64,000 bases of DNA. Origin: Candidatus Bathyarchaeota archaeon (GTDB lineage Archaea; Thermoproteota; Bathyarchaeia; Bathyarchaeales; Bathycorpusculaceae). Positions 1 to 64,000 of this stretch are shown here, one piece after another. The notes beneath the pieces are model-generated. The model did not search any database. It saw only the letters and a list, made by a program, of their open reading frames with translations, and had not been told where the DNA came from. The DNA lies in assembly GCA_963815095.1 (NCBI GenBank), contig CAWFFH010000003.1, forward strand, positions 736,001 through 800,000, given 5' to 3'. Position numbers and translations under genes: made by a program. Position 1 is the first letter of the stretch; each line of letters begins with the position of its first letter.

Positions 1-127
1 TTTGGATGGCGTCCGGGGAAGTCAAAGCTGAGGCTGAATTTTTTCCTTCCATGAAATCCGATATGAGTACACCTGCCAAAAAAATTACAAGCATACACAA
101 TAATTTTGTTCGAAAGGATTTCAACAT
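1..127 (-). CDS. 5' part of an exported protein (runs off the window edge)
   Basis: Manual translation MLKSFRTKLLCMLVIFLAGVLISDFMEGKNSASALTSPDAIQ...: basic N-terminus, hydrophobic core and ASA cleavage-like site. TATA-like CTTTTAAATA lies about 35 nt upstream on the minus strand. Confidence 0.6.
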   Translation of the reverse strand, partial: MLKSFRTKLLCMLVIFLAGVLISDFMEGKNSASALTSPDAIQ

Positions 128-309
128 TTAATCGCCTAAGAAGTGATTACTATCGTTTGGTATTTAAAAGCTAAGAAAAACTTGATTGCTGTAACAGCTC
201 TGGATCAAACCGTCAAATAACTTTACAATCACTCGTCTTCAGAACAATGCCCAATGTTTTCCTCCCGATTACTGCTTTAACTTACAGCGTGGAGACTTTG
301 GTTTTTTTA

Positions 310-1040
310 AACCTTCTCCATAACCAACTAAATCATCATGCATCTGAAGCCAAAACCCCCTTCCCACATTCAAAAAACAAGGACTGCACAACTAAAACCC
401 AATCGACACAGAATTAGAAACTTCAACATGCCCCCACACTTTACCCACACACCTCAACATACAATCCAACATAGCAGTTGAACCAACCCAACCTCCAACC
501 CGCAAACCCTAACTCCACAACCCTCAAATGCCTATCTCTCTCATGCTTGGTCTGCTTCAAACTCTTAACATACTTATCTAAGCGTCGATACTCGGCCCAC
601 GCTTAAGGTACTATGCTTTTTTAAAACAAAAACTCTCCCAGACACGACAAAACACCTTCAAAACAGGTCTAAACACGCCAAAAAACGACAAAATAGGAAA
701 CCGAAAAAACCCCGAACACAACCGCTTTACCAAAAAACGCCACAAACCAGCCATATCCCCCACACATAAACCCCATTTGCAACGTGCATATTCATGCTAA
801 ATTGGAACATTCCGCCATTTTTTACCAAACAAAACATAAAACTTCACACATCAAACACAACTTTTTGTCGCACACAAAAACCCAAAAACCGCCGCCCCAA
901 TCCCAAAGCAAATAAAAAAACAACCTAAACCAAAAAACCAAACCCCCAGTGTAGTGTGCAATTATATCCCACCACACACATACAAAAAGAAAAAACCATA
1001 AAACGTGCTAGCAATCCAGTCACTCACACCAACCAAGCCT
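310..1040. other. Strongly A/C-skewed (G-poor) low-complexity tract
   Basis: Plus strand is dominated by runs such as ccaaaaaacc, cacacaca and aaacccc, unlike the rest of the window; no ORF of 60 aa or more. Confidence 0.6.
441..600 (-). pseudogene. Possible small basic protein or remnant with a +1 frameshift after codon 3
   Basis: GTG GGC CGA (G) TAT... gives MGRYRRLDKYVKSLKQTKHERDRHLRVVELGFAG...* if one base at about 591 is removed. Confidence 0.25.
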
Positions 1041-1091
1041 TTTAGGAAAAATTAATTTGCCATCGTGTGCTTTAGCAAATTGGTGATTTAT

Positions 1092-1301
1092 GTGCCTGTT
1101 GTACAAGTTACTGTCTGGGCTGGAATAAGTTTAGAGAACAAGAAAAAAATGGTTGAAGGAATAACCAAAGTGATGGAGAGCATAGGTATTCCAAGCCAAG
1201 CAACAACAATCATAATCTTTGAAGAACCCAAGGAGAATTGGGCTTCAGGCGGAAAACTCCATTCAGAAACAATTTGGAATCCTGGCCCTTCACAAAAATA
1301 A
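1092..1301 (+). CDS. 4-oxalocrotonate tautomerase family protein
   Basis: GTG at 1092 after GGTGA gives (M)PVVQV with catalytic Pro1; ENWASGG motif; about 69 aa. Confidence 0.85.
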   Translation: MPVVQVTVWAGISLENKKKMVEGITKVMESIGIPSQATTIIIFEEPKENWASGGKLHSETIWNPGPSQK

Positions 1302-1464
1302 CCTACCGCAACTTTGAATCTATTTTTCATCATAATATTTCATTTTTTAGGCAATAAACCATGTTGGTATACTGTTTTTCCATGGAATTAACGGTTTTTT
1401 TAAGTAACGGTTAAAAGCAAAAGATGCACAGTGATACATTTAACACCAAAAAGGTTTGGTAACC

Positions 1465-2073
1465 ATGTCTGCTAAAACTCAACAGCAAAAATTTATTTCA
1501 GTTGACCCAGGCAAATGCATTGGATGCGGAATCTGCGAATACGCATGCACCGTAGAAAAAGGTGAAACCACTTGGAATCCAATCCGCTCCAGAATTAGAG
1601 TAGTACGAATGGCGCCAGTACTCAACTTTGCATTATCTTGCAGAGGCTGCCAAGATGCAAAATGTGTAAAAGCATGTCCAGAACGGGCAATCTCACAGGC
1701 AGAAGATACAGGACTTTTAATAATCGACGAAAGCAAGTGCAAAGGCTGCGACTGGTGCGTTCAAGCTTGCGATCACGGCGGAATAACTATACATGCAGAT
1801 ACAGGAAAAGCAATCGCATGCGACCTTTGTAAGGGTGAGCCACAATGTCTTGCATCTTGTCCAGAAGAAGCATTAGCAATCGTGAGTTCAGATGCAGAAG
1901 CAGAAAAACGGTTTAACGACTCATTAGCAACTTTATCAAATCAAATTGAAAAAATAACCGTTAGCATCAAGAACAAAGACTGGAAACCATTTCTAGCTAT
2001 TGCCGAGAAACGTTCAGGCGTAATAACAGAAAAACTAGAAGCCCTGAACAAGAAAGCAAAAGCAAAAAAATAA
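1465..2073 (+). CDS. 4Fe-4S dicluster electron-transfer protein (CooF/DmsB-like)
   Basis: CIGCGICEYAC, CRGCQDAKCVKACP, CKGCDWCVQAC and CDLCKGEPQCLASCP motifs. Confidence 0.85.
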   Translation: MSAKTQQQKFISVDPGKCIGCGICEYACTVEKGETTWNPIRSRIRVVRMAPVLNFALSCRGCQDAKCVKACPERAISQAEDTGLLIIDESKCKGCDWCVQACDHGGITIHADTGKAIACDLCKGEPQCLASCPEEALAIVSSDAEAEKRFNDSLATLSNQIEKITVSIKNKDWKPFLAIAEKRSGVITEKLEALNKKAKAKK

Positions 2074-2086
2074 AACCCTTTCCACC

Positions 2087-2953
2087 TTATTCTTTCAAGT
2101 TTTCTTCATAACCCCTCAGAAAACTATCAATGTCCAACCCAACTTTCTCGCCAACATAACCGCCTTCCAACACGAAAAAGGCAGGTTTTTTTAGTCTTGC
2201 AACTCTTTTGCCGATCTCAAAGTAATCTTGTTCAGTTAAACCCAAAGTTGCCAAATCGCCTTGATGCGTATCAAAACCGGCCGAAACCGCAATTGCTTCA
2301 AACTTTGCTAAATCAACCATACCCAAAGCTTTGTCAAGGGTTTCCAGGTATCTTTTTCCGCCAAAATCACCCGGCAACGCAAAGTTTATGCAGTTACCCT
2401 CCATAAAATCTCCCGTTCCCGGATAATTGGGCGCTTGATGAAGAGACACATAAACAACCTTTTCATCGCCCTGAAAAATCTCCTGCGTACCGTTCCCATG
2501 GTGTCCATCGATATCTAAGATTAATGTGCGTTTCCTTGACTCTTTAACAGCGATGGCAATGTTGTTTAGGTAACAGAACCCACGTGTATAAACACCCAGC
2601 GCGGCACCATTTCTTCCAACGTGGTGTCCAGGTGGACGCATAAGAGAAAAACCGTTAATTTTGCTCGCTAATAATGCGCTGCCAACTGAGAGCCTTGCAA
2701 ATTCGTAGATGTTAGCATATGCCGGCGTGTCAGAATCTTCAACTAAGCCTTTTTTTACATTAAAAAGATAATCGGCGTCATGGACAGATAAAATTTCATC
2801 GTCGCTAGCTGGCGTTGGTTCCACAAACGAGTAACCCTTTGCCTGCAATATGTCATGTGCAGCTTTTACCCGCTGAGGGCCTTCAATGTGCCAAGTGCCA
2901 TAGCCTAAACATTTTTCTGAATAGACCAGTTTTGTTTTCATCGCTAACTGCAT
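2087..2953 (-). CDS. Histone deacetylase family amidohydrolase
   Basis: RPPGHH, GFCYLNN, DIDGHHGNGTQ, SAGFD and LEGGY motifs; start may be ATG 2941. Confidence 0.9.
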   Translation of the reverse strand: MQLAMKTKLVYSEKCLGYGTWHIEGPQRVKAAHDILQAKGYSFVEPTPASDDEILSVHDADYLFNVKKGLVEDSDTPAYANIYEFARLSVGSALLASKINGFSLMRPPGHHVGRNGAALGVYTRGFCYLNNIAIAVKESRKRTLILDIDGHHGNGTQEIFQGDEKVVYVSLHQAPNYPGTGDFMEGNCINFALPGDFGGKRYLETLDKALGMVDLAKFEAIAVSAGFDTHQGDLATLGLTEQDYFEIGKRVARLKKPAFFVLEGGYVGEKVGLDIDSFLRGYEENLKE

Positions 2954-3040
2954 CCATTAGACACATAAGTACGCTTTCACATTTAAAAAACATAACTAGC
3001 CAAACTTAGCCTAAACAAATGTAATCGGAGAAAAAAATTC

Positions 3041-4990
3041 ATGACATCACAAAATCCATTTGACCAATTCCGCCAAGAATGCCAAACCGCACTAGCAAAT
3101 GCCCTAAACAAATCCATGCCAGAAATCAAACAACCCACAATTACACTCAACAAAACACCGAACATAGAATATGGGCAGTTGGCTTCATCTTTGTGTTTTG
3201 AGTTGGCAAAGAAACTTGGCCAGAAACCCCTCGTTTTAGCCGAGCAACTTGTTGCCGCCATGGATAACTCCACTTTTCATCTAATCGAAGAGGTTGCGCC
3301 TGCAGGTGCAGGATACATAAACTTTCATGTTAACTTTGCGAAATTTTCTGCTTTAACTTTGGAGTCAGTTAAAGCGTTAGGTTCAGAATATGGCTTTGTC
3401 AAGACTGATCAGCCTAAAAAAATTATAGTTGAACACACCAGTGTTAACCCGTTACATCCTATCCATATTGGTCAAGCCAGAAACCCCATGTTGGGCGATG
3501 CGTTGGCACGGATTCTCCAGAACAGGGGACATGAGGTTTCGAGACATTACTATATTGATGATGTGGGAAGGCAATCCTCCGTTTTAGCGTATGGTTATGC
3601 CAAGTTGGGCAGACCAAAACCAACCGAGAAAGTCGACCTTTTCGTAGGCAAGATCTACACAGTAACTAGCTGCCTAGTTGAAATTAACCGTCTTAAAAAA
3701 GCCCGCGAACTCGCCATCAACGCCAAGTCAGCAGACGACCTGGTCAAGGCAAACAAGGAAATCGATGAGTGGATGTCCATCGCCGCGGAACTTAAACAAA
3801 AGTATCCAGTGCTCTTTGAGGCGTTGACAGCCCAAATCAGCCAAGATGAAAACCCTGAAGAAGAAATCAAACGTTTAAACTGCGCTTACGAAGATGGCGA
3901 ACCCAACGCGAAGCAACTCATCCGCGAAGTCAGCGACTTATGCCTCGAAGGTTTCCGCGAAACCATGAAGCGTGTCAGCGTTACATATGATTCGTGGGAT
4001 TGGGAGAGCGACTTTGTTTGGAGCACCCAAGTTAATGACGTTCTCGCAAAACTGAAAGCCTCTCCGTATGTTTACAACGAGAAAGATGTCTTGGAGTTTG
4101 ACGCAGAAAAAGTTGTACAAACCCTCAACCTGAAAGTAAAGCTGGGGTTAAGCCCGAATAACGAGGTTCCACCGCTAACATTGGGACGCGCTGACGGCAC
4201 CACACTCTACACAACACGTGACATCGCATACACACTCTGGAAGTTCAAACAAGCTCAAAAAGTCATTAACGTCATCGGCATGGAACAGTCGCTGGCGCAG
4301 TTGCACTTAAAAATCGCACTCTATGCAATGGGTTACAGCGAATACGCCGAAAATTTGGTGCATTTCGCTTACAACTTAGTCACTTTGCCGGGTTACAAGA
4401 TGAGTAGCCGAAGAGGACACTACATTACATTCGACGACGTTTTGAGTGAGGCAGTCCAACGGGCTTACGAAGAGGTTTCGAAGCGTTCCCCTCTGCTATC
4501 CGAAGAGGAGAAACGCAAAATCGCAGACTTCGTTGGATTAGGCGCCGTGCGGTATGCACTTGTCGATGTGGATCCTTCTAAGACAGTGATGTTCACTTGG
4601 GAACGCGTATTGAACTTCGAAACCAACAGTGCACCCTACGTTCAGTATACTCATGCAAGAGCCTGCAGCATTTTGCGTAAAGCAGCGCGTGAACCAGAAA
4701 AACCAGCCTATGAACTCTTAACTGAGAAGCTTGAGCGCGAACTCATATTGAACATTGCAGGTTTCCCTGATATGTTCATTGAAACAACAGAATACTACAA
4801 ACCCAACATGATAGCCGACTACATCAACGTACTTGCTGACAAATTCAACACCTTCTACAATGCTTACCCCGTGATAAAGGCTGATTCGCAAGAACTGAGC
4901 GACGCACGCATTGCCTTAACTCAAGCCATAAAAACTATTATGTACAACGCGTTGAACCTAATTGGGGTTGTTGCGCCAGAAAAAATGTAA
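3041..4990 (+). CDS. argS: Arginine--tRNA ligase
   Basis: EHTSVNPLHPIHIGQARN (HIGH), KMSSRRG, PYVQYTHAR and C-terminal APEKM. Confidence 0.97.
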   Translation: MTSQNPFDQFRQECQTALANALNKSMPEIKQPTITLNKTPNIEYGQLASSLCFELAKKLGQKPLVLAEQLVAAMDNSTFHLIEEVAPAGAGYINFHVNFAKFSALTLESVKALGSEYGFVKTDQPKKIIVEHTSVNPLHPIHIGQARNPMLGDALARILQNRGHEVSRHYYIDDVGRQSSVLAYGYAKLGRPKPTEKVDLFVGKIYTVTSCLVEINRLKKARELAINAKSADDLVKANKEIDEWMSIAAELKQKYPVLFEALTAQISQDENPEEEIKRLNCAYEDGEPNAKQLIREVSDLCLEGFRETMKRVSVTYDSWDWESDFVWSTQVNDVLAKLKASPYVYNEKDVLEFDAEKVVQTLNLKVKLGLSPNNEVPPLTLGRADGTTLYTTRDIAYTLWKFKQAQKVINVIGMEQSLAQLHLKIALYAMGYSEYAENLVHFAYNLVTLPGYKMSSRRGHYITFDDVLSEAVQRAYEEVSKRSPLLSEEEKRKIADFVGLGAVRYALVDVDPSKTVMFTWERVLNFETNSAPYVQYTHARACSILRKAAREPEKPAYELLTEKLERELILNIAGFPDMFIETTEYYKPNMIADYINVLADKFNTFYNAYPVIKADSQELSDARIALTQAIKTIMYNALNLIGVVAPEKM

Positions 4991-5125
4991 CTTTATTAGG
5001 ACGGAATTTAGGCTTTTTTCGCAATAAAGTTGGACCTTAAGTTAGCTGCTTGATTGCCATAACCTTCAAAAACAACTTCGCTGCATTAAATTGTAATTCT
5101 TCAGATCGAAAAAGGAATAGTTTCG

Positions 5126-5815
5126 ATGACAAGAACAAAAGCTGCGCATTGTTGGGTTATATGTAAAAAAATATTCAGCGTCTCCTTACTTTTCAACGCG
5201 CTTCTAACAATTGCTATAGCAATCGGAATTTTAGCGAATTTTTACTGGGTTTTCCACGGTTGGAAGCCTTTCTCTCCCTATCTTATCAGCGGCAACGTTT
5301 TTTGGATTGCAATTGTGGCCGCGGCGATTAACATTTTTCCAAGCGCCAGCCTCGGACGCGCTCTTCACACAGGCAGGTTTCTGTTTCACCATTACTTCTA
5401 CGGCTTTCTGGTTCTATTTGTCTCAGCAGCTTACGTCGTAGTTTTCACACCCGTGTCCTTATTTTCTATCTTTTTGGTTAACAGCGAGAGCGTTGCGGTT
5501 AACGCTGGACGATTTTTCCTTTTGGGCGGCTTAACTTTGGTTTTAGATGATTTGCCAGATGTTAACACAAAGGTTGAGTCTTCCCTTAACTGGCTAAAAG
5601 CTAAAGCCCATCAAGGCGGAAAAATAATTTTTATTGTTCAATTGGTTACAGGTGTGGTTTCGCTCTATATGTCTGTCGCCATCTCCCTTTCGATATCTCA
5701 GAATCCCCAATGGATAACTTTAGCCAATTCCATCTTAATCGGCACTCTACTTGTAACCGCAATAACTTCTTTTGCCTCTGTAAAAAGAAAGATCTGGCTA
5801 AACATGTACAATTAA
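5126..5815 (+). CDS. Hypothetical multi-pass membrane protein
   Basis: About 6 hydrophobic segments; conserved-looking GRFLFHHYFYG and LVLDDLPDV. Confidence 0.7.
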   Translation: MTRTKAAHCWVICKKIFSVSLLFNALLTIAIAIGILANFYWVFHGWKPFSPYLISGNVFWIAIVAAAINIFPSASLGRALHTGRFLFHHYFYGFLVLFVSAAYVVVFTPVSLFSIFLVNSESVAVNAGRFFLLGGLTLVLDDLPDVNTKVESSLNWLKAKAHQGGKIIFIVQLVTGVVSLYMSVAISLSISQNPQWITLANSILIGTLLVTAITSFASVKRKIWLNMYN

Positions 5816-5908
5816 GAAACAATCCATTGTCCTCACATACTTGTAAATTTGGATAACAATAACAAATTTCAAATACAAGCCTAATAATCTAAAACGAGGT
5901 GCATACTA

Positions 5909-6979
5909 ATGAGTAATGATTCATACTTCAGTAAGAAACTTGAACCTATCAAGGTTACAAAACAGAAAAGTATTTCACAACTCCTAAGCGAAATGGGCAA
6001 AACAGCATATCAAGGCCGCAAACTTGGCGAAGCCGTTGATGTTTGGGAGAACATGATTAAATCAAAAGACACAGTCATCGCTATGGGCTTTGCAGGCTCA
6101 ATGAGTACCGCAGGACAATGGACGATTGTTAATTGGCTTATCGAAAACCGTTTCATAGACGTGCTCGTTTCCACTGGCGCAAACGTCAGCGAAGACATAG
6201 TTGACGCAATGGGCTTAGGCTACTACCAAGGCAACCACATGGTAAACGACGAGCAACTGCTCCACGACGATGTCAACCGTTATTATGACGTCTACGGGAA
6301 AGAAACCGATTATCGCGAAATGGAAACTTTGGTTACTGACTTCGTTATGACCTGCAAGCAAGACTACAATTATACTTCAGCAGAATTCCTCTACTTACTC
6401 GGAAAATACCTTGGCAAGAAAAAGATACCCGCTATCTCAGCCGTTGCAGCAGCTAATGGCGTCCCAATTTTCAGCCCAGCCATGGTTGACAGCGCTTACG
6501 GCGAAACATTTCTCTTAGCCAAAAACCAAGGTCACACCGTCCACTTAGATAGCGTCAAAGAATTTGACCAGTTCGTCAGCATAGGAACAAAAACCAAAGA
6601 AGTCGGCGTCGTCTACATCGGCGGTGGCGTTCCCAAAGACCTAACTCAACTCATAGCCATCTCCGTTTCACCCATGACCAAAGACGAAGGCGTCAAAGGC
6701 AGAAAAGGCGGCTTACGCAAAAGTCTTCAAGAATATTATTACCCACACAAATACGCCATACAAATCACAACCGACTCACCGCAATGGGGCGGTTTGAGTG
6801 GCTGCACACTGGAAGAGGCGATTAGTTGGGGCAAAATCAACAGCCAAACCGGAACCCGCGCAGTCTGCTACTGCGACGCAACTATCGCACTGCCACTAAT
6901 TTGCCACGCACTTGCTGAGCGCGTCCCTGAAAAACGGAAAGGGCCAGATATGAGCTGGCTATTCAAAGGCGTGCAATAA
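5909..6979 (+). CDS. Deoxyhypusine synthase-like paralog (SpeY/homospermidine-synthase type)
   Basis: STGAN, IGGGVPKD and QWGGLSGCTLEEAISWGK (catalytic Lys); bacterial DHS-like signature. Confidence 0.85.
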   Translation: MSNDSYFSKKLEPIKVTKQKSISQLLSEMGKTAYQGRKLGEAVDVWENMIKSKDTVIAMGFAGSMSTAGQWTIVNWLIENRFIDVLVSTGANVSEDIVDAMGLGYYQGNHMVNDEQLLHDDVNRYYDVYGKETDYREMETLVTDFVMTCKQDYNYTSAEFLYLLGKYLGKKKIPAISAVAAANGVPIFSPAMVDSAYGETFLLAKNQGHTVHLDSVKEFDQFVSIGTKTKEVGVVYIGGGVPKDLTQLIAISVSPMTKDEGVKGRKGGLRKSLQEYYYPHKYAIQITTDSPQWGGLSGCTLEEAISWGKINSQTGTRAVCYCDATIALPLICHALAERVPEKRKGPDMSWLFKGVQ

Positions 6980-6991
6980 ACGCCAAATTTT

Positions 6992-7954
6992 TTATTTTTT
7001 CTTCTTGTTTAATCTAGTTATAAGCGAGTATGTCATTATCGGCATTATTACAGTGGCGTCGCCTTCGACCATGATGCGTTTGGCTTTTTCGTTGATTTTT
7101 CCCCATGAAACTGCTTCTCTTGGACGTGCGCCGCTGAGGCTTCCGTCCCACTCGTCTGCTGTGGTTATGTAGACGACGTAGTCTAGGCCATCTTTGAATT
7201 GGTTCCACCAAATCGTGTGGTGTTTGCTGATTCCACCGCCGACGATTAGGGCGCCGCTTTTTTTGGCGTCAAAAACGATGTTGTTGAGGTCTCCTTCGTC
7301 TTTTAGCAGGTTTACTTTGAATTCTTTGTGGTCTTGGCTGAAGAACCAAAGTTGGTAACCTACTGAACCGTCAGTTATTCCGGGCACAAAAACGGGGATG
7401 TTGTTTTTAGCTGCCCAATAAAGAATCGAGCTTTCATTGCAGCATCTCAAACCAATCTCGCGGCAGAGCTCGCTGGTTGAGAGTTCCCTTTTGCCTTCCT
7501 TGTATAACTCTTCAAGTAACCCAATGATTTTCTTTTCAATAATTATGCCGTAGCTGTCATTTGGGACAAGCACGTTTCCAAGGCGATTTACGCCTTCTTG
7601 GTGGAGTTTGGAATCGTTCATGATGAAACTGCCCTTGTAATAATCTTTGTAGCAGCGGGCAACGTCATGGTCCAATGTTCCGCAGGTTGTAATTATTACA
7701 TCTATAAGTTTGCGTTTAACCAGTTCCCTGATAACCCCGCGGGTTCCAGTCGCGACTATGTCGGCGGTGAATGATAGAAATTTAACGCATCCTTTTTCCT
7801 TAACCATAGCTTCCATGATGTTGACGCTTGTGGCGAGTTTGCCTGCGGTGAAACCCCACGCTGCCTCCATCTCCAAGACAAGCTCATCTACAGACATGTC
7901 TTTGGTAAAATCGTAATCTTTCACTGGAACCTTATGTGATGTTTCTTTGTGCAT
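6992..7954 (-). CDS. dys: Deoxyhypusine synthase (canonical archaeal type)
   Basis: ITTCGTLDHD, GGGISKHH and DGSLSGARPREAVSWGK. Confidence 0.92.
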   Translation of the reverse strand: MHKETSHKVPVKDYDFTKDMSVDELVLEMEAAWGFTAGKLATSVNIMEAMVKEKGCVKFLSFTADIVATGTRGVIRELVKRKLIDVIITTCGTLDHDVARCYKDYYKGSFIMNDSKLHQEGVNRLGNVLVPNDSYGIIIEKKIIGLLEELYKEGKRELSTSELCREIGLRCCNESSILYWAAKNNIPVFVPGITDGSVGYQLWFFSQDHKEFKVNLLKDEGDLNNIVFDAKKSGALIVGGGISKHHTIWWNQFKDGLDYVVYITTADEWDGSLSGARPREAVSWGKINEKAKRIMVEGDATVIMPIMTYSLITRLNKKKK

Positions 7955-8016
7955 GTTAATTTCTCCTGCACTTTGTTAACGAAAATGGGAATAAATAGGT
8001 GTCGAAAACCAGCGGA

Positions 8017-8907
8017 TTATTCTGATAGGTAGTTGATGATGCGTTTGTAGATGTCTTTGTCGCTGGAATCTTCGTAGCCTGCGTAGATGCTTGGGTTATC
8101 ATTAACTTCTACAACCACGTAGTCGCCATCGACTTCTTTGATGTCAACTCCATAAAGTCCTTTGCCAACCACGCTACATGCTTTTAACGCGACTTCCCTG
8201 AGTCTCGAAGGCATATCGCTTTTTTGTGAACTTACCGTTCTGCCCCAAACCACCGTTGGTTTGCCACGGAGTTTGGCGCCATGTTTCCATTTCCCCTTGG
8301 GAATCATATACTTGCAAACATACAAGACGTCATTGTTTAGGACGCCAACTCTCCAGTCAAAAGCAGTAGGCGTAAACTTTTGGATAGCGAGGACATCGGA
8401 TTTTTTGAAGAAACGTTTGGCGACATCGCGGAAGCTGGTTTCGCAGGCAGCCTTCTCTACGTAGCGCGAGAAACTTGTATAAGGCGCTTTTATCACAACG
8501 GGTTTGCCTAGTTCGTCGAAGATTTCGGTGATTTTTTTGTGGTGCATATCGTCTTTACTTAGGAAAACGGTTGGGATCCGAGGGACATTGTATTTTTCAA
8601 AGAGTGCGTATTGGTGGATTTTGTTGCCGCATATGGTTATCGATTCTGGGTCGTCAATGACTTTTAAGCCCAGTTCCCATGCTGTTTTAGACACGATGTA
8701 GGATGTAAAAAGTGGGTCGGTTGTTGCCCGAATGAAAACGGAGTCGTAGTTTGGGATGTCTTCGATGTTTTCGCGGAAAAGAAAACTAAATTCGTGCCCT
8801 GACTGCTCAGCTGCCAACTTGAAGTTTTGAAGGGCGCCTTCCTCTCGGGGGTCAGTAAAATTATATTTTTCAACAAAACATGCAATTTTAGACACTGAGG
8901 TGTTCAC
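8017..8907 (-). CDS. RimK-family ATP-grasp ligase
   Basis: VIKAPYTSFS, DWRVGVL, YGVDIKE and EVNDNP motifs. Confidence 0.88.
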   Translation of the reverse strand: MNTSVSKIACFVEKYNFTDPREEGALQNFKLAAEQSGHEFSFLFRENIEDIPNYDSVFIRATTDPLFTSYIVSKTAWELGLKVIDDPESITICGNKIHQYALFEKYNVPRIPTVFLSKDDMHHKKITEIFDELGKPVVIKAPYTSFSRYVEKAACETSFRDVAKRFFKKSDVLAIQKFTPTAFDWRVGVLNNDVLYVCKYMIPKGKWKHGAKLRGKPTVVWGRTVSSQKSDMPSRLREVALKACSVVGKGLYGVDIKEVDGDYVVVEVNDNPSIYAGYEDSSDKDIYKRIINYLSE

Positions 8908-9589
8908 CCTGCTGAGAAATCAGCCTAATCTCCTTGGAGATTAACTCTAAATCACTTTTTGACAGATCATTTTCTTTCAAAGGTTCAAGACCACACAGGA
9001 AAGCTTTTCCCTCTGCTTTTTGAACATGCACTTTACAAATTGGAATTCTGAAGAGTTCATAAACCTTTTCAGTAGTCGCGCCAATTTGTTCATCATCCAA
9101 TTGGCATTTTCCAAAAAACGATTTAATCGTGAACATTTCTCCCTTAAGGGGCTGGGCACAAACCGTAAATTTGTAGTTCATTCCTAAACTCTTCAATGCA
9201 CGATATAGTGCACTCTTGTTTTTGGCAACTTGATAACCTTCATATATGAATGGGTTAACAGCAAAAACCACTACAGGTAAGTTGATTTCGGTCATGATTT
9301 TCTTAACTGAATCTGTTACCAGAAAGGGCAGGGTGGGAATTTTTGCTCTTGCCGCCCGCAACAGAAGAATTGGAGTGCGGCTGGAATCAATGATGTTCTC
9401 GCAAGATGGAATAACCGAGTTTCCTAAAACTTCTGCGTGTAAGGAGACGTAGTAGCCTGTTTTTAGATAACGGTAGTCGTTGTTAATGTTGATGGTGGTG
9501 TCTTTAATTGATGATTCGAGAAACTGGGAAGGGTTTAGCGCGTTTAAATCATCTTTAAGGTCGATGTTAGAGACGACCAACACTTTCAT
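8888..9589 (-). CDS. RimK-like ATP-grasp N-terminal (RLAN) domain protein
   Basis: NINNDYRYLKTGYYVSLHAE...VIPS matches the RLAN signature; overlaps the ATP-grasp gene start. Confidence 0.75.
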   Translation of the reverse strand: MKVLVVSNIDLKDDLNALNPSQFLESSIKDTTININNDYRYLKTGYYVSLHAEVLGNSVIPSCENIIDSSRTPILLLRAARAKIPTLPFLVTDSVKKIMTEINLPVVVFAVNPFIYEGYQVAKNKSALYRALKSLGMNYKFTVCAQPLKGEMFTIKSFFGKCQLDDEQIGATTEKVYELFRIPICKVHVQKAEGKAFLCGLEPLKENDLSKSDLELISKEIRLISQQGEHLSV

Positions 9590-9696
9590 TTGACACCAGG
9601 TAATTAGAAGGCGTTATTCGTGGAGCTATATTTAAAATTAACTATATGCAATACAGCATCTCAAGTTAGCCCTAAACGAAAAAAGAGGCAAAAACA

Positions 9697-10884
9697 ACGT
9701 ATAAACCGCTAGAAGTGCTCGGACCAGAACACGAATATTCACTGGTGGACAAGGACCTAATAGTTCTGCCTATTAGTGACCAAATCATCAAAGGGTACTG
9801 CGGAAAAACCGTAAACTTCATCGAATTGCCCTATTTTACGTTTGGCAAAGAAATGCAACTCCATGTTATGGAAATCAAAGCCAACCAACCCTTCAAAACG
9901 CCCAGTGAATTCGAAGAAACCATGCAAAATGCCGTTGCAACCTTGAGTCAAATCGTTCAAAAACACAGCGCTATGCTGCTAGGAACAGGCATGCATCCCC
10001 TCCTAAAGCTTCAAGACACTGCAATTTGGTCGCACTACCACAAAAAAATCTACCAACAATATGGCAAACTCTTTAATCTAAACCAGCATGGATGGCTCAA
10101 CATTCAAAGTTTTCATCTTAATTTGCCCTATCAAAAAGAAGCCGATGCCATCAAAATCCATAACCAACTGGCTAATTTATGTGCGTACTTGCCTGCAATC
10201 GCCGCTTCATCTCCCATATTTGAAGGCGCGGAAGGTCCAGACGTTGATAACAGACTCCACTTCTACAAAATTAACCAAAAAGAAGTGCCTTCGGTAACCG
10301 GCGATGTCATCCCTGAATATGCAACCTCGCTAAGCCAGTATAAACAGGACATAATTGGGCAGTACTCAAAGGATTTACAGCACGCCGGCGCAGACAAAAC
10401 CCTATTGCGACGGGAATGGGTAAATTCAAGAGGCGTTATATTTCGGTTTGACCGTTGCGCTCTTGAAGTGCGGGTGATGGATGAGCAGGAATGCGTGAAG
10501 GCGGATGTGGCGCTGGCTTGTTTTGTCCGTGCTACCGTCAGAGGTTTGGTTGCGTCAAAGGTTGGACTTTTGCCCCATATAGTTTTACTTAAAGACTTAA
10601 ATGCAGTTATAAAAGATGGATTGAATGCAGAAGTTGCAAGTCCATATGGCAAAACAGCGAGGCAGGTATGTCAATATTATCTCAAATTAGCCCTTGAGCA
10701 TGCGACTGAAGACGAAAAGAAATACCTGTGGCTTGTAAAGAAACGCATAGAAGAAGGCAACCTCTCAGAACGAATATGCGCAAACGTTTCTAGACGCGCA
10801 GAGAAAACAGATTTCCATGAGGCAATCGTTGATGTTTATTCAACGCTTATTAAGTGCCTTTCCAATAATCAAATCTATTCCTAA
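9697..10884 (+). CDS. Glutamate--cysteine ligase family 2 (GCS2/YbdK-like carboxylate-amine ligase)
   Basis: GPEHEY, GMHP, IQSFHLNLP, NSRGVIFRFDR and EVRVMDEQE. First standard start is GTG 9715; the frame extends as YKPLEV from ACG 9697. Confidence 0.85.
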   Translation, partial: TYKPLEVLGPEHEYSLVDKDLIVLPISDQIIKGYCGKTVNFIELPYFTFGKEMQLHVMEIKANQPFKTPSEFEETMQNAVATLSQIVQKHSAMLLGTGMHPLLKLQDTAIWSHYHKKIYQQYGKLFNLNQHGWLNIQSFHLNLPYQKEADAIKIHNQLANLCAYLPAIAASSPIFEGAEGPDVDNRLHFYKINQKEVPSVTGDVIPEYATSLSQYKQDIIGQYSKDLQHAGADKTLLRREWVNSRGVIFRFDRCALEVRVMDEQECVKADVALACFVRATVRGLVASKVGLLPHIVLLKDLNAVIKDGLNAEVASPYGKTARQVCQYYLKLALEHATEDEKKYLWLVKKRIEEGNLSERICANVSRRAEKTDFHEAIVDVYSTLIKCLSNNQIYS

Positions 10885-10900
10885 AAAAAGATGAAATTAG

Positions 10901-11461
10901 ATGCCTGAAGACAACAAAGGAACCACTTACTCATACGATGTCTGTAGTGAATGCAAAATTATTTGTTGCCAAGACGCCAAGCCGCCATTAAGTGAGAGCC
11001 GCAAAAAAATCGTAAAAGAATATTTAAACAAACAAAAAATCAAAGTTGACAAACCCTTCACAAAAGAAAGTTACTCCTACCCTTCAGTTGATGAAACCCT
11101 TCTCTGTGTATTCAACAGCAAACAAACCAAACGATGCATAGTGCACTCCATAAAACCTGAAACGTGCCGCGCAGGGCCAATCACCTTTGATATCAACTTT
11201 AAAACCAAAAAAGTTCAGTACTTCCTTAAAAAATCTGAAATCTGCGTCTATGCTGGAGAATTGTTTAAGAACAAACTCGCTTTCAATGATCATTATGAAG
11301 TAGCCAAGAAAGAAATAATGCGCCTAATCAAGGAGTTATCTGCTGACGAGCTGCGGGAGCTTATGAAAATTGATGAGCCCCAAACCTTCAAGGTCGGCGA
11401 AGACGACTTACCAGTCGATGTGGTTAAAAAACTCGGGTTAGAAGAAGCCAGCGTCTCTTAG
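10901..11461 (+). CDS. YkgJ/UPF0153 family cysteine-cluster protein
   Basis: CSECKIICC, CVF and CIVHSIKPETCRAGP. Confidence 0.8.
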   Translation: MPEDNKGTTYSYDVCSECKIICCQDAKPPLSESRKKIVKEYLNKQKIKVDKPFTKESYSYPSVDETLLCVFNSKQTKRCIVHSIKPETCRAGPITFDINFKTKKVQYFLKKSEICVYAGELFKNKLAFNDHYEVAKKEIMRLIKELSADELRELMKIDEPQTFKVGEDDLPVDVVKKLGLEEASVS

Positions 11462-11767
11462 TTTAAGCGCTACACTAATGTTGCCTTTAAAATGCACCCT
11501 GCCTGTGAAAAAGGCTTTTTCTGCACTTAATTTGCCGTTAACCATATCCATGAAATCGTTCTCATTCATTTTCAAAGTTAAAGTCGGCGACGTATGTGTT
11601 CCTTCACATACCTGAAGTTTCTGGTCTTTTATGATTACCGTCCAGTTGCCTCCCTCAATCCCCGTTATGTTTACCTGAGCAATGACGTCTATGCCTTTTG
11701 CTTTTTCAGGCTTAAACCTGTTAGCTAAAACTGTGTCAAAGAAATCTTTGGGTGTGTTTGTCTCCAT
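11438..11767 (-). CDS. SCP2 sterol/lipid-binding domain protein
   Basis: GNWTV...DFMDMVNGKLSAEKAFFTGRVHFKGNISVALKL. Confidence 0.85.
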   Translation of the reverse strand: METNTPKDFFDTVLANRFKPEKAKGIDVIAQVNITGIEGGNWTVIIKDQKLQVCEGTHTSPTLTLKMNENDFMDMVNGKLSAEKAFFTGRVHFKGNISVALKLRDAGFF

Positions 11768-11831
11768 CCTTTCAGCCCGCTAGTTTTTCAGCTATTTTAC
11801 ACAGTTGAGTTATTGAAGGTTTGGTAATGGG

Positions 11832-12590
11832 CTACCTGAAGAGGTCTCTTTCTTTGGCCCTCGTCAACGATGTTTCGGATGCGTTTTCATCGGTTTGATA
11901 GTGGTATCCTCGAATAATTGCAGCTGGAATACCCTCGTTGGCTTGGCCGATTACAAGCTCAGCGGCTGAAGAGAGCTCGTCAGCAATGGCGGTTTGCTTG
12001 ATTCTAAGCACGTAGCCGAAGAGATCTTTCTCTCCTCTTCTGTCCCGTATAGGTTTAAATCCTGCTACACCTACAGCCACATTAATCTCACCAAGCCTAA
12101 AAGGCCGACCATGAGTATCAGAAACAATAACCGCCACATCAGCATCCGTTAAACGCTTAATTTCTTTCCTAATGCAATCTGCTGAAGCGCTTGGGTTTTT
12201 GGGCAGAGGCACAACATTTCTATCCCCCGAAACATTTGAGCGGTCTACTCCAGCGTTTGCACAAATAATGCCGCTGACAGTTTCTGTGATGATACTGTTT
12301 TGGCCGACCCGCACAACGTCTTTGGTTTCACGCAAAATAACTTCGACTAACGCTGGGTCTTTGTTGGTTTTTTTAGCGATTTCTTTTGCTTTTTCTGAAG
12401 GCTTAACCTCGTCAAGATTGATTACGTTGCCTTCAGCCTTCGAAACAACCACATGTGTAACCACTACGACGTCGTTTTGCTGGATCGGATTGTTCTGTTT
12501 TTTTGCAGCTTCAACAATTAGCTTGCCTAAGTTATCTCCCTTTTTTATTAACGGTAAATTCTCTACGGCGAATACTTGGATAGGATTCAC
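11832..12590 (-). CDS. cofE: Coenzyme F420-0:L-glutamate ligase
   Basis: VVSKAEG, ANAGVDRSN, SDTHGRPFRLG, DLFGYVL and ADELSSAA. Confidence 0.93.
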   Translation of the reverse strand: MNPIQVFAVENLPLIKKGDNLGKLIVEAAKKQNNPIQQNDVVVVTHVVVSKAEGNVINLDEVKPSEKAKEIAKKTNKDPALVEVILRETKDVVRVGQNSIITETVSGIICANAGVDRSNVSGDRNVVPLPKNPSASADCIRKEIKRLTDADVAVIVSDTHGRPFRLGEINVAVGVAGFKPIRDRRGEKDLFGYVLRIKQTAIADELSSAAELVIGQANEGIPAAIIRGYHYQTDENASETSLTRAKERDLFR

Positions 12591-12694
12591 ACTATTTGCC
12601 TCTTCTCAGGTTGCTAATTAAGCGATAGAACTTAAATTTATCTTCGCTAAAAGATTAGAAAACAAAAAATAGAAAAGGTATTTAGAAACTTGGG

Positions 12695-12712
12695 AGAGAC
12701 CCTGAGGTCTCT
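12695..12712 (-). terminator. Hairpin followed by a T-rich tract downstream of the MTHFR-like gene
   Basis: AGAGACC-ctga-GGTCTCT perfect 7-bp stem; T-rich run follows on the minus strand. Confidence 0.4.
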
Positions 12713-12725
12713 TTGATTTAGTTGT

Positions 12726-13451
12726 TTAGTTTCGGAACTTTTGCAGTTTTTGCAGCATCAGTTTGTCGCCTTCAGCGTCACCTGCACATGTTGCGATGAT
12801 GCCATCAACTAATCCGACAAGTTTTGATGCTTTTTCTTCAACTGTTTCCATTGTTGCCGCGGTAGGCCATCCAATCATTTTAACTGTTTCAACGTTTTTG
12901 GCTGTTCCAACTAGGAAGTATGCGAACAATGGCTTGTTGAGCTTCTTGCATTCGGCTGATACTGCTTTGAGGGCATCGAATGAGTCGTCGGTTAGCCTCA
13001 TGAAATACACGAAGTCCCATGGCTCACGTACCCGTTCAAGAGTTTCTTCAATTGAGCGTCTTGCGGTTAATAAGCAGCCAAGTTTGAGGTTTTTGGTTTT
13101 GACATCTGTGCGTATGAAGTCACGTGCTTTCTCTGATGAGGGGAGCATTGTTATGGGTTGACCGAACTTTGGGTTGTCTCCCATGGTGACTGCTAAGCCG
13201 TCTAATCCAATGATGTCTGACGCTAAAGCTAATCCGCCTACTTCAACTGGACCTTTGTATTTTAGAATAAAGATTGGGCAGACATATTTTTCTGGGTACT
13301 TGTATTTGAGTAAGCAGCTTACCACTACACCGCTGGGTGCTGGGAAACCTGCTGCGCCGTCAGTTACATTCCATCCGTCGACTAGATCTTTGAGTTCATC
13401 TGCAAGCTTTAAGAATTTTCGAGTTGGCACAAATTCATTTAGTATTTTCAT
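12726..13451 (-). CDS. Short methylenetetrahydrofolate-reductase (MetF)-fold protein
   Basis: ILNEFVP..., NVTDGAAG.P and AVTMGDNP resemble the MetF N-terminal barrel motifs; only 241 aa. Confidence 0.6.
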   Translation of the reverse strand: MKILNEFVPTRKFLKLADELKDLVDGWNVTDGAAGFPAPSGVVVSCLLKYKYPEKYVCPIFILKYKGPVEVGGLALASDIIGLDGLAVTMGDNPKFGQPITMLPSSEKARDFIRTDVKTKNLKLGCLLTARRSIEETLERVREPWDFVYFMRLTDDSFDALKAVSAECKKLNKPLFAYFLVGTAKNVETVKMIGWPTAATMETVEEKASKLVGLVDGIIATCAGDAEGDKLMLQKLQKFRN

Positions 13452-13566
13452 GGAGAGTTCATCTCAGGTTAAAGAGGTGAGATGTTTGGGTTAAAAAGGC
13501 TTTTGCATACGTAAAGTTGGCTTTTTAGTTGATCGATTTCTGATGCAACATCTTTGAAAACAAGTG

Positions 13567-14424
13567 TTATTTAGCCTTGTTTATAGATGCCAAGCTCTTT
13601 TCGGCACGTTCTCTCTTAAATTTTGACAATCTGACCACCTCTTCCTTATCAGCCAAATCTTTGGTGATTACAATGTTTTTTAGCAGTTTTTCTCCAGCCT
13701 TGGACCTAACAATCACCGTTGAATACCCTTTTTTGCTACCAATCGAGCCAACAGAGACGTCCGCAAACTGAGCCGCAAAATCATCGCAGTACTTACATGA
13801 TTTCTCCGCCGCGACGTCAAGATCCTTCACTTTACAGCTGTACTCTTTTCCTTCAATAAACGCTGTGAATTTTCCTTGACGAATCTGAGTTTTTTGTACT
13901 TTGTCTATGTCAACACCAAGCTTTGTTTGCACTTCTTTTTTAAGTCTGGCATAGTTGAAGGCTTCAAAACAGAACAAGCCAATAACAGTGATTTCGCAAT
14001 CGCTACCGATGATTTGTTGTATTTTTCTTGCCACTATAGCTTTACAGGGCGTGCATACAATGGCTATGCGCTTTTTTCCTTGTCCAATTAGTTCTCGCAG
14101 TTTTTTTGTGACATTAACCTTGAGGTATTTGGTCCCCTTCGCCGCCAAAACATCACTGGGATTCTGGGCAACAACTGCTTCTGCGCTGTATCCTTCTCCC
14201 CGGCGAACAACAATAGCCACATCAAACAAGCCTTCTTCGAAACCCTTAATCAAAATCGCTGAAACTACCCCGCCATCCTGCCCTTCGATTTCACTTTTTG
14301 CAGAAAACAGATCACAGTAAACGCCAAGGTCCTCATCTTTTTTACCTTGCAACAACTGTTTTTCGATTTTTACTTTGTCTTGACTTTTGCAGTTATCATT
14401 TTTCTCAACTTGATTATCTGGCAT
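13567..14424 (-). CDS. F420 hydrogenase/dehydrogenase beta-subunit (FrhB/FdhB) family protein
   Basis: GQDGGVVSA, KGTKY, VCTPC, IGLFCFEAF and CKYCDDF...ADVSVGSIGS. Confidence 0.85.
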   Translation of the reverse strand: MPDNQVEKNDNCKSQDKVKIEKQLLQGKKDEDLGVYCDLFSAKSEIEGQDGGVVSAILIKGFEEGLFDVAIVVRRGEGYSAEAVVAQNPSDVLAAKGTKYLKVNVTKKLRELIGQGKKRIAIVCTPCKAIVARKIQQIIGSDCEITVIGLFCFEAFNYARLKKEVQTKLGVDIDKVQKTQIRQGKFTAFIEGKEYSCKVKDLDVAAEKSCKYCDDFAAQFADVSVGSIGSKKGYSTVIVRSKAGEKLLKNIVITKDLADKEEVVRLSKFKRERAEKSLASINKAK

Positions 14425-14993
14425 TTTAGAAATTCAACCAGTTTTTTGTTATTTTAGGTAGGGTTTTGGGTAAAATAAAGCTTTAAACTTCCTGAAGGTA
14501 ATGATCGAGAAAAGACGGCGAAAAATAATTTAGCTTATCAGGTTTTGTCAATTAGAAGAAGAACTCTTTTTTTGCAATCTTTTTTGGATAAGGTTTTTTT
14601 GAGTTGATTTTTAAAATTTAAACTCAATCTATCTTCTGGCTGCGTCTATATTAGTCACAAATTGTTTTAAAAAGTCTGAGAGCGTCAATAGATACTGTTG
14701 GGTAACAATCTTTAGAAGTTAGATCTTGGAGTTTCCTTTAGACAAGTTTAATTTTGAATCTTTTATTAGATAAGTTCCTTAGGCGGCTTGAGCTCGAAAT
14801 TTGAAGCACTGCCAGGGATTAGATTTTGTTTCCTTTAGGATTGATAACTTGTGCTAAAGATGAAGAATTTAAGAGTCTATCTATTAGATTTGTTTTGTAA
14901 TTCTTGATGTTCCATAAAGAGGATATGTCTTTTTCAGACACATTTATATTTGTCCGCCAACCAATTAATGCAACAAGACGCAAGGCAAACCAA

Positions 14994-17414
14994 ATGAGCC
15001 AAGAAAAAAACAAAAAAATCACTCTAAACATCGGTGGCATGAGTTGCATAAACTGCGCTCACACCATCGAAAAGGAACTCGCTAAACTAAACGGCGTAAC
15101 CCAAGCTACCGTAAACCTCGCCGCTGAACAAGCAATAATAAACTACGACCCCGACCTCATCACCCAAAAAACCATCGAAACAATCATCACCGACTCAGGA
15201 TATGATGTAATCCACGAAAAAATCGTACTCCAAATCGGCGGCATGTCATGCGTCAATTGTGCCAAAACCATCGAGAAAGCTCTGGGCAACCGCGAAGGAA
15301 TCTACAACGCAGTTGTCAACTTTGCCGCTGAAAACGTCTCAGTTGAATACAACCCTCAGCAAATCAGCTTGCCAAGCATCAAAAAAACCATCCAGGATAG
15401 CGGATACCAGGTAATCGACCAACAACAAAAAACCCATGAAGATACAGCAGGTGAAGAACGGAAACGCCACATCCGACATCTAAAAATCCTATTAGTCACT
15501 AGCATTGCTCTGACTATTCCAATCCTTCTTTTGATGTGGCTCTCACCTCTGCCCATGGAACAAAACAACATCCTCATGTTCCTGCTTGCAACGCCAGTTC
15601 AGTTCATAGTGGGCTGGACCTTCTACGTTGGCACCTACAAAGGGCTACGAAACAAGACTACTAACATGGACACCTTAATTGCCATTGGCACATCCACCGC
15701 ATGGATCTACAGCACCATCGTCACCTTTGCCCCAGCAGTTTTCCCCGGTGCTGGAGTATTCTTCGATACCGCAACCATGATTATGAGCTTCATTTTGCTA
15801 GGAAAACTCTTAGATGCCGTAGCCAAGGGCAGAACCTCGGAAGCCATCCGAAAAATCATGGGTCTCCAAGCCAAAACAGCCAGAGTCATCCGCAACGGTG
15901 AGGAACAGGAAATTCCAGTTGAAGACGTACAAGTAGGCGACATCGTCTTGGTTAGACCGGGAGAAAAAATCCCCGTCGACGGTACTGTTACCGAAGGTTA
16001 TTCGGCAGTGGACGAGAAAGTCATCACTGGCGAAAGCATCCCAGTCGAAAAAAGAATCGGTGACCAAGTCGTAGGAGCCACCATGAACAAGACGGGTATG
16101 CTCAAATTTAAAGCCACAAAAGTCGGCAAAGACACAGTTCTTGCCCAAATCATTAGAATGGTTGAAGATGCGTTAACTTCGAAAGCGCCAATTCAAAGAT
16201 TAGCCGACATTGTTTCGGGATATTTCGTTCCAGCTATCATAATTACGGCGACACTTTCAGCGTTATTATGGTACTTTATTGTCGGAGCGTCCTTCATTTT
16301 CTCACTCACAGTTTTCATCGCAGTGATAATCGTAGCTTGCCCTTGCGCTCTTGGACTCGCTACGCCGACGGCGATAATGGTGGGTGTCGGAAAAGGAGCA
16401 GAAAACGGCATCCTGATAAAAAGCGGCGAAGCATTGGAAGCGGTATACAAGCTTCAAGCAGTTGTTTTTGATAAAACAGGAACACTAACGAAGGGCGAAC
16501 CCGAAGTAACCGACATCGCCCCATCTGAACCATTCGGAGAAGCCCAGCTCCTGCAGTTCGCCGCAATCGCAGAGAAAAACTCCGAGCATCCGCTGGGAGC
16601 AGCCATAGTAAAAAGGGCAAAAGAAAAGGGAATCCAAGTTGATGAACCGGAATTGTTCAACGCTATCCCCGGATACGGAGTAGAGGTGGAACATAAGGGC
16701 GCCAAAATATTGTTGGGCAACAGAAAACTGATGGAGGCAAACAACTTGGACATCAGGGCGCTTGAGGGGAAAATGTCGGCGTTTGAGGAAGAAGGCAAAA
16801 CCGCTATGCTTCTCGCCGTTGACAACCAGCTTGCGGGTTTGATAGCAGTGGCTGACACCTTAAAGGAGCACTCCGCCGACGCAGTTAAGACTCTCCAACA
16901 GATGGGATTGGAAGTCATCATGATTACAGGCGACAACCAGCGAACCGCCAAAGCCATCGCAGCGCAGGTAGGCGTTAACCGCGTCTTTGCAGAGGTTCTT
17001 CCAAGCGAAAAAGCAACAGAAATAAAGCGACTGCAATCCGAAGGTAAAGTTGTTGCAATGGTTGGTGACGGAATAAACGATGCTCCTGCTTTGGCGCAAG
17101 CAAACATTGGAATTGCTGTGGGCAGCGGAACAGATGTAGCTATTGAAACAGGAGATATCGTGTTAATTAAAAATGATTTGAGGGATATGGTGGTAGCTAT
17201 TCAGTTGAGTCGGGCTACTATGCGGAAGATTCGGCAGAACCTATTCTGGGCATTCTTCTACAACATCGTCCTCATTCCGTTGGCAGCAGGCGCATTCTAC
17301 CCCATTCTACATGTGCTATTCAATCCAGTTTACGCCGCAGCGGCCATGGCAAGCAGCTCAGTAACCGTAGTAACCAACGCTTCACTCCTCAGAAGATTTA
17401 AACCAAAAATCTAG
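14994..17414 (+). CDS. copA: Cu(+)-exporting P1B-type ATPase
   Basis: Two GMSCxxC metal-binding domains; [30 protein letters not shown] and MASSS motifs; ATG 14994 preferred as start. Confidence 0.95.
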
Positions 17415-17451
17415 TCACAAAAACAAAACAGGTTGTTGGAGGTGAGAAAAT

Positions 17452-17640
17452 ATGGCTAAAGATTTGGTATGCAACATGGAAGTTGATGAGACAACTGCAA
17501 AGTACAAAACAATCTACCAAGGCAAATACTATTATTTCTGCGCTCCAGGATGCAAAAAATCCTTCGAAGCAAATCCACAAAAATACATAGGCGGTAACTC
17601 GTCAGTTCACAATTGCAACTGCGGTCACGACCACTGCTAA
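17452..17640 (+). CDS. YHS/TRASH metallochaperone with His/Cys tail
   Basis: DLVCNMEV...YYFCAPGC and tail HNCNCGHDHC; strong SD GGAGGTGA. Confidence 0.88.
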   Translation: MAKDLVCNMEVDETTAKYKTIYQGKYYYFCAPGCKKSFEANPQKYIGGNSSVHNCNCGHDHC

Positions 17641-17833
17641 ACCATTAAGGTTCAGCATGTCACGTTCATTCTTTTCGTTTCTTTGAGTTATTTCGCTCGG
17701 CAGAATTTTGGTATTTTAGTATTTCTGGTTAACCTCAATGATGAGCTTGGAAAGCTTTAACGACACATGTTATAGAAAAAATGTTCTCTTTGGATTGTGA
17801 CTATTGAAAGCAATTGATAATAAAAGAGTATGA

Positions 17834-18511
17834 TTATGTTTTTTGTATAGTTGAACCTTTGACCCAATCCGACAAGAGTATTTCATTGGTATTCCCGGAT
17901 TCTTTAACAGTTACAATGCCACGCTGCGCAAAGCGAGCTACAACCCGATGCGTCTTAAGCCTGCTAAGTCCAGCTTCCTTTACCACATATTTTTGGAGGT
18001 ATTTCCCTTGATGTGCAACTAAAACATTCAGAACTTTCTGCTCTTCAGGAGTCATGGTCTTTAGGAGCACACCACATGTGTTTGGTTCAACTGCTGGATT
18101 AACGGCTAATTCTGCATCACTTCTAATGTGTTCAACTGGAACACTGTTTGAATTTGGCAGTTCACAGGTTCTCTTAACGTATCTGAGCTGAGGAAATGCT
18201 AAGTAAAAAGCAACCCCAATAACCGAAACAGCCACGACGACAATTAACGCTGTAGGAACTAACCACAAATAAGAATTTGTTGTTCCGTCGGTGTTGCCCA
18301 TCATTCCGCCCATTCCCCCGTAATTACCATTGCTGCCTAAGTGGGAACCCCACATCTGGCTCATCCAACTTGATCCGTAATATGACGGTGCTGTGGCGGA
18401 TAAATACCAGCCTACCAAGGCAAGAGTCATTAAGACACTTAGCGTAATTATGAAAATGGTGAGAAAGAAGTGCAACTTTTGCATACCAGAAGAAATCTCA
18501 TGGTTACACAT
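17834..18511 (-). CDS. Membrane-anchored winged-HTH regulator with a Met/Gly-rich loop
   Basis: TM, then WMSQMW..GGMGGMMG, a second TM, a linker, then TPEEQKVL..GKYLQKYVVKEAGLSRLKTHRVV..RGIV (wHTH). Start may be ATG 18484. Confidence 0.8.
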   Translation of the reverse strand: MCNHEISSGMQKLHFFLTIFIITLSVLMTLALVGWYLSATAPSYYGSSWMSQMWGSHLGSNGNYGGMGGMMGNTDGTTNSYLWLVPTALIVVVAVSVIGVAFYLAFPQLRYVKRTCELPNSNSVPVEHIRSDAELAVNPAVEPNTCGVLLKTMTPEEQKVLNVLVAHQGKYLQKYVVKEAGLSRLKTHRVVARFAQRGIVTVKESGNTNEILLSDWVKGSTIQKT

Positions 18512-18564
18512 TAACTTTTACCTGGAAAACGATTTTCAATACCTTAATTTTCCATAGAAAATAC

Positions 18565-18605
18565 TGTTTCAAGTGTTGTTTCATGTTTGTTTCAGCGAAC
18601 TATCA
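18565..18605 (+). promoter_or_regulatory. Three phased TGTTTCA direct repeats plus GCGAACTATCA
   Basis: TGTTTCA at 18565, 18577 and 18588; the same layout recurs at 20711-20750. Confidence 0.75.
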
Positions 18606-18617
18606 AAAGAACGTATG

Positions 18618-18635
18618 ACCATATTGTAATATGGT
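18618..18635. promoter_or_regulatory. 8-bp inverted repeat overlapping the SD of the 18647 gene
   Basis: ACCATATT-gt-AATATGGT. Confidence 0.35.
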
Positions 18636-18646
18636 GATAAAATAAA

Positions 18647-18955
18647 ATGAATAAAACAAAAATGATAATCGCGTTGGTCGCTGTAGCTGCATTGACTTTG
18701 ACCATAGTGGGATTAGCCTCAGCCCAATTAGCAACAACCCAAAGTTATAATGGGGTAAACCCCAACATTGCTTCCAACAATGGCTTCTGGGGATGGATTG
18801 GAAACTGTTTTGGATTTAGAAACAGTCAACCTTACGCCAACCAGTATGTCGCTCCACCAGCTGGCACGAACAGTCAAGTTCCCATACCAAGTCAAGGCAA
18901 CGGCAACTACTTTGGATTTGGACCGTGCTGGGCACGACTTAATTCAAGTCCATAA
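18647..18955 (+). CDS. Small exported Gly/aromatic-rich protein
   Basis: Signal peptide (MNKTKMIIALVAVAAL...ASA); GFWGWIGNCFGF and GFGPCW. Confidence 0.75.
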   Translation: MNKTKMIIALVAVAALTLTIVGLASAQLATTQSYNGVNPNIASNNGFWGWIGNCFGFRNSQPYANQYVAPPAGTNSQVPIPSQGNGNYFGFGPCWARLNSSP

Positions 18956-19095
18956 ACTCTTTTTTTCTTAATTAAATTTAATGAATTTAGAAATGAAAAA
19001 AGAAAAAAAGTCTTTTGTTTAGATTAAAATTTAGTGATTTGGGGTTTTATCAAAGGAATGGTTAAGTTTTCTTTAGGGCGGTGTAGCTCTCAGTT

Positions 19096-19539
19096 TTAGG
19101 ATTTTATTTCGTACACCATGTCACAGTCGCCTACTGGACCTGGTTTGCGAATTTCTTTCAAACGGACATTTCTAATTTTTAGGTTCTCTGATAGTGCTCC
19201 TACTGGGAACAAAGAAATAGCACAAGCCGGCATGATTCCGAATCTTTCTTTAACGAGTTTGCCGTGACAAATGTAGCATCCTCGAAATTTCAGAATGTAT
19301 TCTTCTGCCTGCTTTTCCAAAGTTACGCTTTTGGCAAGCTTTAGGTCGTTTTGGATGTAATTTGCGATTTTCTCCATTAAAGCGTCTGATGTTTGGGCTG
19401 GAGGTATTGATTTGCCCCAAGTTTTTCCTAGCGCCATGCTAGCTTTTGCAAAAACCTTTTGATTTTCCTCTCCTAAGGCTCCTTGAATTGAACACATAAC
19501 TTCAAGAACAGGCTTTTGGGGAATCATTTTTTCTTCAGG
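19096..19539 (-). CDS. V4R-like small ligand-binding domain protein
   Basis: FRGCYIC...PACAIS...CDMVYEI pattern; ATG 19539 preferred as start. Confidence 0.55.
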   Translation of the reverse strand, partial: PEEKMIPQKPVLEVMCSIQGALGEENQKVFAKASMALGKTWGKSIPPAQTSDALMEKIANYIQNDLKLAKSVTLEKQAEEYILKFRGCYICHGKLVKERFGIMPACAISLFPVGALSENLKIRNVRLKEIRKPGPVGDCDMVYEIKS

Positions 19540-19735
19540 CATTTTCTTTCCTCTCAAAATTCAATTATACTCATCAAGAAAGCGAACGTTTAAGGCTTTT
19601 GTTCTTTCAAATTTATGTTGGATGAAAACTCTCACTCTAACCATTTGGAAATATCTCTTTCGTTGTCGATTTGGTAACTTCTCTAAGTTAAAAGATGGCA
19701 AACTTTAATTTCGAGTTTTAATTAATCCTAATTTC

Positions 19736-20482
19736 GTGCGAGAATATCACTTTCTTATACTAATATCTTCTGCCATTTTGTTACTTCTATCTTCCTTTTT
19801 GGTTAATTCCAGTACTGCACAGATGCCGATGATGACTCCTACTCCAACTCCTACAACAAATAGCCCGGGAGTCTTATTTGTTCTAATTGGGATAGCAATC
19901 GTCGTTTCTGTAGCAGTTATTGTCATTTACTTTGTCTATTCAAGAAATAAAAATAAAAAAATGGAAGGATTTTCTGAATCCAAATCCATGACACTCAGAG
20001 AAATGCAACCGACAGCTAATTCAAAAATAGATACCAAAGGCAAAGTCTCAAGACCTTTCGATGTCTTTCTGTGCTATAAAAAAAGTTCAGGTAAAGATTA
20101 TGCTGACCATTTGAAATCAGGTTTAGAAGAGCTTGGATTGCACACATTCGAGGATTGCAAAGACATCCCTCTAACTGTGAACACTGAAGAGGGTTGGGCA
20201 TGTGATCGTGATAAAGCATTGGAGGAAAGCCGATATTTTGTTCTTGTCATGACTCCTGGCTTCAATTTATCGTCTGAAGTTGTTAAAGAAATAGGCATGG
20301 CAAGAAAACAAGGTAACAAGACATTTGTTTTCTTTAGACATCGGAGCATGGGGCGAAGTATAGTGGTTAATTTGGGAGATGAGGTTTTTGATATTGGAAA
20401 ACTTGAGCAAGTATCTTTTGAGACCAAAGAAGAGCTGTTGCGGCTTTCGCATGACATTCTTTTTAAAGCTAAGAATCCGTAG
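19736..20482 (+). CDS. Membrane-anchored TIR-domain protein
   Basis: Signal/TM, PT linker and TM, then FDVFLCY..DYADHLK..L.GLHTFED..ALEESRYFVLVMTP..SSEVVKEI (TIR with catalytic-position Glu). Confidence 0.8.
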   Translation: MREYHFLILISSAILLLLSSFLVNSSTAQMPMMTPTPTPTTNSPGVLFVLIGIAIVVSVAVIVIYFVYSRNKNKKMEGFSESKSMTLREMQPTANSKIDTKGKVSRPFDVFLCYKKSSGKDYADHLKSGLEELGLHTFEDCKDIPLTVNTEEGWACDRDKALEESRYFVLVMTPGFNLSSEVVKEIGMARKQGNKTFVFFRHRSMGRSIVVNLGDEVFDIGKLEQVSFETKEELLRLSHDILFKAKNP

Positions 20483-20710
20483 GTTTTTATTAGTTTATAA
20501 CGTGAATTATCGCCTTGTTTTGCGACTTTGGTGTATTTTTGCACAGTTCAACACCTTACTTTGTAAGGCTGCTGCCTTCCATGGATTTCAGAATTAGGGC
20601 GCGAAAGACCTATAAGCCTGTTATATTATATATTAGAATATTAGAATGTGTATGGTGGTTTAAGGTTGAAACCAAAATCGAGAAAGGATGTTAACTCAGC
20701 CTTCAACAGG

Positions 20711-20750
20711 TGTTTCAAAACTGTTTCAGATCTGTTTCAGCCAACTATCA
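20711..20750 (+). promoter_or_regulatory. Three phased TGTTTCA direct repeats plus GCCAACTATCA
   Basis: TGTTTCA at 20711, 20722 and 20733 (11-bp period). Confidence 0.75.
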
Positions 20751-20799
20751 TATCATTCGAATACCATAATATAGATAAATAAAAATCGGAGGAAAAAAA

Positions 20800-21636
20800 A
20801 TGAAAAACTTGAAAATAATAACATTCGTTGGCGTTGCAGCGATAGTAGCTGTATTATTAGCTTCAACCGCAATTGCTGCAGCCATGATGGGCGGCGGTGG
20901 TTACGGAGGCTATGGAGGAATGATGGGAGGAGGCTATGGCACCGGCTACGGATACAACAGCCCACCATACACAACAGGAGCAACCATTCCCACGACACCA
21001 ACATCACAATACTATCAGCCAGTTTACCCGATGATGTTCGGAGGCGGCATGATGGGACGGTTTGGAAATGGCTACGGATTTGGCGGAATGATGAGCGGCT
21101 ATGGATACACAGCGCCATACACATACACTGGTACACCACTAACAATTACCAATGCAGTAACAATAGCCCAAAATTATGTGTCCTCGATAGGCAATCCCAA
21201 CTTAGTAGTTAAACAAGTGGAAGAATTTTCAGCGAACTTCTATGTCCAAGTTAACGAGAAAAGCCCAGGCAACGGAGCATTCGAACTGCTAATCAACAAA
21301 TACACAGGCAGCATCTATCCAGAAATGGGTCCTAACATGATGTGGAACACAAAATACGGCATGATGAGAGGCGGAATCTTGGGCGGCATCTTTGGAACCC
21401 CAACCACAACCATGACAGTAACACCTGCACAAGCAACAACAGACGCACAACAATACCTAAACACCTACGTGAGCGGAGCAACCACTGGTGATGTGAACAC
21501 ATTCTATGGCTACTATACTATCGAAGTGCTTAACGGCGGAACAACCTATGGGATGCTCAGCGTCAACGGCTTCAGCGGACAAGTTTGGGTCCACACATGG
21601 CATGGAACCTTCGTCCAAGAACAGATAGTGAGCTAA
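20800..21636 (+). CDS. Exported Met/Gly/Tyr-rich protein with PepSY-like repeats
   Basis: Signal peptide; multiple GMMG; FELLINKYTG..PEMGPNMMWN and GMLSVNGFSGQVWVHTWHG. Confidence 0.75.
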   Translation: MKNLKIITFVGVAAIVAVLLASTAIAAAMMGGGGYGGYGGMMGGGYGTGYGYNSPPYTTGATIPTTPTSQYYQPVYPMMFGGGMMGRFGNGYGFGGMMSGYGYTAPYTYTGTPLTITNAVTIAQNYVSSIGNPNLVVKQVEEFSANFYVQVNEKSPGNGAFELLINKYTGSIYPEMGPNMMWNTKYGMMRGGILGGIFGTPTTTMTVTPAQATTDAQQYLNTYVSGATTGDVNTFYGYYTIEVLNGGTTYGMLSVNGFSGQVWVHTWHGTFVQEQIVS

Positions 21637-21645
21637 GAAATCCAA

Positions 21646-21672
21646 TCCCCTTCTTTTTTGTAATTTCACATT
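21646..21672 (+). terminator. Oligo-T terminator
   Basis: CCCCTTCTTTTTTGTAATTT immediately after the 20800 gene. Confidence 0.45.
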
Positions 21673-21696
21673 TGGAAGAATAGAAAACCTAAAGAG

Positions 21697-22077
21697 ATGA
21701 AAACCATGTCAGAATATGCAACTAAGCAGGCAACTGAAATGTCGAAACGAACCTTTGACATGTCAATATACGAATTACAGGCAGAGATTTCAAAAACAAT
21801 AGCTCACCCTCTAAGGATTGCCATTATACATACCTTAAGAGATGGCGAGAAAACTGTAAACGACCTCACCCAAACACTGGGCGTCAGTCAATCCAATGTA
21901 TCTCAGCACTTAGCAATAATGAGACAAAGACAAATCGTCAAAACAAGAAAAGAGGGCTCAACAGTTTACTATCGAGTGTCAAGTCCTAAAATCAGCCAAG
22001 CTTGCGACATGGTTCGAGAGGTACTCATAGAACAGCTCAGCCAAAGACAAGAAATGGCAAAGAACTTCGAGCTATAA
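21697..22077 (+). CDS. ArsR/SmtB family transcriptional regulator
   Basis: IAHPLRIAII..L..GEKTVNDL..SQSNVSQHLA.MR...RKEG.TVYY; real start may be further downstream (21739). Confidence 0.9.
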   Translation: MKTMSEYATKQATEMSKRTFDMSIYELQAEISKTIAHPLRIAIIHTLRDGEKTVNDLTQTLGVSQSNVSQHLAIMRQRQIVKTRKEGSTVYYRVSSPKISQACDMVREVLIEQLSQRQEMAKNFEL

Positions 22078-22287
22078 GAGGAATTAAAAAATGTGCCCTT
22101 TTGGTTTTGGATGCGGTTGCGGCGGAGGATCCAATAATGAAAGAAAAGAAGTCACCCGCGAGGTAATACGAGAAGTTGTCATGATTCCTTGCAAATACTG
22201 CGGCGCCCTCTTTCAACAAACAGCAACATTTTGTCCCCATTGTGGAGCAAAGAGAACGGTTTAAAACTAAAGAAAAATAACATATAA

Positions 22288-23031
22288 TTGGAGATCTTTA
22301 TTTTGTCCAAACTAAAACTATTAACAGTTATTCTGACAACTGCCCTTTTGGCGGCATTCGTATTTCCTGTTTTTGCCCTAACATACAATCCAGGCGTTGT
22401 GTCGGGGCAATATGTAAAATATGGTAATTTTGTCGGCGTCGGTCAAGGAGTTGAGTCCTTCAATGATTACGACTGGCTAAAGCTACAAGTGACAGATGTT
22501 TCTGGAAAATCAGTCACTTTGCTTTCAACGAGCCAATATAAGAACGGAACTGCTATCGCAGGCAATGGCACCGTGTCAGTTTGGAATATTGAAACAGGAA
22601 CCCAAGACGGTGTTCCAACTACCCAAGGTCCAATCATAGCCGCAAATTTGAACCAAGGTGACCTAATACCCCCTCCTAACACTTATATCGTAAATAGTAC
22701 TGAGAGCCGAACCTACCTCGGTGCTAGCCGAACGGTGAATATTCTTGATGCTTCCCTTTCAACGCCAGATTATAACGCAACTCTAACTTACGTTTATGAT
22801 AAAGAGTCCGGGATGTTACTTGAATCAACCACTCAAACAACAACTCAAGCAGACCCCCAACCGGTAACAACGACAATTTCCTACAGCATAATTGAAACCA
22901 ACATTTTCGGCTCATCATCGAATCCATCGCCTTCTGTTCCAGAGCTACCCATCCTATCAGTTGGAGTTGTCTTCATTATTGTCTTGATAGGTGCAGTTGT
23001 AACCCTTATTGTGGTCAAGAAGAAAAATTAA
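22288..23031 (+). CDS. Exported cell-surface protein with PEF-CTERM-like anchor
   Basis: Signal peptide; YDKESGMLLE; C-terminal PSPSVPEL + TM + KKKN. Confidence 0.75.
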   Translation: MEIFILSKLKLLTVILTTALLAAFVFPVFALTYNPGVVSGQYVKYGNFVGVGQGVESFNDYDWLKLQVTDVSGKSVTLLSTSQYKNGTAIAGNGTVSVWNIETGTQDGVPTTQGPIIAANLNQGDLIPPPNTYIVNSTESRTYLGASRTVNILDASLSTPDYNATLTYVYDKESGMLLESTTQTTTQADPQPVTTTISYSIIETNIFGSSSNPSPSVPELPILSVGVVFIIVLIGAVVTLIVVKKKN

Positions 23032-23201
23032 ACGTTTAGTTTATTTTTTTTTACATACTTCAATTGTGAAGTGTGTCATTCCTCAGGGTCAACCTCGCTT
23101 CTTAATAGCATATTCTTTGAAGCTCGTTTTAACATCTCGTCTTTATTCAAGTTTTTTGGAACAAGAATTTTGTTTAAGAGGTTCCCTCAACCCTAAAGGG
23201 G

Positions 23202-23801
23202 TTAGGAAATATTTGGTTGCCTGTGGGTGCCCATGCCGTACCAGAAGAAAACTTTTGCCACAATAGCCGTTAATACAGCGGCAAGCATACGGGCCAAGAC
23301 GGTTAGTGCAAATCCTATTGTTCCTGTGACTACGTTTGCAGTCGACATTTGGAATATTGTAAACATTACTATGCCGCCAATTGTGCAGGAGACTAAGCTA
23401 GAAATGAGCAGTCTTTTGAAATTGTCTGACCTCTTGTTTAATGCTCCAGCCATGTAGCCGATTAACATTGGACTCACTACGTATGCTAATAAGACTGTTC
23501 CTGAACCTGGTATTCCATGGAAGCTGTTTGCCCAGTACAATGCGTAGAATGCGCCCATTAAGAAGCCTGAAGCTCCGCCTGCCCATTGGTTCCACAGTAA
23601 ACCAAGGGCTAAGGGAACACCAACTATGACAACAAGTTCCAGTATTTCCATCGTAAGTCCAAGTACGATTCCCGGACCGCCGCCGACTAGCGACGGAAGT
23701 TTCGAAATCAACACAATCACGAAAATGGCGACTACAGGAAGAATAATTCCAAAAATTATATCATTCTTTGTCCATTTTTTCCAATCTAAGCCCATAAACA
23801 A
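23202..23801 (-). CDS. Hypothetical membrane protein (ECF S-component-like size and topology)
   Basis: About 6 TM helices; WNQWAGGASGFLMG. Confidence 0.6.
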   Translation of the reverse strand: MFMGLDWKKWTKNDIIFGIILPVVAIFVIVLISKLPSLVGGGPGIVLGLTMEILELVVIVGVPLALGLLWNQWAGGASGFLMGAFYALYWANSFHGIPGSGTVLLAYVVSPMLIGYMAGALNKRSDNFKRLLISSLVSCTIGGIVMFTIFQMSTANVVTGTIGFALTVLARMLAAVLTAIVAKVFFWYGMGTHRQPNIS

Positions 23802-23963
23802 GCCCCTGCTTGTACCAATTAATCCATAAGTATATTTAAAATTTGTTATATATGTCGATGGGAAACCCCCAGAGCTTGTTTGATAAGTTTAAATCCTTTA
23901 GTTACTTAACAGATACATAGCAATTTTTTACTCGTTTATATATGGTGAAAAGGAGGTGGTTTA

Positions 23964-24248
23964 ATGTTATATGAAGCGACCCATTCTCATCCAGCGGCAC
24001 AATGTCCTTTGTTAAGTCCGGAAGGGAAAGGCATGCTCAAGCAACTTTTTTCTGAGCAGAACATAAAAAACGCAGGAATCAACCTGACAGCCGCCTACAT
24101 GAGCTGCCCTCAAGACACAGCCGTAGATCACAAAGGGTTCTTTACGATAGAAGCTCAGAATCCAGAAGCAATCAAAAAATTCTTTGGTCCAATGGCAGTT
24201 GAAATAAGACCGGTCAAACCCTTAAGTGAAGTGGCAAAAACCCTATAA
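23964..24248 (+). CDS. Small hypothetical protein with HxHxxxxCP motif
   Basis: Strong SD AGGAGGTG; HSHPAAQCP...SCP...DHKGFF suggests metal ligation. Confidence 0.7.
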   Translation: MLYEATHSHPAAQCPLLSPEGKGMLKQLFSEQNIKNAGINLTAAYMSCPQDTAVDHKGFFTIEAQNPEAIKKFFGPMAVEIRPVKPLSEVAKTL

Positions 24249-24344
24249 TTTACTTTGGACATTCTACCTTAAAGATATCTGTTCAGGGCAAAAATAACAA
24301 AATATTCAAGCCCTATTTTTTTACTAATATTTGAATTGGTTAAT

Positions 24345-26771
24345 ATGGATAAGAATCAAGCCTCCGATGACTTTAGCGCTCTGACAATAGATGAAACTTT
24401 GAGCCGATTAAGCAGTAATTACGCGAGAGGTTTAGCTGAAACAGAAGTAAAGCAAAGAATTGAACAATATGGTCCTAATGCAGTAGAGGAAAAACAACAA
24501 AACTCCGTTGTTTCATTTTTGAAACGTTTTTGGGGTTTAACCGCTTGGATGCTTGAAATAGCAATTGTAATATCATTTATTTTAGGTAATTATTTAGACC
24601 TGTACATAATCACAGCTTTACTGCTTGTAAATGCGCTTTTAGGGTTTTTTCAGGAAAAGCAGGCAACAAGAGCTGTAAAAAAACTCAAACAAAAGCTGCA
24701 ATTGCAAGCAAGAGTGTTAAGAGATGGATTATGGTCAACAATTAGTTCTGAAGAGTTGGTTCCTGGCGACATTATTCGAATAAGGTCGGGTGATTTCGTA
24801 CCCTCAGATCTTAAAATCATTGATGCCGAGATCTCTGTAGATCAGTCGACAATAACTGGAGAATCTATGCCTTTTGAAAAGAAAAAAAGTGACCTTGTCT
24901 TTTCTGGTTCAATGATACGAAAGGGTGAAGCCACAGGTATAGTGACTTCTACAGGTGCTCATACATATTTTGGTAAAACAGCCCAATTGGTTCAGCTAGC
25001 TAAACCAAAATTACATATGGAAAAAGTCATCTCTGGATTAATGAAGTGGCTTCTAATTTTGGTTGTCACATTGCTTGCTGTTGCTTTTGCAGTTTCGTGG
25101 ATACGTGGCATTAACCTTTTGGTAATGCTATCTTTGGCTTTAATTTTGTTGGTGTCGGCAATACCAGTTGCCCTACCAACAATGTTCACTGTTACAATGG
25201 CTCTTGGATCACAGGAGCTCGCAAAGAAAGGAGTCTTAGTTACACGCCTTAGTGCATCTGAAGACGCTGCTCTCATGGATGTTTTATGTGTGGACAAAAC
25301 AGGTACACTCACCATGAATATGCTCAAGATAGCTGATGTCGTAGAAATTAATGGCTACACAAAAGATGACGTTATGTTATTTGGCGCTTTAGCGTCTCAA
25401 AAAGCGAACCAAGACCCTATAGACATAGCATTTCTAGTAGCGGCACAAGAAAAAAACCTGCCATTAAATGAGTATACTCAAAAAACATTTATTCCGTTTG
25501 ATCCAACGACCAGAAGAACGGAGGCAGTTCTCGAGAAAAATGGAGATGAATTGCGTGTCACCAAAGGTGCTGTTGCAGTAATAGCGCCAATGTCGGGAAT
25601 TTATGAGAAAGAACTTGCCGATTTAGAGACAAAAATGGAATCCTTCGCAAGTAGGGGGTGCCGAATTATTGCTGTCGCCGTTAGTAGTCAAGTAGCGAAA
25701 ATGCAACTTGCCGGTTTAGTGGCACTCAATGATCAGCCTAGAGCTGATTCTGCAGGCATCATATCAAAACTTCGAGCGCTGGGAATATCTGTTAAAATGC
25801 TTACTGGGGATTCTTTACCGATCGCAAAACAGGTGGCCGAAGAGGTACATTTAGGTAACAAAATAGCACGCGCTCCTAAAATCAAAGAGATGGCACGCAA
25901 AGATGCGATTGTTGCGGCAGGGATAGTTGAAAAAAGCGATGGCTTCGCTGAAATTTACCCTGAAGGTAAATACCAAATTGTAAAAGCTCTGCAGTCTGAA
26001 AGGCATGTTGTTGGGATGACGGGAGATGGCATAAATGATGCTCCAGCCTTAAAGCAAGCTGAAGTAGGAATAGCGGTAAGTAATGCAACTGATGTAGCAA
26101 AGGGTGCGGCAAGCGTTGTTCTTACAACACCCGGATTATCAAACATTTTAAGTCTTGTAATATCTGGAAGAATGATTTATCAAAGAATTCTAACGTGGAT
26201 ATTTAATAAAATTGTAAAAACATTCCAAGTAGTAGTGTTTGTCGTTCTGGCCTTTCTTTCTACTGGACTATTCGTTGTCAACGCCTTTCAGGTTGTATTA
26301 TTACTGTTTCTAGTTGATTTTGTCACGATTTCACTTGCTACTGATAATGCTAGACCCTCAGAAAAGCCTGAAACTTGGAACATATCTTCCCTTCTTAAGG
26401 CGTCTATTATCCTAGGCGTCTTTATTGTTGTCGAATCCTTTGGACTGCTATACTTAGGTTTAACATTCTTGGATCTTTCAAATATTTCTCAGCTAAACAC
26501 GTTTGTTTTTGATATTCTGCTATTTGGGGGGTTATTTACAATTTTTGTAGTGCGAGAAAGAGGTAATTTCTGGGAATCAAAACCTAGTAAGCCGCTCTTT
26601 GTCGCGATTGTTGTTGACATAATCATCTCTTCGCTATTATCAGTTATCGGTATACCGGGACTGGCGCCTATACCACCACTTTACGTAGCTATAGTTTTAG
26701 GTTGGTTCTTTGTTTTTGGAATTTTATTAAATGACCAAATAAAGAATCGATTGATTAATCAGAAAATGTAG
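24345..26771 (+). CDS. Plasma-membrane type H+-exporting P3A ATPase
   Basis: TGES, AIPVALP, DKTGTLT, DPID, FIPFDP, KGA and [13 protein letters not shown]; Asp in the TM6 position (LVDFVT). Confidence 0.9.
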   Translation: MDKNQASDDFSALTIDETLSRLSSNYARGLAETEVKQRIEQYGPNAVEEKQQNSVVSFLKRFWGLTAWMLEIAIVISFILGNYLDLYIITALLLVNALLGFFQEKQATRAVKKLKQKLQLQARVLRDGLWSTISSEELVPGDIIRIRSGDFVPSDLKIIDAEISVDQSTITGESMPFEKKKSDLVFSGSMIRKGEATGIVTSTGAHTYFGKTAQLVQLAKPKLHMEKVISGLMKWLLILVVTLLAVAFAVSWIRGINLLVMLSLALILLVSAIPVALPTMFTVTMALGSQELAKKGVLVTRLSASEDAALMDVLCVDKTGTLTMNMLKIADVVEINGYTKDDVMLFGALASQKANQDPIDIAFLVAAQEKNLPLNEYTQKTFIPFDPTTRRTEAVLEKNGDELRVTKGAVAVIAPMSGIYEKELADLETKMESFASRGCRIIAVAVSSQVAKMQLAGLVALNDQPRADSAGIISKLRALGISVKMLTGDSLPIAKQVAEEVHLGNKIARAPKIKEMARKDAIVAAGIVEKSDGFAEIYPEGKYQIVKALQSERHVVGMTGDGINDAPALKQAEVGIAVSNATDVAKGAASVVLTTPGLSNILSLVISGRMIYQRILTWIFNKIVKTFQVVVFVVLAFLSTGLFVVNAFQVVLLLFLVDFVTISLATDNARPSEKPETWNISSLLKASIILGVFIVVESFGLLYLGLTFLDLSNISQLNTFVFDILLFGGLFTIFVVRERGNFWESKPSKPLFVAIVVDIIISSLLSVIGIPGLAPIPPLYVAIVLGWFFVFGILLNDQIKNRLINQKM

Positions 26772-26788
26772 AACGGCGGCGATTTAAC

Positions 26789-26983
26789 TCAACTAGTTTT
26801 TAATATAATTGCTTTGGCGCGGCATTTTGTTATGCAATCGCCGCATCCCCGACAAAATGTAGGGTCTACAAAAGTGGGGTCGTTGTTATCTATCTGAAAA
26901 ATAGCTTTTAGGGGGCATGCCTTTGCTGCTTGACACTCAATACATCGTAAGCATTTGTTTGGTTCAATGAAGGCCTTATGCAT
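26789..26983 (-). CDS. Small 4Fe-4S ferredoxin
   Basis: CLRCIEC..AKACP and CRGCGDCITKC; ATG 26983 after GTGAGGG. Confidence 0.8.
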   Translation of the reverse strand: MHKAFIEPNKCLRCIECQAAKACPLKAIFQIDNNDPTFVDPTFCRGCGDCITKCRAKAIILKTS

Positions 26984-27094
26984 AGCCCTCACTTGGAAGG
27001 TTTCCACAACGTCTTGTTGCAATTTACGACCCGACTGACTACTGCAACCGTCGAAATTCCTAGTAAGCTAACAAGCAACAAAAGCTTAATCATG

Positions 27095-27589
27095 TTAAAC
27101 TCCCCGAGGCAATGCTGCCTCTTTTGGGGTTTTTGGTTTTCTTGGTCGCCATGTTAAAGCACTATAGATCGTAAACACTAAGAGCGCCACAAACACTGCT
27201 GCTTTGATTGCCGTGAAATTTGTGACTGCAGAGTAAAGTGCGAATGTTGCCGGGAACGCTCCAATATAGAGGCTATAGAGTATTGCTGTGGGTAGCTTGT
27301 AGTTGTATTTGTAGTCTTTGAAGAGGCGTCTGCCAAAGTATAGTGCCGCTAGACGTCCCATTCCGTGAGTGCATTTTATGCAGTTGTAGCATGGTCTTAG
27401 GCATCCAAGAATGTTTAGCAGACCATAAATTAAGATCAGGGTAACTACAAAAAAGACAATGCCGTCAATTAAATTAAATAGTAGAAAAGCGGCTGAGTCA
27501 AGAATGATCCATATGAAAAGGGCAAGGTTGCCGAGTGAAACTAATTTTTTGGGGAAGAAAATTGGGCGACCGTTTTTTGGTTCTGTCAT
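27095..27589 (-). CDS. Membrane protein with a Cys cluster
   Basis: 4 TM segments; GCLRPCYNCIKCTHGMG. Confidence 0.7.
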   Translation of the reverse strand: MTEPKNGRPIFFPKKLVSLGNLALFIWIILDSAAFLLFNLIDGIVFFVVTLILIYGLLNILGCLRPCYNCIKCTHGMGRLAALYFGRRLFKDYKYNYKLPTAILYSLYIGAFPATFALYSAVTNFTAIKAAVFVALLVFTIYSALTWRPRKPKTPKEAALPRGV

Positions 27590-27738
27590 AACAGCCTCTT
27601 CCAAGTGATTGAAATATAAGGTTTTTTTAGCATAAAAAATTCGCGTGCATGCAATAAGTTGTTCCAGCTGATATCAAGGAGGTTGTCGCCAGCAAACCGT
27701 GATTTTACCGCTTCTATTTTTTCTTCAACACTCGTCAT
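27586..27738 (-). CDS. Unannotated 50-aa ORF
   Basis: MTSVEEKIEAVKSRFAGDNLL...; SD GAGGA; stop overlaps the next ATG (ATGA). Confidence 0.35.
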   Translation of the reverse strand: MTSVEEKIEAVKSRFAGDNLLDISWNNLLHAREFFMLKKPYISITWKRLL

Positions 27739-27757
27739 ATGCTATCCTCTGTGGTTG

Positions 27758-28168
27758 CTATTCCAGATGCCGTTTGATCATCGCTTCGATATGCGCTTTG
27801 GGGTAAGCGCCAACTAATCTTTCAACTTCTTTGCCATGATTGAAGATGATTATAGTTGGAATGCTCATTATTCCAAAGCTGCTCGGCACTACTTGATTCT
27901 CGTCAACGTTCATTTTTCCAAACGCTGCTTTACCTGTATATTCAGCTGATAGCGCCTCAATTATGGGTCCTACCATTCGGCATGGTCCACACCATGGAGC
28001 CCAAAAGTCTGCCACTAGTAATTTGTTTGCTTCGACTGATGCTGAAAAGTTGTTATCAGTTAGAACTATTGGCTGTTTTGCAATTGGTTTTTGGCATTTT
28101 TTTGCATCCTCTATCATGGATTGAATTTTTCTAATTTTTATTTGTTCTACTTCATTTTCTTCATTCAT
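27758..28168 (-). CDS. trxA: Thioredoxin
   Basis: DFWAPWCGPC and SIPT. Confidence 0.95.
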   Translation of the reverse strand: MNEENEVEQIKIRKIQSMIEDAKKCQKPIAKQPIVLTDNNFSASVEANKLLVADFWAPWCGPCRMVGPIIEALSAEYTGKAAFGKMNVDENQVVPSSFGIMSIPTIIIFNHGKEVERLVGAYPKAHIEAMIKRHLE

Positions 28169-28201
28169 GCCTTAACTACCTTCGTTTTCTTTTTGTTGGG
28201 G

Positions 28202-28312
28202 CTATTCAGATTGTTTTTGAGCGTTTTCCCTGGCTACCCAGACCTTGCAGGTTGGAGAGTGGTCACATAGTTCTTCGGGGATACCACGAGGGCATTCAAT
28301 TTTTTTCTGCAT
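28202..28312 (-). CDS. Unannotated 36-aa Cys/His mini-protein
   Basis: MQKKIECPRGIPEELCDHSPTCKVWVARENAQKQSE; AGGAAG upstream; first gene before trxA. Confidence 0.55.
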   Translation of the reverse strand: MQKKIECPRGIPEELCDHSPTCKVWVARENAQKQSE

Positions 28313-28364
28313 TGCTAAACTTCCTATGTTGTAATAATGTAACTCACATCCAAATATATCTTAC

Positions 28365-28390
28365 GGTATTGTCAATACCAAACAATACCA
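28365..28390. promoter_or_regulatory. Palindromic operator in a divergent promoter
   Basis: GGTATTG-t-CAATACC (28365-28379) plus an extra CAATACCA half-site at 28383. Confidence 0.6.
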
Positions 28391-28420
28391 TTTATATGTA
28401 AGATTTGATAAATAGTCTTT

Positions 28421-28798
28421 ATGGAAAGCATTAATCTACTGACAAAAAAGGGCGCCTCCTGTACTGACTTGCTTACATGTTTATATAACCTAAAACCCGC
28501 AGACCTTGAAACTCTCCTTGCAGTGGCAAAAAATGAGAACGCTACGCTTGACCAAATCGCAAAAATAGTGCGGAAGGATCGAAGCTCAGTGCACCGCTGT
28601 CTTTCTAAGCTTGTAAGCATAAATTTAGTAAACAAGCAGTCAAAATCCCTCAAAGGCGGCGGATACTACCACACTTACGCTATGCTTGACTCAGAAACAA
28701 TTAAGAAGCATGCACTCGAGCGAGTAAAAGAAATCACTGAAAGCCTTGAATCACTTGTAGACAGCTTCGAATTAGATCTTCAAAAACACTTAAAATAA
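28421..28798 (+). CDS. TrmB-like/COG3355 HTH transcriptional regulator
   Basis: CTDLLTCLYNL...TLDQIAK...DRSSVHRCLSKL...GGYYHTY. Confidence 0.85.
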   Translation: MESINLLTKKGASCTDLLTCLYNLKPADLETLLAVAKNENATLDQIAKIVRKDRSSVHRCLSKLVSINLVNKQSKSLKGGGYYHTYAMLDSETIKKHALERVKEITESLESLVDSFELDLQKHLK

Positions 28799-28842
28799 GC
28801 AAAAAAGTCAAAAAAAAAGAACATGATGGCTACATTTGATGC

Positions 28843-29336
28843 CTAAAAATTCTTTTGGGAGCCAGCGTTGCGTTGACTATCCGTATCATCACTTAATGCT
28901 AGTAAAGCTTCCTTAGTATGCTTATTGAAATGAAGTTGTGAGACAAAAACGTGCTTAACGATGCCTTTCTTATCTATGACGAAGGTGACTCTTCCAGGAA
29001 CCCCGAGAGTTGGTGAAACGCCATATAAGTTTCTAACTTTGTTATCGGCATCACTCAATAATATATACGGCAGATTATGGTGATTGGCAAAGCTCTTATG
29101 CGATTCCACACTTTGGGCACTTATGCCAATTACTTCCGCATTCTTTTCTTTGAAGGTTTCATAGTTATCTCTGAACGTCTCTCTGCTTCTTTACAGCAAG
29201 TAGGTCCTTCATCCCTCGGATAGAAGAAAAGAACAACATTCTTTTTTCCTAAAAACTGTGACAAAATAGTATTCTCACCAGTGCTTGATTGAAGAGTAAA
29301 ATCTGGCGCTCTGTCTCCCAATTTGATTTTAACCAT
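28843..29336 (-). pseudogene. bcp: Bcp/PrxQ peroxiredoxin, frameshifted
   Basis: GDRAPDFTL..VVLFFYP..C.KEA joins TFRDNYE..VIGIS..SHKSF..GRVTFVID if 2 nt of the AG repeat at about 29179-29183 are removed. Confidence 0.8.
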
Positions 29337-29507
29337 ACTCTTACCTACTTAGTGCTCATATGAAAATTAATCGGTAATAAAAGAATTTGAGTGTCATTTG
29401 TCTTGCCTTTTAATTATCACTATCAGACTTCAGAACACAATTTGATTGCCTAAAATATCTGAATTATGATAAATGACTGAATTTTTTTATGATTTTGACC
29501 TCACTTT

Positions 29508-30098
29508 TTAGGTATGTGTTTTTGGTGATAATTTTGCAATTAACTCATAATGATATGGTCCTGCATCAGTCTGTTTTACAACAGTAAAGCCACTCTCTGA
29601 AAGAATCTGCTTAGCCTCATCTTCGGATAGTCGGCTTTCTAGTGGTGGCCCATGCTCTGTTTGAATCTTTTTCCAGTCTACATCAACGATATTTGCTGTG
29701 AGTTTAGATATGCGTTTGACTTCTTGAAAGAAAGCTTTCCTGTCGGATACTTCATGAAGAACGTTCGCAAAGAGGACGAGGTCGACAGATTCTTTAGGAA
29801 TTCCCGTGTTGCACACATCACTATCTACAATTCTGATGACTCTTGGATTCATTTTTGACTTAGCAATGTTTTCCTTCAAGGTGTTCAGCATATTCTGATT
29901 ACTGTCAACGGCATATACGAGACCTTTTTCGCCAGTTATCTGAGCCATTGGTATAGTAAAAAAGCCCGGTCCTGAGCCTAGGTCAGCCATAGTCATTCCT
30001 TCCGTTACCCCAGCGTATTTTAAGATGTTTTCTGGATTATGCCATTGCTTTCTTTCTTCGGACATTAAGAACTTTGCAAGATCACTATGATTTTCCAT
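29508..30098 (-). CDS. Class I SAM-dependent methyltransferase
   Basis: ADLGSGPGFF, YAVD, VDLV..NVLHE and GPP. Confidence 0.88.
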   Translation of the reverse strand: MENHSDLAKFLMSEERKQWHNPENILKYAGVTEGMTMADLGSGPGFFTIPMAQITGEKGLVYAVDSNQNMLNTLKENIAKSKMNPRVIRIVDSDVCNTGIPKESVDLVLFANVLHEVSDRKAFFQEVKRISKLTANIVDVDWKKIQTEHGPPLESRLSEDEAKQILSESGFTVVKQTDAGPYHYELIAKLSPKTHT

Positions 30099-30213
30099 TG
30101 CTAACTCCTCTATTGTTTATGCGAAAATCAATCGAGTATTAATGTACACTGGTCGAAAAATTATTTAGCAAGGGAAATAAACAAGGACTGGTAGCACTAG
30201 ATCGGTTTTCAAT

Positions 30214-30594
30214 ATGCGATGTGACCGTTGTAGTTTAGAGCTCAATGAAGGCGAAGGTTATGATCTTCATGGAAAATACCTCTGTGAGGACTGTTATATG
30301 TTTGAAACTAATCCGCCTAAGGCCTGTGACCCCATGGCGGTGTCATCAGCCTTGTCTGTGCGAAAACAATTAGGTCCATCAGGCAACTCTGGCTTAACTG
30401 AATTTCAGCAAAAAATCTATGACACAATTGAGAAATACGGCAAAATTACAAAAGAAGATTTAATCAAGACCCTAAACGTCAAACCAGAACAGTTGGAGCA
30501 AGAGTTTGCTTTCTTTAGGCATTGCGAATTACTCCGTGCTTTCAGAGAAGACGGCAAAATTTATTTCACGAAGTGGGAAACAAAAAACGCTTGA
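30214..30594 (+). CDS. Zn-finger plus wHTH hypothetical protein
   Basis: CDRC...LCEDC...ACDP.AV; C-terminal helical/wHTH-like part ending in RHCEL. Confidence 0.7.
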   Translation: MRCDRCSLELNEGEGYDLHGKYLCEDCYMFETNPPKACDPMAVSSALSVRKQLGPSGNSGLTEFQQKIYDTIEKYGKITKEDLIKTLNVKPEQLEQEFAFFRHCELLRAFREDGKIYFTKWETKNA

Positions 30595-30656
30595 AGTTTT
30601 GACCCTTAGAAAAAAGAGCTTGCCACATTTTATCTAAACTGGAGTCAAAAGATGAT

Positions 30657-31016
30657 TCAAGGCGTTAACTGCAATTCTGAAACTCTTTTTTGCACTATGT
30701 CTGCCAACTCTTCTCTCAGAGTCTCTTCTGGAATTTTCTTGTCTAATTTGTCGATTGTTTGTGCGAGTTCCTTATCGCCGATTGTAGTTCTTAGCCATTT
30801 TGGGAAATCCCCACGGTCAAAGTGGAATTTGATTGATTGTTCATCGACACTTCCAAGGTCTCTTAAGAATGAACATAGAGACATTGCTGTTTCACCAGTA
30901 TAGTGGCCGTCCGGCATAAAGAAGTGGAAGCCCTGAGCATAGGGAACTTGACGGAGAATTTTCTGAGCGGCTTCCGCAGTTAAACTATTCCGAGTATTAA
31001 CCAAGATAACTACCAA
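30657..31016 (-). CDS. DUF5752-like protein
   Basis: GFHF...TGETA.SL...SIKFHFDRGDF.KWL..IGD.ELA. Confidence 0.65.
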   Translation of the reverse strand: MVVILVNTRNSLTAEAAQKILRQVPYAQGFHFFMPDGHYTGETAMSLCSFLRDLGSVDEQSIKFHFDRGDFPKWLRTTIGDKELAQTIDKLDKKIPEETLREELADIVQKRVSELQLTP

Positions 31017-31086
31017 CAGATAATTATCAAAGCACCAAACTTAAAGTTGTTTTGGCTACAGCTTTCGCTAACGTAAAAAGGAAAAG

Positions 31087-31623
31087 TTAAAGCAGCTTAC
31101 CTATTCGCTTTGAGTCATCTTTAATGATTTGCAGCTGTTCGGCAGAAGGCTTTCCTCTAATATCACCTAGTCTACCTATTGTGCTATACTCAATTGAGCC
31201 GTGAAATTCGCTGAGAACGTACCATTCATCAATAATGTTAAAGCCTATGTGCTCAAAGTATTGTTGTATATCTTTGCCTACCGGAGTTGCCTCGTCGATT
31301 CCTGTATGTGGTCCAGAGTAAGTTATGAAAACCAGAGCGTTTTTACCTGGAACTTTAGGAGATGATGGCTTGATTTTACCAATTTGACGGTATTCAGCGA
31401 ATTTTTTCTTGAGGAAGTTTGTCATAGGTTCAGGAGGATGCCATGAGTACGATGGGCAACCTAGGCAAACTAAATCATAGTCAAAATAATCAAGCGCTTC
31501 TGCTTCTTCGGGCTTCTTAATGGTTACTTTGAGGCTAGCTTCTTCTAGCCCTTGTTTAATTGCGTTAGCGACTTTCTCGGTGTTACCAGTTTTAGACCAA
31601 TAGATTATCAGTGCAGTTTTCAT
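31087..31623 (-). CDS. Flavodoxin-family protein
   Basis: IIYWSKTGNTEKVA and LGCPSY. Confidence 0.88.
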   Translation of the reverse strand: MKTALIIYWSKTGNTEKVANAIKQGLEEASLKVTIKKPEEAEALDYFDYDLVCLGCPSYSWHPPEPMTNFLKKKFAEYRQIGKIKPSSPKVPGKNALVFITYSGPHTGIDEATPVGKDIQQYFEHIGFNIIDEWYVLSEFHGSIEYSTIGRLGDIRGKPSAEQLQIIKDDSKRIGKLL

Positions 31624-31640
31624 TTCTTGATTCCTGACTT

Positions 31641-32057
31641 TTACTCTGTTTTCCCTTCAAATTCAACCTTTACAGGGGTTGGTTCTTTAAAGATAAACAG
31701 CACAGGACAGTTTGCTTCCGTTCTTCTCCAAGCTGCTTCCACGAGTTCTTTTCGTGCTTTGGAAACTACATTGACTTTCATCGTTAATCCACTAATCATA
31801 GGCGAATCTGGAGATTTATCCGCTTCAACAGTTACTTCGGCTTTGCTTAGTACTATGTTGCTTTTTTTGCACACGTCAGCGAAAATGGTGACACCGCAAT
31901 CAGCTAAAGCCATCAGACTAAGCTCGAGTGCTGTGGCGCCGCTGTCTGTTCCGCCGGCTGGTGTAGCTAGGTCGCATACGACGCTATGTGTCCTTTGGTT
32001 ATCTACTATTGAACGAACGTTTTCAACCCATGTTGCTTTTGCTTTTACTTTCGGCAT
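31641..32057 (-). CDS. OsmC family protein
   Basis: GGTDSGATALEL..ALADC...NCPV. Confidence 0.85.
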   Translation of the reverse strand: MPKVKAKATWVENVRSIVDNQRTHSVVCDLATPAGGTDSGATALELSLMALADCGVTIFADVCKKSNIVLSKAEVTVEADKSPDSPMISGLTMKVNVVSKARKELVEAAWRRTEANCPVLFIFKEPTPVKVEFEGKTE

Positions 32058-32104
32058 ACCATTTCACCATTAGTCTTATCTTGGGTTTGGATTTAAATTT
32101 AAGG

Positions 32105-32485
32105 CTAATGCTCGTGGTGGTGCGCGTGTTCACATGCGCCTACTAAGGCAGTTAGTTTACCCTCTTTGAAGCTTTTAATTATTTCCTTTACCGTTGTTCC
32201 GGTGGCTTTGAGTACATTTATGCCCGCTTCTTGAAGGCTGCTTAAACAACCAGGTCCCATGCCTTTCACAACAAAAATATTCGGTTTTAAGGCTAAGAGA
32301 TGCTCGTGTGGATGCCCAGTGCCCCCAACGTGTTCTCCTTTGTTAACTTCCGTTTGTAGCCCTATGTCGTTGTTTTTCTCATCCAAGTCCACAATAGTGT
32401 AGTATGGTGCTCTTCCGAAATGTTCGGCTAAATGGGCGTCTAAACCCGATTTGTCTTCTGTTGGAATTACTATTCTTTTAGTCAT
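32105..32485 (-). CDS. NifB/NifX (MTH1175-like) family protein with His-rich tail
   Basis: HFGRAPYY, GMGP and tail CEHAHHHEH. Confidence 0.88.
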   Translation of the reverse strand: MTKRIVIPTEDKSGLDAHLAEHFGRAPYYTIVDLDEKNNDIGLQTEVNKGEHVGGTGHPHEHLLALKPNIFVVKGMGPGCLSSLQEAGINVLKATGTTVKEIIKSFKEGKLTALVGACEHAHHHEH

Positions 32486-32520
32486 TTTTTTTCCTCTTGT
32501 TTAGAGTTTCTCAAGTCATA

Positions 32521-32566
32521 GTTTAGGTACTAAACAGTATTAATAGTTTTTGTTTATAAAACAAAC
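32521..32566. promoter_or_regulatory. Operator pair flanking TATTAATA (copy 1)
   Basis: GTTTAGGTACTAAAC, then TATTAATA, then GTTTATAAAACAAAC; boxes start 31 bp apart. Confidence 0.75.
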
Positions 32567-32602
32567 ATATTGCTGGTTCATAAGCAGATTAATCCTCTGA
32601 CC

Positions 32603-33886
32603 TTAAATTTTTTCAGGGTCAATAGCTTTCTGGTTCTCTTGTTGCGTTTCAGTTGGAGCAACCATTCTTTCAAGCGAGTTTTTAGTCATAAGGCGAACTG
32701 CTTCTTTAATTTCCATGGATTTTGGAAGAGTATAAACTTGGATTAGATTGTCTCCTAACATGTGGAACGGTCCTTCTCCAATTGCTCCCGCCAATGCAAC
32801 ATCGACATTTTCTTTAATCAAAAGATTTGCGGCTTGTATACCCTTTTTATGAGTCAATTTTGAGCCTTCATTAGCCCTAACATAAAAATTAAGTATTTGC
32901 CCCTCCTTGATGTCTAACAAAATAAAATAAGGTGCGTTTCCAAAATGAAGGCTAACTAAAGAAGCTAAGCCTTTATCTTGTACAATTGGAACAGCAATCC
33001 TAGTTTTTTCTCTATGTGCAAGCCCCACATGAACAGTAATCAATTCCAAATCTTTGAAATGCTCCCTAATTCTTGTTTCAACAATTTCCGATATCATGTG
33101 CGCTTTTTCCAAAGAAAGTCCATCTTGCATCTCCACATGCATCTCGCCAAAGAAAACAGGACCCGATTTTCGTAAGCGAATTTCATGTGCCCCCTCAACT
33201 CCAGGCACACCTTCAGCTATAATTCTCATTTCTTTAACTCTTTGTGGACTAGGTGAAACATCCAACAAAACTAGCACTGCATCTTTTCCAAACAACAATC
33301 CTCTTGCCAACACGTAAGCGCCAATTATAAAGCCAATTAGAGCCTCACCAAATTGAAAACCAATAAGAGCTAGGAAAACTCCAAGAAAAACCAGCAAAGA
33401 GGTGTAAACGTCTATCTTAGAATGCAAGCCTTCGCTGATTAATGCTAGTGAACCAATTTGATGGCCAACTTTAGTCTTATACCTAGCCAATAGGTAATAG
33501 ACTATTGTTGATACCGCTGATACAACGAGAGCTATATCCAAGAAGGAGACTACATAGACCTCAAAAAACTTCTGAAAAGACTCTACCATAATTAAAATGC
33601 TCGATACGATAATTATTGTTGACACAATTAACAACGCAAATGTCTCTGCCTTATAGTATCCATAAGGAAACCTCTCAGTTGGCTTCTTTCTGGCGATTCT
33701 TAGTCCGGCCCATACTGCAATAGAAGTTAAAACATCCGAAAAAGAATCAATTGTGCCTGCCAAGAGAGCAACACTCCCACTTGTAAACGACACAATTCCT
33801 CTCAGTATACCGAGCGCTAACAGAATAATCGTGGAAAGCTTCGCTGCTTTTTCTCCCTTTTTAAACGAAAGCCTACTTTCACCCAT
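32603..33886 (-). CDS. Cation diffusion facilitator fused to a C-terminal NifX-like domain
   Basis: SVALLA..DS.SD, FPYGYYKAE and HSKID; C-terminal SLHFGNAPYF..IGEGP. Confidence 0.88.
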   Translation of the reverse strand: MGESRLSFKKGEKAAKLSTIILLALGILRGIVSFTSGSVALLAGTIDSFSDVLTSIAVWAGLRIARKKPTERFPYGYYKAETFALLIVSTIIIVSSILIMVESFQKFFEVYVVSFLDIALVVSAVSTIVYYLLARYKTKVGHQIGSLALISEGLHSKIDVYTSLLVFLGVFLALIGFQFGEALIGFIIGAYVLARGLLFGKDAVLVLLDVSPSPQRVKEMRIIAEGVPGVEGAHEIRLRKSGPVFFGEMHVEMQDGLSLEKAHMISEIVETRIREHFKDLELITVHVGLAHREKTRIAVPIVQDKGLASLVSLHFGNAPYFILLDIKEGQILNFYVRANEGSKLTHKKGIQAANLLIKENVDVALAGAIGEGPFHMLGDNLIQVYTLPKSMEIKEAVRLMTKNSLERMVAPTETQQENQKAIDPEKI

Positions 33887-33917
33887 TTCTAACTCTCCCG
33901 CATTTAGAACGCAAAAA

Positions 33918-34793
33918 TTAATCGATAGAAAGCCCCAAGAAGAGAGATAATTTTTTCCACATGCGCATTATTTCTTCTGTTACTTTAAGCTCGGGAGCAT
34001 ATTCAACAATAGTCTTTCCGTTAACCATGGCCTTGGTAACCTCTGAACTGAACAGGATTTTGCCTACCACAGCAATCCCTTTTTCCTTACAGAAACTCAA
34101 GATTTTATTCGTGTTCTCAGCGTTTATGTCATACATGTTTACACATACGAAGGGCGTGACGTTGAAATGCGTTAGCAACTGAAAAACTCTGCCAAGGTCA
34201 TGAATACCGGATAGCGTTGGTTCAGTAACTATCAAACAAGCATCTACTCCTGAAATCGACGCTATAACTGGGCAACCGATCCCTGGCGAACCATCGATTA
34301 TTATTAAATCACTGTTTTCTTTTGAAGCTACGATTTTAGCGTTCTGTCTAACCAATGTAACAAGTTTTCCAGAATTAGATTCACCTGGATTAAGGAGGGC
34401 ATGGGACATATAACCGTATTTTGTTTTTGAGATGTAAGCATTCCCCGAGTTTCGCTCAACTAAAGTTATGGCACTTGCTGGACAAGTTATGGTGCAGACA
34501 CCGCATCCTTCACAGGCAATACTGTCGATAATAATGTGCTCTGTTATAGCGCCGAACCTACATTGCCCTTGGCATAAACCACAGTTAGTACACTTTGTTT
34601 CATCTATATATGCAATTTTTGAACCCTTGAACTCTTGAGTTTGAATTACTTTTGGATGCAAAAGCAAATGAAGATCAGGCGCATCCACATCACAATCAGC
34701 TACAACCAGGTTTTTGGCCAAAACAGCGAAGGATGCAGTTATGGTTGTTTTGCCCGTTCCACCTTTACCGCTTAAGATCGTTAACTGTTTCAT
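33918..34793 (-). CDS. MinD-type P-loop ATPase with 4Fe-4S insert
   Basis: SGKGGTGKT, DCDVDAP, two CxxCxxC, DGSPGIGCP and VTEPT. Confidence 0.9.
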   Translation of the reverse strand: MKQLTILSGKGGTGKTTITASFAVLAKNLVVADCDVDAPDLHLLLHPKVIQTQEFKGSKIAYIDETKCTNCGLCQGQCRFGAITEHIIIDSIACEGCGVCTITCPASAITLVERNSGNAYISKTKYGYMSHALLNPGESNSGKLVTLVRQNAKIVASKENSDLIIIDGSPGIGCPVIASISGVDACLIVTEPTLSGIHDLGRVFQLLTHFNVTPFVCVNMYDINAENTNKILSFCKEKGIAVVGKILFSSEVTKAMVNGKTIVEYAPELKVTEEIMRMWKKLSLFLGLSID

Positions 34794-35626
34794 TTACCAA
34801 CAATCCCCCGTATATCACTAAATACCACTTGAAATTTTGTTCCCCACTCGGGCATTTCAAAAATAAATGGTGTGCCTTTCGAATACAATTCGGCTATTCT
34901 TCTTTGATATGGAATTTCTAACAATACTTGGATATTTTCTTCCCTACAATAATCGTAGACTTCTCTGTTACCTATTCCTGCACGGTTAACTATCACACCG
35001 AAAGGAATTGTCATTTTTCTTAAGACCTGAACAGCAATTTTAAGGTCATGCAAACCAAAAGGTGTAGGTTCAGTCACAAGAATACAGAAATCACTGTCTC
35101 TAACGGTTTCAACGAAGGGACAGGAAGTTCCCGGCGGCGAGTCAATAATGACATTTCTTTTCTTATCAATTTGTTTTTTAACCGCTTTTATGACTGGGAC
35201 GGCCATGGGTTTACCCACCTCTAGTTCTCCATAAACCAGCATCAAATCGTCGGTCGAGCAAAAATTAAGCATTCCGATTCTATGTTTTTCCTCAGTGATT
35301 GCTTTTTTAGGGCATACTATTGCACATCCACCGCAACTATGGCAAATCTCTGGGAAAACAAGAATCTTTTCTTTAAAAGCAAAAATAGCGTTATATCGAC
35401 AAAACTTAGAGCACTGTCCACAGTAATCACACAATTCTTCAGCAATTTTTGGAATCATTGTGTAAACTTGCTCTGTCTTGTTTAATTTTGGATGCAAAAG
35501 CAGGTATGCATTTGGCTCTTCAACATCACAGTCCAGAAGTTGAGTCGATCCGATTGAAAGCGCCAAGTTTATAGCTACAGATGTTTTTCCCGTACCGCCT
35601 TTACCACTAGCAACCGTTATAATCAT
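34790..35626 (-). CDS. MinD-type P-loop ATPase with 4Fe-4S insert (paralog)
   Basis: SGKGGTGKT, DCDVEEPN, two CxxCxxC, DSPPGTSCP and TEPTPFGLHD. Confidence 0.9.
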   Translation of the reverse strand: MIITVASGKGGTGKTSVAINLALSIGSTQLLDCDVEEPNAYLLLHPKLNKTEQVYTMIPKIAEELCDYCGQCSKFCRYNAIFAFKEKILVFPEICHSCGGCAIVCPKKAITEEKHRIGMLNFCSTDDLMLVYGELEVGKPMAVPVIKAVKKQIDKKRNVIIDSPPGTSCPFVETVRDSDFCILVTEPTPFGLHDLKIAVQVLRKMTIPFGVIVNRAGIGNREVYDYCREENIQVLLEIPYQRRIAELYSKGTPFIFEMPEWGTKFQVVFSDIRGIVGK

Positions 35627-35667
35627 TAGATATCAACACCCAAGACTTTTTAAAAAAGAAATAAATA

Positions 35668-36087
35668 TCATTGCTTGGTGTTTCCGTTTATCTTTTCATA
35701 TTCAGCGATGACTTTCTGCAGAGTTCTTATAGCTAATACGGCACACTCTTGCTTTGTATCTGGTAGACCACCCATCGCATTAACTATGTCTTCTTCAGTT
35801 ATCCTCTTTACTTCACTGAGAGGTTTGCCTTTAATAAAAATAGTCAACGCCGACATTGCTACTACTGAAATAGTGTGACCATAACAGAGGAATTTAGCGT
35901 TTTCAACGGTTTCATTGTTGAATTTTAGGTAAAGTCTTATTAAGTCACCAGATGGACCAAGAAGTACTGCGTCTGCATCTTGGTTTTCGATTACGCCAAC
36001 GTTTACTTTGTTCTCATATAATTCAATGGCTCTGCTAGAAAAACCTAATTCAATAAGCTGTTTAGTTTCTGTTATGTGGTCAGTCAT
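35668..36087 (-). CDS. IscU/NifU-N-like scaffold with degenerate ligands
   Basis: NVGVIE.., GPSGD, AKFLCYGH and GGLP..KQECAVLA. Confidence 0.75.
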   Translation of the reverse strand: MTDHITETKQLIELGFSSRAIELYENKVNVGVIENQDADAVLLGPSGDLIRLYLKFNNETVENAKFLCYGHTISVVAMSALTIFIKGKPLSEVKRITEEDIVNAMGGLPDTKQECAVLAIRTLQKVIAEYEKINGNTKQ

Positions 36088-36203
36088 AGTATCTCTCAGA
36101 AAAATCGAGTTTGGTTAAAATAGTCATATGGGTGACCTTCAGTTAGTTGTAAGTTTATCCTTTTCTTGGTTGGTAAATATAATCATATACCGCGGTTCTG
36201 GCA

Positions 36204-36584
36204 TCATTCAACACCAAAATGGCCTCTTACGGTAGGCAAACCGGTTTTGAGCAATTCACCTTTCTTGAACTTCTCAACTACTTCTATGATTGTCCCGGAA
36301 GCATTTGTCATTATTTCTATACCTGCCGCAGATAATGCTCTGAAAGCGTTGGGTCCAACATTTCCAGTTATGAGCACTTTTACTCCTTTGTTTGCTATTG
36401 TTTGTGCGGCATGGATTCCTGCGCCTTCTTTTGTGCCTGCTGCCAAGTTTAGGATGACTTCAAATTGCATAGTTTCTGTATCTATAATTATTAGGTATGG
36501 ACATCTTCCGAATCGAGGGTCTAATTGGTCTTCTAAATTGTTTCCAGATGAACTTACACATATTTTCAAATATCTAATCTCCAT
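36204..36584 (-). CDS. NifB/NifX (Orange protein-like) family protein
   Basis: DPRFGRCPY, GAGIHAAQ and ITGNVGPNA. Confidence 0.9.
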   Translation of the reverse strand: MEIRYLKICVSSSGNNLEDQLDPRFGRCPYLIIIDTETMQFEVILNLAAGTKEGAGIHAAQTIANKGVKVLITGNVGPNAFRALSAAGIEIMTNASGTIIEVVEKFKKGELLKTGLPTVRGHFGVE

Positions 36585-36588
36585 TTTT

Positions 36589-37500
36589 TTAATCTAACTT
36601 ACCTTTTGCGAGAAACTGCTCTGTTTTCTTGACTATTTTATTGAAAGCTTTAGCTGTAGGTTCGTCGGGATTCGCTGCTATGAAAGGCGTTCCACTGTCA
36701 GAGGTATCACATACTTTGGGGTCTATGGGTATATTTCCTAAGTAGGGTACAGACAAGTCTCTCGCTATTCTTTTACCCCCTCCAGACTTGAAAATATCGA
36801 TTTTTTTTCCGCAATCAGGGCAAACAAACCCGCTTAGGTTCTCGATGATTCCAATTATTGGGACACCTATTTGCTTGGCGAAAGTTACTGATTTTTTTAC
36901 GACTGCTTCTGAAACTTCAGAAGGCATAGTAACTATGACCACGCCATCCATGTTGGGTATTAACTGCAAAATTGTTAGTGGTTCATCTCCAGTTCCAGGC
37001 GGCAAATCGACTAAGAGAAAATCAAGTTCACCCCAACTTATGTCAGAGAGGAACTGTTGGATAATCCTCATCTTTAATGGACCGCGCCAAATGACTGGTG
37101 TTTCATCGTTTTTGAGCAAAAAGTCCATTGAGGCTACACTTATTCCTAGCTTTCCTGTAGCTGGCATGAGTGTTCCGTCCGGGTTTCCTTTGAAAGTTTG
37201 ACCTTTTAGACCAAGCATCTTTGGTATACAAGGTCCATGAATGTCTGCGTCTATAATCCCCACTTTTCTGCCTTGCATTGCGAAGGCCATGGCTAGATTG
37301 GCTGTTATGGTGCTTTTTCCTACTCCGCCTTTTCCGCTTATAACTGCGATTTTATACTTGATTTTTTTGAGTTGCTGTTTTATTTTTTGTTCTGTTTCGT
37401 TTTGTTCTTTTTTGGGGTCGTTGCATTGATTTGAGGTAGTGCATGAATCGCATTCTTCGTTACATTCGTCTTTGACTTTTTGTTTGAGAGTAATTGTCAT
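36589..37500 (-). CDS. mrp: Mrp/NBP35 Fe-S carrier ATPase
   Basis: N-terminal CNEECDSC..C; SGKGGVGKST, IWRGP, DLPPGTGDE and ENLS..CPDC. Confidence 0.93.
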   Translation of the reverse strand: MTITLKQKVKDECNEECDSCTTSNQCNDPKKEQNETEQKIKQQLKKIKYKIAVISGKGGVGKSTITANLAMAFAMQGRKVGIIDADIHGPCIPKMLGLKGQTFKGNPDGTLMPATGKLGISVASMDFLLKNDETPVIWRGPLKMRIIQQFLSDISWGELDFLLVDLPPGTGDEPLTILQLIPNMDGVVIVTMPSEVSEAVVKKSVTFAKQIGVPIIGIIENLSGFVCPDCGKKIDIFKSGGGKRIARDLSVPYLGNIPIDPKVCDTSDSGTPFIAANPDEPTAKAFNKIVKKTEQFLAKGKLD

Positions 37501-37523
37501 TTCCAACCACTTATGCTGTAAGA

Positions 37524-37569
37524 GTTTAATAAATAAATGATATTAATATGTTTTGTTTAATAAATAAAC
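37524..37569. promoter_or_regulatory. Operator pair flanking TATTAATA (copy 2)
   Basis: GTTTAATAAATAAAT, then TATTAATA, then GTTTAATAAATAAAC; 31-bp spacing. Confidence 0.75.
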
Positions 37570-37688
37570 CAACTGTCTGAATGAAGCAGCCCCAGCAGTA
37601 CTGCTAAGGGCCTGGTTCTGATGAAAAACATTGATCTCTTCCTATTTCCAAAGTATTCAACGGGTTCGCCTTCAACGTTCTGGAAAGA

Positions 37689-37734
37689 GTTTAATAGATA
37701 AACCTTATTAATAGTTTATGTTTATAAAATAAAC
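37689..37734. promoter_or_regulatory. Operator pair flanking TATTAATA (copy 3)
   Basis: GTTTAATAGATAAAC, then TATTAATA, then GTTTATAAAATAAAC; 31-bp spacing; ends 1 nt before the Lrp start. Confidence 0.75.
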
Positions 37735-37735
37735 A

Positions 37736-38314
37736 GTGAAGACTTTGGATGAAATAGACAAAAAAATAATCGCGCAACTCCAAGTAGACGGTCGGACAAC
37801 ATTACAAGACTTGGCCAAAAAAACAGGTTTCTCAAGTATGGGAACTAAGAAAAGGCTTGAAAGGCTCATAAAAAATCAAACGATAAAAGTATCAGCCCTG
37901 ATTAATCCGAATGTCCTCAAACTTCATCCAGCAATTGTGATGCTGGAAATGGAAAGTGCAGAGGCAATGCAGAACGTTCTAGACCGCTTCGAAGAATGTC
38001 CTCGTATTATCCAAATATTCAAAACGATGGGAGGTTACAACTTGATCGCACTTGTTGTCGCAGAAACAAAAGAAACCCTTGAGAACATATCAATGGAGAA
38101 ATGCTCGCTTAGATGCAGTAAAGGAATCCGGCGCTCAGAATTTTACCCAATAAGCGAAACATATTTTTCGCCGTTTTTACAGATAAGGGAAAGCCTCGCC
38201 CATAAAGAAAACAAGGTTTCACCATGCAAAGTCGACTGCACCCCCTGCAACCGATTTGAAAATCAAAAATGTGTTGGCTGCCCAACAACAAGTCAGTACA
38301 AAGGGACGCTCTAA
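37736..38314 (+). CDS. Lrp/AsnC regulator with C-terminal Cys cluster
   Basis: LDEIDKKII..LQ.DGR HTH and RAM domain; tail PCKVDCTPC...KCVGCP. Confidence 0.88.
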   Translation: MKTLDEIDKKIIAQLQVDGRTTLQDLAKKTGFSSMGTKKRLERLIKNQTIKVSALINPNVLKLHPAIVMLEMESAEAMQNVLDRFEECPRIIQIFKTMGGYNLIALVVAETKETLENISMEKCSLRCSKGIRRSEFYPISETYFSPFLQIRESLAHKENKVSPCKVDCTPCNRFENQKCVGCPTTSQYKGTL

Positions 38315-38328
38315 AGAAGGGTGCCTGA

Positions 38329-39297
38329 ATGGTAGCATCAGAAGGCTTAACTTTGCAACTAAAAGAGGTCGACAGATTAGAAATAATCAGCCTCGTGGAT
38401 AACTCCGTAGATTTCCTCTCAACGGTAGGTCGCAAAGAAGTTCAATCGTTATGGCAATGGACCAAACCGAGGAATGAACATTCTAAGATGCCCCTTGCCG
38501 AGCATGGTTTCTCGATGTTGGTCAGAGTCTTTAAAGGTGAAAAATCAGAAAGTCTCCTCTTTGACACAGGAGGCAGCGCCAAAGTAATAATCGATAATTC
38601 AAGAATAATGGGGTTAGATCTTAGTGAAGTTGATTTTGTTGTTTTATCTCATGGACACTACGATCACTTTTGCGGGTTGCTGTCAGTTGTCGAAGCGGTA
38701 GGAAAAACGGGTTTGCCCCTGATCGTTCATGAAGATATGTTTAAGGCTCGTGGAACTGCTTCTCGAGATGGCACAATTCGGAAGTACCCAGACTTCCCCG
38801 CTCAAACACAATTAAAATCTACTAAACTCATCTTTACAAAGCAGCCTTTACTAGTTGCCAGCGGGCAGGTCTGTGTAACAGGCGAGATACCGCGAGATAC
38901 AGGTTTTGAGAATGGTCTAATGCGGCATCAGAGCCTCGTTAATGGCTCTTGGCAACCTGACCCCTTAATTGTTGACGACCGCGCTTTGGTTATGAATGTT
39001 AAGCGCAAAGGTTTAGTCATCTTGTCGGGATGTGCTCATGCGGGCATAATAAACACCATCAACTACGCCAAAAAGATCACTGGCATCGACACTGTTTATG
39101 CAGTCATGGGAGGTTTTCATTTGGCAGGACTAGGCTTTGAGGCAAAGATCGCGCCAACCCTTAAAGACCTAGCACGGGTAAATTCAAAGTTGATTGTGCC
39201 ATCACATTGTACCGGCTGGCGAGCCATGGTTGCAATCCGTCAGGAGTTCCCTGACGCTTTCGTATGGAATAGTGTTGGAAACCTGTATCAACTTTAA
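38329..39297 (+). CDS. MBL-fold metallohydrolase (COG1237, methanopterin-synthesis-linked family)
   Basis: AEHGFS, FDTG, SHGHYDH, SGCAHAG, GGFHL and PSHCTG. Confidence 0.85.
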   Translation: MVASEGLTLQLKEVDRLEIISLVDNSVDFLSTVGRKEVQSLWQWTKPRNEHSKMPLAEHGFSMLVRVFKGEKSESLLFDTGGSAKVIIDNSRIMGLDLSEVDFVVLSHGHYDHFCGLLSVVEAVGKTGLPLIVHEDMFKARGTASRDGTIRKYPDFPAQTQLKSTKLIFTKQPLLVASGQVCVTGEIPRDTGFENGLMRHQSLVNGSWQPDPLIVDDRALVMNVKRKGLVILSGCAHAGIINTINYAKKITGIDTVYAVMGGFHLAGLGFEAKIAPTLKDLARVNSKLIVPSHCTGWRAMVAIRQEFPDAFVWNSVGNLYQL

Positions 39298-39377
39298 TAA
39301 ATGAAAAAATTGTGGGTAAAATGTGAAATGTTAGATATATTATGCTCTTTGGATAACGCGTTATTAACTTCGGAGCG

Positions 39378-40451
39378 TTGGATGGCTTGAAAGGTAAAGG
39401 TCCAGTGTTCATTGTTCCCTGGCGGTGTACCTATGCCTGCGACAATAACTGTGTCCACTGTGTCTCAGCCGGGCAAAAAGCTGTTTCAGATGAAATAAAT
39501 TCACAAGATGCCAAAAAAATCGTCGACCAGGTCAGTGATTTTGGAGCCAGTTTCTTTGGTATTACCGGAGGGCAACCATTCTTGCGTAAGGATCTCTTTG
39601 AAGTGCTCGATTACGCTAATAAACTGGGCTTAAACACAAGTATCATAACTGACGGGCGCCTCGTCGACGAGGCGGTCTTCCAAAAAATCGTTAAAAACCA
39701 GACTAAAATCTCCGTAAGCATAGACGGTGCAGAAAAAACTAACGATGTTATCCGCGGCAAAGGCGCCTAGGCGGCTGCAATTTCGGCAATAAAGAGATTT
39801 TCGCATGAAAACCTGATGAACGTTCTCGTCTACACCTTTGCTAACGCTGATAAATTTACCAATGTTAACGAAGCTGACATGCGACATGTTTTGGATTTAG
39901 CCAAAAAGTATGGTGCTCGCTGGGTGGTTTTCCACGGAATGATTCCATACTACAACGACACTGAAAGCCTTAAAGCTGACCCGACCTCCGCCCAGTACGA
40001 GTGGGTATGCAACAAACTCTACGATTTAACAATGGAATACGATGGAAAACCAGGCATAAACGTTTATATTCCCTTTTACGCCCGAGTTGCCAAACAGCGG
40101 GGCATGCCGAATTTCGAAAAATGGTTTAACGGGTTTTTTTTGGGCAGATGTTTCTTCGGCAAATTTATGAGCATCGCTGAAAACGGAGACGCTATCCCCT
40201 GTAGCTACAACGACGCTTACAGAATTGGTAACATCAAAACTAAACCCATCAAAGAAATTTGGGAGGACATGCAGAGCAGTGAGTTCTTCAACAAAGTCAA
40301 GAACAAAGCCAACATTAAAGGCAAGTGTGGGGTCTGTGAGTACAAAGAACTCTGCGGCGGATGCCGCTCGGCGGCGCTGTTCTATACAGGAGACATTTTA
40401 GGGTCCGACCTAAGATGCGGATACATCCCTGAAGCATTACGCAAGAAATAA
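39378..40451 (+). pseudogene. Radical SAM/SPASM protein (NirJ/AhbC-like) with an in-frame TAG
   Basis: CDNNCVHC, GGQP and SIDG; TAG at 39768-39770; the same frame continues to the SPASM motifs C..G, PC and KCGVCEYKELCGGCR. Confidence 0.8.
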
Positions 40452-40586
40452 GGGCTTTTTTTCTGCCTTCTCTTGTTTAGTTATTATTTCGTTGTTCAGT
40501 GAAGTGCACAGTGCGTATTACATTTTTTCCTAAAAGGAAAACATAAATTAGTTCGAGAAAGAAATTATTTTTAGTTTGTGATTTGT

Positions 40587-41366
40587 ATGAAGGTTGCTGT
40601 TTCTGGAAAGGGCGGCGTTGGCAAAACCTTAATTGCTGGAGGTTTAGCTCGCGGTTTTGTTGAGCGTGGCTTAAAAACTATAGCGATTGACGCAGATTCC
40701 TCACCAAACCTTGGTTTAACATTAGGTTTGTCTGCTGAGGAAACCCGCAAAATAGTTCCCATTACCGAAAATAAGCCGCTGGTCGAGTCCAAAACCAGCA
40801 CCGGCTACAATAGTATCTATAATTTAAATTTCACGGTAGACGACATCGTTAGAGACTACTCCATATCCACTCCATTGGGTGCAAACTTGATTGTTATGGG
40901 TACAGTGCAGGCGATGGAAGCCGGTTGCATGTGCGCACCAAACGCCGTAATCCGCGCATTGTTAAGGCACCTGGTTGTTGATCGAAATGAAGCAGTAGTT
41001 TTAGACCTTGAAGCAGGAGTAGAGCACATCGGCAGGGGCACAGCACGACAAGTCGACGCGTTACTAATTGTAGCCGACTCAAATCTAAAATCGCTGGAAA
41101 TTGCCAAACATATTCACGACTTAGCCTCAAAAGCAGGAATGAAACAACTCTACCTCATCGGAAATCGAGTAATGAACAACACACAAAAAGAAGCCATTCA
41201 AAGCTTCGCTGACAAAAACGGGCTTACTTTACTTGCTTTTGTGCCTTTCGACCAGAAGGTTATCGAAGCAGATATGCTTGGTATAACACCGTTAAAGAAC
41301 AAGGAAATCGAGGCAGTTAAGACCATAGACAATATATGCGAGCTTTTAATTAAGAAAACTACATAG
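40587..41366 (+). CDS. cooC: CooC-type Ni-insertion ATPase
   Basis: SGKGGVGKT, DADSSPNL, GCMC and DLEAGVEHIGRG. Confidence 0.9.
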   Translation: MKVAVSGKGGVGKTLIAGGLARGFVERGLKTIAIDADSSPNLGLTLGLSAEETRKIVPITENKPLVESKTSTGYNSIYNLNFTVDDIVRDYSISTPLGANLIVMGTVQAMEAGCMCAPNAVIRALLRHLVVDRNEAVVLDLEAGVEHIGRGTARQVDALLIVADSNLKSLEIAKHIHDLASKAGMKQLYLIGNRVMNNTQKEAIQSFADKNGLTLLAFVPFDQKVIEADMLGITPLKNKEIEAVKTIDNICELLIKKTT

Positions 41367-41385
41367 TACTTTGAGGTTTATTTGT

Positions 41386-42150
41386 ATGAAAACTTTAGTT
41401 ACTGTTGGTCGTGGTGGAACAGGAAAATCCAGCTTTACTGCTTTAATGGGAAAATGTTTTGTTGAAGCGGGTGTGTCGCCAATTCTTTTGGTTGACGCTG
41501 ATCCAGATCAGAATCTAGCTGAAATGTTAGGTGTTGACCTTAAAGAATCAGGAAAATCGACCATTGCAGACCTCATAGTGAGCACTTTTATCGAGAGCGG
41601 CGGCACAACAGTGGGTATTCCGCCAACGCAGCGTATTGAAAGTAGCATTTGGGAAAAGGGGCTTTACGAAAGTAAAAGTTTTGATTTTATGGCAGTCGGC
41701 ACCAAATGGGTTGAAGGCTGCTACTGCATGCCAAACAGCGCATTAAAAGGTGCTCTTGAAGCGTTAACAAAAAACTACAAGTACGTGCTTGTGGATTCTC
41801 CCGCCGGACTCGAAAACCTCAATAGGCGAATAACATCGGAAGTCAACGACATATTCGACATTCTTGACCATTCCAAAAAGTCTCAAGATCATGTCAGACG
41901 AGCTTACAAAATAGCTAAAGAAGTTGACATGAAATTCGAAAACTTTTACATAGTAGGCGGTTATCGTTTCCCCGCAGAACTTGGCAAACAGGCTGAAGCT
42001 GACTTGAAATTCAAATATTTAGGTAAAATCAGCCCCGATGACCAATTAGACGAGTTCGTTTTGGATGGAAAGAACCTTTTGGAGCTTCCAAAGGACAACA
42101 AAGCATATCTTTCAGTGCAGAAAATCCTCCAATCTTTGGGTCACTTATAA
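41386..42150 (+). CDS. cooC: CooC/AcsF-type Ni-insertion ATPase (paralog)
   Basis: GRGGTGKS, DADPDQNL, EGCYC and DSPAGLENLNR. Confidence 0.88.
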   Translation: MKTLVTVGRGGTGKSSFTALMGKCFVEAGVSPILLVDADPDQNLAEMLGVDLKESGKSTIADLIVSTFIESGGTTVGIPPTQRIESSIWEKGLYESKSFDFMAVGTKWVEGCYCMPNSALKGALEALTKNYKYVLVDSPAGLENLNRRITSEVNDIFDILDHSKKSQDHVRRAYKIAKEVDMKFENFYIVGGYRFPAELGKQAEADLKFKYLGKISPDDQLDEFVLDGKNLLELPKDNKAYLSVQKILQSLGHL

Positions 42151-42285
42151 CCCCAAGACTTTTACACAATTTTTCGGAAACCTTGCATATCTATGACTGT
42201 ACCGTGACTTTTGCGAAAGAAATTTGGAAAGGTTTAAAAAGTCTGTAATGCAGCATAGACATAAACCTTTACAGAGGTTTCCAAA

Positions 42286-44635
42286 TTGACAACTAAAAAC
42301 GTCCATGTAAAAATAGACGAAATGAAGACCAATAGTGGTCTCATTAAGAATCTTGAATTATCCATAGGCAAAGTTATCAATGATAACTACAATGAGCCTA
42401 TGGGTCCAACCCCAATGCCCTCCTTGACTGCCCTCCGGGATTGGGACATGAAGCTTCTCACCAAGTACAAGCCCTTCTACATGCCCGATTGCGATTTATG
42501 CTGTCTATGTACTTTTGGCAAATGCGATTTGACAGCTGGAAAACGCGGCGCATGCGGTTTAGACATTGCAACCCAATCTTCTCGAATTGTGATGTTAGCT
42601 TGTGCGATCGGAGCAGCCTGCCACACAGCTCACTCACGGCATCTGCTTCACTCCTTAATTGAAAAGTACGGTCGAAGGTTCCCCTTAAACGTCGGTGGAT
42701 TAAACATAAAAGTTGAAGCACCCGTCAGCCGCCTCGTGACCGGCATAAAACCTGAAACCCTCGGCGACTTAGACGATATTTTAACTTACACCGAAGAGCA
42801 AATTACCCAAGTCCTCGCAGTCGGCCACACCGGTCAAGAAGGCAACAACTTAGACTTCGAATCAAAAGCAATGCACGTGGGCATGATTGACCATGTAGGC
42901 ATGGAAGTCGGCGACATCGCCCAAATCTCTGCGTTAGGCTTCCCAAAAGCTGACCCCGAAGCGCCGCTCGTAAAACTTGGCATCTCAAGCGTCGATCGAA
43001 CCAAACCAGTTGTCATGTGCATCGGCCACAACGTTATGCCCTCAGTCGGAATTATCGATTACGCAAAGGACAACAAAGTCGACGACAAAATTGAGATTGT
43101 AGGCTTATGCTGTACTGCTCTTGATACAACTCGATACTACAACCGTGCAAAAATAGTTGGTCCAATAAGCTGGGAGTTAAGGTTCATGCGCGCGGGCTTA
43201 GCAGACGTAGTCGTACTCGACGAACAATGTATCCGAACCGATATTTCTGATGAAGCCGCCCAAGTTAACACACCTGTCATTGCGGCATCAGAAAAGAATT
43301 GTGTGGGTTTCAAGAATCGAACTAATGACCCAGCAGACGAAATCGTCGCTGATCTCGTTAGCGGCAAAGTCAAAGGTGTACTAATTCTCGACGCAGAAAA
43401 AGTCGGCGAAGTCGCGGTCCGAGTAGCACAAAAAGTCGCTCCACTACGTAAGAGAAAGAATGTTCTTCCAAGCTTAGAGGAACTTATACAAATCGCAAAG
43501 ACTTGCACACAATGCAAAAGTTGCCAACGCAACTGCCCACAAGACTACGCAATTCCAGCAGCCATGAAAGCAGCAGCCCAAGGCGACATAACTCTACTAA
43601 CTGACCTCTACGAGACCTGTATTGGATGCGGAAGATGCGAAGAAGCATGCCCACAAAAAATCATGATCCACAGCCTCATCATTAAAGCAGGTGAAAAATC
43701 AATGGAATGCGAAGACAACCTATGCCGCGTAGGCAGAGGCGCAGTCTCAGACGTTGAAATCCGAAACGTCGGCAGTCCAATCGTCCTCGGAGAAATCCCC
43801 GGTATCGTCGCAGTCGTCGGATGCAGTAACTATCCAAAAGGCGGTAAAGATGTTTATGACATATGCAGAGAATTCGCACTCAGACGGTACATAGTCGTAC
43901 TCTCAGGGTGCTCAGCCATGTCCGCAGGAAGCTACCGCAACAGCGAAGGCAAAACCCTCTACGAAGAATTCCCAGGCGGATTCGAAGCAGGCGGAGTTCT
44001 CAACGTCGGCTCATGCGTCGCCAACAGCCACATCGCAGGTGCAGCAATTAAAGTAGCAAACATCTTCGCAAAACGCCCACTAAGAGGCAACTACGAAGAA
44101 ATCGCAGATTACATCCACAACCGCTTAGGCGCAGTCGGCTTAGCTTGGGGTGCATACTCACAGAAAGCCGCATCAATCGCATCAGGATTCTGGCGCTTAG
44201 GTGTACCAGTCCTCGTCGGTCCACATGGTGTCAAATACAGACGTATGCTTCTTGGTCAGAAAAGAAGACCCATCAAACTGGGAAGTTCTCGATGCGCGCA
44301 CAGGAAACATGGTAAACGTCGGACCTGCACCAGAACACCTCTTCAACATTGCAGAAACCAAAGAGGAATGTATGGTCGCAATCGCAAAACTCTGCATCAG
44401 ACCCAACGACACATGGAAAGGACGCAGCATAAAACTAAGCCACTACGTTGACCTAAGCAAACGATACCTCGGAGTCATGCCAAACGACCTACACCTGTAC
44501 GTAAGAACAATGGCTGATGTCCCAATGACCATGAAAGAGGAATTCGAGAAAATCCTCGCAGAGCACAACTGGAAAGAAACAGTAATTCCGGACCCAACCT
44601 TGCTTCCAAGAATGGTTCGAAAGATGAAGGAGTAA
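42286..44635 (+). CDS. cdhA: CO dehydrogenase/acetyl-CoA synthase alpha subunit (apparent +1 frameshift at about 44257)
   Basis: CDLCCLCTFGKC, GLCCT, CxxCxxC pairs and GSCVANSH. The C-terminus (PAPEHL, RPND, PDPTLL) continues in ORF 44201-44635 once one base of GGT-C-AGA is removed. Confidence 0.93.
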
Positions 44636-44650
44636 ACGGAGGAAAAAACA

Positions 44651-45193
44651 ATGTCCTGTGAACCATGGCAATGTGCAGAAATAGCTTCAACTAAAAAAGC
44701 AAACCCAATACAAAAACCCGAGATAGCAGTAGCAATGATCAAAAAAGCCCAACGCCCCCTTCTTATTGTGGGAAGCAACGCCACAGAAAGGTACATGGAA
44801 GGCAAACAACTAATAGAATACCTAATCGACTTCGCAAACGCCTCCAAAGTACCAGTCGTCGCAACCGCCCACATGGTTGGCGAATTCATAAAACGAGGAT
44901 ACCAACCAGCGGCATTCATGAACGCGATGGAAATCGGACAGCGTGTAGTTGACCCAGAATGGATGGGACTCGACGGCAAAGGACACCCAGACCTAGTCAT
45001 TTTGGTTGGGTTACCCTACTATGTTGAATCACTGATGCTCTCAGGTATGAAGCATTTTGCACCCAACCAAAAAACCATGACTATCGACAACCTCTTCCAC
45101 GTCCACGCAAGCTGGTCTTTCCCAAACGCACCCCTCGAAGAGTGGGCTGCAAATCTCAAAGTAATGACCTCAAAATTTAATGGAGGAAATTAA
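44651..45193 (+). CDS. cdhB: CODH/ACS epsilon subunit
   Basis: IKKAQRPLLIVG, WMGLDGKG, LSGMKHF and ASWSFPN. Confidence 0.92.
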   Translation: MSCEPWQCAEIASTKKANPIQKPEIAVAMIKKAQRPLLIVGSNATERYMEGKQLIEYLIDFANASKVPVVATAHMVGEFIKRGYQPAAFMNAMEIGQRVVDPEWMGLDGKGHPDLVILVGLPYYVESLMLSGMKHFAPNQKTMTIDNLFHVHASWSFPNAPLEEWAANLKVMTSKFNGGN

Positions 45194-45196
45194 AAA

Positions 45197-46618
45197 ATGT
45201 CTATGTTTAAAGATATACCTGTTGAAGTTGGCGTAATTTACGAAGGAGAACGTATCCGAAGAAACGACATGCAAGTAGAACTCGGCGGACCCACAGTAAA
45301 ACAGAAATTTGAACTCGCAAAAGTAAAACCCATGAATGACATCGAAGATGGAAAAATTACTATCCTCGGTCCTGACCTAAAAGACATGAAAGAAGGCGGC
45401 GCATACCCATTCGGCATCCTTGTCGAAGCAGCAGGCGCAAAACTCGATGCAGGTCTTGAAGGTGTCATTGAAAGACGCATTCACGGCTACCTAAATTACA
45501 TCGAAGGATTTATGCACCTAAATCAACGCTACGACATCTGGATACGCATAGGCAAAAAATCCTTCCAAAAAGGCTTAACCAGCTTTGATGCAATCGGCAA
45601 AGTTCTCTACAGACTCTTCAAGAGCGAACTTCCAATCATCGAGAAAGTACAAATTACCTTCATAACTGACCCAGCAAAACTAGACGAAATGACTTCTCAA
45701 GCGATGGAAGCATACGAGTCACGCGACGCAAAAGCCAGAGGCCTAAAAGACAGCGAAGTAGACACATTCTACGGATGCGCTCTCTGCCAATCATTCGCAC
45801 CAAGCCACGTCTGTGTCATTACACCACAAAGATACAGCAACTGCGGTGCAATCAGCTGGTTTGACGGAAAAGCCTCAGCAAGCATCGATCCTAAAGGTCC
45901 AGTCTTCGCAATTCCAAGAGGCGAAATGATCAACGAAGAGAAAGGTGAATTCAGTGGCGTCAATGAAGCAGCTAAGAAACGCAGCATGGGCGAAGTTAAC
46001 CAAGTTTGGCTATACACAGCTTTTGATCACCCACACACTTCATGCGGATGTTTCGAAGCAGTAACCTTCTACATCCCAGAAGTCGACGGATTAGGGGTCG
46101 TTCAAAGAAACTTCAAAGGCGCAGCCGTAAACGGCTTACCCTTTAGCACCTTGGCAGACTCAGCGGCAGGCGGACGACAAATAGACGGGTTCCATGGAAT
46201 GTCCATCGAATACATGCGAAGCGCTAAATTCTTTGCAGCAGACGGTGGATGGAACCGTATTGTTTGGGTACCTAAAGAAGTCAAAGAAAAAGTAAAGGAC
46301 TTCATACCTAAAGATGTCGTTGACAAAATTGCAACAGAAGATGATGCCAAGAATGTTGATGAGCTTAAAGCTTTCCTAAAAGCTAAGAACCACCCAGTCG
46401 TAGCAAGATGGGCAGCCCAAGAAGCTCCAGCAGCAGAAGCACAAGCAATGACCATTAACGAAGAAGCCGCAGGCACCATGATGCCAGTCGCTACAGCCGG
46501 ATCACTGCCCATAATGGCAGGCGGATTTAAGATAATCCTTAAGGACGCAAAGATCTACGCAAACAAAGTCATCATAACGACCGTAAAAGACAGCAAAGAT
46601 AACAAAGACAAACGGTGA
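45197..46618 (+). CDS. cdhC: CODH/ACS beta subunit (acetyl-CoA synthase)
   Basis: YEGERIR, HLNQR, CALCQSFAPSHVC and PHTSCGCFE. Confidence 0.96.
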   Translation: MSMFKDIPVEVGVIYEGERIRRNDMQVELGGPTVKQKFELAKVKPMNDIEDGKITILGPDLKDMKEGGAYPFGILVEAAGAKLDAGLEGVIERRIHGYLNYIEGFMHLNQRYDIWIRIGKKSFQKGLTSFDAIGKVLYRLFKSELPIIEKVQITFITDPAKLDEMTSQAMEAYESRDAKARGLKDSEVDTFYGCALCQSFAPSHVCVITPQRYSNCGAISWFDGKASASIDPKGPVFAIPRGEMINEEKGEFSGVNEAAKKRSMGEVNQVWLYTAFDHPHTSCGCFEAVTFYIPEVDGLGVVQRNFKGAAVNGLPFSTLADSAAGGRQIDGFHGMSIEYMRSAKFFAADGGWNRIVWVPKEVKEKVKDFIPKDVVDKIATEDDAKNVDELKAFLKAKNHPVVARWAAQEAPAAEAQAMTINEEAAGTMMPVATAGSLPIMAGGFKIILKDAKIYANKVIITTVKDSKDNKDKR

Positions 46619-46624
46619 TTCTTC

Positions 46625-47851
46625 TTGACTCACCACGACACAGACAAAAAAAAGGACAATGAAGGACTACTGCTGAGCGACGAATTAATGGAAGCCCTTG
46701 CAAAATTCCAGACAATCGAACTGGAAGACTTCCAGATGGACGTCAAAGACCTCGAAATCCTCTTCGAAGCAGGCGCAGCAGGGCAATTAATGCCCAAATT
46801 AAAGTTGCCAGCAGCAATAGCTGGTGGAAAACCACTCAGTATGCTCCAAGTGCCTTTCCTGCCACCGATCGAAAAATACCCAAACAAAATCTCAACAGTC
46901 AAACTAGGCGCAACAAAAAGCGAAGGCGGCACACGCGGCAGATCTCTTACAATCGGCGGAGAAGTTTCTCCTGCCTTCTACACTTTTGAAAACCCGATGC
47001 CCCACAAACCAGTTATTACTCTAGACGTTTTCGACATGGAAGTCCCCCTGTCAAAGGCAGTGAAGATGCACGTTAAAGACGTCGTCGGCGACCCCGCAGC
47101 TTGGGCAAAACTTGCAGTCGAAAAATTTGGCGCAGACATGGTCACTATGCACTTAATCAGCGTTGACCCACTTCTCAAAGATGCAACTCCCAAAGAAGCA
47201 TGCAAAACTATCGAAAAAGTTCTGCAAGCCGTAGACGTACCACTCGTCATCGGCGGATGTGGGGACCCAGTTAAAGACACAGCAGTATTCGAAGAAGTTT
47301 GTGCTCAATTCCCAGGCGAACGCTTCCTAATAAGCTCCGTTACGCGGGATATGGACGTAGAAAAATGCGCAAAATTCATCAAAAAAGCTGGTCACGCAAT
47401 CCTCTCATTCACACCAATGGATCTTAACTTGGCTCGCGAACTCAACAGACGCCTCTACGACTATGTAGCCAGAGAAGACATTGTTATGGACTTAACTACC
47501 GCGGCCTTAGGCTACGGTTTAGATTATGCATTCACAAACATGGAACGCGCACGAATGAGCGGCTTAATGGGCGACGCAGAACTTGCACACCCAATGTCCT
47601 CGGGAACAACTAACGCTTGGGCAGCAAGAGAAGCATGGCTCAAAATGGGCGCTGAATGGGAACCACGCGAACTCAGAGGGCCACTTTGGGAAGTAACAAC
47701 AGCCATAACACTGTTGCTCGCAGGCGTAGACCTATTCATGATGATGCATCCAGCAGCAGTAAAAACACTAAAAGACGTTACAAACTACCTATCAAGCGCC
47801 AAAAAAGCAGACCCATCAAAATACGCAAACTGGGTCACAGTAAAAGCTTAA
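46625..47851 (+). CDS. cdhD: CODH/ACS delta subunit (CFeSP small)
   Basis: GGTR..IGGE, DLTTAALGYGLDY, NAWAAREAW and MMMHP. Confidence 0.95.
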   Translation: MTHHDTDKKKDNEGLLLSDELMEALAKFQTIELEDFQMDVKDLEILFEAGAAGQLMPKLKLPAAIAGGKPLSMLQVPFLPPIEKYPNKISTVKLGATKSEGGTRGRSLTIGGEVSPAFYTFENPMPHKPVITLDVFDMEVPLSKAVKMHVKDVVGDPAAWAKLAVEKFGADMVTMHLISVDPLLKDATPKEACKTIEKVLQAVDVPLVIGGCGDPVKDTAVFEEVCAQFPGERFLISSVTRDMDVEKCAKFIKKAGHAILSFTPMDLNLARELNRRLYDYVAREDIVMDLTTAALGYGLDYAFTNMERARMSGLMGDAELAHPMSSGTTNAWAAREAWLKMGAEWEPRELRGPLWEVTTAITLLLAGVDLFMMMHPAAVKTLKDVTNYLSSAKKADPSKYANWVTVKA

Positions 47852-47857
47852 GGAGAC

Positions 47858-49291
47858 ATGACTAATATGGCAGAAAAGAAAAAAGGCGGATTAAAAGAAC
47901 TAAGCCCCATAACCATTTACAAGAGCTTGCCAAAAATTAACTGCAAAGAATGCGGCGTCGACAACTGCATGGCATTCGCCACCAAGATTGTCAACCGAGA
48001 AGTTGAACTTGACAGTTGCAAACCACTCCTCAAACCAGAAAATGCAAAATCTTACGCTATACTGAAAGACCTCCTAAAACCAGCAGTTAAAGAAGTCATC
48101 GTTGGCGTCGGAGACAAAGCTAAGAAAATCGGCGGCAAACTAGTCATGTACCGCCACGAATTCACATACAAGAACCCAACAGCCATATCAATCGACGTAA
48201 CCGACGATATGAGCGACAGCGAAATCGTTACACGAGTGCAAAAAACAGATAACTTTACCTTCGAATACATCGGCAACACCCTAAAGCTCGACATGATAGC
48301 TGTTCGGTGCACTTCTGGAGATGCTGACAAATTCAAGGCATGCGTTAAAAAAGTATCAGAAACCACAAAGTTACCAATGATATTATGCACCATGAGCCCT
48401 GCGATAGCTGAAGCAGGTTTAATGGCAGCACCAAAAGCAAGACCACTCCTCTACGCAGCAAATGCAACCAACTGGAAAGACATGGCAGAACTAGCACTAA
48501 TGTACAATTGCCCCATAGTCGCATCCGCACCAAACGACCTAACAACACTTGTTTCACTCGCAAAAACCCTAATGGCTTACGGAGTAACCGACATAGTCTT
48601 AGACCCCGGAACCTTCATAAACGAAGGCTTACCTGACACAATCAACAACTTTACCATGCTCCGCAGAGCAGCAACAAAAGGCGGCGAAGAACTCGCAGGC
48701 TTACCCCTACTCGGCGTACCAATGGTTGCATGGGTAGACAAGGGAGACACAGCAGACGACCTCATAAAATGGCGCGAAGCATATGTCGCATCCATGCTCG
48801 TAGTTCGTTATGCAGATGTACTAATCATGCACGGCAACGACGGATGGGCACTACTACCAACAACCGTACTAAGACAAAACATTTACACTGACCCACGTAA
48901 ACCAGTGGCAGTAGCAGCAGGCTTGAAAGTCTACGGCACACCCGACGAGAACTCACCAGTCCTCTTCACATCAAACTTCGCTTTAACCTACTACACAGTC
49001 GCCTCAGACATCGAGAGCAACAAACTCAACGCCTACCTGATCGTCGTTGACACAGAAGGCTCAGCAATCGACAGTGGAGTTGCAGGACGCAAACTAACCG
49101 CGGAACGAGTCGCAGACGCAATCAAAGCCTCAGGCATAGAAAAGAAAGTCAAACACCGCAAAATCATCAGCCCAGGCAAAGCATCACGAATCAGCGGCGA
49201 AATCGAAGAACTCAGCGGCTGGAAAGTCCAAGTTGGACCACGCGACAGCAGTGAGATACCCAAGTATCTCATAGAGAAATGGCAACCATAA
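47858..49291 (+). CDS. cdhE: CODH/ACS gamma subunit (CFeSP large)
   Basis: LPKINCKECG..CMAFA, RQNIYTDP, SNFALTY and VGPRD. Confidence 0.96.
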   Translation: MTNMAEKKKGGLKELSPITIYKSLPKINCKECGVDNCMAFATKIVNREVELDSCKPLLKPENAKSYAILKDLLKPAVKEVIVGVGDKAKKIGGKLVMYRHEFTYKNPTAISIDVTDDMSDSEIVTRVQKTDNFTFEYIGNTLKLDMIAVRCTSGDADKFKACVKKVSETTKLPMILCTMSPAIAEAGLMAAPKARPLLYAANATNWKDMAELALMYNCPIVASAPNDLTTLVSLAKTLMAYGVTDIVLDPGTFINEGLPDTINNFTMLRRAATKGGEELAGLPLLGVPMVAWVDKGDTADDLIKWREAYVASMLVVRYADVLIMHGNDGWALLPTTVLRQNIYTDPRKPVAVAAGLKVYGTPDENSPVLFTSNFALTYYTVASDIESNKLNAYLIVVDTEGSAIDSGVAGRKLTAERVADAIKASGIEKKVKHRKIISPGKASRISGEIEELSGWKVQVGPRDSSEIPKYLIEKWQP

Positions 49292-49295
49292 GCCA

Positions 49296-49327
49296 TCCCC
49301 TTCTTATTTTATTTTTAATTTTTTGTT
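49296..49327 (+). terminator. Oligo-T terminator of the cdh operon
   Basis: CCCCTTCTTATTTTATTTTTAATTTTTTGTT directly after cdhE. Confidence 0.55.
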
Positions 49328-49381
49328 AGCCTAAAGAAATTCTTTTATAATCCGCCCAATTTCTAGAAATTGGTGATTTTT

Positions 49382-49783
49382 GTGGATCATACAATTGTGC
49401 ATTTTGAAATTCCAGCCAATGACATCGAAAAACTAAAGAAATTTTATATGGATTTGTTTGGTTGGACGATGAATAAGTATCCTGGACCTACTGTCTACTA
49501 CCTTGTGGGAACGGTTCCTGTGGATGAGAAGACGATGATGCCTATTCGACCCGGTGTTAACGGCGGACTATATGAGAAAAAGGATGCTTCGATGCCAGAG
49601 ATGGCTAAGCCGATAAATTACATATCTGTAGAATCGGTTGAGGAATACAGCAAGAAGGTGGAAACGTTAGGCGGCAAAATAGTCCAGCAGAAGATGGAGA
49701 TTTCGGGCATAGGATGGTGGGCACTGGCGCTTGACCCTGATGGTAATGCTTTTGGGATGCTGGAGTACTTGCAAAAACCATAA
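49382..49783 (+). CDS. VOC/glyoxalase family protein
   Basis: VHFEIPA.D..FY.DLFGW, NGGL and DPDGN.FG. Confidence 0.88.
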   Translation: MDHTIVHFEIPANDIEKLKKFYMDLFGWTMNKYPGPTVYYLVGTVPVDEKTMMPIRPGVNGGLYEKKDASMPEMAKPINYISVESVEEYSKKVETLGGKIVQQKMEISGIGWWALALDPDGNAFGMLEYLQKP

Positions 49784-49938
49784 TCCTTCCTTTTGTTTTT
49801 AGACTTATTTTTTCCTTCCCCGTTTCAGCTAATCTGTATTATGTCAAAAACCCCATGGTTTATACGTAAATTTGTACTAAAAGCGTATAAACCCCTTCTT
49901 TCAATCTAAGAGCATTTACTGCTTGAGGGGACTGAAAA

Positions 49939-51423
49939 ATAGGCTGCGGTATCTTTGGGGCAATAAATTATGATAATCAACTAGTTTTTCCGTATGTTTA
50001 TTGGGGTTTACGTGCACAGAACCATCGGGGACACCAATCACATGGTTTCCTCACATACAGCGACAAACAATTCTTCACTTACAAGAACTTGGATCTAGTT
50101 CCCAAAGTCAAGAGCAATGCTATCCAAGAATGGTTTGGCCGTTTGCCTGGATCTATAGGCATTGGTAACGTAAGGTATACAACCTCAGGCAAATGCGATG
50201 ACGTTTCTATAATTCAGGGTACACAGCCTGTGATAGCTTCTATTGATGGAATAAAAGTTGCACTGTCATTCAATGGTAACATCGTAAATACGTTGCCGCT
50301 GAAAAAAGAAATGACTGAAAACTTCCCAGATTTCCTCTATAACTGTGATTCTGACATAGTTTGTCACAAAATGCTTCAGGGATTAAAACAGGGTAAAGAT
50401 TTGGAATCTGCTGCTCGTACCGTTATGGAGGGCTTGGATGGCGCATTCTCCGTGATAGGTATTACAGGCGAGGGAGATTTTTTTGCCTTCAAAGACCCTC
50501 ATGGAATAAAACCGTTGTGTGCTGGACATGACCCAAATGGAAAAACTTTTGCTTTTTCATCTGAAACTGTCAGTTTAGACATGAATAGTTTTGTGCGGGA
50601 CTTTGAATTAAAACCCGGTGAACTCGTAACCGCTTCACCCGAAGGCTTCAAACGTACCCAAGTTATCAAAAATCCCAGAGAGGCCTTTTGCGCTTTTGAA
50701 TATGCTTATTTTGCAAGGCCCGACTCCACATTTGGCGATGATAAATACGTTTATGAAATGCGAGAGGATTTCGGAAGAAACATTGTGAAAGAATTCCCAG
50801 AAATCGCCAAAGACGGCGACATCATAATGTCGGTTCCTGAAACTGGCGACGACTCCGCAATGGGTGTTCATGAAGCGTCAGGTTTACGTTGGGAACGAGC
50901 TTCAAGACGCCACCGCTATGTTACCGAACGTGCTTTCATTCTGCTAAACACAGAGCGATTCTCGACAATTGATAAGAAGATTAACATTTTAGGCTCCAAA
51001 GTCGCTGGCAAGCGAGTCATTATAACCGAAGATAGCATCGTCCGAGGAGACACGACCAAAGTTATTATCGAGAAACTGCGTAAAGCAGGAGCAAAAAAAG
51101 TATACGTCTTCGTAACTTTCCCCCGCATTATTGGACCCTGCTTCTACGGCATCGACATGTCCACTTATGGGCAACTCGTCGGTTCAAGAAATGACGCCGC
51201 AGGAATCGCTAAAATCATCGGTGCAGACGGCGTATGCTATCAATCCCTCGAAGGGCTCATAGGGGCGACCGGACACACAGAAGACCAACTTTGCTTAGCC
51301 TGCGTCACAGGCAAGTACCCCACGCCGTGCGCGCAGAAAATGGCTGACATAATGAAAAAACGTTTCCAAGAAGGCTACGAAGAAAAAAGCAGAATCTACG
51401 AGTCTGAAGAAGCTCAGCCGTAA
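49939..51423 (+). CDS. purF: Amidophosphoribosyltransferase (4Fe-4S type), apparent ATA start
   Basis: The frame upstream of ORF 50089 reads ATA-GGC-TGC-GGT-ATC-TTT-GGG (CGIFG), then QNHRG, NVRYTT, CAFEYAYFARPDS, EDSIVRGDT, PCFYGID and CLAC. Confidence 0.92.
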   Translation: MGCGIFGAINYDNQLVFPYVYWGLRAQNHRGHQSHGFLTYSDKQFFTYKNLDLVPKVKSNAIQEWFGRLPGSIGIGNVRYTTSGKCDDVSIIQGTQPVIASIDGIKVALSFNGNIVNTLPLKKEMTENFPDFLYNCDSDIVCHKMLQGLKQGKDLESAARTVMEGLDGAFSVIGITGEGDFFAFKDPHGIKPLCAGHDPNGKTFAFSSETVSLDMNSFVRDFELKPGELVTASPEGFKRTQVIKNPREAFCAFEYAYFARPDSTFGDDKYVYEMREDFGRNIVKEFPEIAKDGDIIMSVPETGDDSAMGVHEASGLRWERASRRHRYVTERAFILLNTERFSTIDKKINILGSKVAGKRVIITEDSIVRGDTTKVIIEKLRKAGAKKVYVFVTFPRIIGPCFYGIDMSTYGQLVGSRNDAAGIAKIIGADGVCYQSLEGLIGATGHTEDQLCLACVTGKYPTPCAQKMADIMKKRFQEGYEEKSRIYESEEAQP

Positions 51424-51461
51424 TCGCTATTAAGCGTTCCGTCCACTTTCTATCAGGTACG

Positions 51462-52883
51462 GTGTCTCGGATGGAAAAAATAGGTGTCCTAGTCGTTTCT
51501 TATGGAGCACGAGAAGTCGCCATAGCCGATACTCTTCTAAGGAGCAAAAAATACCAAGTAAAACTCTACGTCGCCGACAAACAATTTAACCCCTTCAACG
51601 CAGAAAAAGCCACAAAACACAAAGTCATCCCAAACCTCGACATAGAAGAAATCTGCAAGTTCGCCGAAGCAAACAAAGAAAAACTTGACTTTGTCATGGT
51701 TGGCTCCGAAAAACCTATAATTGAAGGCATCCGTGACTTAATCGAGAAAAAAACAGGTATACCTGTGATTTGTCCCACCAAAGAATATGCTATAGAGGAA
51801 AGCAAAGTCGCTCAAAGGGTACTTTTTGAGGAGATTGCACCCGAAGCGAATCCACGATTCAAAGTTTTCCACCCAGCCGATTACAAGGGCAAAGATGTTC
51901 AGAAGTCTGTATATCAATGGTTAGATGAATTGAATAACCAAGCCGTCGTCAAACCCGACAAGCCTGCTTTGGGTAAAGGTGTTGGTGTCTGGGGTGACCA
52001 CTTCGCGAATCGTGAGCAGCTTTTTGAGCATTTCATGTCCAATTTCAAGTACGGTTCAGTCATTATCGAAGAAAAAATCGATGGCGAAGAATCCAGCTGC
52101 ATGGGCTTCTGTGATGGCAAACACTTCATTCCCCTGCCCGACACGCGTGACTACAAACGTGCCTTTGACAATGACGTAGGTCCAAACACTGGTGGCATGG
52201 GCTCCTACAAAGATGTTGCCGATTGGTTGCCATTCTTAACTTCAGCTGAACGTGAAAAGGAGCGCGCGTTAGCAAACAAGGTTTTCAAAGGCTGGAAAAC
52301 CAAAATAAGCGATGATACCGCCCTTCGAGGTGTTCCATTGTATCTTGCCTTTATGCATACTGGAAAAGGCATCAAAATCCTCGAAATCAACAGTCGCCCT
52401 GGCGATCCCGAAATTATGAACCTTCTGCCAATCATCAAAGACGACTTCGTTGATGTCTGCCTAAAAATGATTAGTGGTAACTTGACGGGTGTTGCACTTG
52501 AAAAGTCTGCGACGGTTTTAACTTACAAAGTTCCAGCAGACTACGGCGGTTATGCAGAAACCTTTCCTGCCAAAATCGACAAATCTGCAATTACCTCGCC
52601 CGTTGACCTAACTAAAGCCCAAGCATTAACCAAGAAGTACGGCGACAAAATCCGCATCTACCCCGGCTCCATGGAGCTGCGAGAAGGCAAAAACTACGCC
52701 CTCAAATCCCGAGCAATTGGTATCCTTGGCATTGGCAGCAGCATCGAGGAAGCGCGCAAAATTAGTCAAGAAGGCGCCAAAGTCATTACTGGCGGTGCAC
52801 TCTGGAACCGCACCGACGTAGCCTCAAAACAGCATATAGCCAAAAGCGTTGAGCACATGGATAGGTTGAGGCACAAGGCTTGA
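51462..52883 (+). CDS. purD: Phosphoribosylamine--glycine ligase
   Basis: GARE.AI, IEESK, VVKP...GKGV, DYKRAFD.D.GPNTGGMGS and EINSRPGDPE. Confidence 0.95.
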   Translation: MSRMEKIGVLVVSYGAREVAIADTLLRSKKYQVKLYVADKQFNPFNAEKATKHKVIPNLDIEEICKFAEANKEKLDFVMVGSEKPIIEGIRDLIEKKTGIPVICPTKEYAIEESKVAQRVLFEEIAPEANPRFKVFHPADYKGKDVQKSVYQWLDELNNQAVVKPDKPALGKGVGVWGDHFANREQLFEHFMSNFKYGSVIIEEKIDGEESSCMGFCDGKHFIPLPDTRDYKRAFDNDVGPNTGGMGSYKDVADWLPFLTSAEREKERALANKVFKGWKTKISDDTALRGVPLYLAFMHTGKGIKILEINSRPGDPEIMNLLPIIKDDFVDVCLKMISGNLTGVALEKSATVLTYKVPADYGGYAETFPAKIDKSAITSPVDLTKAQALTKKYGDKIRIYPGSMELREGKNYALKSRAIGILGIGSSIEEARKISQEGAKVITGGALWNRTDVASKQHIAKSVEHMDRLRHKA

Positions 52884-53962
52884 CGCGCGTTTTTATATCT
52901 GACTGTGAAGGACCCATATCCAAAAACGACAACGCTTTCGAACTGGCAGAGAACTTTATTCCAAACGGTGACAAATTTTTCACAAACATAAGCTTGTACG
53001 ATGATGTTCTAGCAGATAGCTTTCACAAACCTGGTTACAATGCGGGTAGCACACTCAAGTTGATTTTACCCTTCTTCAAAGCTTATGGCATAACCGATGG
53101 TCAAATGGAAGATTTCTCCGCTAGAAACATTGTTTTAATCGCTAACACCAAAACCACCCTCCACCACATACAATCACTAACCGACGCCTTCATAGTCAGT
53201 ACCAGCTATGAACACTACATCAAAGCCCTCTGCAAAGCAGTCAATTTCCCATACAAAAACACATACTGCACAAAAGTTGCTCTCGACAAATCTCCAATCA
53301 CTCCTCAAGAAAAAGAGCGCCTAAGAAAGATAGCCCAAGAAATCGCGCAAATGCCGCCAATTGAAATTCCGTCAAACGCAAAAAACCTCATGGATTTTTC
53401 GATCAGCGACCAAACCCTTATCCAGCGCTTGGACGAGATTTTCTGGAGTCTAATTCCTAAAACGTTTGTCGGCAAATTTCTCACAGAAATAGTAACAGTT
53501 GGTGGGGAACAAAAAGCCGAAGCCATACGTGATGCCGCAAAACGTTCAGGTGTAGCGCTGGAGGATGTTCTGTATGTAGGTGACAGCATCACCGACGTAG
53601 AAGCTTTCAAACTCGTTCGCGATAACGGGGGTTTAACGGTATCTTTCAACGGAAACCGTTATGCAGTGAAGAATGCTGAGGTAGCTATACAGTCGGAAAG
53701 TAACCTTGTCACGGCTGTGGTAGCTGACTTATTCATCAAGTTAGGCAAAAAACAAACTCTCAACGCTCTCGGGTCATGGAACTTCGAAGCCCTCAATAAA
53801 AGCAAAGTTGATGAGGCTTTACTCCAACAACTCTTCGTCATTTCCCCTGACTGTTTGCCCAAGGTTCAAATAGTTACAGCAGAAAATATGGAATCACTCA
53901 TAAAAGAGAGCAGCGCGTTTAGGAAGAAGGTTCGGGGAGTAGCTATCGGGAGACTTGGATAA
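52880..53962 (+). CDS. HAD-superfamily phosphatase (EhaR/AF1437-like)
   Basis: Motif I DCEGP, II IVSTS, III K(AEA), IV YVGDSITD; start overlaps the purD stop (TTGA). Confidence 0.85.
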   Translation: MTRVFISDCEGPISKNDNAFELAENFIPNGDKFFTNISLYDDVLADSFHKPGYNAGSTLKLILPFFKAYGITDGQMEDFSARNIVLIANTKTTLHHIQSLTDAFIVSTSYEHYIKALCKAVNFPYKNTYCTKVALDKSPITPQEKERLRKIAQEIAQMPPIEIPSNAKNLMDFSISDQTLIQRLDEIFWSLIPKTFVGKFLTEIVTVGGEQKAEAIRDAAKRSGVALEDVLYVGDSITDVEAFKLVRDNGGLTVSFNGNRYAVKNAEVAIQSESNLVTAVVADLFIKLGKKQTLNALGSWNFEALNKSKVDEALLQQLFVISPDCLPKVQIVTAENMESLIKESSAFRKKVRGVAIGRLG

Positions 53963-54871
53963 ATGGGTAAAGCGCAAATTGAAGACACTTACGCTGAAGT
54001 GTTTACTGGAATTTATTGTCGGGTAATCGTTACTGCAGACGATGAGCAAATCCTGCGTAAGGCAGCTGAGGACTCCACCGCAACACCGTCCGTTGTAATT
54101 GGCAGAACCGAGGGCGGCGTAGAAAAATACCTAACTCCAAACGAAACCCCCGACAAACGTGTAGGTGCCATATTACAGTTCTGGGGCGAAATCAACCCCA
54201 AAAAAACATTTGCCGAATCGCTAAAAAAATTCGAAACTGAACTTTCTTACCGCATTCGTCAAGATATTCTTGTCAAACCCTTTACAGCAGTCTTCGATGC
54301 AATGCCACGAGGTGAGGGCAAGTTGGATATGATGGAGAGCGTGGGTCACTGCGGCGATGGATATGAATGGGTCGAAAAGCGATATGGCAGAGAAGTCATC
54401 GTTGTTCCTCTGATGGTGCCGGACTTCATTATTGAACGTTATCTTGGTTACGCAAAGGGCGTTATGGGCGGCAACTTCTGGGTAATGTGCACTTCAAAGC
54501 AAGCACTCGTGGAATCAGGCGCCAAAGCGCTCAAGGCAATTCACAAAGTTTACGGAGTCGTAACCACCTTTGACATTTGCTCAGCCGGCAGCAAACCAGA
54601 AACCCATTTCCCAAAGATTGGGCCAACCACCAATCACCTGTACTGTCCATCGCTTAAATCGCGCTTAGGCAAGGAATCCAAGGTTCCCCAAGGCGTGGGA
54701 TACATAGCCGAAATCGTCTATGACGGCATTTCCTTAGACGCCATCAAAGAAGCCACCAAAGCAGGAATCAAAGCTGTATTAGACGTCGATGGCGTCACCC
54801 GGATTTCCGCAGGCAACTACGGCGGCAAAATAGGAGAACACAAAATCCAATTAAAGGAGTTATTTCCATGA
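53963..54871 (+). CDS. ftr: Formylmethanofuran--H4MPT formyltransferase homolog (divergent Ftr-2/EhaS-like)
   Basis: IEDTYAE, ETPDKR.G, GDGYE, GVMGGNF, SAGSK, TTNH.YCP and ISAGNYGG. Confidence 0.88.
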
Positions 54872-55782
54872 CAAAATTTGATGTTTTAGGTTTCGGAGCA
54901 CTCAACGTTGACATGCTCTTCAAAGTAGAAAAATTTGCAACCGCTGAAAAAGAAAGCTTCATCACAGATTACACGGAAGCCTGCGGCGGCTCAGCAGCAA
55001 ACACGATTGTAGGGCTATCTAGGCTTGGCTGCAAAGTTGGGTTCATAGGAAAAATTGCAGGCGACCGAGAAGGCAAACTGCAACTCGAATGCTTCAAAGC
55101 CGAAGGCGTGGACACTAGCGGAATTATTGAGATGAAAAATGGCAGAAGCGGTTCAGTGATGGGTTTCGTGGACAGAACGGGCGCAAGAACCCTCTACATT
55201 AACTCAGGCGTCAACGACTTAATCGAGCCAAGAGAAATCAAATACGAATACATTTCTCAAACCAAGCTCATCCATCTGTCATCTTTTGTCGGTGAAAAAT
55301 CGTTCCGTGCACAAAAAAAACTGTTAAGCTCCCTACCTGAAGGCGTCGAAATCAGCTTCGATCCGGGTTCAGTGTATGCTCAGAAGGGTTTCGGAGTCAT
55401 AGAACCCATAATAAAGAACTCTCACGTCATAATGCCCAACGCAGCTGAACTTGAACTGTTAACAGGTGAAGAAGATTTCCGTAAGGGCGCCGATTTCATG
55501 ATTGGGATGGGTGTTAAGATTGTGGCGGTGAAGCTTGGCAACAAAGGCTGCTATGTTACCGATGGCCAAGAACATCTCAACGTGGAACCATTCAAAGTTA
55601 AAGCGCTCGATACCACAGGTGCAGGAGATGCTTTCAACGCGGGTTTTCTCTACGGTTTAATACATGAAAAAAGCCTCTATGAATGCGGTCAGCTGGGCAA
55701 TTTTGTTGGCTCCCGAAATGTGTTGGCGATGGGTGCACGCTCAGGATTGCCCTATGCTAAAGACTTAGCATTTCTTCGATAG
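54868..55782 (+). CDS. PfkB-family carbohydrate/nucleoside kinase
   Basis: GALNVD, GGSAAN, FDPG, PNAAE and [12 protein letters not shown]; ATGA overlap with ftr. Confidence 0.92.
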
Positions 55783-56583
55783 TTTGTCGATAATGCTTTG
55801 GAAAATTAGTTTGCCATCCCCATACTGTAGCATCTGTTGCTGACGTGTCCATTCGGGTTGCTGCCACCAGTACATTGCTCTCTCTGGGTGAGGCATTAAA
55901 CCGAGGATGTTGCCTTCTTTGTTACTGATTCCTGCAATATCGTAGAAGGAGCCATTGGGGTTGGTTGGGTATTTGCCGTCGGCGACTTCGCCGTCTTTGG
56001 TGCAATAGCGGAAAACCAGCATGTCCTCATCAATTAGTTTCTTTAGCAATGCTTGCTCTTGATCTTTGGGAAACAGCAATCGTCCTTCTCCATGGGCGAT
56101 GGGTAAATTGATAACTTTCCCAGTAGGGATTTTGGTTGTGAATGCGCATTTGCCTTTGTTTTCCTGTTTCAAATATGTCCATTGGCATTTGAAGCCCGCA
56201 GGCTCATTGGTTGTCAATGTGGCTTCGGGGTAGGCGCTCATGCCTTTGAAGCCGGGAAGCAACCCGTACTCAACAAGAATTTGGAAGCCGTTGCATATGC
56301 CCAAGATTGGTCTACCTTCATCGATGAAAGTTTCCATTTCTTTAGATAGGTTCGCGGAGAGATGTCTTGCAAAAATGACACCTGAACGAACGTAGTCGCC
56401 AAACGAGAAGCCGCCTGGAAAAACCAGCACAGAATAATCCAACAAATTGCGGCGTTTAATTAACTCATTAACATGGACTGATTCTGATTGAACACCCAAC
56501 TCTTGGAAGGCACGCTGAGTTTCTGCATCGCAGTTAGTGCCGCCGACTCGAATTACGCAGACTTTGATTTCTTCTTGGTTCAT
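55765..56583 (-). CDS. purQ: FGAM synthase glutaminase subunit
   Basis: GTNCD, PGGFSFGDY, GICNGFQIL, IAHGEG and MPHPER. Confidence 0.96.
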   Translation of the reverse strand: MNQEEIKVCVIRVGGTNCDAETQRAFQELGVQSESVHVNELIKRRNLLDYSVLVFPGGFSFGDYVRSGVIFARHLSANLSKEMETFIDEGRPILGICNGFQILVEYGLLPGFKGMSAYPEATLTTNEPAGFKCQWTYLKQENKGKCAFTTKIPTGKVINLPIAHGEGRLLFPKDQEQALLKKLIDEDMLVFRYCTKDGEVADGKYPTNPNGSFYDIAGISNKEGNILGLMPHPERAMYWWQQPEWTRQQQMLQYGDGKLIFQSIIDKLSKKC

Positions 56584-58967
56584 TGAGATTCAACCTCTGG
56601 ACTTAGGGTTTTTTTCCAACTACGCCTTAGCGTTTCGAGTGAAGCATCAACAGTAACTTTGCCTTTTAAATCATGGACAAGTAGCTTCTGCTCTTTAGTT
56701 ACCTTGCCAATCAAAGTGCAGTTTTTGCCCTTCATTAATTCCTCAAAGTTCTCTTTATCCGCTTCTGCAACTTCTATTAGGAAACGACTGTTTGATTCAG
56801 AGAACAAAACGAAATCATTTCGGGTTAACTCCTTCCCTGAAACCCCTCGCAAATCTATCTCTAAACCGAGGCCGCCTGCAAACGCCATCTCCGCCGTCGC
56901 CACCGCTAAGCCACCTTCCGAGAGATCATGACATGACTTGACTAAACCCTCATCGATAGCTTTTGTCACGATTTTGAAGGTGCGTTTGGCTTTTGCTCCC
57001 CTTACTTTGGGTACGCTTGCACCGAGGAAGCCTTTAAGTTTGTAGTATTCGGAGCCGCCGAGTTCGTTGAAGGTTTCGCCGATGATGTAGAGGAGGTTGC
57101 CTGCTGCTTTGAGGTCCATAGATGTGGTAGATTGGATGTTTGGAATTACCCCTATTGCGGTGATTAGAAGCGTGGGAGTTACTGTTCCAAGCGGCGATTC
57201 GTTGTAGAGGCTGTCTTTGCCCGAAATGAATGGTGCCTTAAACGCAACTGCGAAATCGTAACATGCCTCACACGCTCGGACAAGTGAGCCCAATCTTTCG
57301 GTTTTTTCTGGGTTGCCCCACGTGAAATTGTCCAAAAGCGAAATTCTTCTTCCGCCAACTGCGATGTTATTGCGTATGGCTTCATCGATTGCTGAAGCCG
57401 CCATCCAGTAAGCATCAATCTTGCCGAAGTTGGGGTTCATGCCACAAGAAATCGTTAAGCACTTTAGCGAGTCGTCGAGGGGTTTTAGCACGGCAGCATC
57501 ATTTGGTCCCGCATACTGACCTTGAAGAGGTTTGAGAGTAGTGTTGCCTTTTACCTCGTGGTCGTAGGTGCGTATGACGCTTTCTTTGCTGGCAATGTTT
57601 GGTGCAGCGAGCAGATGTAGCAGGGTTTCGGTTAGATTTGTTGGCTCTGGAAAGTCTGGTTCGGTGAAGGTTGTTTTTTCGACGGTGGCAACTTTGGTGC
57701 TAGTGCATGGGTTGAATAGGAAAGTCATGTCTATGTCGCTGACAGTTTCTCCGCTGTAAGTAAGTATTAGGCGTCTTTCAGGTGTTAGAGCTCCAATTGC
57801 TGTTGCTATAACGTCTTCCTTCTCAAAAACAGCCATCACCTGCTCCAAATTTTCCGGAGGAACAGTGATTAACATGCGTTCTTGGGATTCGGAGAGATAA
57901 ATTTCCCATGGCGCCAAACCTTGATACTTCAAAGGCACCTTCGACAAGTCCGCGGTGACTCCGCAGTTAAAACGTTCTGCAGTTTCGCCGACGGCTGACG
58001 ATAAGCCTCCGCCGCCAATATCAGTAACGGCTGAGGCAAGTTGGAGATCACGAATCTCAATTATTGCTCGTTTAACTTTTTCTTCCTCAATAGGGTCTGC
58101 GATTTGGACAGCAGGCCGCGAGATTTCCTCCGATTTCTCGGTGAGTTCGGCCGAGGCGAAGGTTACCCCGTGGATGCCGTCGCGTCCAGTTTTTCCGCCT
58201 GCCAAAACTACGATGTCGCCGACTTTGGCGTTTTTGGCGTATCTGTTTAGGGGTAAGAGTCCTATGCATCCGCAATATACGGTGACGTTGCCCGTGTAGG
58301 ACTCGTCGAAATATATTGCGCCGTTGACCGTTGGGATGCCCATGTTGTTGCCGTAGGTGCTTATGCCCGCGGTCACCCCCATGTACACGTATTTAGGGTG
58401 CTTAACGCCCACTGGAAGCTTTTTGTAATCGTAATCTAAAGGACCAAAACCCAAAACATCAGTGCATGCAATTGGATCAGCCCATACGCCCAAAATATCA
58501 CGAATAACGCCGCCAACGCCCGTTGCTGCGCCTCCAAATGGCTCCACCGCCGATGGGTGATTGTGGGTTTCCACTTTTGCCGCTATGCCATAGCCCTTGT
58601 CAAACTTGACTATGCCCGCGTTGTCTTCAAACACGCTTACAGTCCAGGGCGCCTTAATTTGTTTGGTGGCTCTAGCAATGTAGGTTTTGAAAAGGCTGTT
58701 GATTTCTTTGCCGTCAAGTTGGATTTTTCCCTTAAAGGTCTTATGGCAACAGTGTTCACTCCATGTTTGGGCGATAGTTTGGAGTTCAACATCGGTGGGG
58801 CTGCGTTTTTCGGTTTTAAAATAAGTCTGAATTTCCCTGAGTTCCTGAGCGCTGAATCCCAACGCGAGTTCGCTGTTGACTTCGGCGAGTTGTTCATCTG
58901 TGGCATTTGCTGTAACCGCTTCAAAAACTAGGCTATTTTTGCGTTGGCTGTAAAGGTTAGCGTTCAT
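56580..58967 (-). CDS. purL: FGAM synthase synthetase subunit
   Basis: WSEHCCHK, KVETHNHPS, GRDGIHG, SESQER, SGKDSLYN and HDLSEGGL. Confidence 0.97.
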   Translation of the reverse strand: MNANLYSQRKNSLVFEAVTANATDEQLAEVNSELALGFSAQELREIQTYFKTEKRSPTDVELQTIAQTWSEHCCHKTFKGKIQLDGKEINSLFKTYIARATKQIKAPWTVSVFEDNAGIVKFDKGYGIAAKVETHNHPSAVEPFGGAATGVGGVIRDILGVWADPIACTDVLGFGPLDYDYKKLPVGVKHPKYVYMGVTAGISTYGNNMGIPTVNGAIYFDESYTGNVTVYCGCIGLLPLNRYAKNAKVGDIVVLAGGKTGRDGIHGVTFASAELTEKSEEISRPAVQIADPIEEEKVKRAIIEIRDLQLASAVTDIGGGGLSSAVGETAERFNCGVTADLSKVPLKYQGLAPWEIYLSESQERMLITVPPENLEQVMAVFEKEDVIATAIGALTPERRLILTYSGETVSDIDMTFLFNPCTSTKVATVEKTTFTEPDFPEPTNLTETLLHLLAAPNIASKESVIRTYDHEVKGNTTLKPLQGQYAGPNDAAVLKPLDDSLKCLTISCGMNPNFGKIDAYWMAASAIDEAIRNNIAVGGRRISLLDNFTWGNPEKTERLGSLVRACEACYDFAVAFKAPFISGKDSLYNESPLGTVTPTLLITAIGVIPNIQSTTSMDLKAAGNLLYIIGETFNELGGSEYYKLKGFLGASVPKVRGAKAKRTFKIVTKAIDEGLVKSCHDLSEGGLAVATAEMAFAGGLGLEIDLRGVSGKELTRNDFVLFSESNSRFLIEVAEADKENFEELMKGKNCTLIGKVTKEQKLLVHDLKGKVTVDASLETLRRSWKKTLSPEVESQ

Positions 58968-59215
58968 TTGACTTCAGCGACGCTTATGGTGTAGTTGTCT
59001 TTGGTCGGGTTTGCCAATAGGCGTTTGCTCATTTCTTCAGCCTTCGCCTTCGCCTCAGTGAACGTGTCAGCGTCGAGGTGTACGGTGTAGACTTTGCTGA
59101 CATCCACCGCTTGGACATTGTAGCCGAGTTCTATAAGTAAACGTGCAGTAGTTTCGCCTTCCGGGTTGCTGTGTCCGGGTTTGAGGCTGACCTCGATTTT
59201 TGCAGCGTATTTCAT
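58964..59215 (-). CDS. purS: FGAM synthase subunit PurS
   Basis: LKPG..NPEG and LLANP; coupled to purL. Confidence 0.93.
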   Translation of the reverse strand: MKYAAKIEVSLKPGHSNPEGETTARLLIELGYNVQAVDVSKVYTVHLDADTFTEAKAKAEEMSKRLLANPTKDNYTISVAEVK

Positions 59216-59271
59216 AAGCCTCTAAATTAAGCATCAGGATTTAAACGCTTTCGTCAAGAAAAAAGCAATAT

Positions 59272-60355
59272 TTATGTTAAAATCATATGTTTATTCTGAT
59301 AATCGATTTCAACGACTCTTTCTTTTGCTGTAACTTTGCCTATTCGCTCTGGATTGACGCTATTCTGCTCAAGTGCATCCATGGCTTTGTCAATGTCGGC
59401 TTTATCTACGATTATCCCAAAGCCCCACCCCATGTTGAAAGTTCTAAACATTTCCTCATCCGTTATGGTTAAGCCTAGTTCTGCTGCGGTTTTTTGGATT
59501 AAGCCAAAGACTGGTTGGGGTTTGAAATTGTTGAAGTCGAATCCTATTCCCGTTGAGTAGTTGGCTAAGTTGTTGAATTTTAGGTAGGCGTCGCCTGTTA
59601 TGTGCACGGCTGCCTTGACTTTAACTTCACTTGCCAACTTGAGTAGCGCTTTGACATAGATTTTTGTCGGTTCGAGAACTTCTAATGCATACTTCCCTAT
59701 CCAAGCCGTCGGGGATGTCGGTCGGATTGTATTTTCCTCCCCATTGTTTGAAGAGAACCTTTCTTACCAAAGTGATGCCGTTGCTGTGGACGCCGCTGCT
59801 GGTTAATCCGATGATGGGGTCGCCGGGTTTGATTCCTTCTCCCGTGATGATGTTTGGTTTGTCAACTTTACCTATTGCTGAAACAACAATGTCGAAGCCT
59901 GAGTTGGGGGTGAGGCCTTTGATGATTTCTGCGACGTCGCCTGTTTCGCCGTTTACAATTGGGCATTCGGATTGGTTGGCGCCGTCGATTATGCCTTTGA
60001 GCCATGCGTTTACAAGTTTAGGTTCACTGGCGGTTGCATGAATGTTGTCTGCGAGGGCGAGGGGTTTAGCTCCTGAGCGGATAACATCATTAACCACCAT
60101 AGCCACAGCATCAACGCCTATAGTGTCATATTTACCCGCGAGTTCAGCAACCAACACTTTAGTTCCGACGCCTTCAATTTCTAAATCAAGAAAAACGTTG
60201 TCGCCGACGGAGAATATGTTGCTATACGGCAGATGCATAATGCCGCCAAAACCGATGTGCCTGTACGTTTCTTTGAGTGAGGTCAGCGCTTTTTTGGATT
60301 CATGGCGTTGCTGCCGATTGACGCCTGCGTCAGTATAAGTGTAGTTTTTGGGCAC
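59272..60355 (-). CDS. purM: AIR synthetase (apparent +1 frameshift at about 59689)
   Basis: Y.DAGV, EGVGTK, NGETG and SSGVHSNG; LEPTKIY..HITG..RTFNMG.G resumes once one base of GTA-T-GCA is removed. Confidence 0.92.
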
Positions 60356-60558
60356 GGACTTGTTTCTCCTTGCACGCTAAATGTGTAGGTTTCTGTCTGA
60401 TAACGATTTTGTTTGAAAACCCCTCAAAACTTTCCCTGAAACGGGTTGAATATTTGATTGAATTTTTGATTATTTCCAAAAAATGGGTTTGGTGTATGCT
60501 ATTGTATACCGATTTGATTTAGGGTAAGGTTTTTGTGCTCAGAACGGTTGATTAGCCA

Positions 60559-61401
60559 TTGATTAGCGTGCAAGTGCCAAAATATCACATCTTTGTTGAA
60601 TACAGTGAGTTAGGTAAATCAGGCGTCCGCTTTAACGTTCCCCAAGAGGAACTCGTCCGAACCTTTGCCACGCCCTTCACCCTCGGTCAACCCTTCTGGT
60701 TTATGGGCAAACTTCTTAACCCCCAAAAAGTCGTAAAAGCCATCATCTTCTGGTCCTACGAAACAGCCGACAAACTGATCATGCCCAACCACGAAAATCT
60801 TTTAGCCGCCAAAGACAAAAAATATCTCATAGAAAGCATTGTCAAAGGCAAAGTCAAAGGTGCTTACATCTGCACCGAAAAATTTTTGCCCTCAACAGAA
60901 AAAACGATGGCTCTTGCTCAATCAGCAACGTCTGTTTCGGATGAACGGCGCAGGATTTTCGTAATTTGTGGTACTGATAATGAGATGAAAAAGGTCATTA
61001 CTGAAGCTTTGACCAAACTTCATCTTGTGCCAGTGGTTATGTGTGAAGAACAAAGTCAGGGCAGAAAAATTGTTGAACGATTCGCAGAATACGCCGACGT
61101 TGGTTTTGCCGTAGTTTTATTGTCGCCTGATGATTTTGTTTATGTTAAGGAGGAATCACCTGCAAAACGCAAGCTTAGACCCAGACAGGATGTGGTTTTT
61201 GAACTTGGTTTTTTGTTAGGCAGGTTAGGCGAGGGCAAGGTACTTGTTTTTTTCAGGGAATGTGTAAACTTTGAGGGACCTACCGATTTTGAAGGATTAA
61301 ACGTCACTGCATTCGATGACCGGGATAGCTGGAAGCTTGCCCTCATTCGTGAACTCACTAACTGTGGATATTGTGTCGATGCTGACAGGATTCTAAAATA
61401 A
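60559..61401 (+). CDS. TIR-like nucleotide-binding domain protein (CAP12/Pycsar-effector-type TIR) with unknown N-terminal domain
   Basis: RIFVICG.D, GRKIVERF, VGFAVVLLSPDD, RPRQDVVFELG..GRLG and PTD..G. Confidence 0.82.
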   Translation: MISVQVPKYHIFVEYSELGKSGVRFNVPQEELVRTFATPFTLGQPFWFMGKLLNPQKVVKAIIFWSYETADKLIMPNHENLLAAKDKKYLIESIVKGKVKGAYICTEKFLPSTEKTMALAQSATSVSDERRRIFVICGTDNEMKKVITEALTKLHLVPVVMCEEQSQGRKIVERFAEYADVGFAVVLLSPDDFVYVKEESPAKRKLRPRQDVVFELGFLLGRLGEGKVLVFFRECVNFEGPTDFEGLNVTAFDDRDSWKLALIRELTNCGYCVDADRILK

Positions 61402-61495
61402 CCTCGCTAACAACCACTGTGAGGGTGATAGTAAAGTTTCTATATCAAATGAACTATCCCTTTGCAATAGCTACTGCACTCAGCAAGTAACAGTT

Positions 61496-61568
61496 GCGGT
61501 TGTAGTCTAGTTCGGTAGGACTGCAGCTTCCCAAGCTGTCGACTCGGGTTCAAATCCCGGCAACCGCA
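61496..61568 (+). tRNA. tRNA-Gly(CCC)
   Basis: Acceptor GCGGTTG/CAACCGC + A; anticodon arm GCAGC-TTCCCAA-GCTGT; T-loop GGTTCAAATCC; no intron and no encoded CCA. Confidence 0.95.
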
Positions 61569-61667
61569 CTCTATTTTTCCTAAAATTTCCGATTATTTTT
61601 GTTGCCCTTTCAATATATTCACAGATTAATCAGTGATTGAAGTCCCCTAAAGTTATGAGCCATTTAC

Positions 61668-61898
61668 TCATTGTTTTTGTCCACATTCAGGGCAAAACTT
61701 TGCCATGGAGCCCATTCTAGTATTGCACTTGGGGCAAATTTTCAATACTATTGGTTGGTTAAGGGGGTTGCCGCAGAAGTTGCAGTAGTTAGAGATGGCG
61801 GTTACTTGTGATTTGCACTTTGGACATGTTATGTATTGAGAATTACTTGGGACGGGAACCCAGATGAAAGCTGAAAGAATAGTTACCACCATATACAA
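61668..61898 (-). CDS. Double zinc-ribbon protein
   Basis: CPKC..CNFC..CPKC..CPEC; start uncertain. Confidence 0.7.
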   Translation of the reverse strand: MYMVVTILSAFIWVPVPSNSQYITCPKCKSQVTAISNYCNFCGNPLNQPIVLKICPKCNTRMGSMAKFCPECGQKQ

Positions 61899-62166
61899 TA
61901 GGAGTTGTTGGTTGTCTTTATCTTTTTAGCCAAATTGTGCGCTAAAAATAATAGTTGAGATCACCAGATCAACCCAAGCTTTAACGTTTAAATGCATTTT
62001 ATAAGGCGGTTTAGTTTTTTCTGAGCAACTAAGAGAAAAATTAGCTTGGTGTGTCAATTTGTTTCAGTCTCCTCATTCAACCAGTTTTTTTGGGTTTTTG
62101 GTTTTATTTAGAAAACTATATAATCCATCTTAACGTAAAACCACTCACTAAAAGGGCGAAATAAAG

Positions 62167-63552
62167 TTGAAAATTACTCTTGTCAATCCACCCTATCCTC
62201 CAAATGCCCATTCACATCCACCTTTCATCCCATTAGGCTTAGCATACCTTGGAGCAGTCGCCGAAAAAGCAGGCCATGACGTTACCGTAATTGACTGCCA
62301 AGGAGAAAGATTAACCTACGACACTTTCCGCCAAAGAATCGCTGGGGTTCCATCAGAAGTTGTAGGCGTAACTTCAACCACCCTACTTTATAATTCAGCT
62401 AAAACGATACTTGAAGTAGCCAAAGAAGTTCACCCAAACGCTGTCTCTATGATTGGCGGAAGTCACGTTAGCTTCTGGGATGAAAACGCCCTAAACGAGT
62501 CCAAAAATATTGATGTTGTAGTCCGTCGAGAAGGCGAACAAACCTTCCTAGAACTTTTGCAGCACATTGAAGCAAAAAAGGATTTTTCAGGAGTTTTAGG
62601 AACAACTTTTCGTGGAAGAGACGGAAAAATCCTTCGCAACGAAGACAGACCCTTTCTGAATGATTTAGATTCACTTCCTTCTCCTGCATACCATTTGCTT
62701 CCGCTTGACTCATATCATCGCATGGGCAAAACGATTTTCCCCATCGTAACCAGTCGAGGATGCGTGCAATGGTGTGACTTCTGCAGTACCGTCCGCATGT
62801 TCGGCAGAGGATATCGTACCCGCAGCAGCAAAAAAGTCGTCGACGACATGGAGATGCTGCATAACAAGTACGGCGAAAGCCAATTCACATTCTACGACGA
62901 CGCATTCACAATCAACCGGCAACACACCTTGGAAATGTGCGCAGACATCAAAGCCCGCAAATTAAATGTGGAGTGGGACTGCGAAACCCGCGTTGACGCC
63001 GTTGACAAGGAACTGCTAGAGAAGATGCATGATGCAGGATGCATAACGGTTTGGTTCGGCGTTGAATCTGGCTCAGAGAAAATGCTTACCAAAATGCATA
63101 AGAAAATAAATCGTGAACAAGTCAAGAACGCTTTCAAAATGGCGCAGAAAGCTGGCATGATGACTATTGCCAGTGCAGTCATCGGCTTCCCAGGAGAAAC
63201 GGAAGAAACCGCATGGGAAACAATCAACTTCATCAACAGTCTAAACCCCGACGACATCGGCTGCTATATCGCCACTCCTTATCCAGGAACACCAATGTAT
63301 GAAGAAGTCGTCAAAAACGGATGGCTCCGCGTCACCGACTTCAACAAATACGACACCGCAACCCCAACATTTGAAACCCCCGAGTTAAGCATGGAACGCC
63401 TCCGCGAAATCAAATATAAAGCCCACCAAAAATTCTACCTGCGCCCAAGCTACGTGTTCAAAATGATGCGCAAAGGCGGCACATATGGCAGATCTGGATT
63501 GAAAACTTCTGCTGCGTACGCATTGCGAGCTATGCACATAAAACTCTCCTAA
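62167..63552 (+). CDS. B12-binding radical SAM protein
   Basis: PLGLAYL, GGSH, EGE, TSRGCVQWCDFC, GVESG and TPYPGT. Confidence 0.92.
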   Translation: MKITLVNPPYPPNAHSHPPFIPLGLAYLGAVAEKAGHDVTVIDCQGERLTYDTFRQRIAGVPSEVVGVTSTTLLYNSAKTILEVAKEVHPNAVSMIGGSHVSFWDENALNESKNIDVVVRREGEQTFLELLQHIEAKKDFSGVLGTTFRGRDGKILRNEDRPFLNDLDSLPSPAYHLLPLDSYHRMGKTIFPIVTSRGCVQWCDFCSTVRMFGRGYRTRSSKKVVDDMEMLHNKYGESQFTFYDDAFTINRQHTLEMCADIKARKLNVEWDCETRVDAVDKELLEKMHDAGCITVWFGVESGSEKMLTKMHKKINREQVKNAFKMAQKAGMMTIASAVIGFPGETEETAWETINFINSLNPDDIGCYIATPYPGTPMYEEVVKNGWLRVTDFNKYDTATPTFETPELSMERLREIKYKAHQKFYLRPSYVFKMMRKGGTYGRSGLKTSAAYALRAMHIKLS

Positions 63553-64000
63553 ACCATTTCTTCCTACTTTAGGGGCTCTCGAAGTTTTACACCTGTTTTG
63601 CTAGTGAATTTGTTCTATAATGAAACAGAAACTTGTGTATATTGTTCTGCAATAGAACGACTCAGGAAAATTTAAGATTTTTGTGGACGTTTCAGAAACC
63701 CGTCTAACTGAAAGAAGAAGTAGACCAGAAAATTTTTCACTGTTCTTCTTCTACTCATAAAGACATCATCTGGGGTTAGGTGGTTGATCTTGCTGCACTA
63801 AAGTTGGATAAACGAAAAACTGTTTCCAACACAATTAGACTTCTTTTTCTTATATCAATAAACCTGACTTTTCCATTAGAAGAACGACGGGTGATTTTCT
63901 TCGGCAATTAGTTTTTCTTCTTCTTTCAAATAATTCACTCTTAAAAGAACAAAAACACTTGGAAAAATTTTTTTGTTGTTTTTTTTTCTTCCAATCGATT

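Follow-up and report, generated by a model that had tools for sequence, protein, structure and literature searches.

A divergent formyltransferase paralogue between HAD and PfkB genes as a candidate for the missing GAR formylation step in a Bathyarchaeota purine gene cluster

The window, i.e. the whole 64,000-nucleotide stretch of DNA from a Candidatus Bathyarchaeota archaeon that was analysed, carries a cluster of purine biosynthesis genes. ORF calls and family scans confirmed its layout, in which purF, purD, a HAD-superfamily gene, a gene for a divergent paralogue of formylmethanofuran:H4MPT formyltransferase (Ftr), here termed Ftr2, and a PfkB-family kinase gene face purQ, purL, purS and purM on the opposite strand:

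49939-51423, + strand: purF (amidophosphoribosyltransferase, step 1), TIGR01134
51462-52883, + strand: purD (GAR synthetase, step 2), divergent subfamily with GARS_N, GARS_A and GARS_C domains
52880-53962, + strand: HAD-superfamily protein, AF1437-like, putative phosphatase (PF08282; match to PDB 1Y8A)
53963-54871, + strand: Ftr2, divergent Ftr paralogue (PF01913 and PF02741)
54868-55782, + strand: PfkB-family kinase, ribokinase/nucleoside-kinase-like (PF00294, 173 bits)
55765-56583, - strand: purQ (FGAM synthase glutaminase subunit, step 4), NF002252 317.5 bits, cut-off 298
56580-58967, - strand: purL (FGAM synthase, step 4), TIGR01736 683.7 bits, cut-off 525.75
58964-59215, - strand: purS (FGAM synthase subunit, step 4), TIGR00302 66.8 bits, cut-off 39
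59272-60355, - strand: purM (AIR synthetase, step 5), frameshifted, ORFs 59272-59637 and 59627-60355

With ATG, GTG or TTG as permitted starts, purF is read as an ORF of 444 aa (50089-51423) that reaches 287 bits with TIGR01134 and lacks model positions 1-59. The true start is most likely the ATA codon at 49939; translation from there gains an N-terminal GCGIFG motif (IGCGIFG) with the catalytic Cys, and the sequence TGA AAA ATA GGC TGC at this position is common to seven relatives, with ATA after other codons in two more, ATC in one and ATG in one. PurD scores 239 bits with TIGR00877, below the cut-off of 288, and equally low values (222-270 bits) were obtained in our sample of the same phylum for all 14 Ftr2-bearing genomes with a PurD match. 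The junctions behind purD read as the first-pass annotation had described them: the HAD start overlaps the purD stop (TTGA), HAD and Ftr2 abut (TAA-ATG), and Ftr2 and the kinase gene overlap (ATGA). On the opposite strand, the two ORFs of purM cover positions 2-203 and 235-331 of TIGR00878, and three-frame translation revealed a frame switch that points to a one-base frameshift near 59640-59700. This frameshift is confined to the window: all nine relatives checked, the 98%-identical L083 among them, have an intact purM in one ORF of 349-370 aa. CODH/ACS genes are located just upstream in the same window.

The genome (2.69 Mb, nine contigs, 98.45% complete) encodes purF, purD, purL, purQ, purS, purM, purE, purC and two tandem purP paralogues. 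PurN gave no match anywhere in it, the best match for PurT reached 52 bits versus a cut-off of 502 and lies inside an ORF of 1129 aa, and PurH was likewise not found in this 98.45%-complete assembly. The first-pass annotation had proposed that the HAD/Ftr/PfkB trio fills a step-3 gap behind purD in a genome without purN and purT and with a separate canonical ftr. The gene content agrees with this proposal, as no step-3 gene was detected in the cluster or the genome and a second Ftr, at position 986926 of contig C3, groups with canonical Ftr (Ftr1). Other H4MPT-using archaea share this gap, as the first-pass annotation had stated: according to the accessible parts of Brown 2011 (PMC3261824), purN and purT are absent from Archaeoglobi, Methanobacteriales and M. 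kandleri, and those of Chadwick 2022 (PMC9012536) report the same for ANME-1, describe as uncharacterised an Ftr2 clade found in precisely the groups devoid of purN and purT, and place a paralogue from M. marburgensis in it. The lineages with Ftr2 (Archaeoglobi, Methanobacteriales, M. kandleri, ANME-1) match this published gap.

Ftr2 scores 332.5 bits with NF002554, above the cut-off of 297, and 231.6 bits with the equivalog model TIGR03119, below its cut-off of 292.6. The NCBI subfamily model would still classify it as Ftr, a point against a new function. Like the solved Ftr structures (PDB 1FTR, 1M5H, 1M5S), it features both Pfam lobes, full-length identity to them amounts to 35-40% (35% to Ftr1 of its own genome), and the catalytic-type Glu (E250) is invariant in Ftr2; this Glu, which stabilises the oxyanion in the Ftr family according to the available part of Hemmann 2019, and 14 further positions show conservation of at least 95% over the Ftr1 and Ftr2 clades. 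Ftr2 forms a clade distinct from Ftr1 (SH-aLRT 99; local support of 100 in a second tree) and is always a second copy alongside Ftr1. The motif divergence noted previously proved real against both solved structures and Ftr1 representatives: the window protein reads [12 protein letters not shown] where the solved structures have R(I/L)GQCVLTAPTT, and GHCGDG where the structures have FFADG and the Ftr1 representatives FFGDG. The Ftr2 clade has conserved motifs of its own (TxTPSxVxGRxEGG, SYRIRQ, VGxCGDG, IGPTTN) and an insert of about nine residues. Long Ftr fusions were also found; these are of the Fwd/Fhc type, none with HAD or PfkB.

Recurrence of the trio near pur genes, another expectation of the first-pass annotation, was observed across Bathyarchaeia and in one Asgard genome. 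Of 52 loci from the Bathyarchaeia clade, 46 have HAD no more than 400 nt upstream of Ftr2, 50 have PfkB no more than 1.2 kb downstream of it, and at least 42 have purD immediately before HAD; this neighbourhood of Ftr2 is kept over 50-90% protein identity. In the Asgard archaeon Ca. Borrarchaeum yapensis, whose proteins are 28-43% identical to those of the window, a single strand carries purF-purD-HAD-Ftr2-PfkB-purL-purQ-purM; the genes follow the order of the pathway, the trio taking the place of step 3, and the start and stop codons of the trio overlap or abut with Ftr2 in the middle, as in Bathyarchaeia. In two trio-less Bathyarchaeia (G109, G077), the gene immediately behind purF-purD encodes a PF00551 formyltransferase whose best NCBIfam model is PurN, which we regard as an in-situ displacement, and a PurT-family gene comes immediately after purD in many other Thermoproteota. 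The trio thus occupies the same slot after purD as the folate-dependent PurN and the formate/ATP-dependent PurT and has the same predicted step. Outside Bathyarchaeia and Borrarchaeum, Ftr2 was not found beside pur genes, with L068 (purM nearby) as the sole exception. In the Halobacteriota sample, HAD, PfkB and Ftr2 are contiguous in G218, G264, G280 and G312, and many genomes have HAD and PfkB adjacent and far from Ftr2. The surroundings of Ftr2 in ANME-1-like loci include FBPase, PFK and an aldolase-like gene.

PurN and PurT were looked for in two phylum samples, each comprising 151 genomes: one from the organism's own phylum (109 PurD-bearing) and one from Halobacteriota (149 PurD-bearing). 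In the own-phylum sample, neither was present in any of the 14 PurD-bearing genomes with Ftr2, all of one class, whereas 90 of 95 without Ftr2 had at least one of them when divergent forms were included (77 at strict thresholds). Among PurD-bearing Halobacteriota, with divergent forms included, the corresponding counts were 2/60 with Ftr2 and 78/85 without. Since the sampled genomes are related and not independent, Fisher p-values overstate the case. The anti-correlation predicted for the trio is strong for Ftr2 in both samples, making its distribution and that of PurN/PurT mutually near-exclusive. None of the 14 genomes having PurT but no PurN contains Ftr2, indicating that the pattern is not merely one of folate use; among the named genomes, PurT was found in 0/40 and PurN above its cut-off in 4/40. 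The partner genes follow Ftr2 in Halobacteriota, where HAD occurs in 56/60 Ftr2-bearing versus 13/86 other genomes and the PfkB orthologue in 59/60 (at least 300 bits in 54, 230-300 bits in five more) versus 13/86.

Two observations count against the simple reading. The first is the occurrence of PurN together with Ftr2 or an Ftr2-like gene in 11 genomes, comprising G264 and G280, where the trio is contiguous, five genomes with an Ftr2-like gene at 330-379 bits, all of which carry PurN, as well as G008 and three Promethearchaeota. The second is an adjacent HAD-PfkB pair in seven PurN-bearing genomes without Ftr2 and with a single Ftr (~270 bits), which implies some Ftr2-independent role for the pair. 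HAD was not found in four Ftr2-bearing genomes of the Halobacteriota sample, and five PurD-bearing genomes with fragmented assemblies have HAD, four of them also the PfkB orthologue, with no Ftr2, PurN or PurT.

The HAD protein matches PF08282 at 30.2 bits (cut-off 20.9), and its closest solved relative, over residues 4-291, is AF1437 of Archaeoglobus fulgidus (PDB 1Y8A, E = 2.8e-32). This structure is labelled 'hypothetical protein' and comes from a lineage with Ftr2 and without PurN/PurT; a name search of the literature for AF1437 returned nothing relevant. D8, E10, G11, P12, STSY 107-110, K212 and GDSITD 234-239 are invariant in ten orthologues. Motif I reads DxEGP, and the replacement of its second Asp by Glu counts against the putative phosphatase assignment. 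The kinase retains the GAGD, NxxE and N-terminal NxD motifs and stays below the cut-offs of all specific NCBIfam models, including the ribokinase equivalog (161 bits, cut-off 299) and two ribose-1-phosphate kinase models (144 and 128 bits, cut-offs 330 and 500); tblastn (E <= 1e-5, >35% query coverage) revealed no PfkB paralogue in the genome. In archaeal pentose bisphosphate pathways, a PfkB ribose-1-phosphate kinase occurs with a HAD phosphatase, and the two act successively on a ribose phosphate compound, as is proposed for the window pair. The window kinase differs in falling far below the respective cut-offs, and the pair in being tied to Ftr2 and pur genes.

Judged from sequence and genome comparison, Ftr2 is a candidate GAR (or GAR-riboside) formyltransferase and probably the missing step-3 enzyme, by whichever mechanism. 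It would be the catalyst, moving a formyl group between pterin N5 and a primary amine as its paralogue Ftr does, with the glycinamide nitrogen as the amine acceptor and formylmethanofuran or N5-formyl-H4MPT as the donor; as the genome encodes FwdA as well as canonical Ftr1, both candidate donors should be made. That the Ftr family can pass a formyl group from H4MPT to a primary amine, the direction this proposal requires, is documented for FhcD in the available part of Hemmann 2019, where the acceptor is the amine of a furan carrier. FhcD differs from Ftr2 in belonging to the Ftr1 side, in being bound in a four-subunit complex and in its acceptor, methylofuran. What further separates Ftr2 from Ftr is its linkage to HAD, PfkB and pur genes and its occurrence where PurN and PurT are missing. 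According to the accessible part of Brown 2011 (PMC3261824), formyl-H4MPT is not regarded as a formyl donor, which counts against the proposal.

For substrate, donor and step order, we infer a route of which the kinase, and usually HAD too, would be part. In the simplest scheme, the HAD enzyme would strip the 5'-phosphate from GAR, Ftr2 would formylate the riboside, and the PfkB kinase with ATP would restore the phosphate to give FGAR. The ATP-driven rephosphorylation would render the route irreversible, and the formyl source would bring purine C8 straight from Wood-Ljungdahl/methanogenic C1 carriers. Removal and restoration of the phosphate would, on the other hand, cost one ATP and carry the risk of a futile cycle. 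This full phosphatase/formyltransferase/kinase route, independent of PurN and PurT, is plausible but falls somewhat short of an even chance. The first-pass interpretation is partly supported; the computational tests it had proposed all came out as predicted. The trio represents a candidate third GAR formylation system after PurN and PurT, unrelated to either in sequence, with two accessory enzymes and a proposed methanogenic C1 carrier as donor instead of formyl-tetrahydrofolate or formate, and it suggests a way of filling a step-3 gap that has stood in several archaeal groups since 2011. Our literature search found no paper linking Ftr2 or the trio to GAR formylation.

A similar pair is known from Methanothermobacter, as the first-pass annotation had pointed out: Ftr-like EhaS and ribokinase-like EhaT lie side by side and are co-transcribed with eha (Kaster 2011, available part), in an organism without PurN/PurT (Brown 2011, PMC3261824, accessible part). 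This pair is joined to an energy-converting hydrogenase operon, whereas the window genes lie with pur genes, and its orthology with the window genes rests on these published descriptions. EhaR, named as the third member, was not found as a word in the available part of Kaster 2011.

It is rather unlikely, in our view, that Ftr2 alone formylates GAR as the nucleotide and that HAD-PfkB is a separate, co-inherited riboside/nucleoside phosphatase/kinase couple for purine salvage, nucleotide-pool control or supply of ribose-phosphate for PRPP, with the pur operons merely shared. All support for Ftr2 as the step-3 enzyme applies equally here, HAD-PfkB is the tighter pair in many Halobacteriota and persists in the seven PurN-bearing genomes, HAD is absent from the four Ftr2-bearing ones, and the kinase, as the sole PfkB found in the genome and with its sub-threshold ribose-1-phosphate kinase scores, could have a general role. 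A direct GAR formyltransferase would, however, have no need of a kinase, yet PfkB accompanies Ftr2 almost without exception, the three genes interlock around Ftr2 in both Bathyarchaeia and Borrarchaeum, and the available description of EhaS-EhaT gives this pair no evident salvage context.

Somewhat less probable still is a function of the trio outside GAR formylation, be it methanofuran/H4MPT-type cofactor metabolism or repair, the release of formate for use by PurP or a side path of sugar-phosphate metabolism, with another, unrecognised enzyme formylating GAR and the anti-correlation arising from shared ancestry or lifestyle. Genome relatedness does inflate the correlation, Ftr2 accompanies pur genes in two lineages only and lies near gluconeogenic genes in ANME-1-like loci, several genomes have both the trio and PurN, and two tandem PurP are present here, while the accessible part of Brown 2011 (PMC3261824) lists a cluster II PurP type without known function. 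In contrast, the trio is missing from most H4MPT/methanofuran-using genomes with PurN or PurT, and the low frequency of HAD in Ftr2-less Halobacteriota argues against a core cofactor pathway. Genomes with PurT but no PurN need formate too, yet none has Ftr2, and a PurP paralogue offers no general answer, since Methanobacteriales, with just one PurP, likewise lack PurN/PurT (Brown 2011, PMC3261824, accessible part). It would also be hard to account for the gene order of the Borrarchaeum operon, which follows the pathway, and for a PurN-like gene in the trio slot of G109 and G077. Finally, a second, differently regulated canonical Ftr isoenzyme for the Wood-Ljungdahl pathway, placed incidentally in a pur cluster, is highly improbable: the NF002554 score, both lobes with the catalytic Glu and the nearby CODH/ACS genes would fit, whereas the separate clade with its own motifs, the sub-threshold equivalog score, the conserved purD/HAD/PfkB neighbourhood and the complementarity to PurN/PurT do not. 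The available part of Kaster 2011 also considers it very unlikely that EhaS takes part in methanogenesis, and in ANME, according to that of Chadwick 2022 (PMC9012536), Ftr1 is the copy with the higher transcription.

The ORF listing and family scans of the window upheld the gene layout that the first-pass annotation had read from the sequence, together with the three junctions it had claimed (TTGA, TAA-ATG and ATGA).

Genes of the pur cluster in the window
49939 onwards, plus strand: purF (most likely start)
51462-52883, plus strand: purD
52880-53962, plus strand: HAD-superfamily protein (360 aa)
53963-54871, plus strand: Ftr-family protein, a divergent paralogue termed Ftr2 (302 aa)
54868-55782, plus strand: PfkB kinase (304 aa)
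Minus strand, convergent toward the plus-strand genes: purQ, purL and purS
59272-60355, minus strand, likewise convergent: purM

The start of purF is most likely the ATA codon at 49939 on the plus strand, because it restores the N-terminal GCGIFG and is conserved in relatives. The exact string around it (49930-49945, TGA AAA ATA GGC TGC) is common to seven relatives, and further relatives have ATA in two cases, ATC in one and ATG in one, so that the ATA looks like a conserved non-canonical start. For purM, two overlapping ORFs separated by a one-base frameshift near 59640-59700 were found in the window only; the gene is intact, as one ORF of 349-370 aa, in 9/9 relatives including the 98%-identical L083, and the likeliest explanation is an error in sequencing or assembly, or else a pseudogene specific to this strain.

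Within the whole genome (2.69 Mb, 98.45% complete), the predicted absence of purN and purT was borne out, as PurN gave no match and the best PurT-like match, at 52 bits, fell short of the cut-off (502). PurH was likewise without a match. A second pur cluster located outside the window (C3:1415622-1421539) carries purE and purC with a tandem pair of purP paralogues (368 and 364 aa). Step 3, the conversion of GAR to FGAR, is therefore the sole unfilled step among the steps checked, which took in purF, purD, purL, purQ, purS, purM, purE, purC and purP. None of the trio proteins matched PurN (TIGR00639) or PurT (TIGR01142) in an NCBIfam scan at E ≤ 0.001, and assigning a GAR formyltransferase to the trio would thus be a matter of functional analogy only, not of membership in the PurN or PurT family. 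The genome also encodes FwdA and, as had been anticipated, a separate canonical ftr, whose product (Ftr1) groups with canonical Ftr in the tree described below.

Ftr2 of the window has both structural lobes, each matched over its full length (PF01913, 147.6 bits; PF02741, 179.1 bits); it passes the broader subfamily model NF002554 (332.5 vs 297) and fails the curated Ftr/FhcD equivalog TIGR03119 (231.6 bits vs a cut-off of 292.6); the orthologue from Borrarchaeum fails both. Among 1.84 billion representatives, 589 Ftr-family proteins were found. When 57 full-length representatives were placed in a tree, the window's Ftr2 fell into an 18-row set (SH-aLRT 99) that stands apart from the clade of 39 rows to which the genome's own Ftr1 belongs, and it did not group with biochemically characterised Ftr. 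The addition of 80 genome loci resulted in an 81-row Ftr2 clade with a support of 100 in a FastTree reconstruction with flagged long branches, in which two loci (L086 and L088) lie outside the core clade. Conserved motifs of its own and an insert of about 9 residues mark the clade, and among the best 120 matches Ftr2 is 81-90% identical across Bathyarchaeia, the names borne by near-identical proteins being those of Bathyarchaeia. E250, the equivalent of the catalytic Glu, does not vary among 27 Ftr2 sequences, and its conservation over Ftr2 plus 25 Ftr1 representatives is 95% or more; Ftr2 also retains 14 further near-universal positions. In FhcD, Glu252 is described in the relevant part of Hemmann 2019 as the catalytic, oxyanion-stabilising residue, and the same source reports that the Ftr family can run in the direction from formyl-H4MPT to a primary amine. 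An uncharacterised Ftr2 clade is documented by Chadwick 2022 (PMC9012536), where the passage concerned refers to Ftr1 versions as the only ones characterised so far. A search for Ftr2-related proteins of at least 530 aa at E ≤ 1e-20 returned none, which is weak evidence, and none of seven long Ftr-family representatives scanned is fused to HAD or PfkB, any additional Pfam domains in the seven being of the Fwd/Fhc type; Rosetta-stone support is therefore absent.

The HAD protein matches PF08282 with 30.2 bits (cut-off 20.9). While the canonical motif I reads DxDx(T/V) with a second Asp, this family has an invariant DxEGP, with the nucleophile D8 present and a Glu two positions on (DCEGP) in all 10 orthologues. 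A similar DxE motif occurs in enolase-phosphatase E1, which is an active enzyme. Motifs II-IV are also invariant (STSY 107-110, K212, GDSITD 234-239). The kinase, which is the sole PfkB detected in the genome, reached 173.4 bits on PF00294, with DTTGAGDA (which contains the GAGD of the anion hole and catalytic Asp) and PNxxE kept in nine orthologues. It remains below the cut-off of all 23 models listed and does not fall into a kinase family of known substrate such as ribokinase, R1P kinase or nucleoside kinase; its best match is ribokinase TIGR02152 (161.4 bits vs 299.65).

Across the 52 loci of the Bathyarchaeia clade, some of which end at contig ends, the HAD gene lies within 400 nt 5' of Ftr2 in 46, PfkB within 1.2 kb 3' in 50, and purD directly before HAD in at least 42. 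The arrangement recurs in the Asgard archaeon Ca. Borrarchaeum yapensis, where purC and purE on the minus strand are followed on the plus strand by purF-purD-HAD-Ftr2-PfkB-purL-purQ-purM, an operon in pathway order with the trio occupying the slot of step 3. Its proteins are 28-43% identical to those of the window, and its PurD is canonical. The other 26 loci outside Bathyarchaeia have no cluster of the purF-purD-trio type (one, L068, has purM nearby), and in one of them (L009) the kinase adjoins Ftr2 on the opposite strand. Three ANME-1-like loci (L013, L020 and L048) share a conserved Ftr2 block with a class V FBPase, a PFK, a class II aldolase-like gene and TPR proteins; the HAD gene lies 3-5 kb upstream, and in L020 and L048 the FBPase, PFK and aldolase-like gene intervene. 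In the genome G326, a stretch of 50 residues that matches the HAD profile at its C-terminal end (C1:2417721-2417870, 46 bits) is found immediately 5' of Ftr2 and may be a remnant of an earlier HAD-Ftr2 arrangement; a full HAD gene is present elsewhere in that genome.

The distribution of Ftr2 was compared with that of PurN and PurT in two samples of 151 genomes each, one from the window's own phylum (an identical set for every profile search) and one from Halobacteriota around Ca. Alkanophaga. Ftr2 was called by HMM score (465-497 bits in the own phylum, at least 450 bits in Halobacteriota), to which the split or partial genes of three genomes (G149, G173 and G263) were added; for PurT the threshold was 200 bits in the own phylum and E ≤ 1e-50 in Halobacteriota. 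Ftr2 profile scores in the own phylum were bimodal, with 13 genomes at 465-497 bits and Ftr1 at 302 bits or below. Two further carriers have a split gene (G173) or a partial gene beside purD (G149), and all 15 belong to the window's class. Counting the 109 PurD-bearing genomes, PurN or PurT-like proteins were found in 0/14 with Ftr2 and, among those without, in 77/95 with PurN over the cut-off or PurT of at least 200 bits, rising to 90/95 once PurN-like proteins below the cut-off were counted. One of the five leftovers (G077) proved to have a PurN-like gene, and the remaining four either are incomplete or gave no more than partial matches.

The replacement is also visible in place. Within the window's class, genus g14 has PurT-like proteins and no Ftr2, and its sister genus g15 has Ftr2; in family f7 (G109 and G077), purF-purD is directly followed by a PF00551 formyltransferase, and a PurT-family gene lies directly 3' of purD in many other Thermoproteota. 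These two trio-less Bathyarchaeia encode their PF00551 formyltransferases, of 278 and 299 aa, directly 3' of purD (L096, 7799-8635, minus strand; L097, 7922-8821, minus strand). The copies are 88% identical, and their best NCBIfam model is PurN with 76.6 bits, half of the cut-off; they may themselves be GAR formyltransferases of a divergent kind. A PurT-like family of about 460 aa (e.g. L098, 5919-7139, minus strand) scored 206-329 bits against the PurT cut-off of 502 and 254 against 339 on NF006766, and in four genomes the PurT match falls into two stretches inside one open frame of 460-485 aa.

In the Halobacteriota sample, 59 genomes carry Ftr2 at 450 bits or more and one more has the gene split over two contig ends; PurD was found in 149/151. 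PurN was detected in 2/60 and PurT in 0/60 of the Ftr2-bearing genomes, compared with PurN or PurT in 78/85 PurD-bearing genomes without Ftr2. None of the 14 genomes with PurT and no PurN has Ftr2, and four genomes have both PurN and PurT. The anti-correlation proposed in the first-pass annotation is thus seen in both phyla, with exceptions. Among 40 named genomes carrying Ftr2, which were reached through named loci and come without completeness figures, PurT was found in none and PurN over the cut-off in four. Five Halobacteriota genomes (G197, G208, G219, G229 and G239), whose Ftr2-like proteins score 330-379 bits, were kept as a separate class in the counts. These proteins of about 329 aa always occur with PurN (5/5), HAD and two to three PfkB-like genes, and may correspond to the ANME-2a/2b Ftr2 mentioned in part of Chadwick 2022.

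The partners follow Ftr2 in the same Halobacteriota sample, HAD occurring in 56/60 Ftr2-bearing genomes vs 13/86 others, and a PfkB orthologue of at least 300 bits in 54/60 (plus five at 230-300 bits) vs 13/86. HAD and PfkB frequently adjoin each other, four genomes have the three genes in one contiguous run, and the HAD-PfkB pair is retained with a single Ftr in seven PurN-bearing genomes. HAD and PurD are also present in Pyrohabitans, a Hadarchaeote, a Hydrothermarchaeote and an Archaeoglobaceae genome. PurD itself falls into two score classes: a divergent type at 215-270 bits, below the cut-off of 288, in Ftr2-bearing Bathyarchaeia and about 30 Halobacteriota genomes (all with the HAD gene, seven with PurN), and a canonical type at 425-563 bits in other Ftr2-bearing lineages, e.g. 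Archaeoglobaceae-like genomes.

Ftr2 is probably the step-3 enzyme, judging from the unfilled step, the place of the gene in the cluster, its replacement in situ by genes resembling purN or purT, and distributions that complement each other in several phyla. We put this forward as a hypothesis because of the exceptions and the kinship among the genomes, on a comparative basis. As to the route, we tentatively favour formylation of a dephosphorylated intermediate, which we consider a serious possibility. That Ftr2 formylates GAR directly, alongside an unrelated HAD-PfkB pair, appears unlikely, as the near-constant company of the kinase is hard to explain under direct formylation. Three other candidates were rejected: AICAR formylation as the target, as PurP is present and PurT-bearing genomes without PurN have no Ftr2; a core cofactor-biosynthesis role of the trio, which is absent from most PurN- or PurT-bearing H4MPT users; and a PurP paralogue filling the gap in general, given that Methanobacteriales have one PurP and the gap is still there.

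On the route through a dephosphorylated intermediate, de novo purine synthesis would briefly leave the nucleotide level: an HAD enzyme of the type of AF1437 (a relative of solved structure, PDB 1Y8A) would dephosphorylate GAR, Ftr2 would formylate the resulting riboside directly from formylmethanofuran, and a dedicated PfkB kinase would trap the formylated riboside as FGAR. It is conceivable, if somewhat doubtful, that the three proteins constitute a third, unrelated FGAR-forming system of H4MPT/MFR archaea without PurN and PurT that is old, widespread and linked to Eha. Its range would comprise Bathyarchaeia, Asgard archaea, Archaeoglobi, ANME-1 and relatives, Hadarchaeota and Hydrothermarchaeota as well as Methanobacteriales and Methanopyrus, the last two entering from the literature and not from the genome searches. 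EhaS and EhaT, the Ftr-like and ribokinase-like pair of the Methanothermobacter eha operon, would thereby gain a function, and the anaplerotic hydrogenase Eha would be tied to the drain of formyl-MFR into purine C8.

The missing enzyme for GAR formylation has been acknowledged since at least Brown 2011 (PMC3261824) for Archaeoglobi, Methanobacteriales and M. kandleri, and the pertinent passages of Chadwick 2022 and of Holden & Sistu 2023 restate it for ANME-1 and for M. kandleri, respectively; the EhaS/EhaT pair is documented in Kaster 2011. In the literature searched, we found no paper linking Ftr2/EhaS, an AF1437-type HAD or EhaT to GAR formylation, and the name AF1437 returned unrelated matches only. 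The lineages with the gap include established purine prototrophs and model methanogens, and for decades the Ftr2 paralogue and EhaS/EhaT have been on record with no function attached to them; the locus, together with the phyletic and positional evidence, joins both puzzles into one testable hypothesis with named genes. If true, it would represent a third, analogous solution to a universal pathway step, in which purine C8 derives from the C1 carriers of energy metabolism and not from folate or free formate. It would further correct a widespread annotation (the second "Ftr"), fill holes in the metabolic models for methanogens, methanotrophs, Bathyarchaeia and Asgard archaea, and have a bearing on how early C1 and nucleotide metabolism is reconstructed.

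The pur cluster of the window is flanked by several further genes.

Neighbours of the pur cluster
42286-49291, plus strand: CODH/acetyl-CoA synthase cluster (Prismane/CO dehydrogenase, CO_dh, CdhC and two CdhD-type genes)
49370-49783: glyoxalase-family gene
60559-61401, plus strand: 280-aa protein with a CAP12/Pycsar-effector-type TIR domain (PF10137, 82.6 bits)
62167-63552, plus strand: B12-binding radical SAM protein (PF02310 and PF04055)

The CODH/acetyl-CoA synthase cluster appears complete and lies directly 5' of the pur cluster, with the glyoxalase-family gene coming after it. The TIR-domain protein adjoins the pur cluster and is possibly a defence gene, and the radical SAM protein is located downstream.
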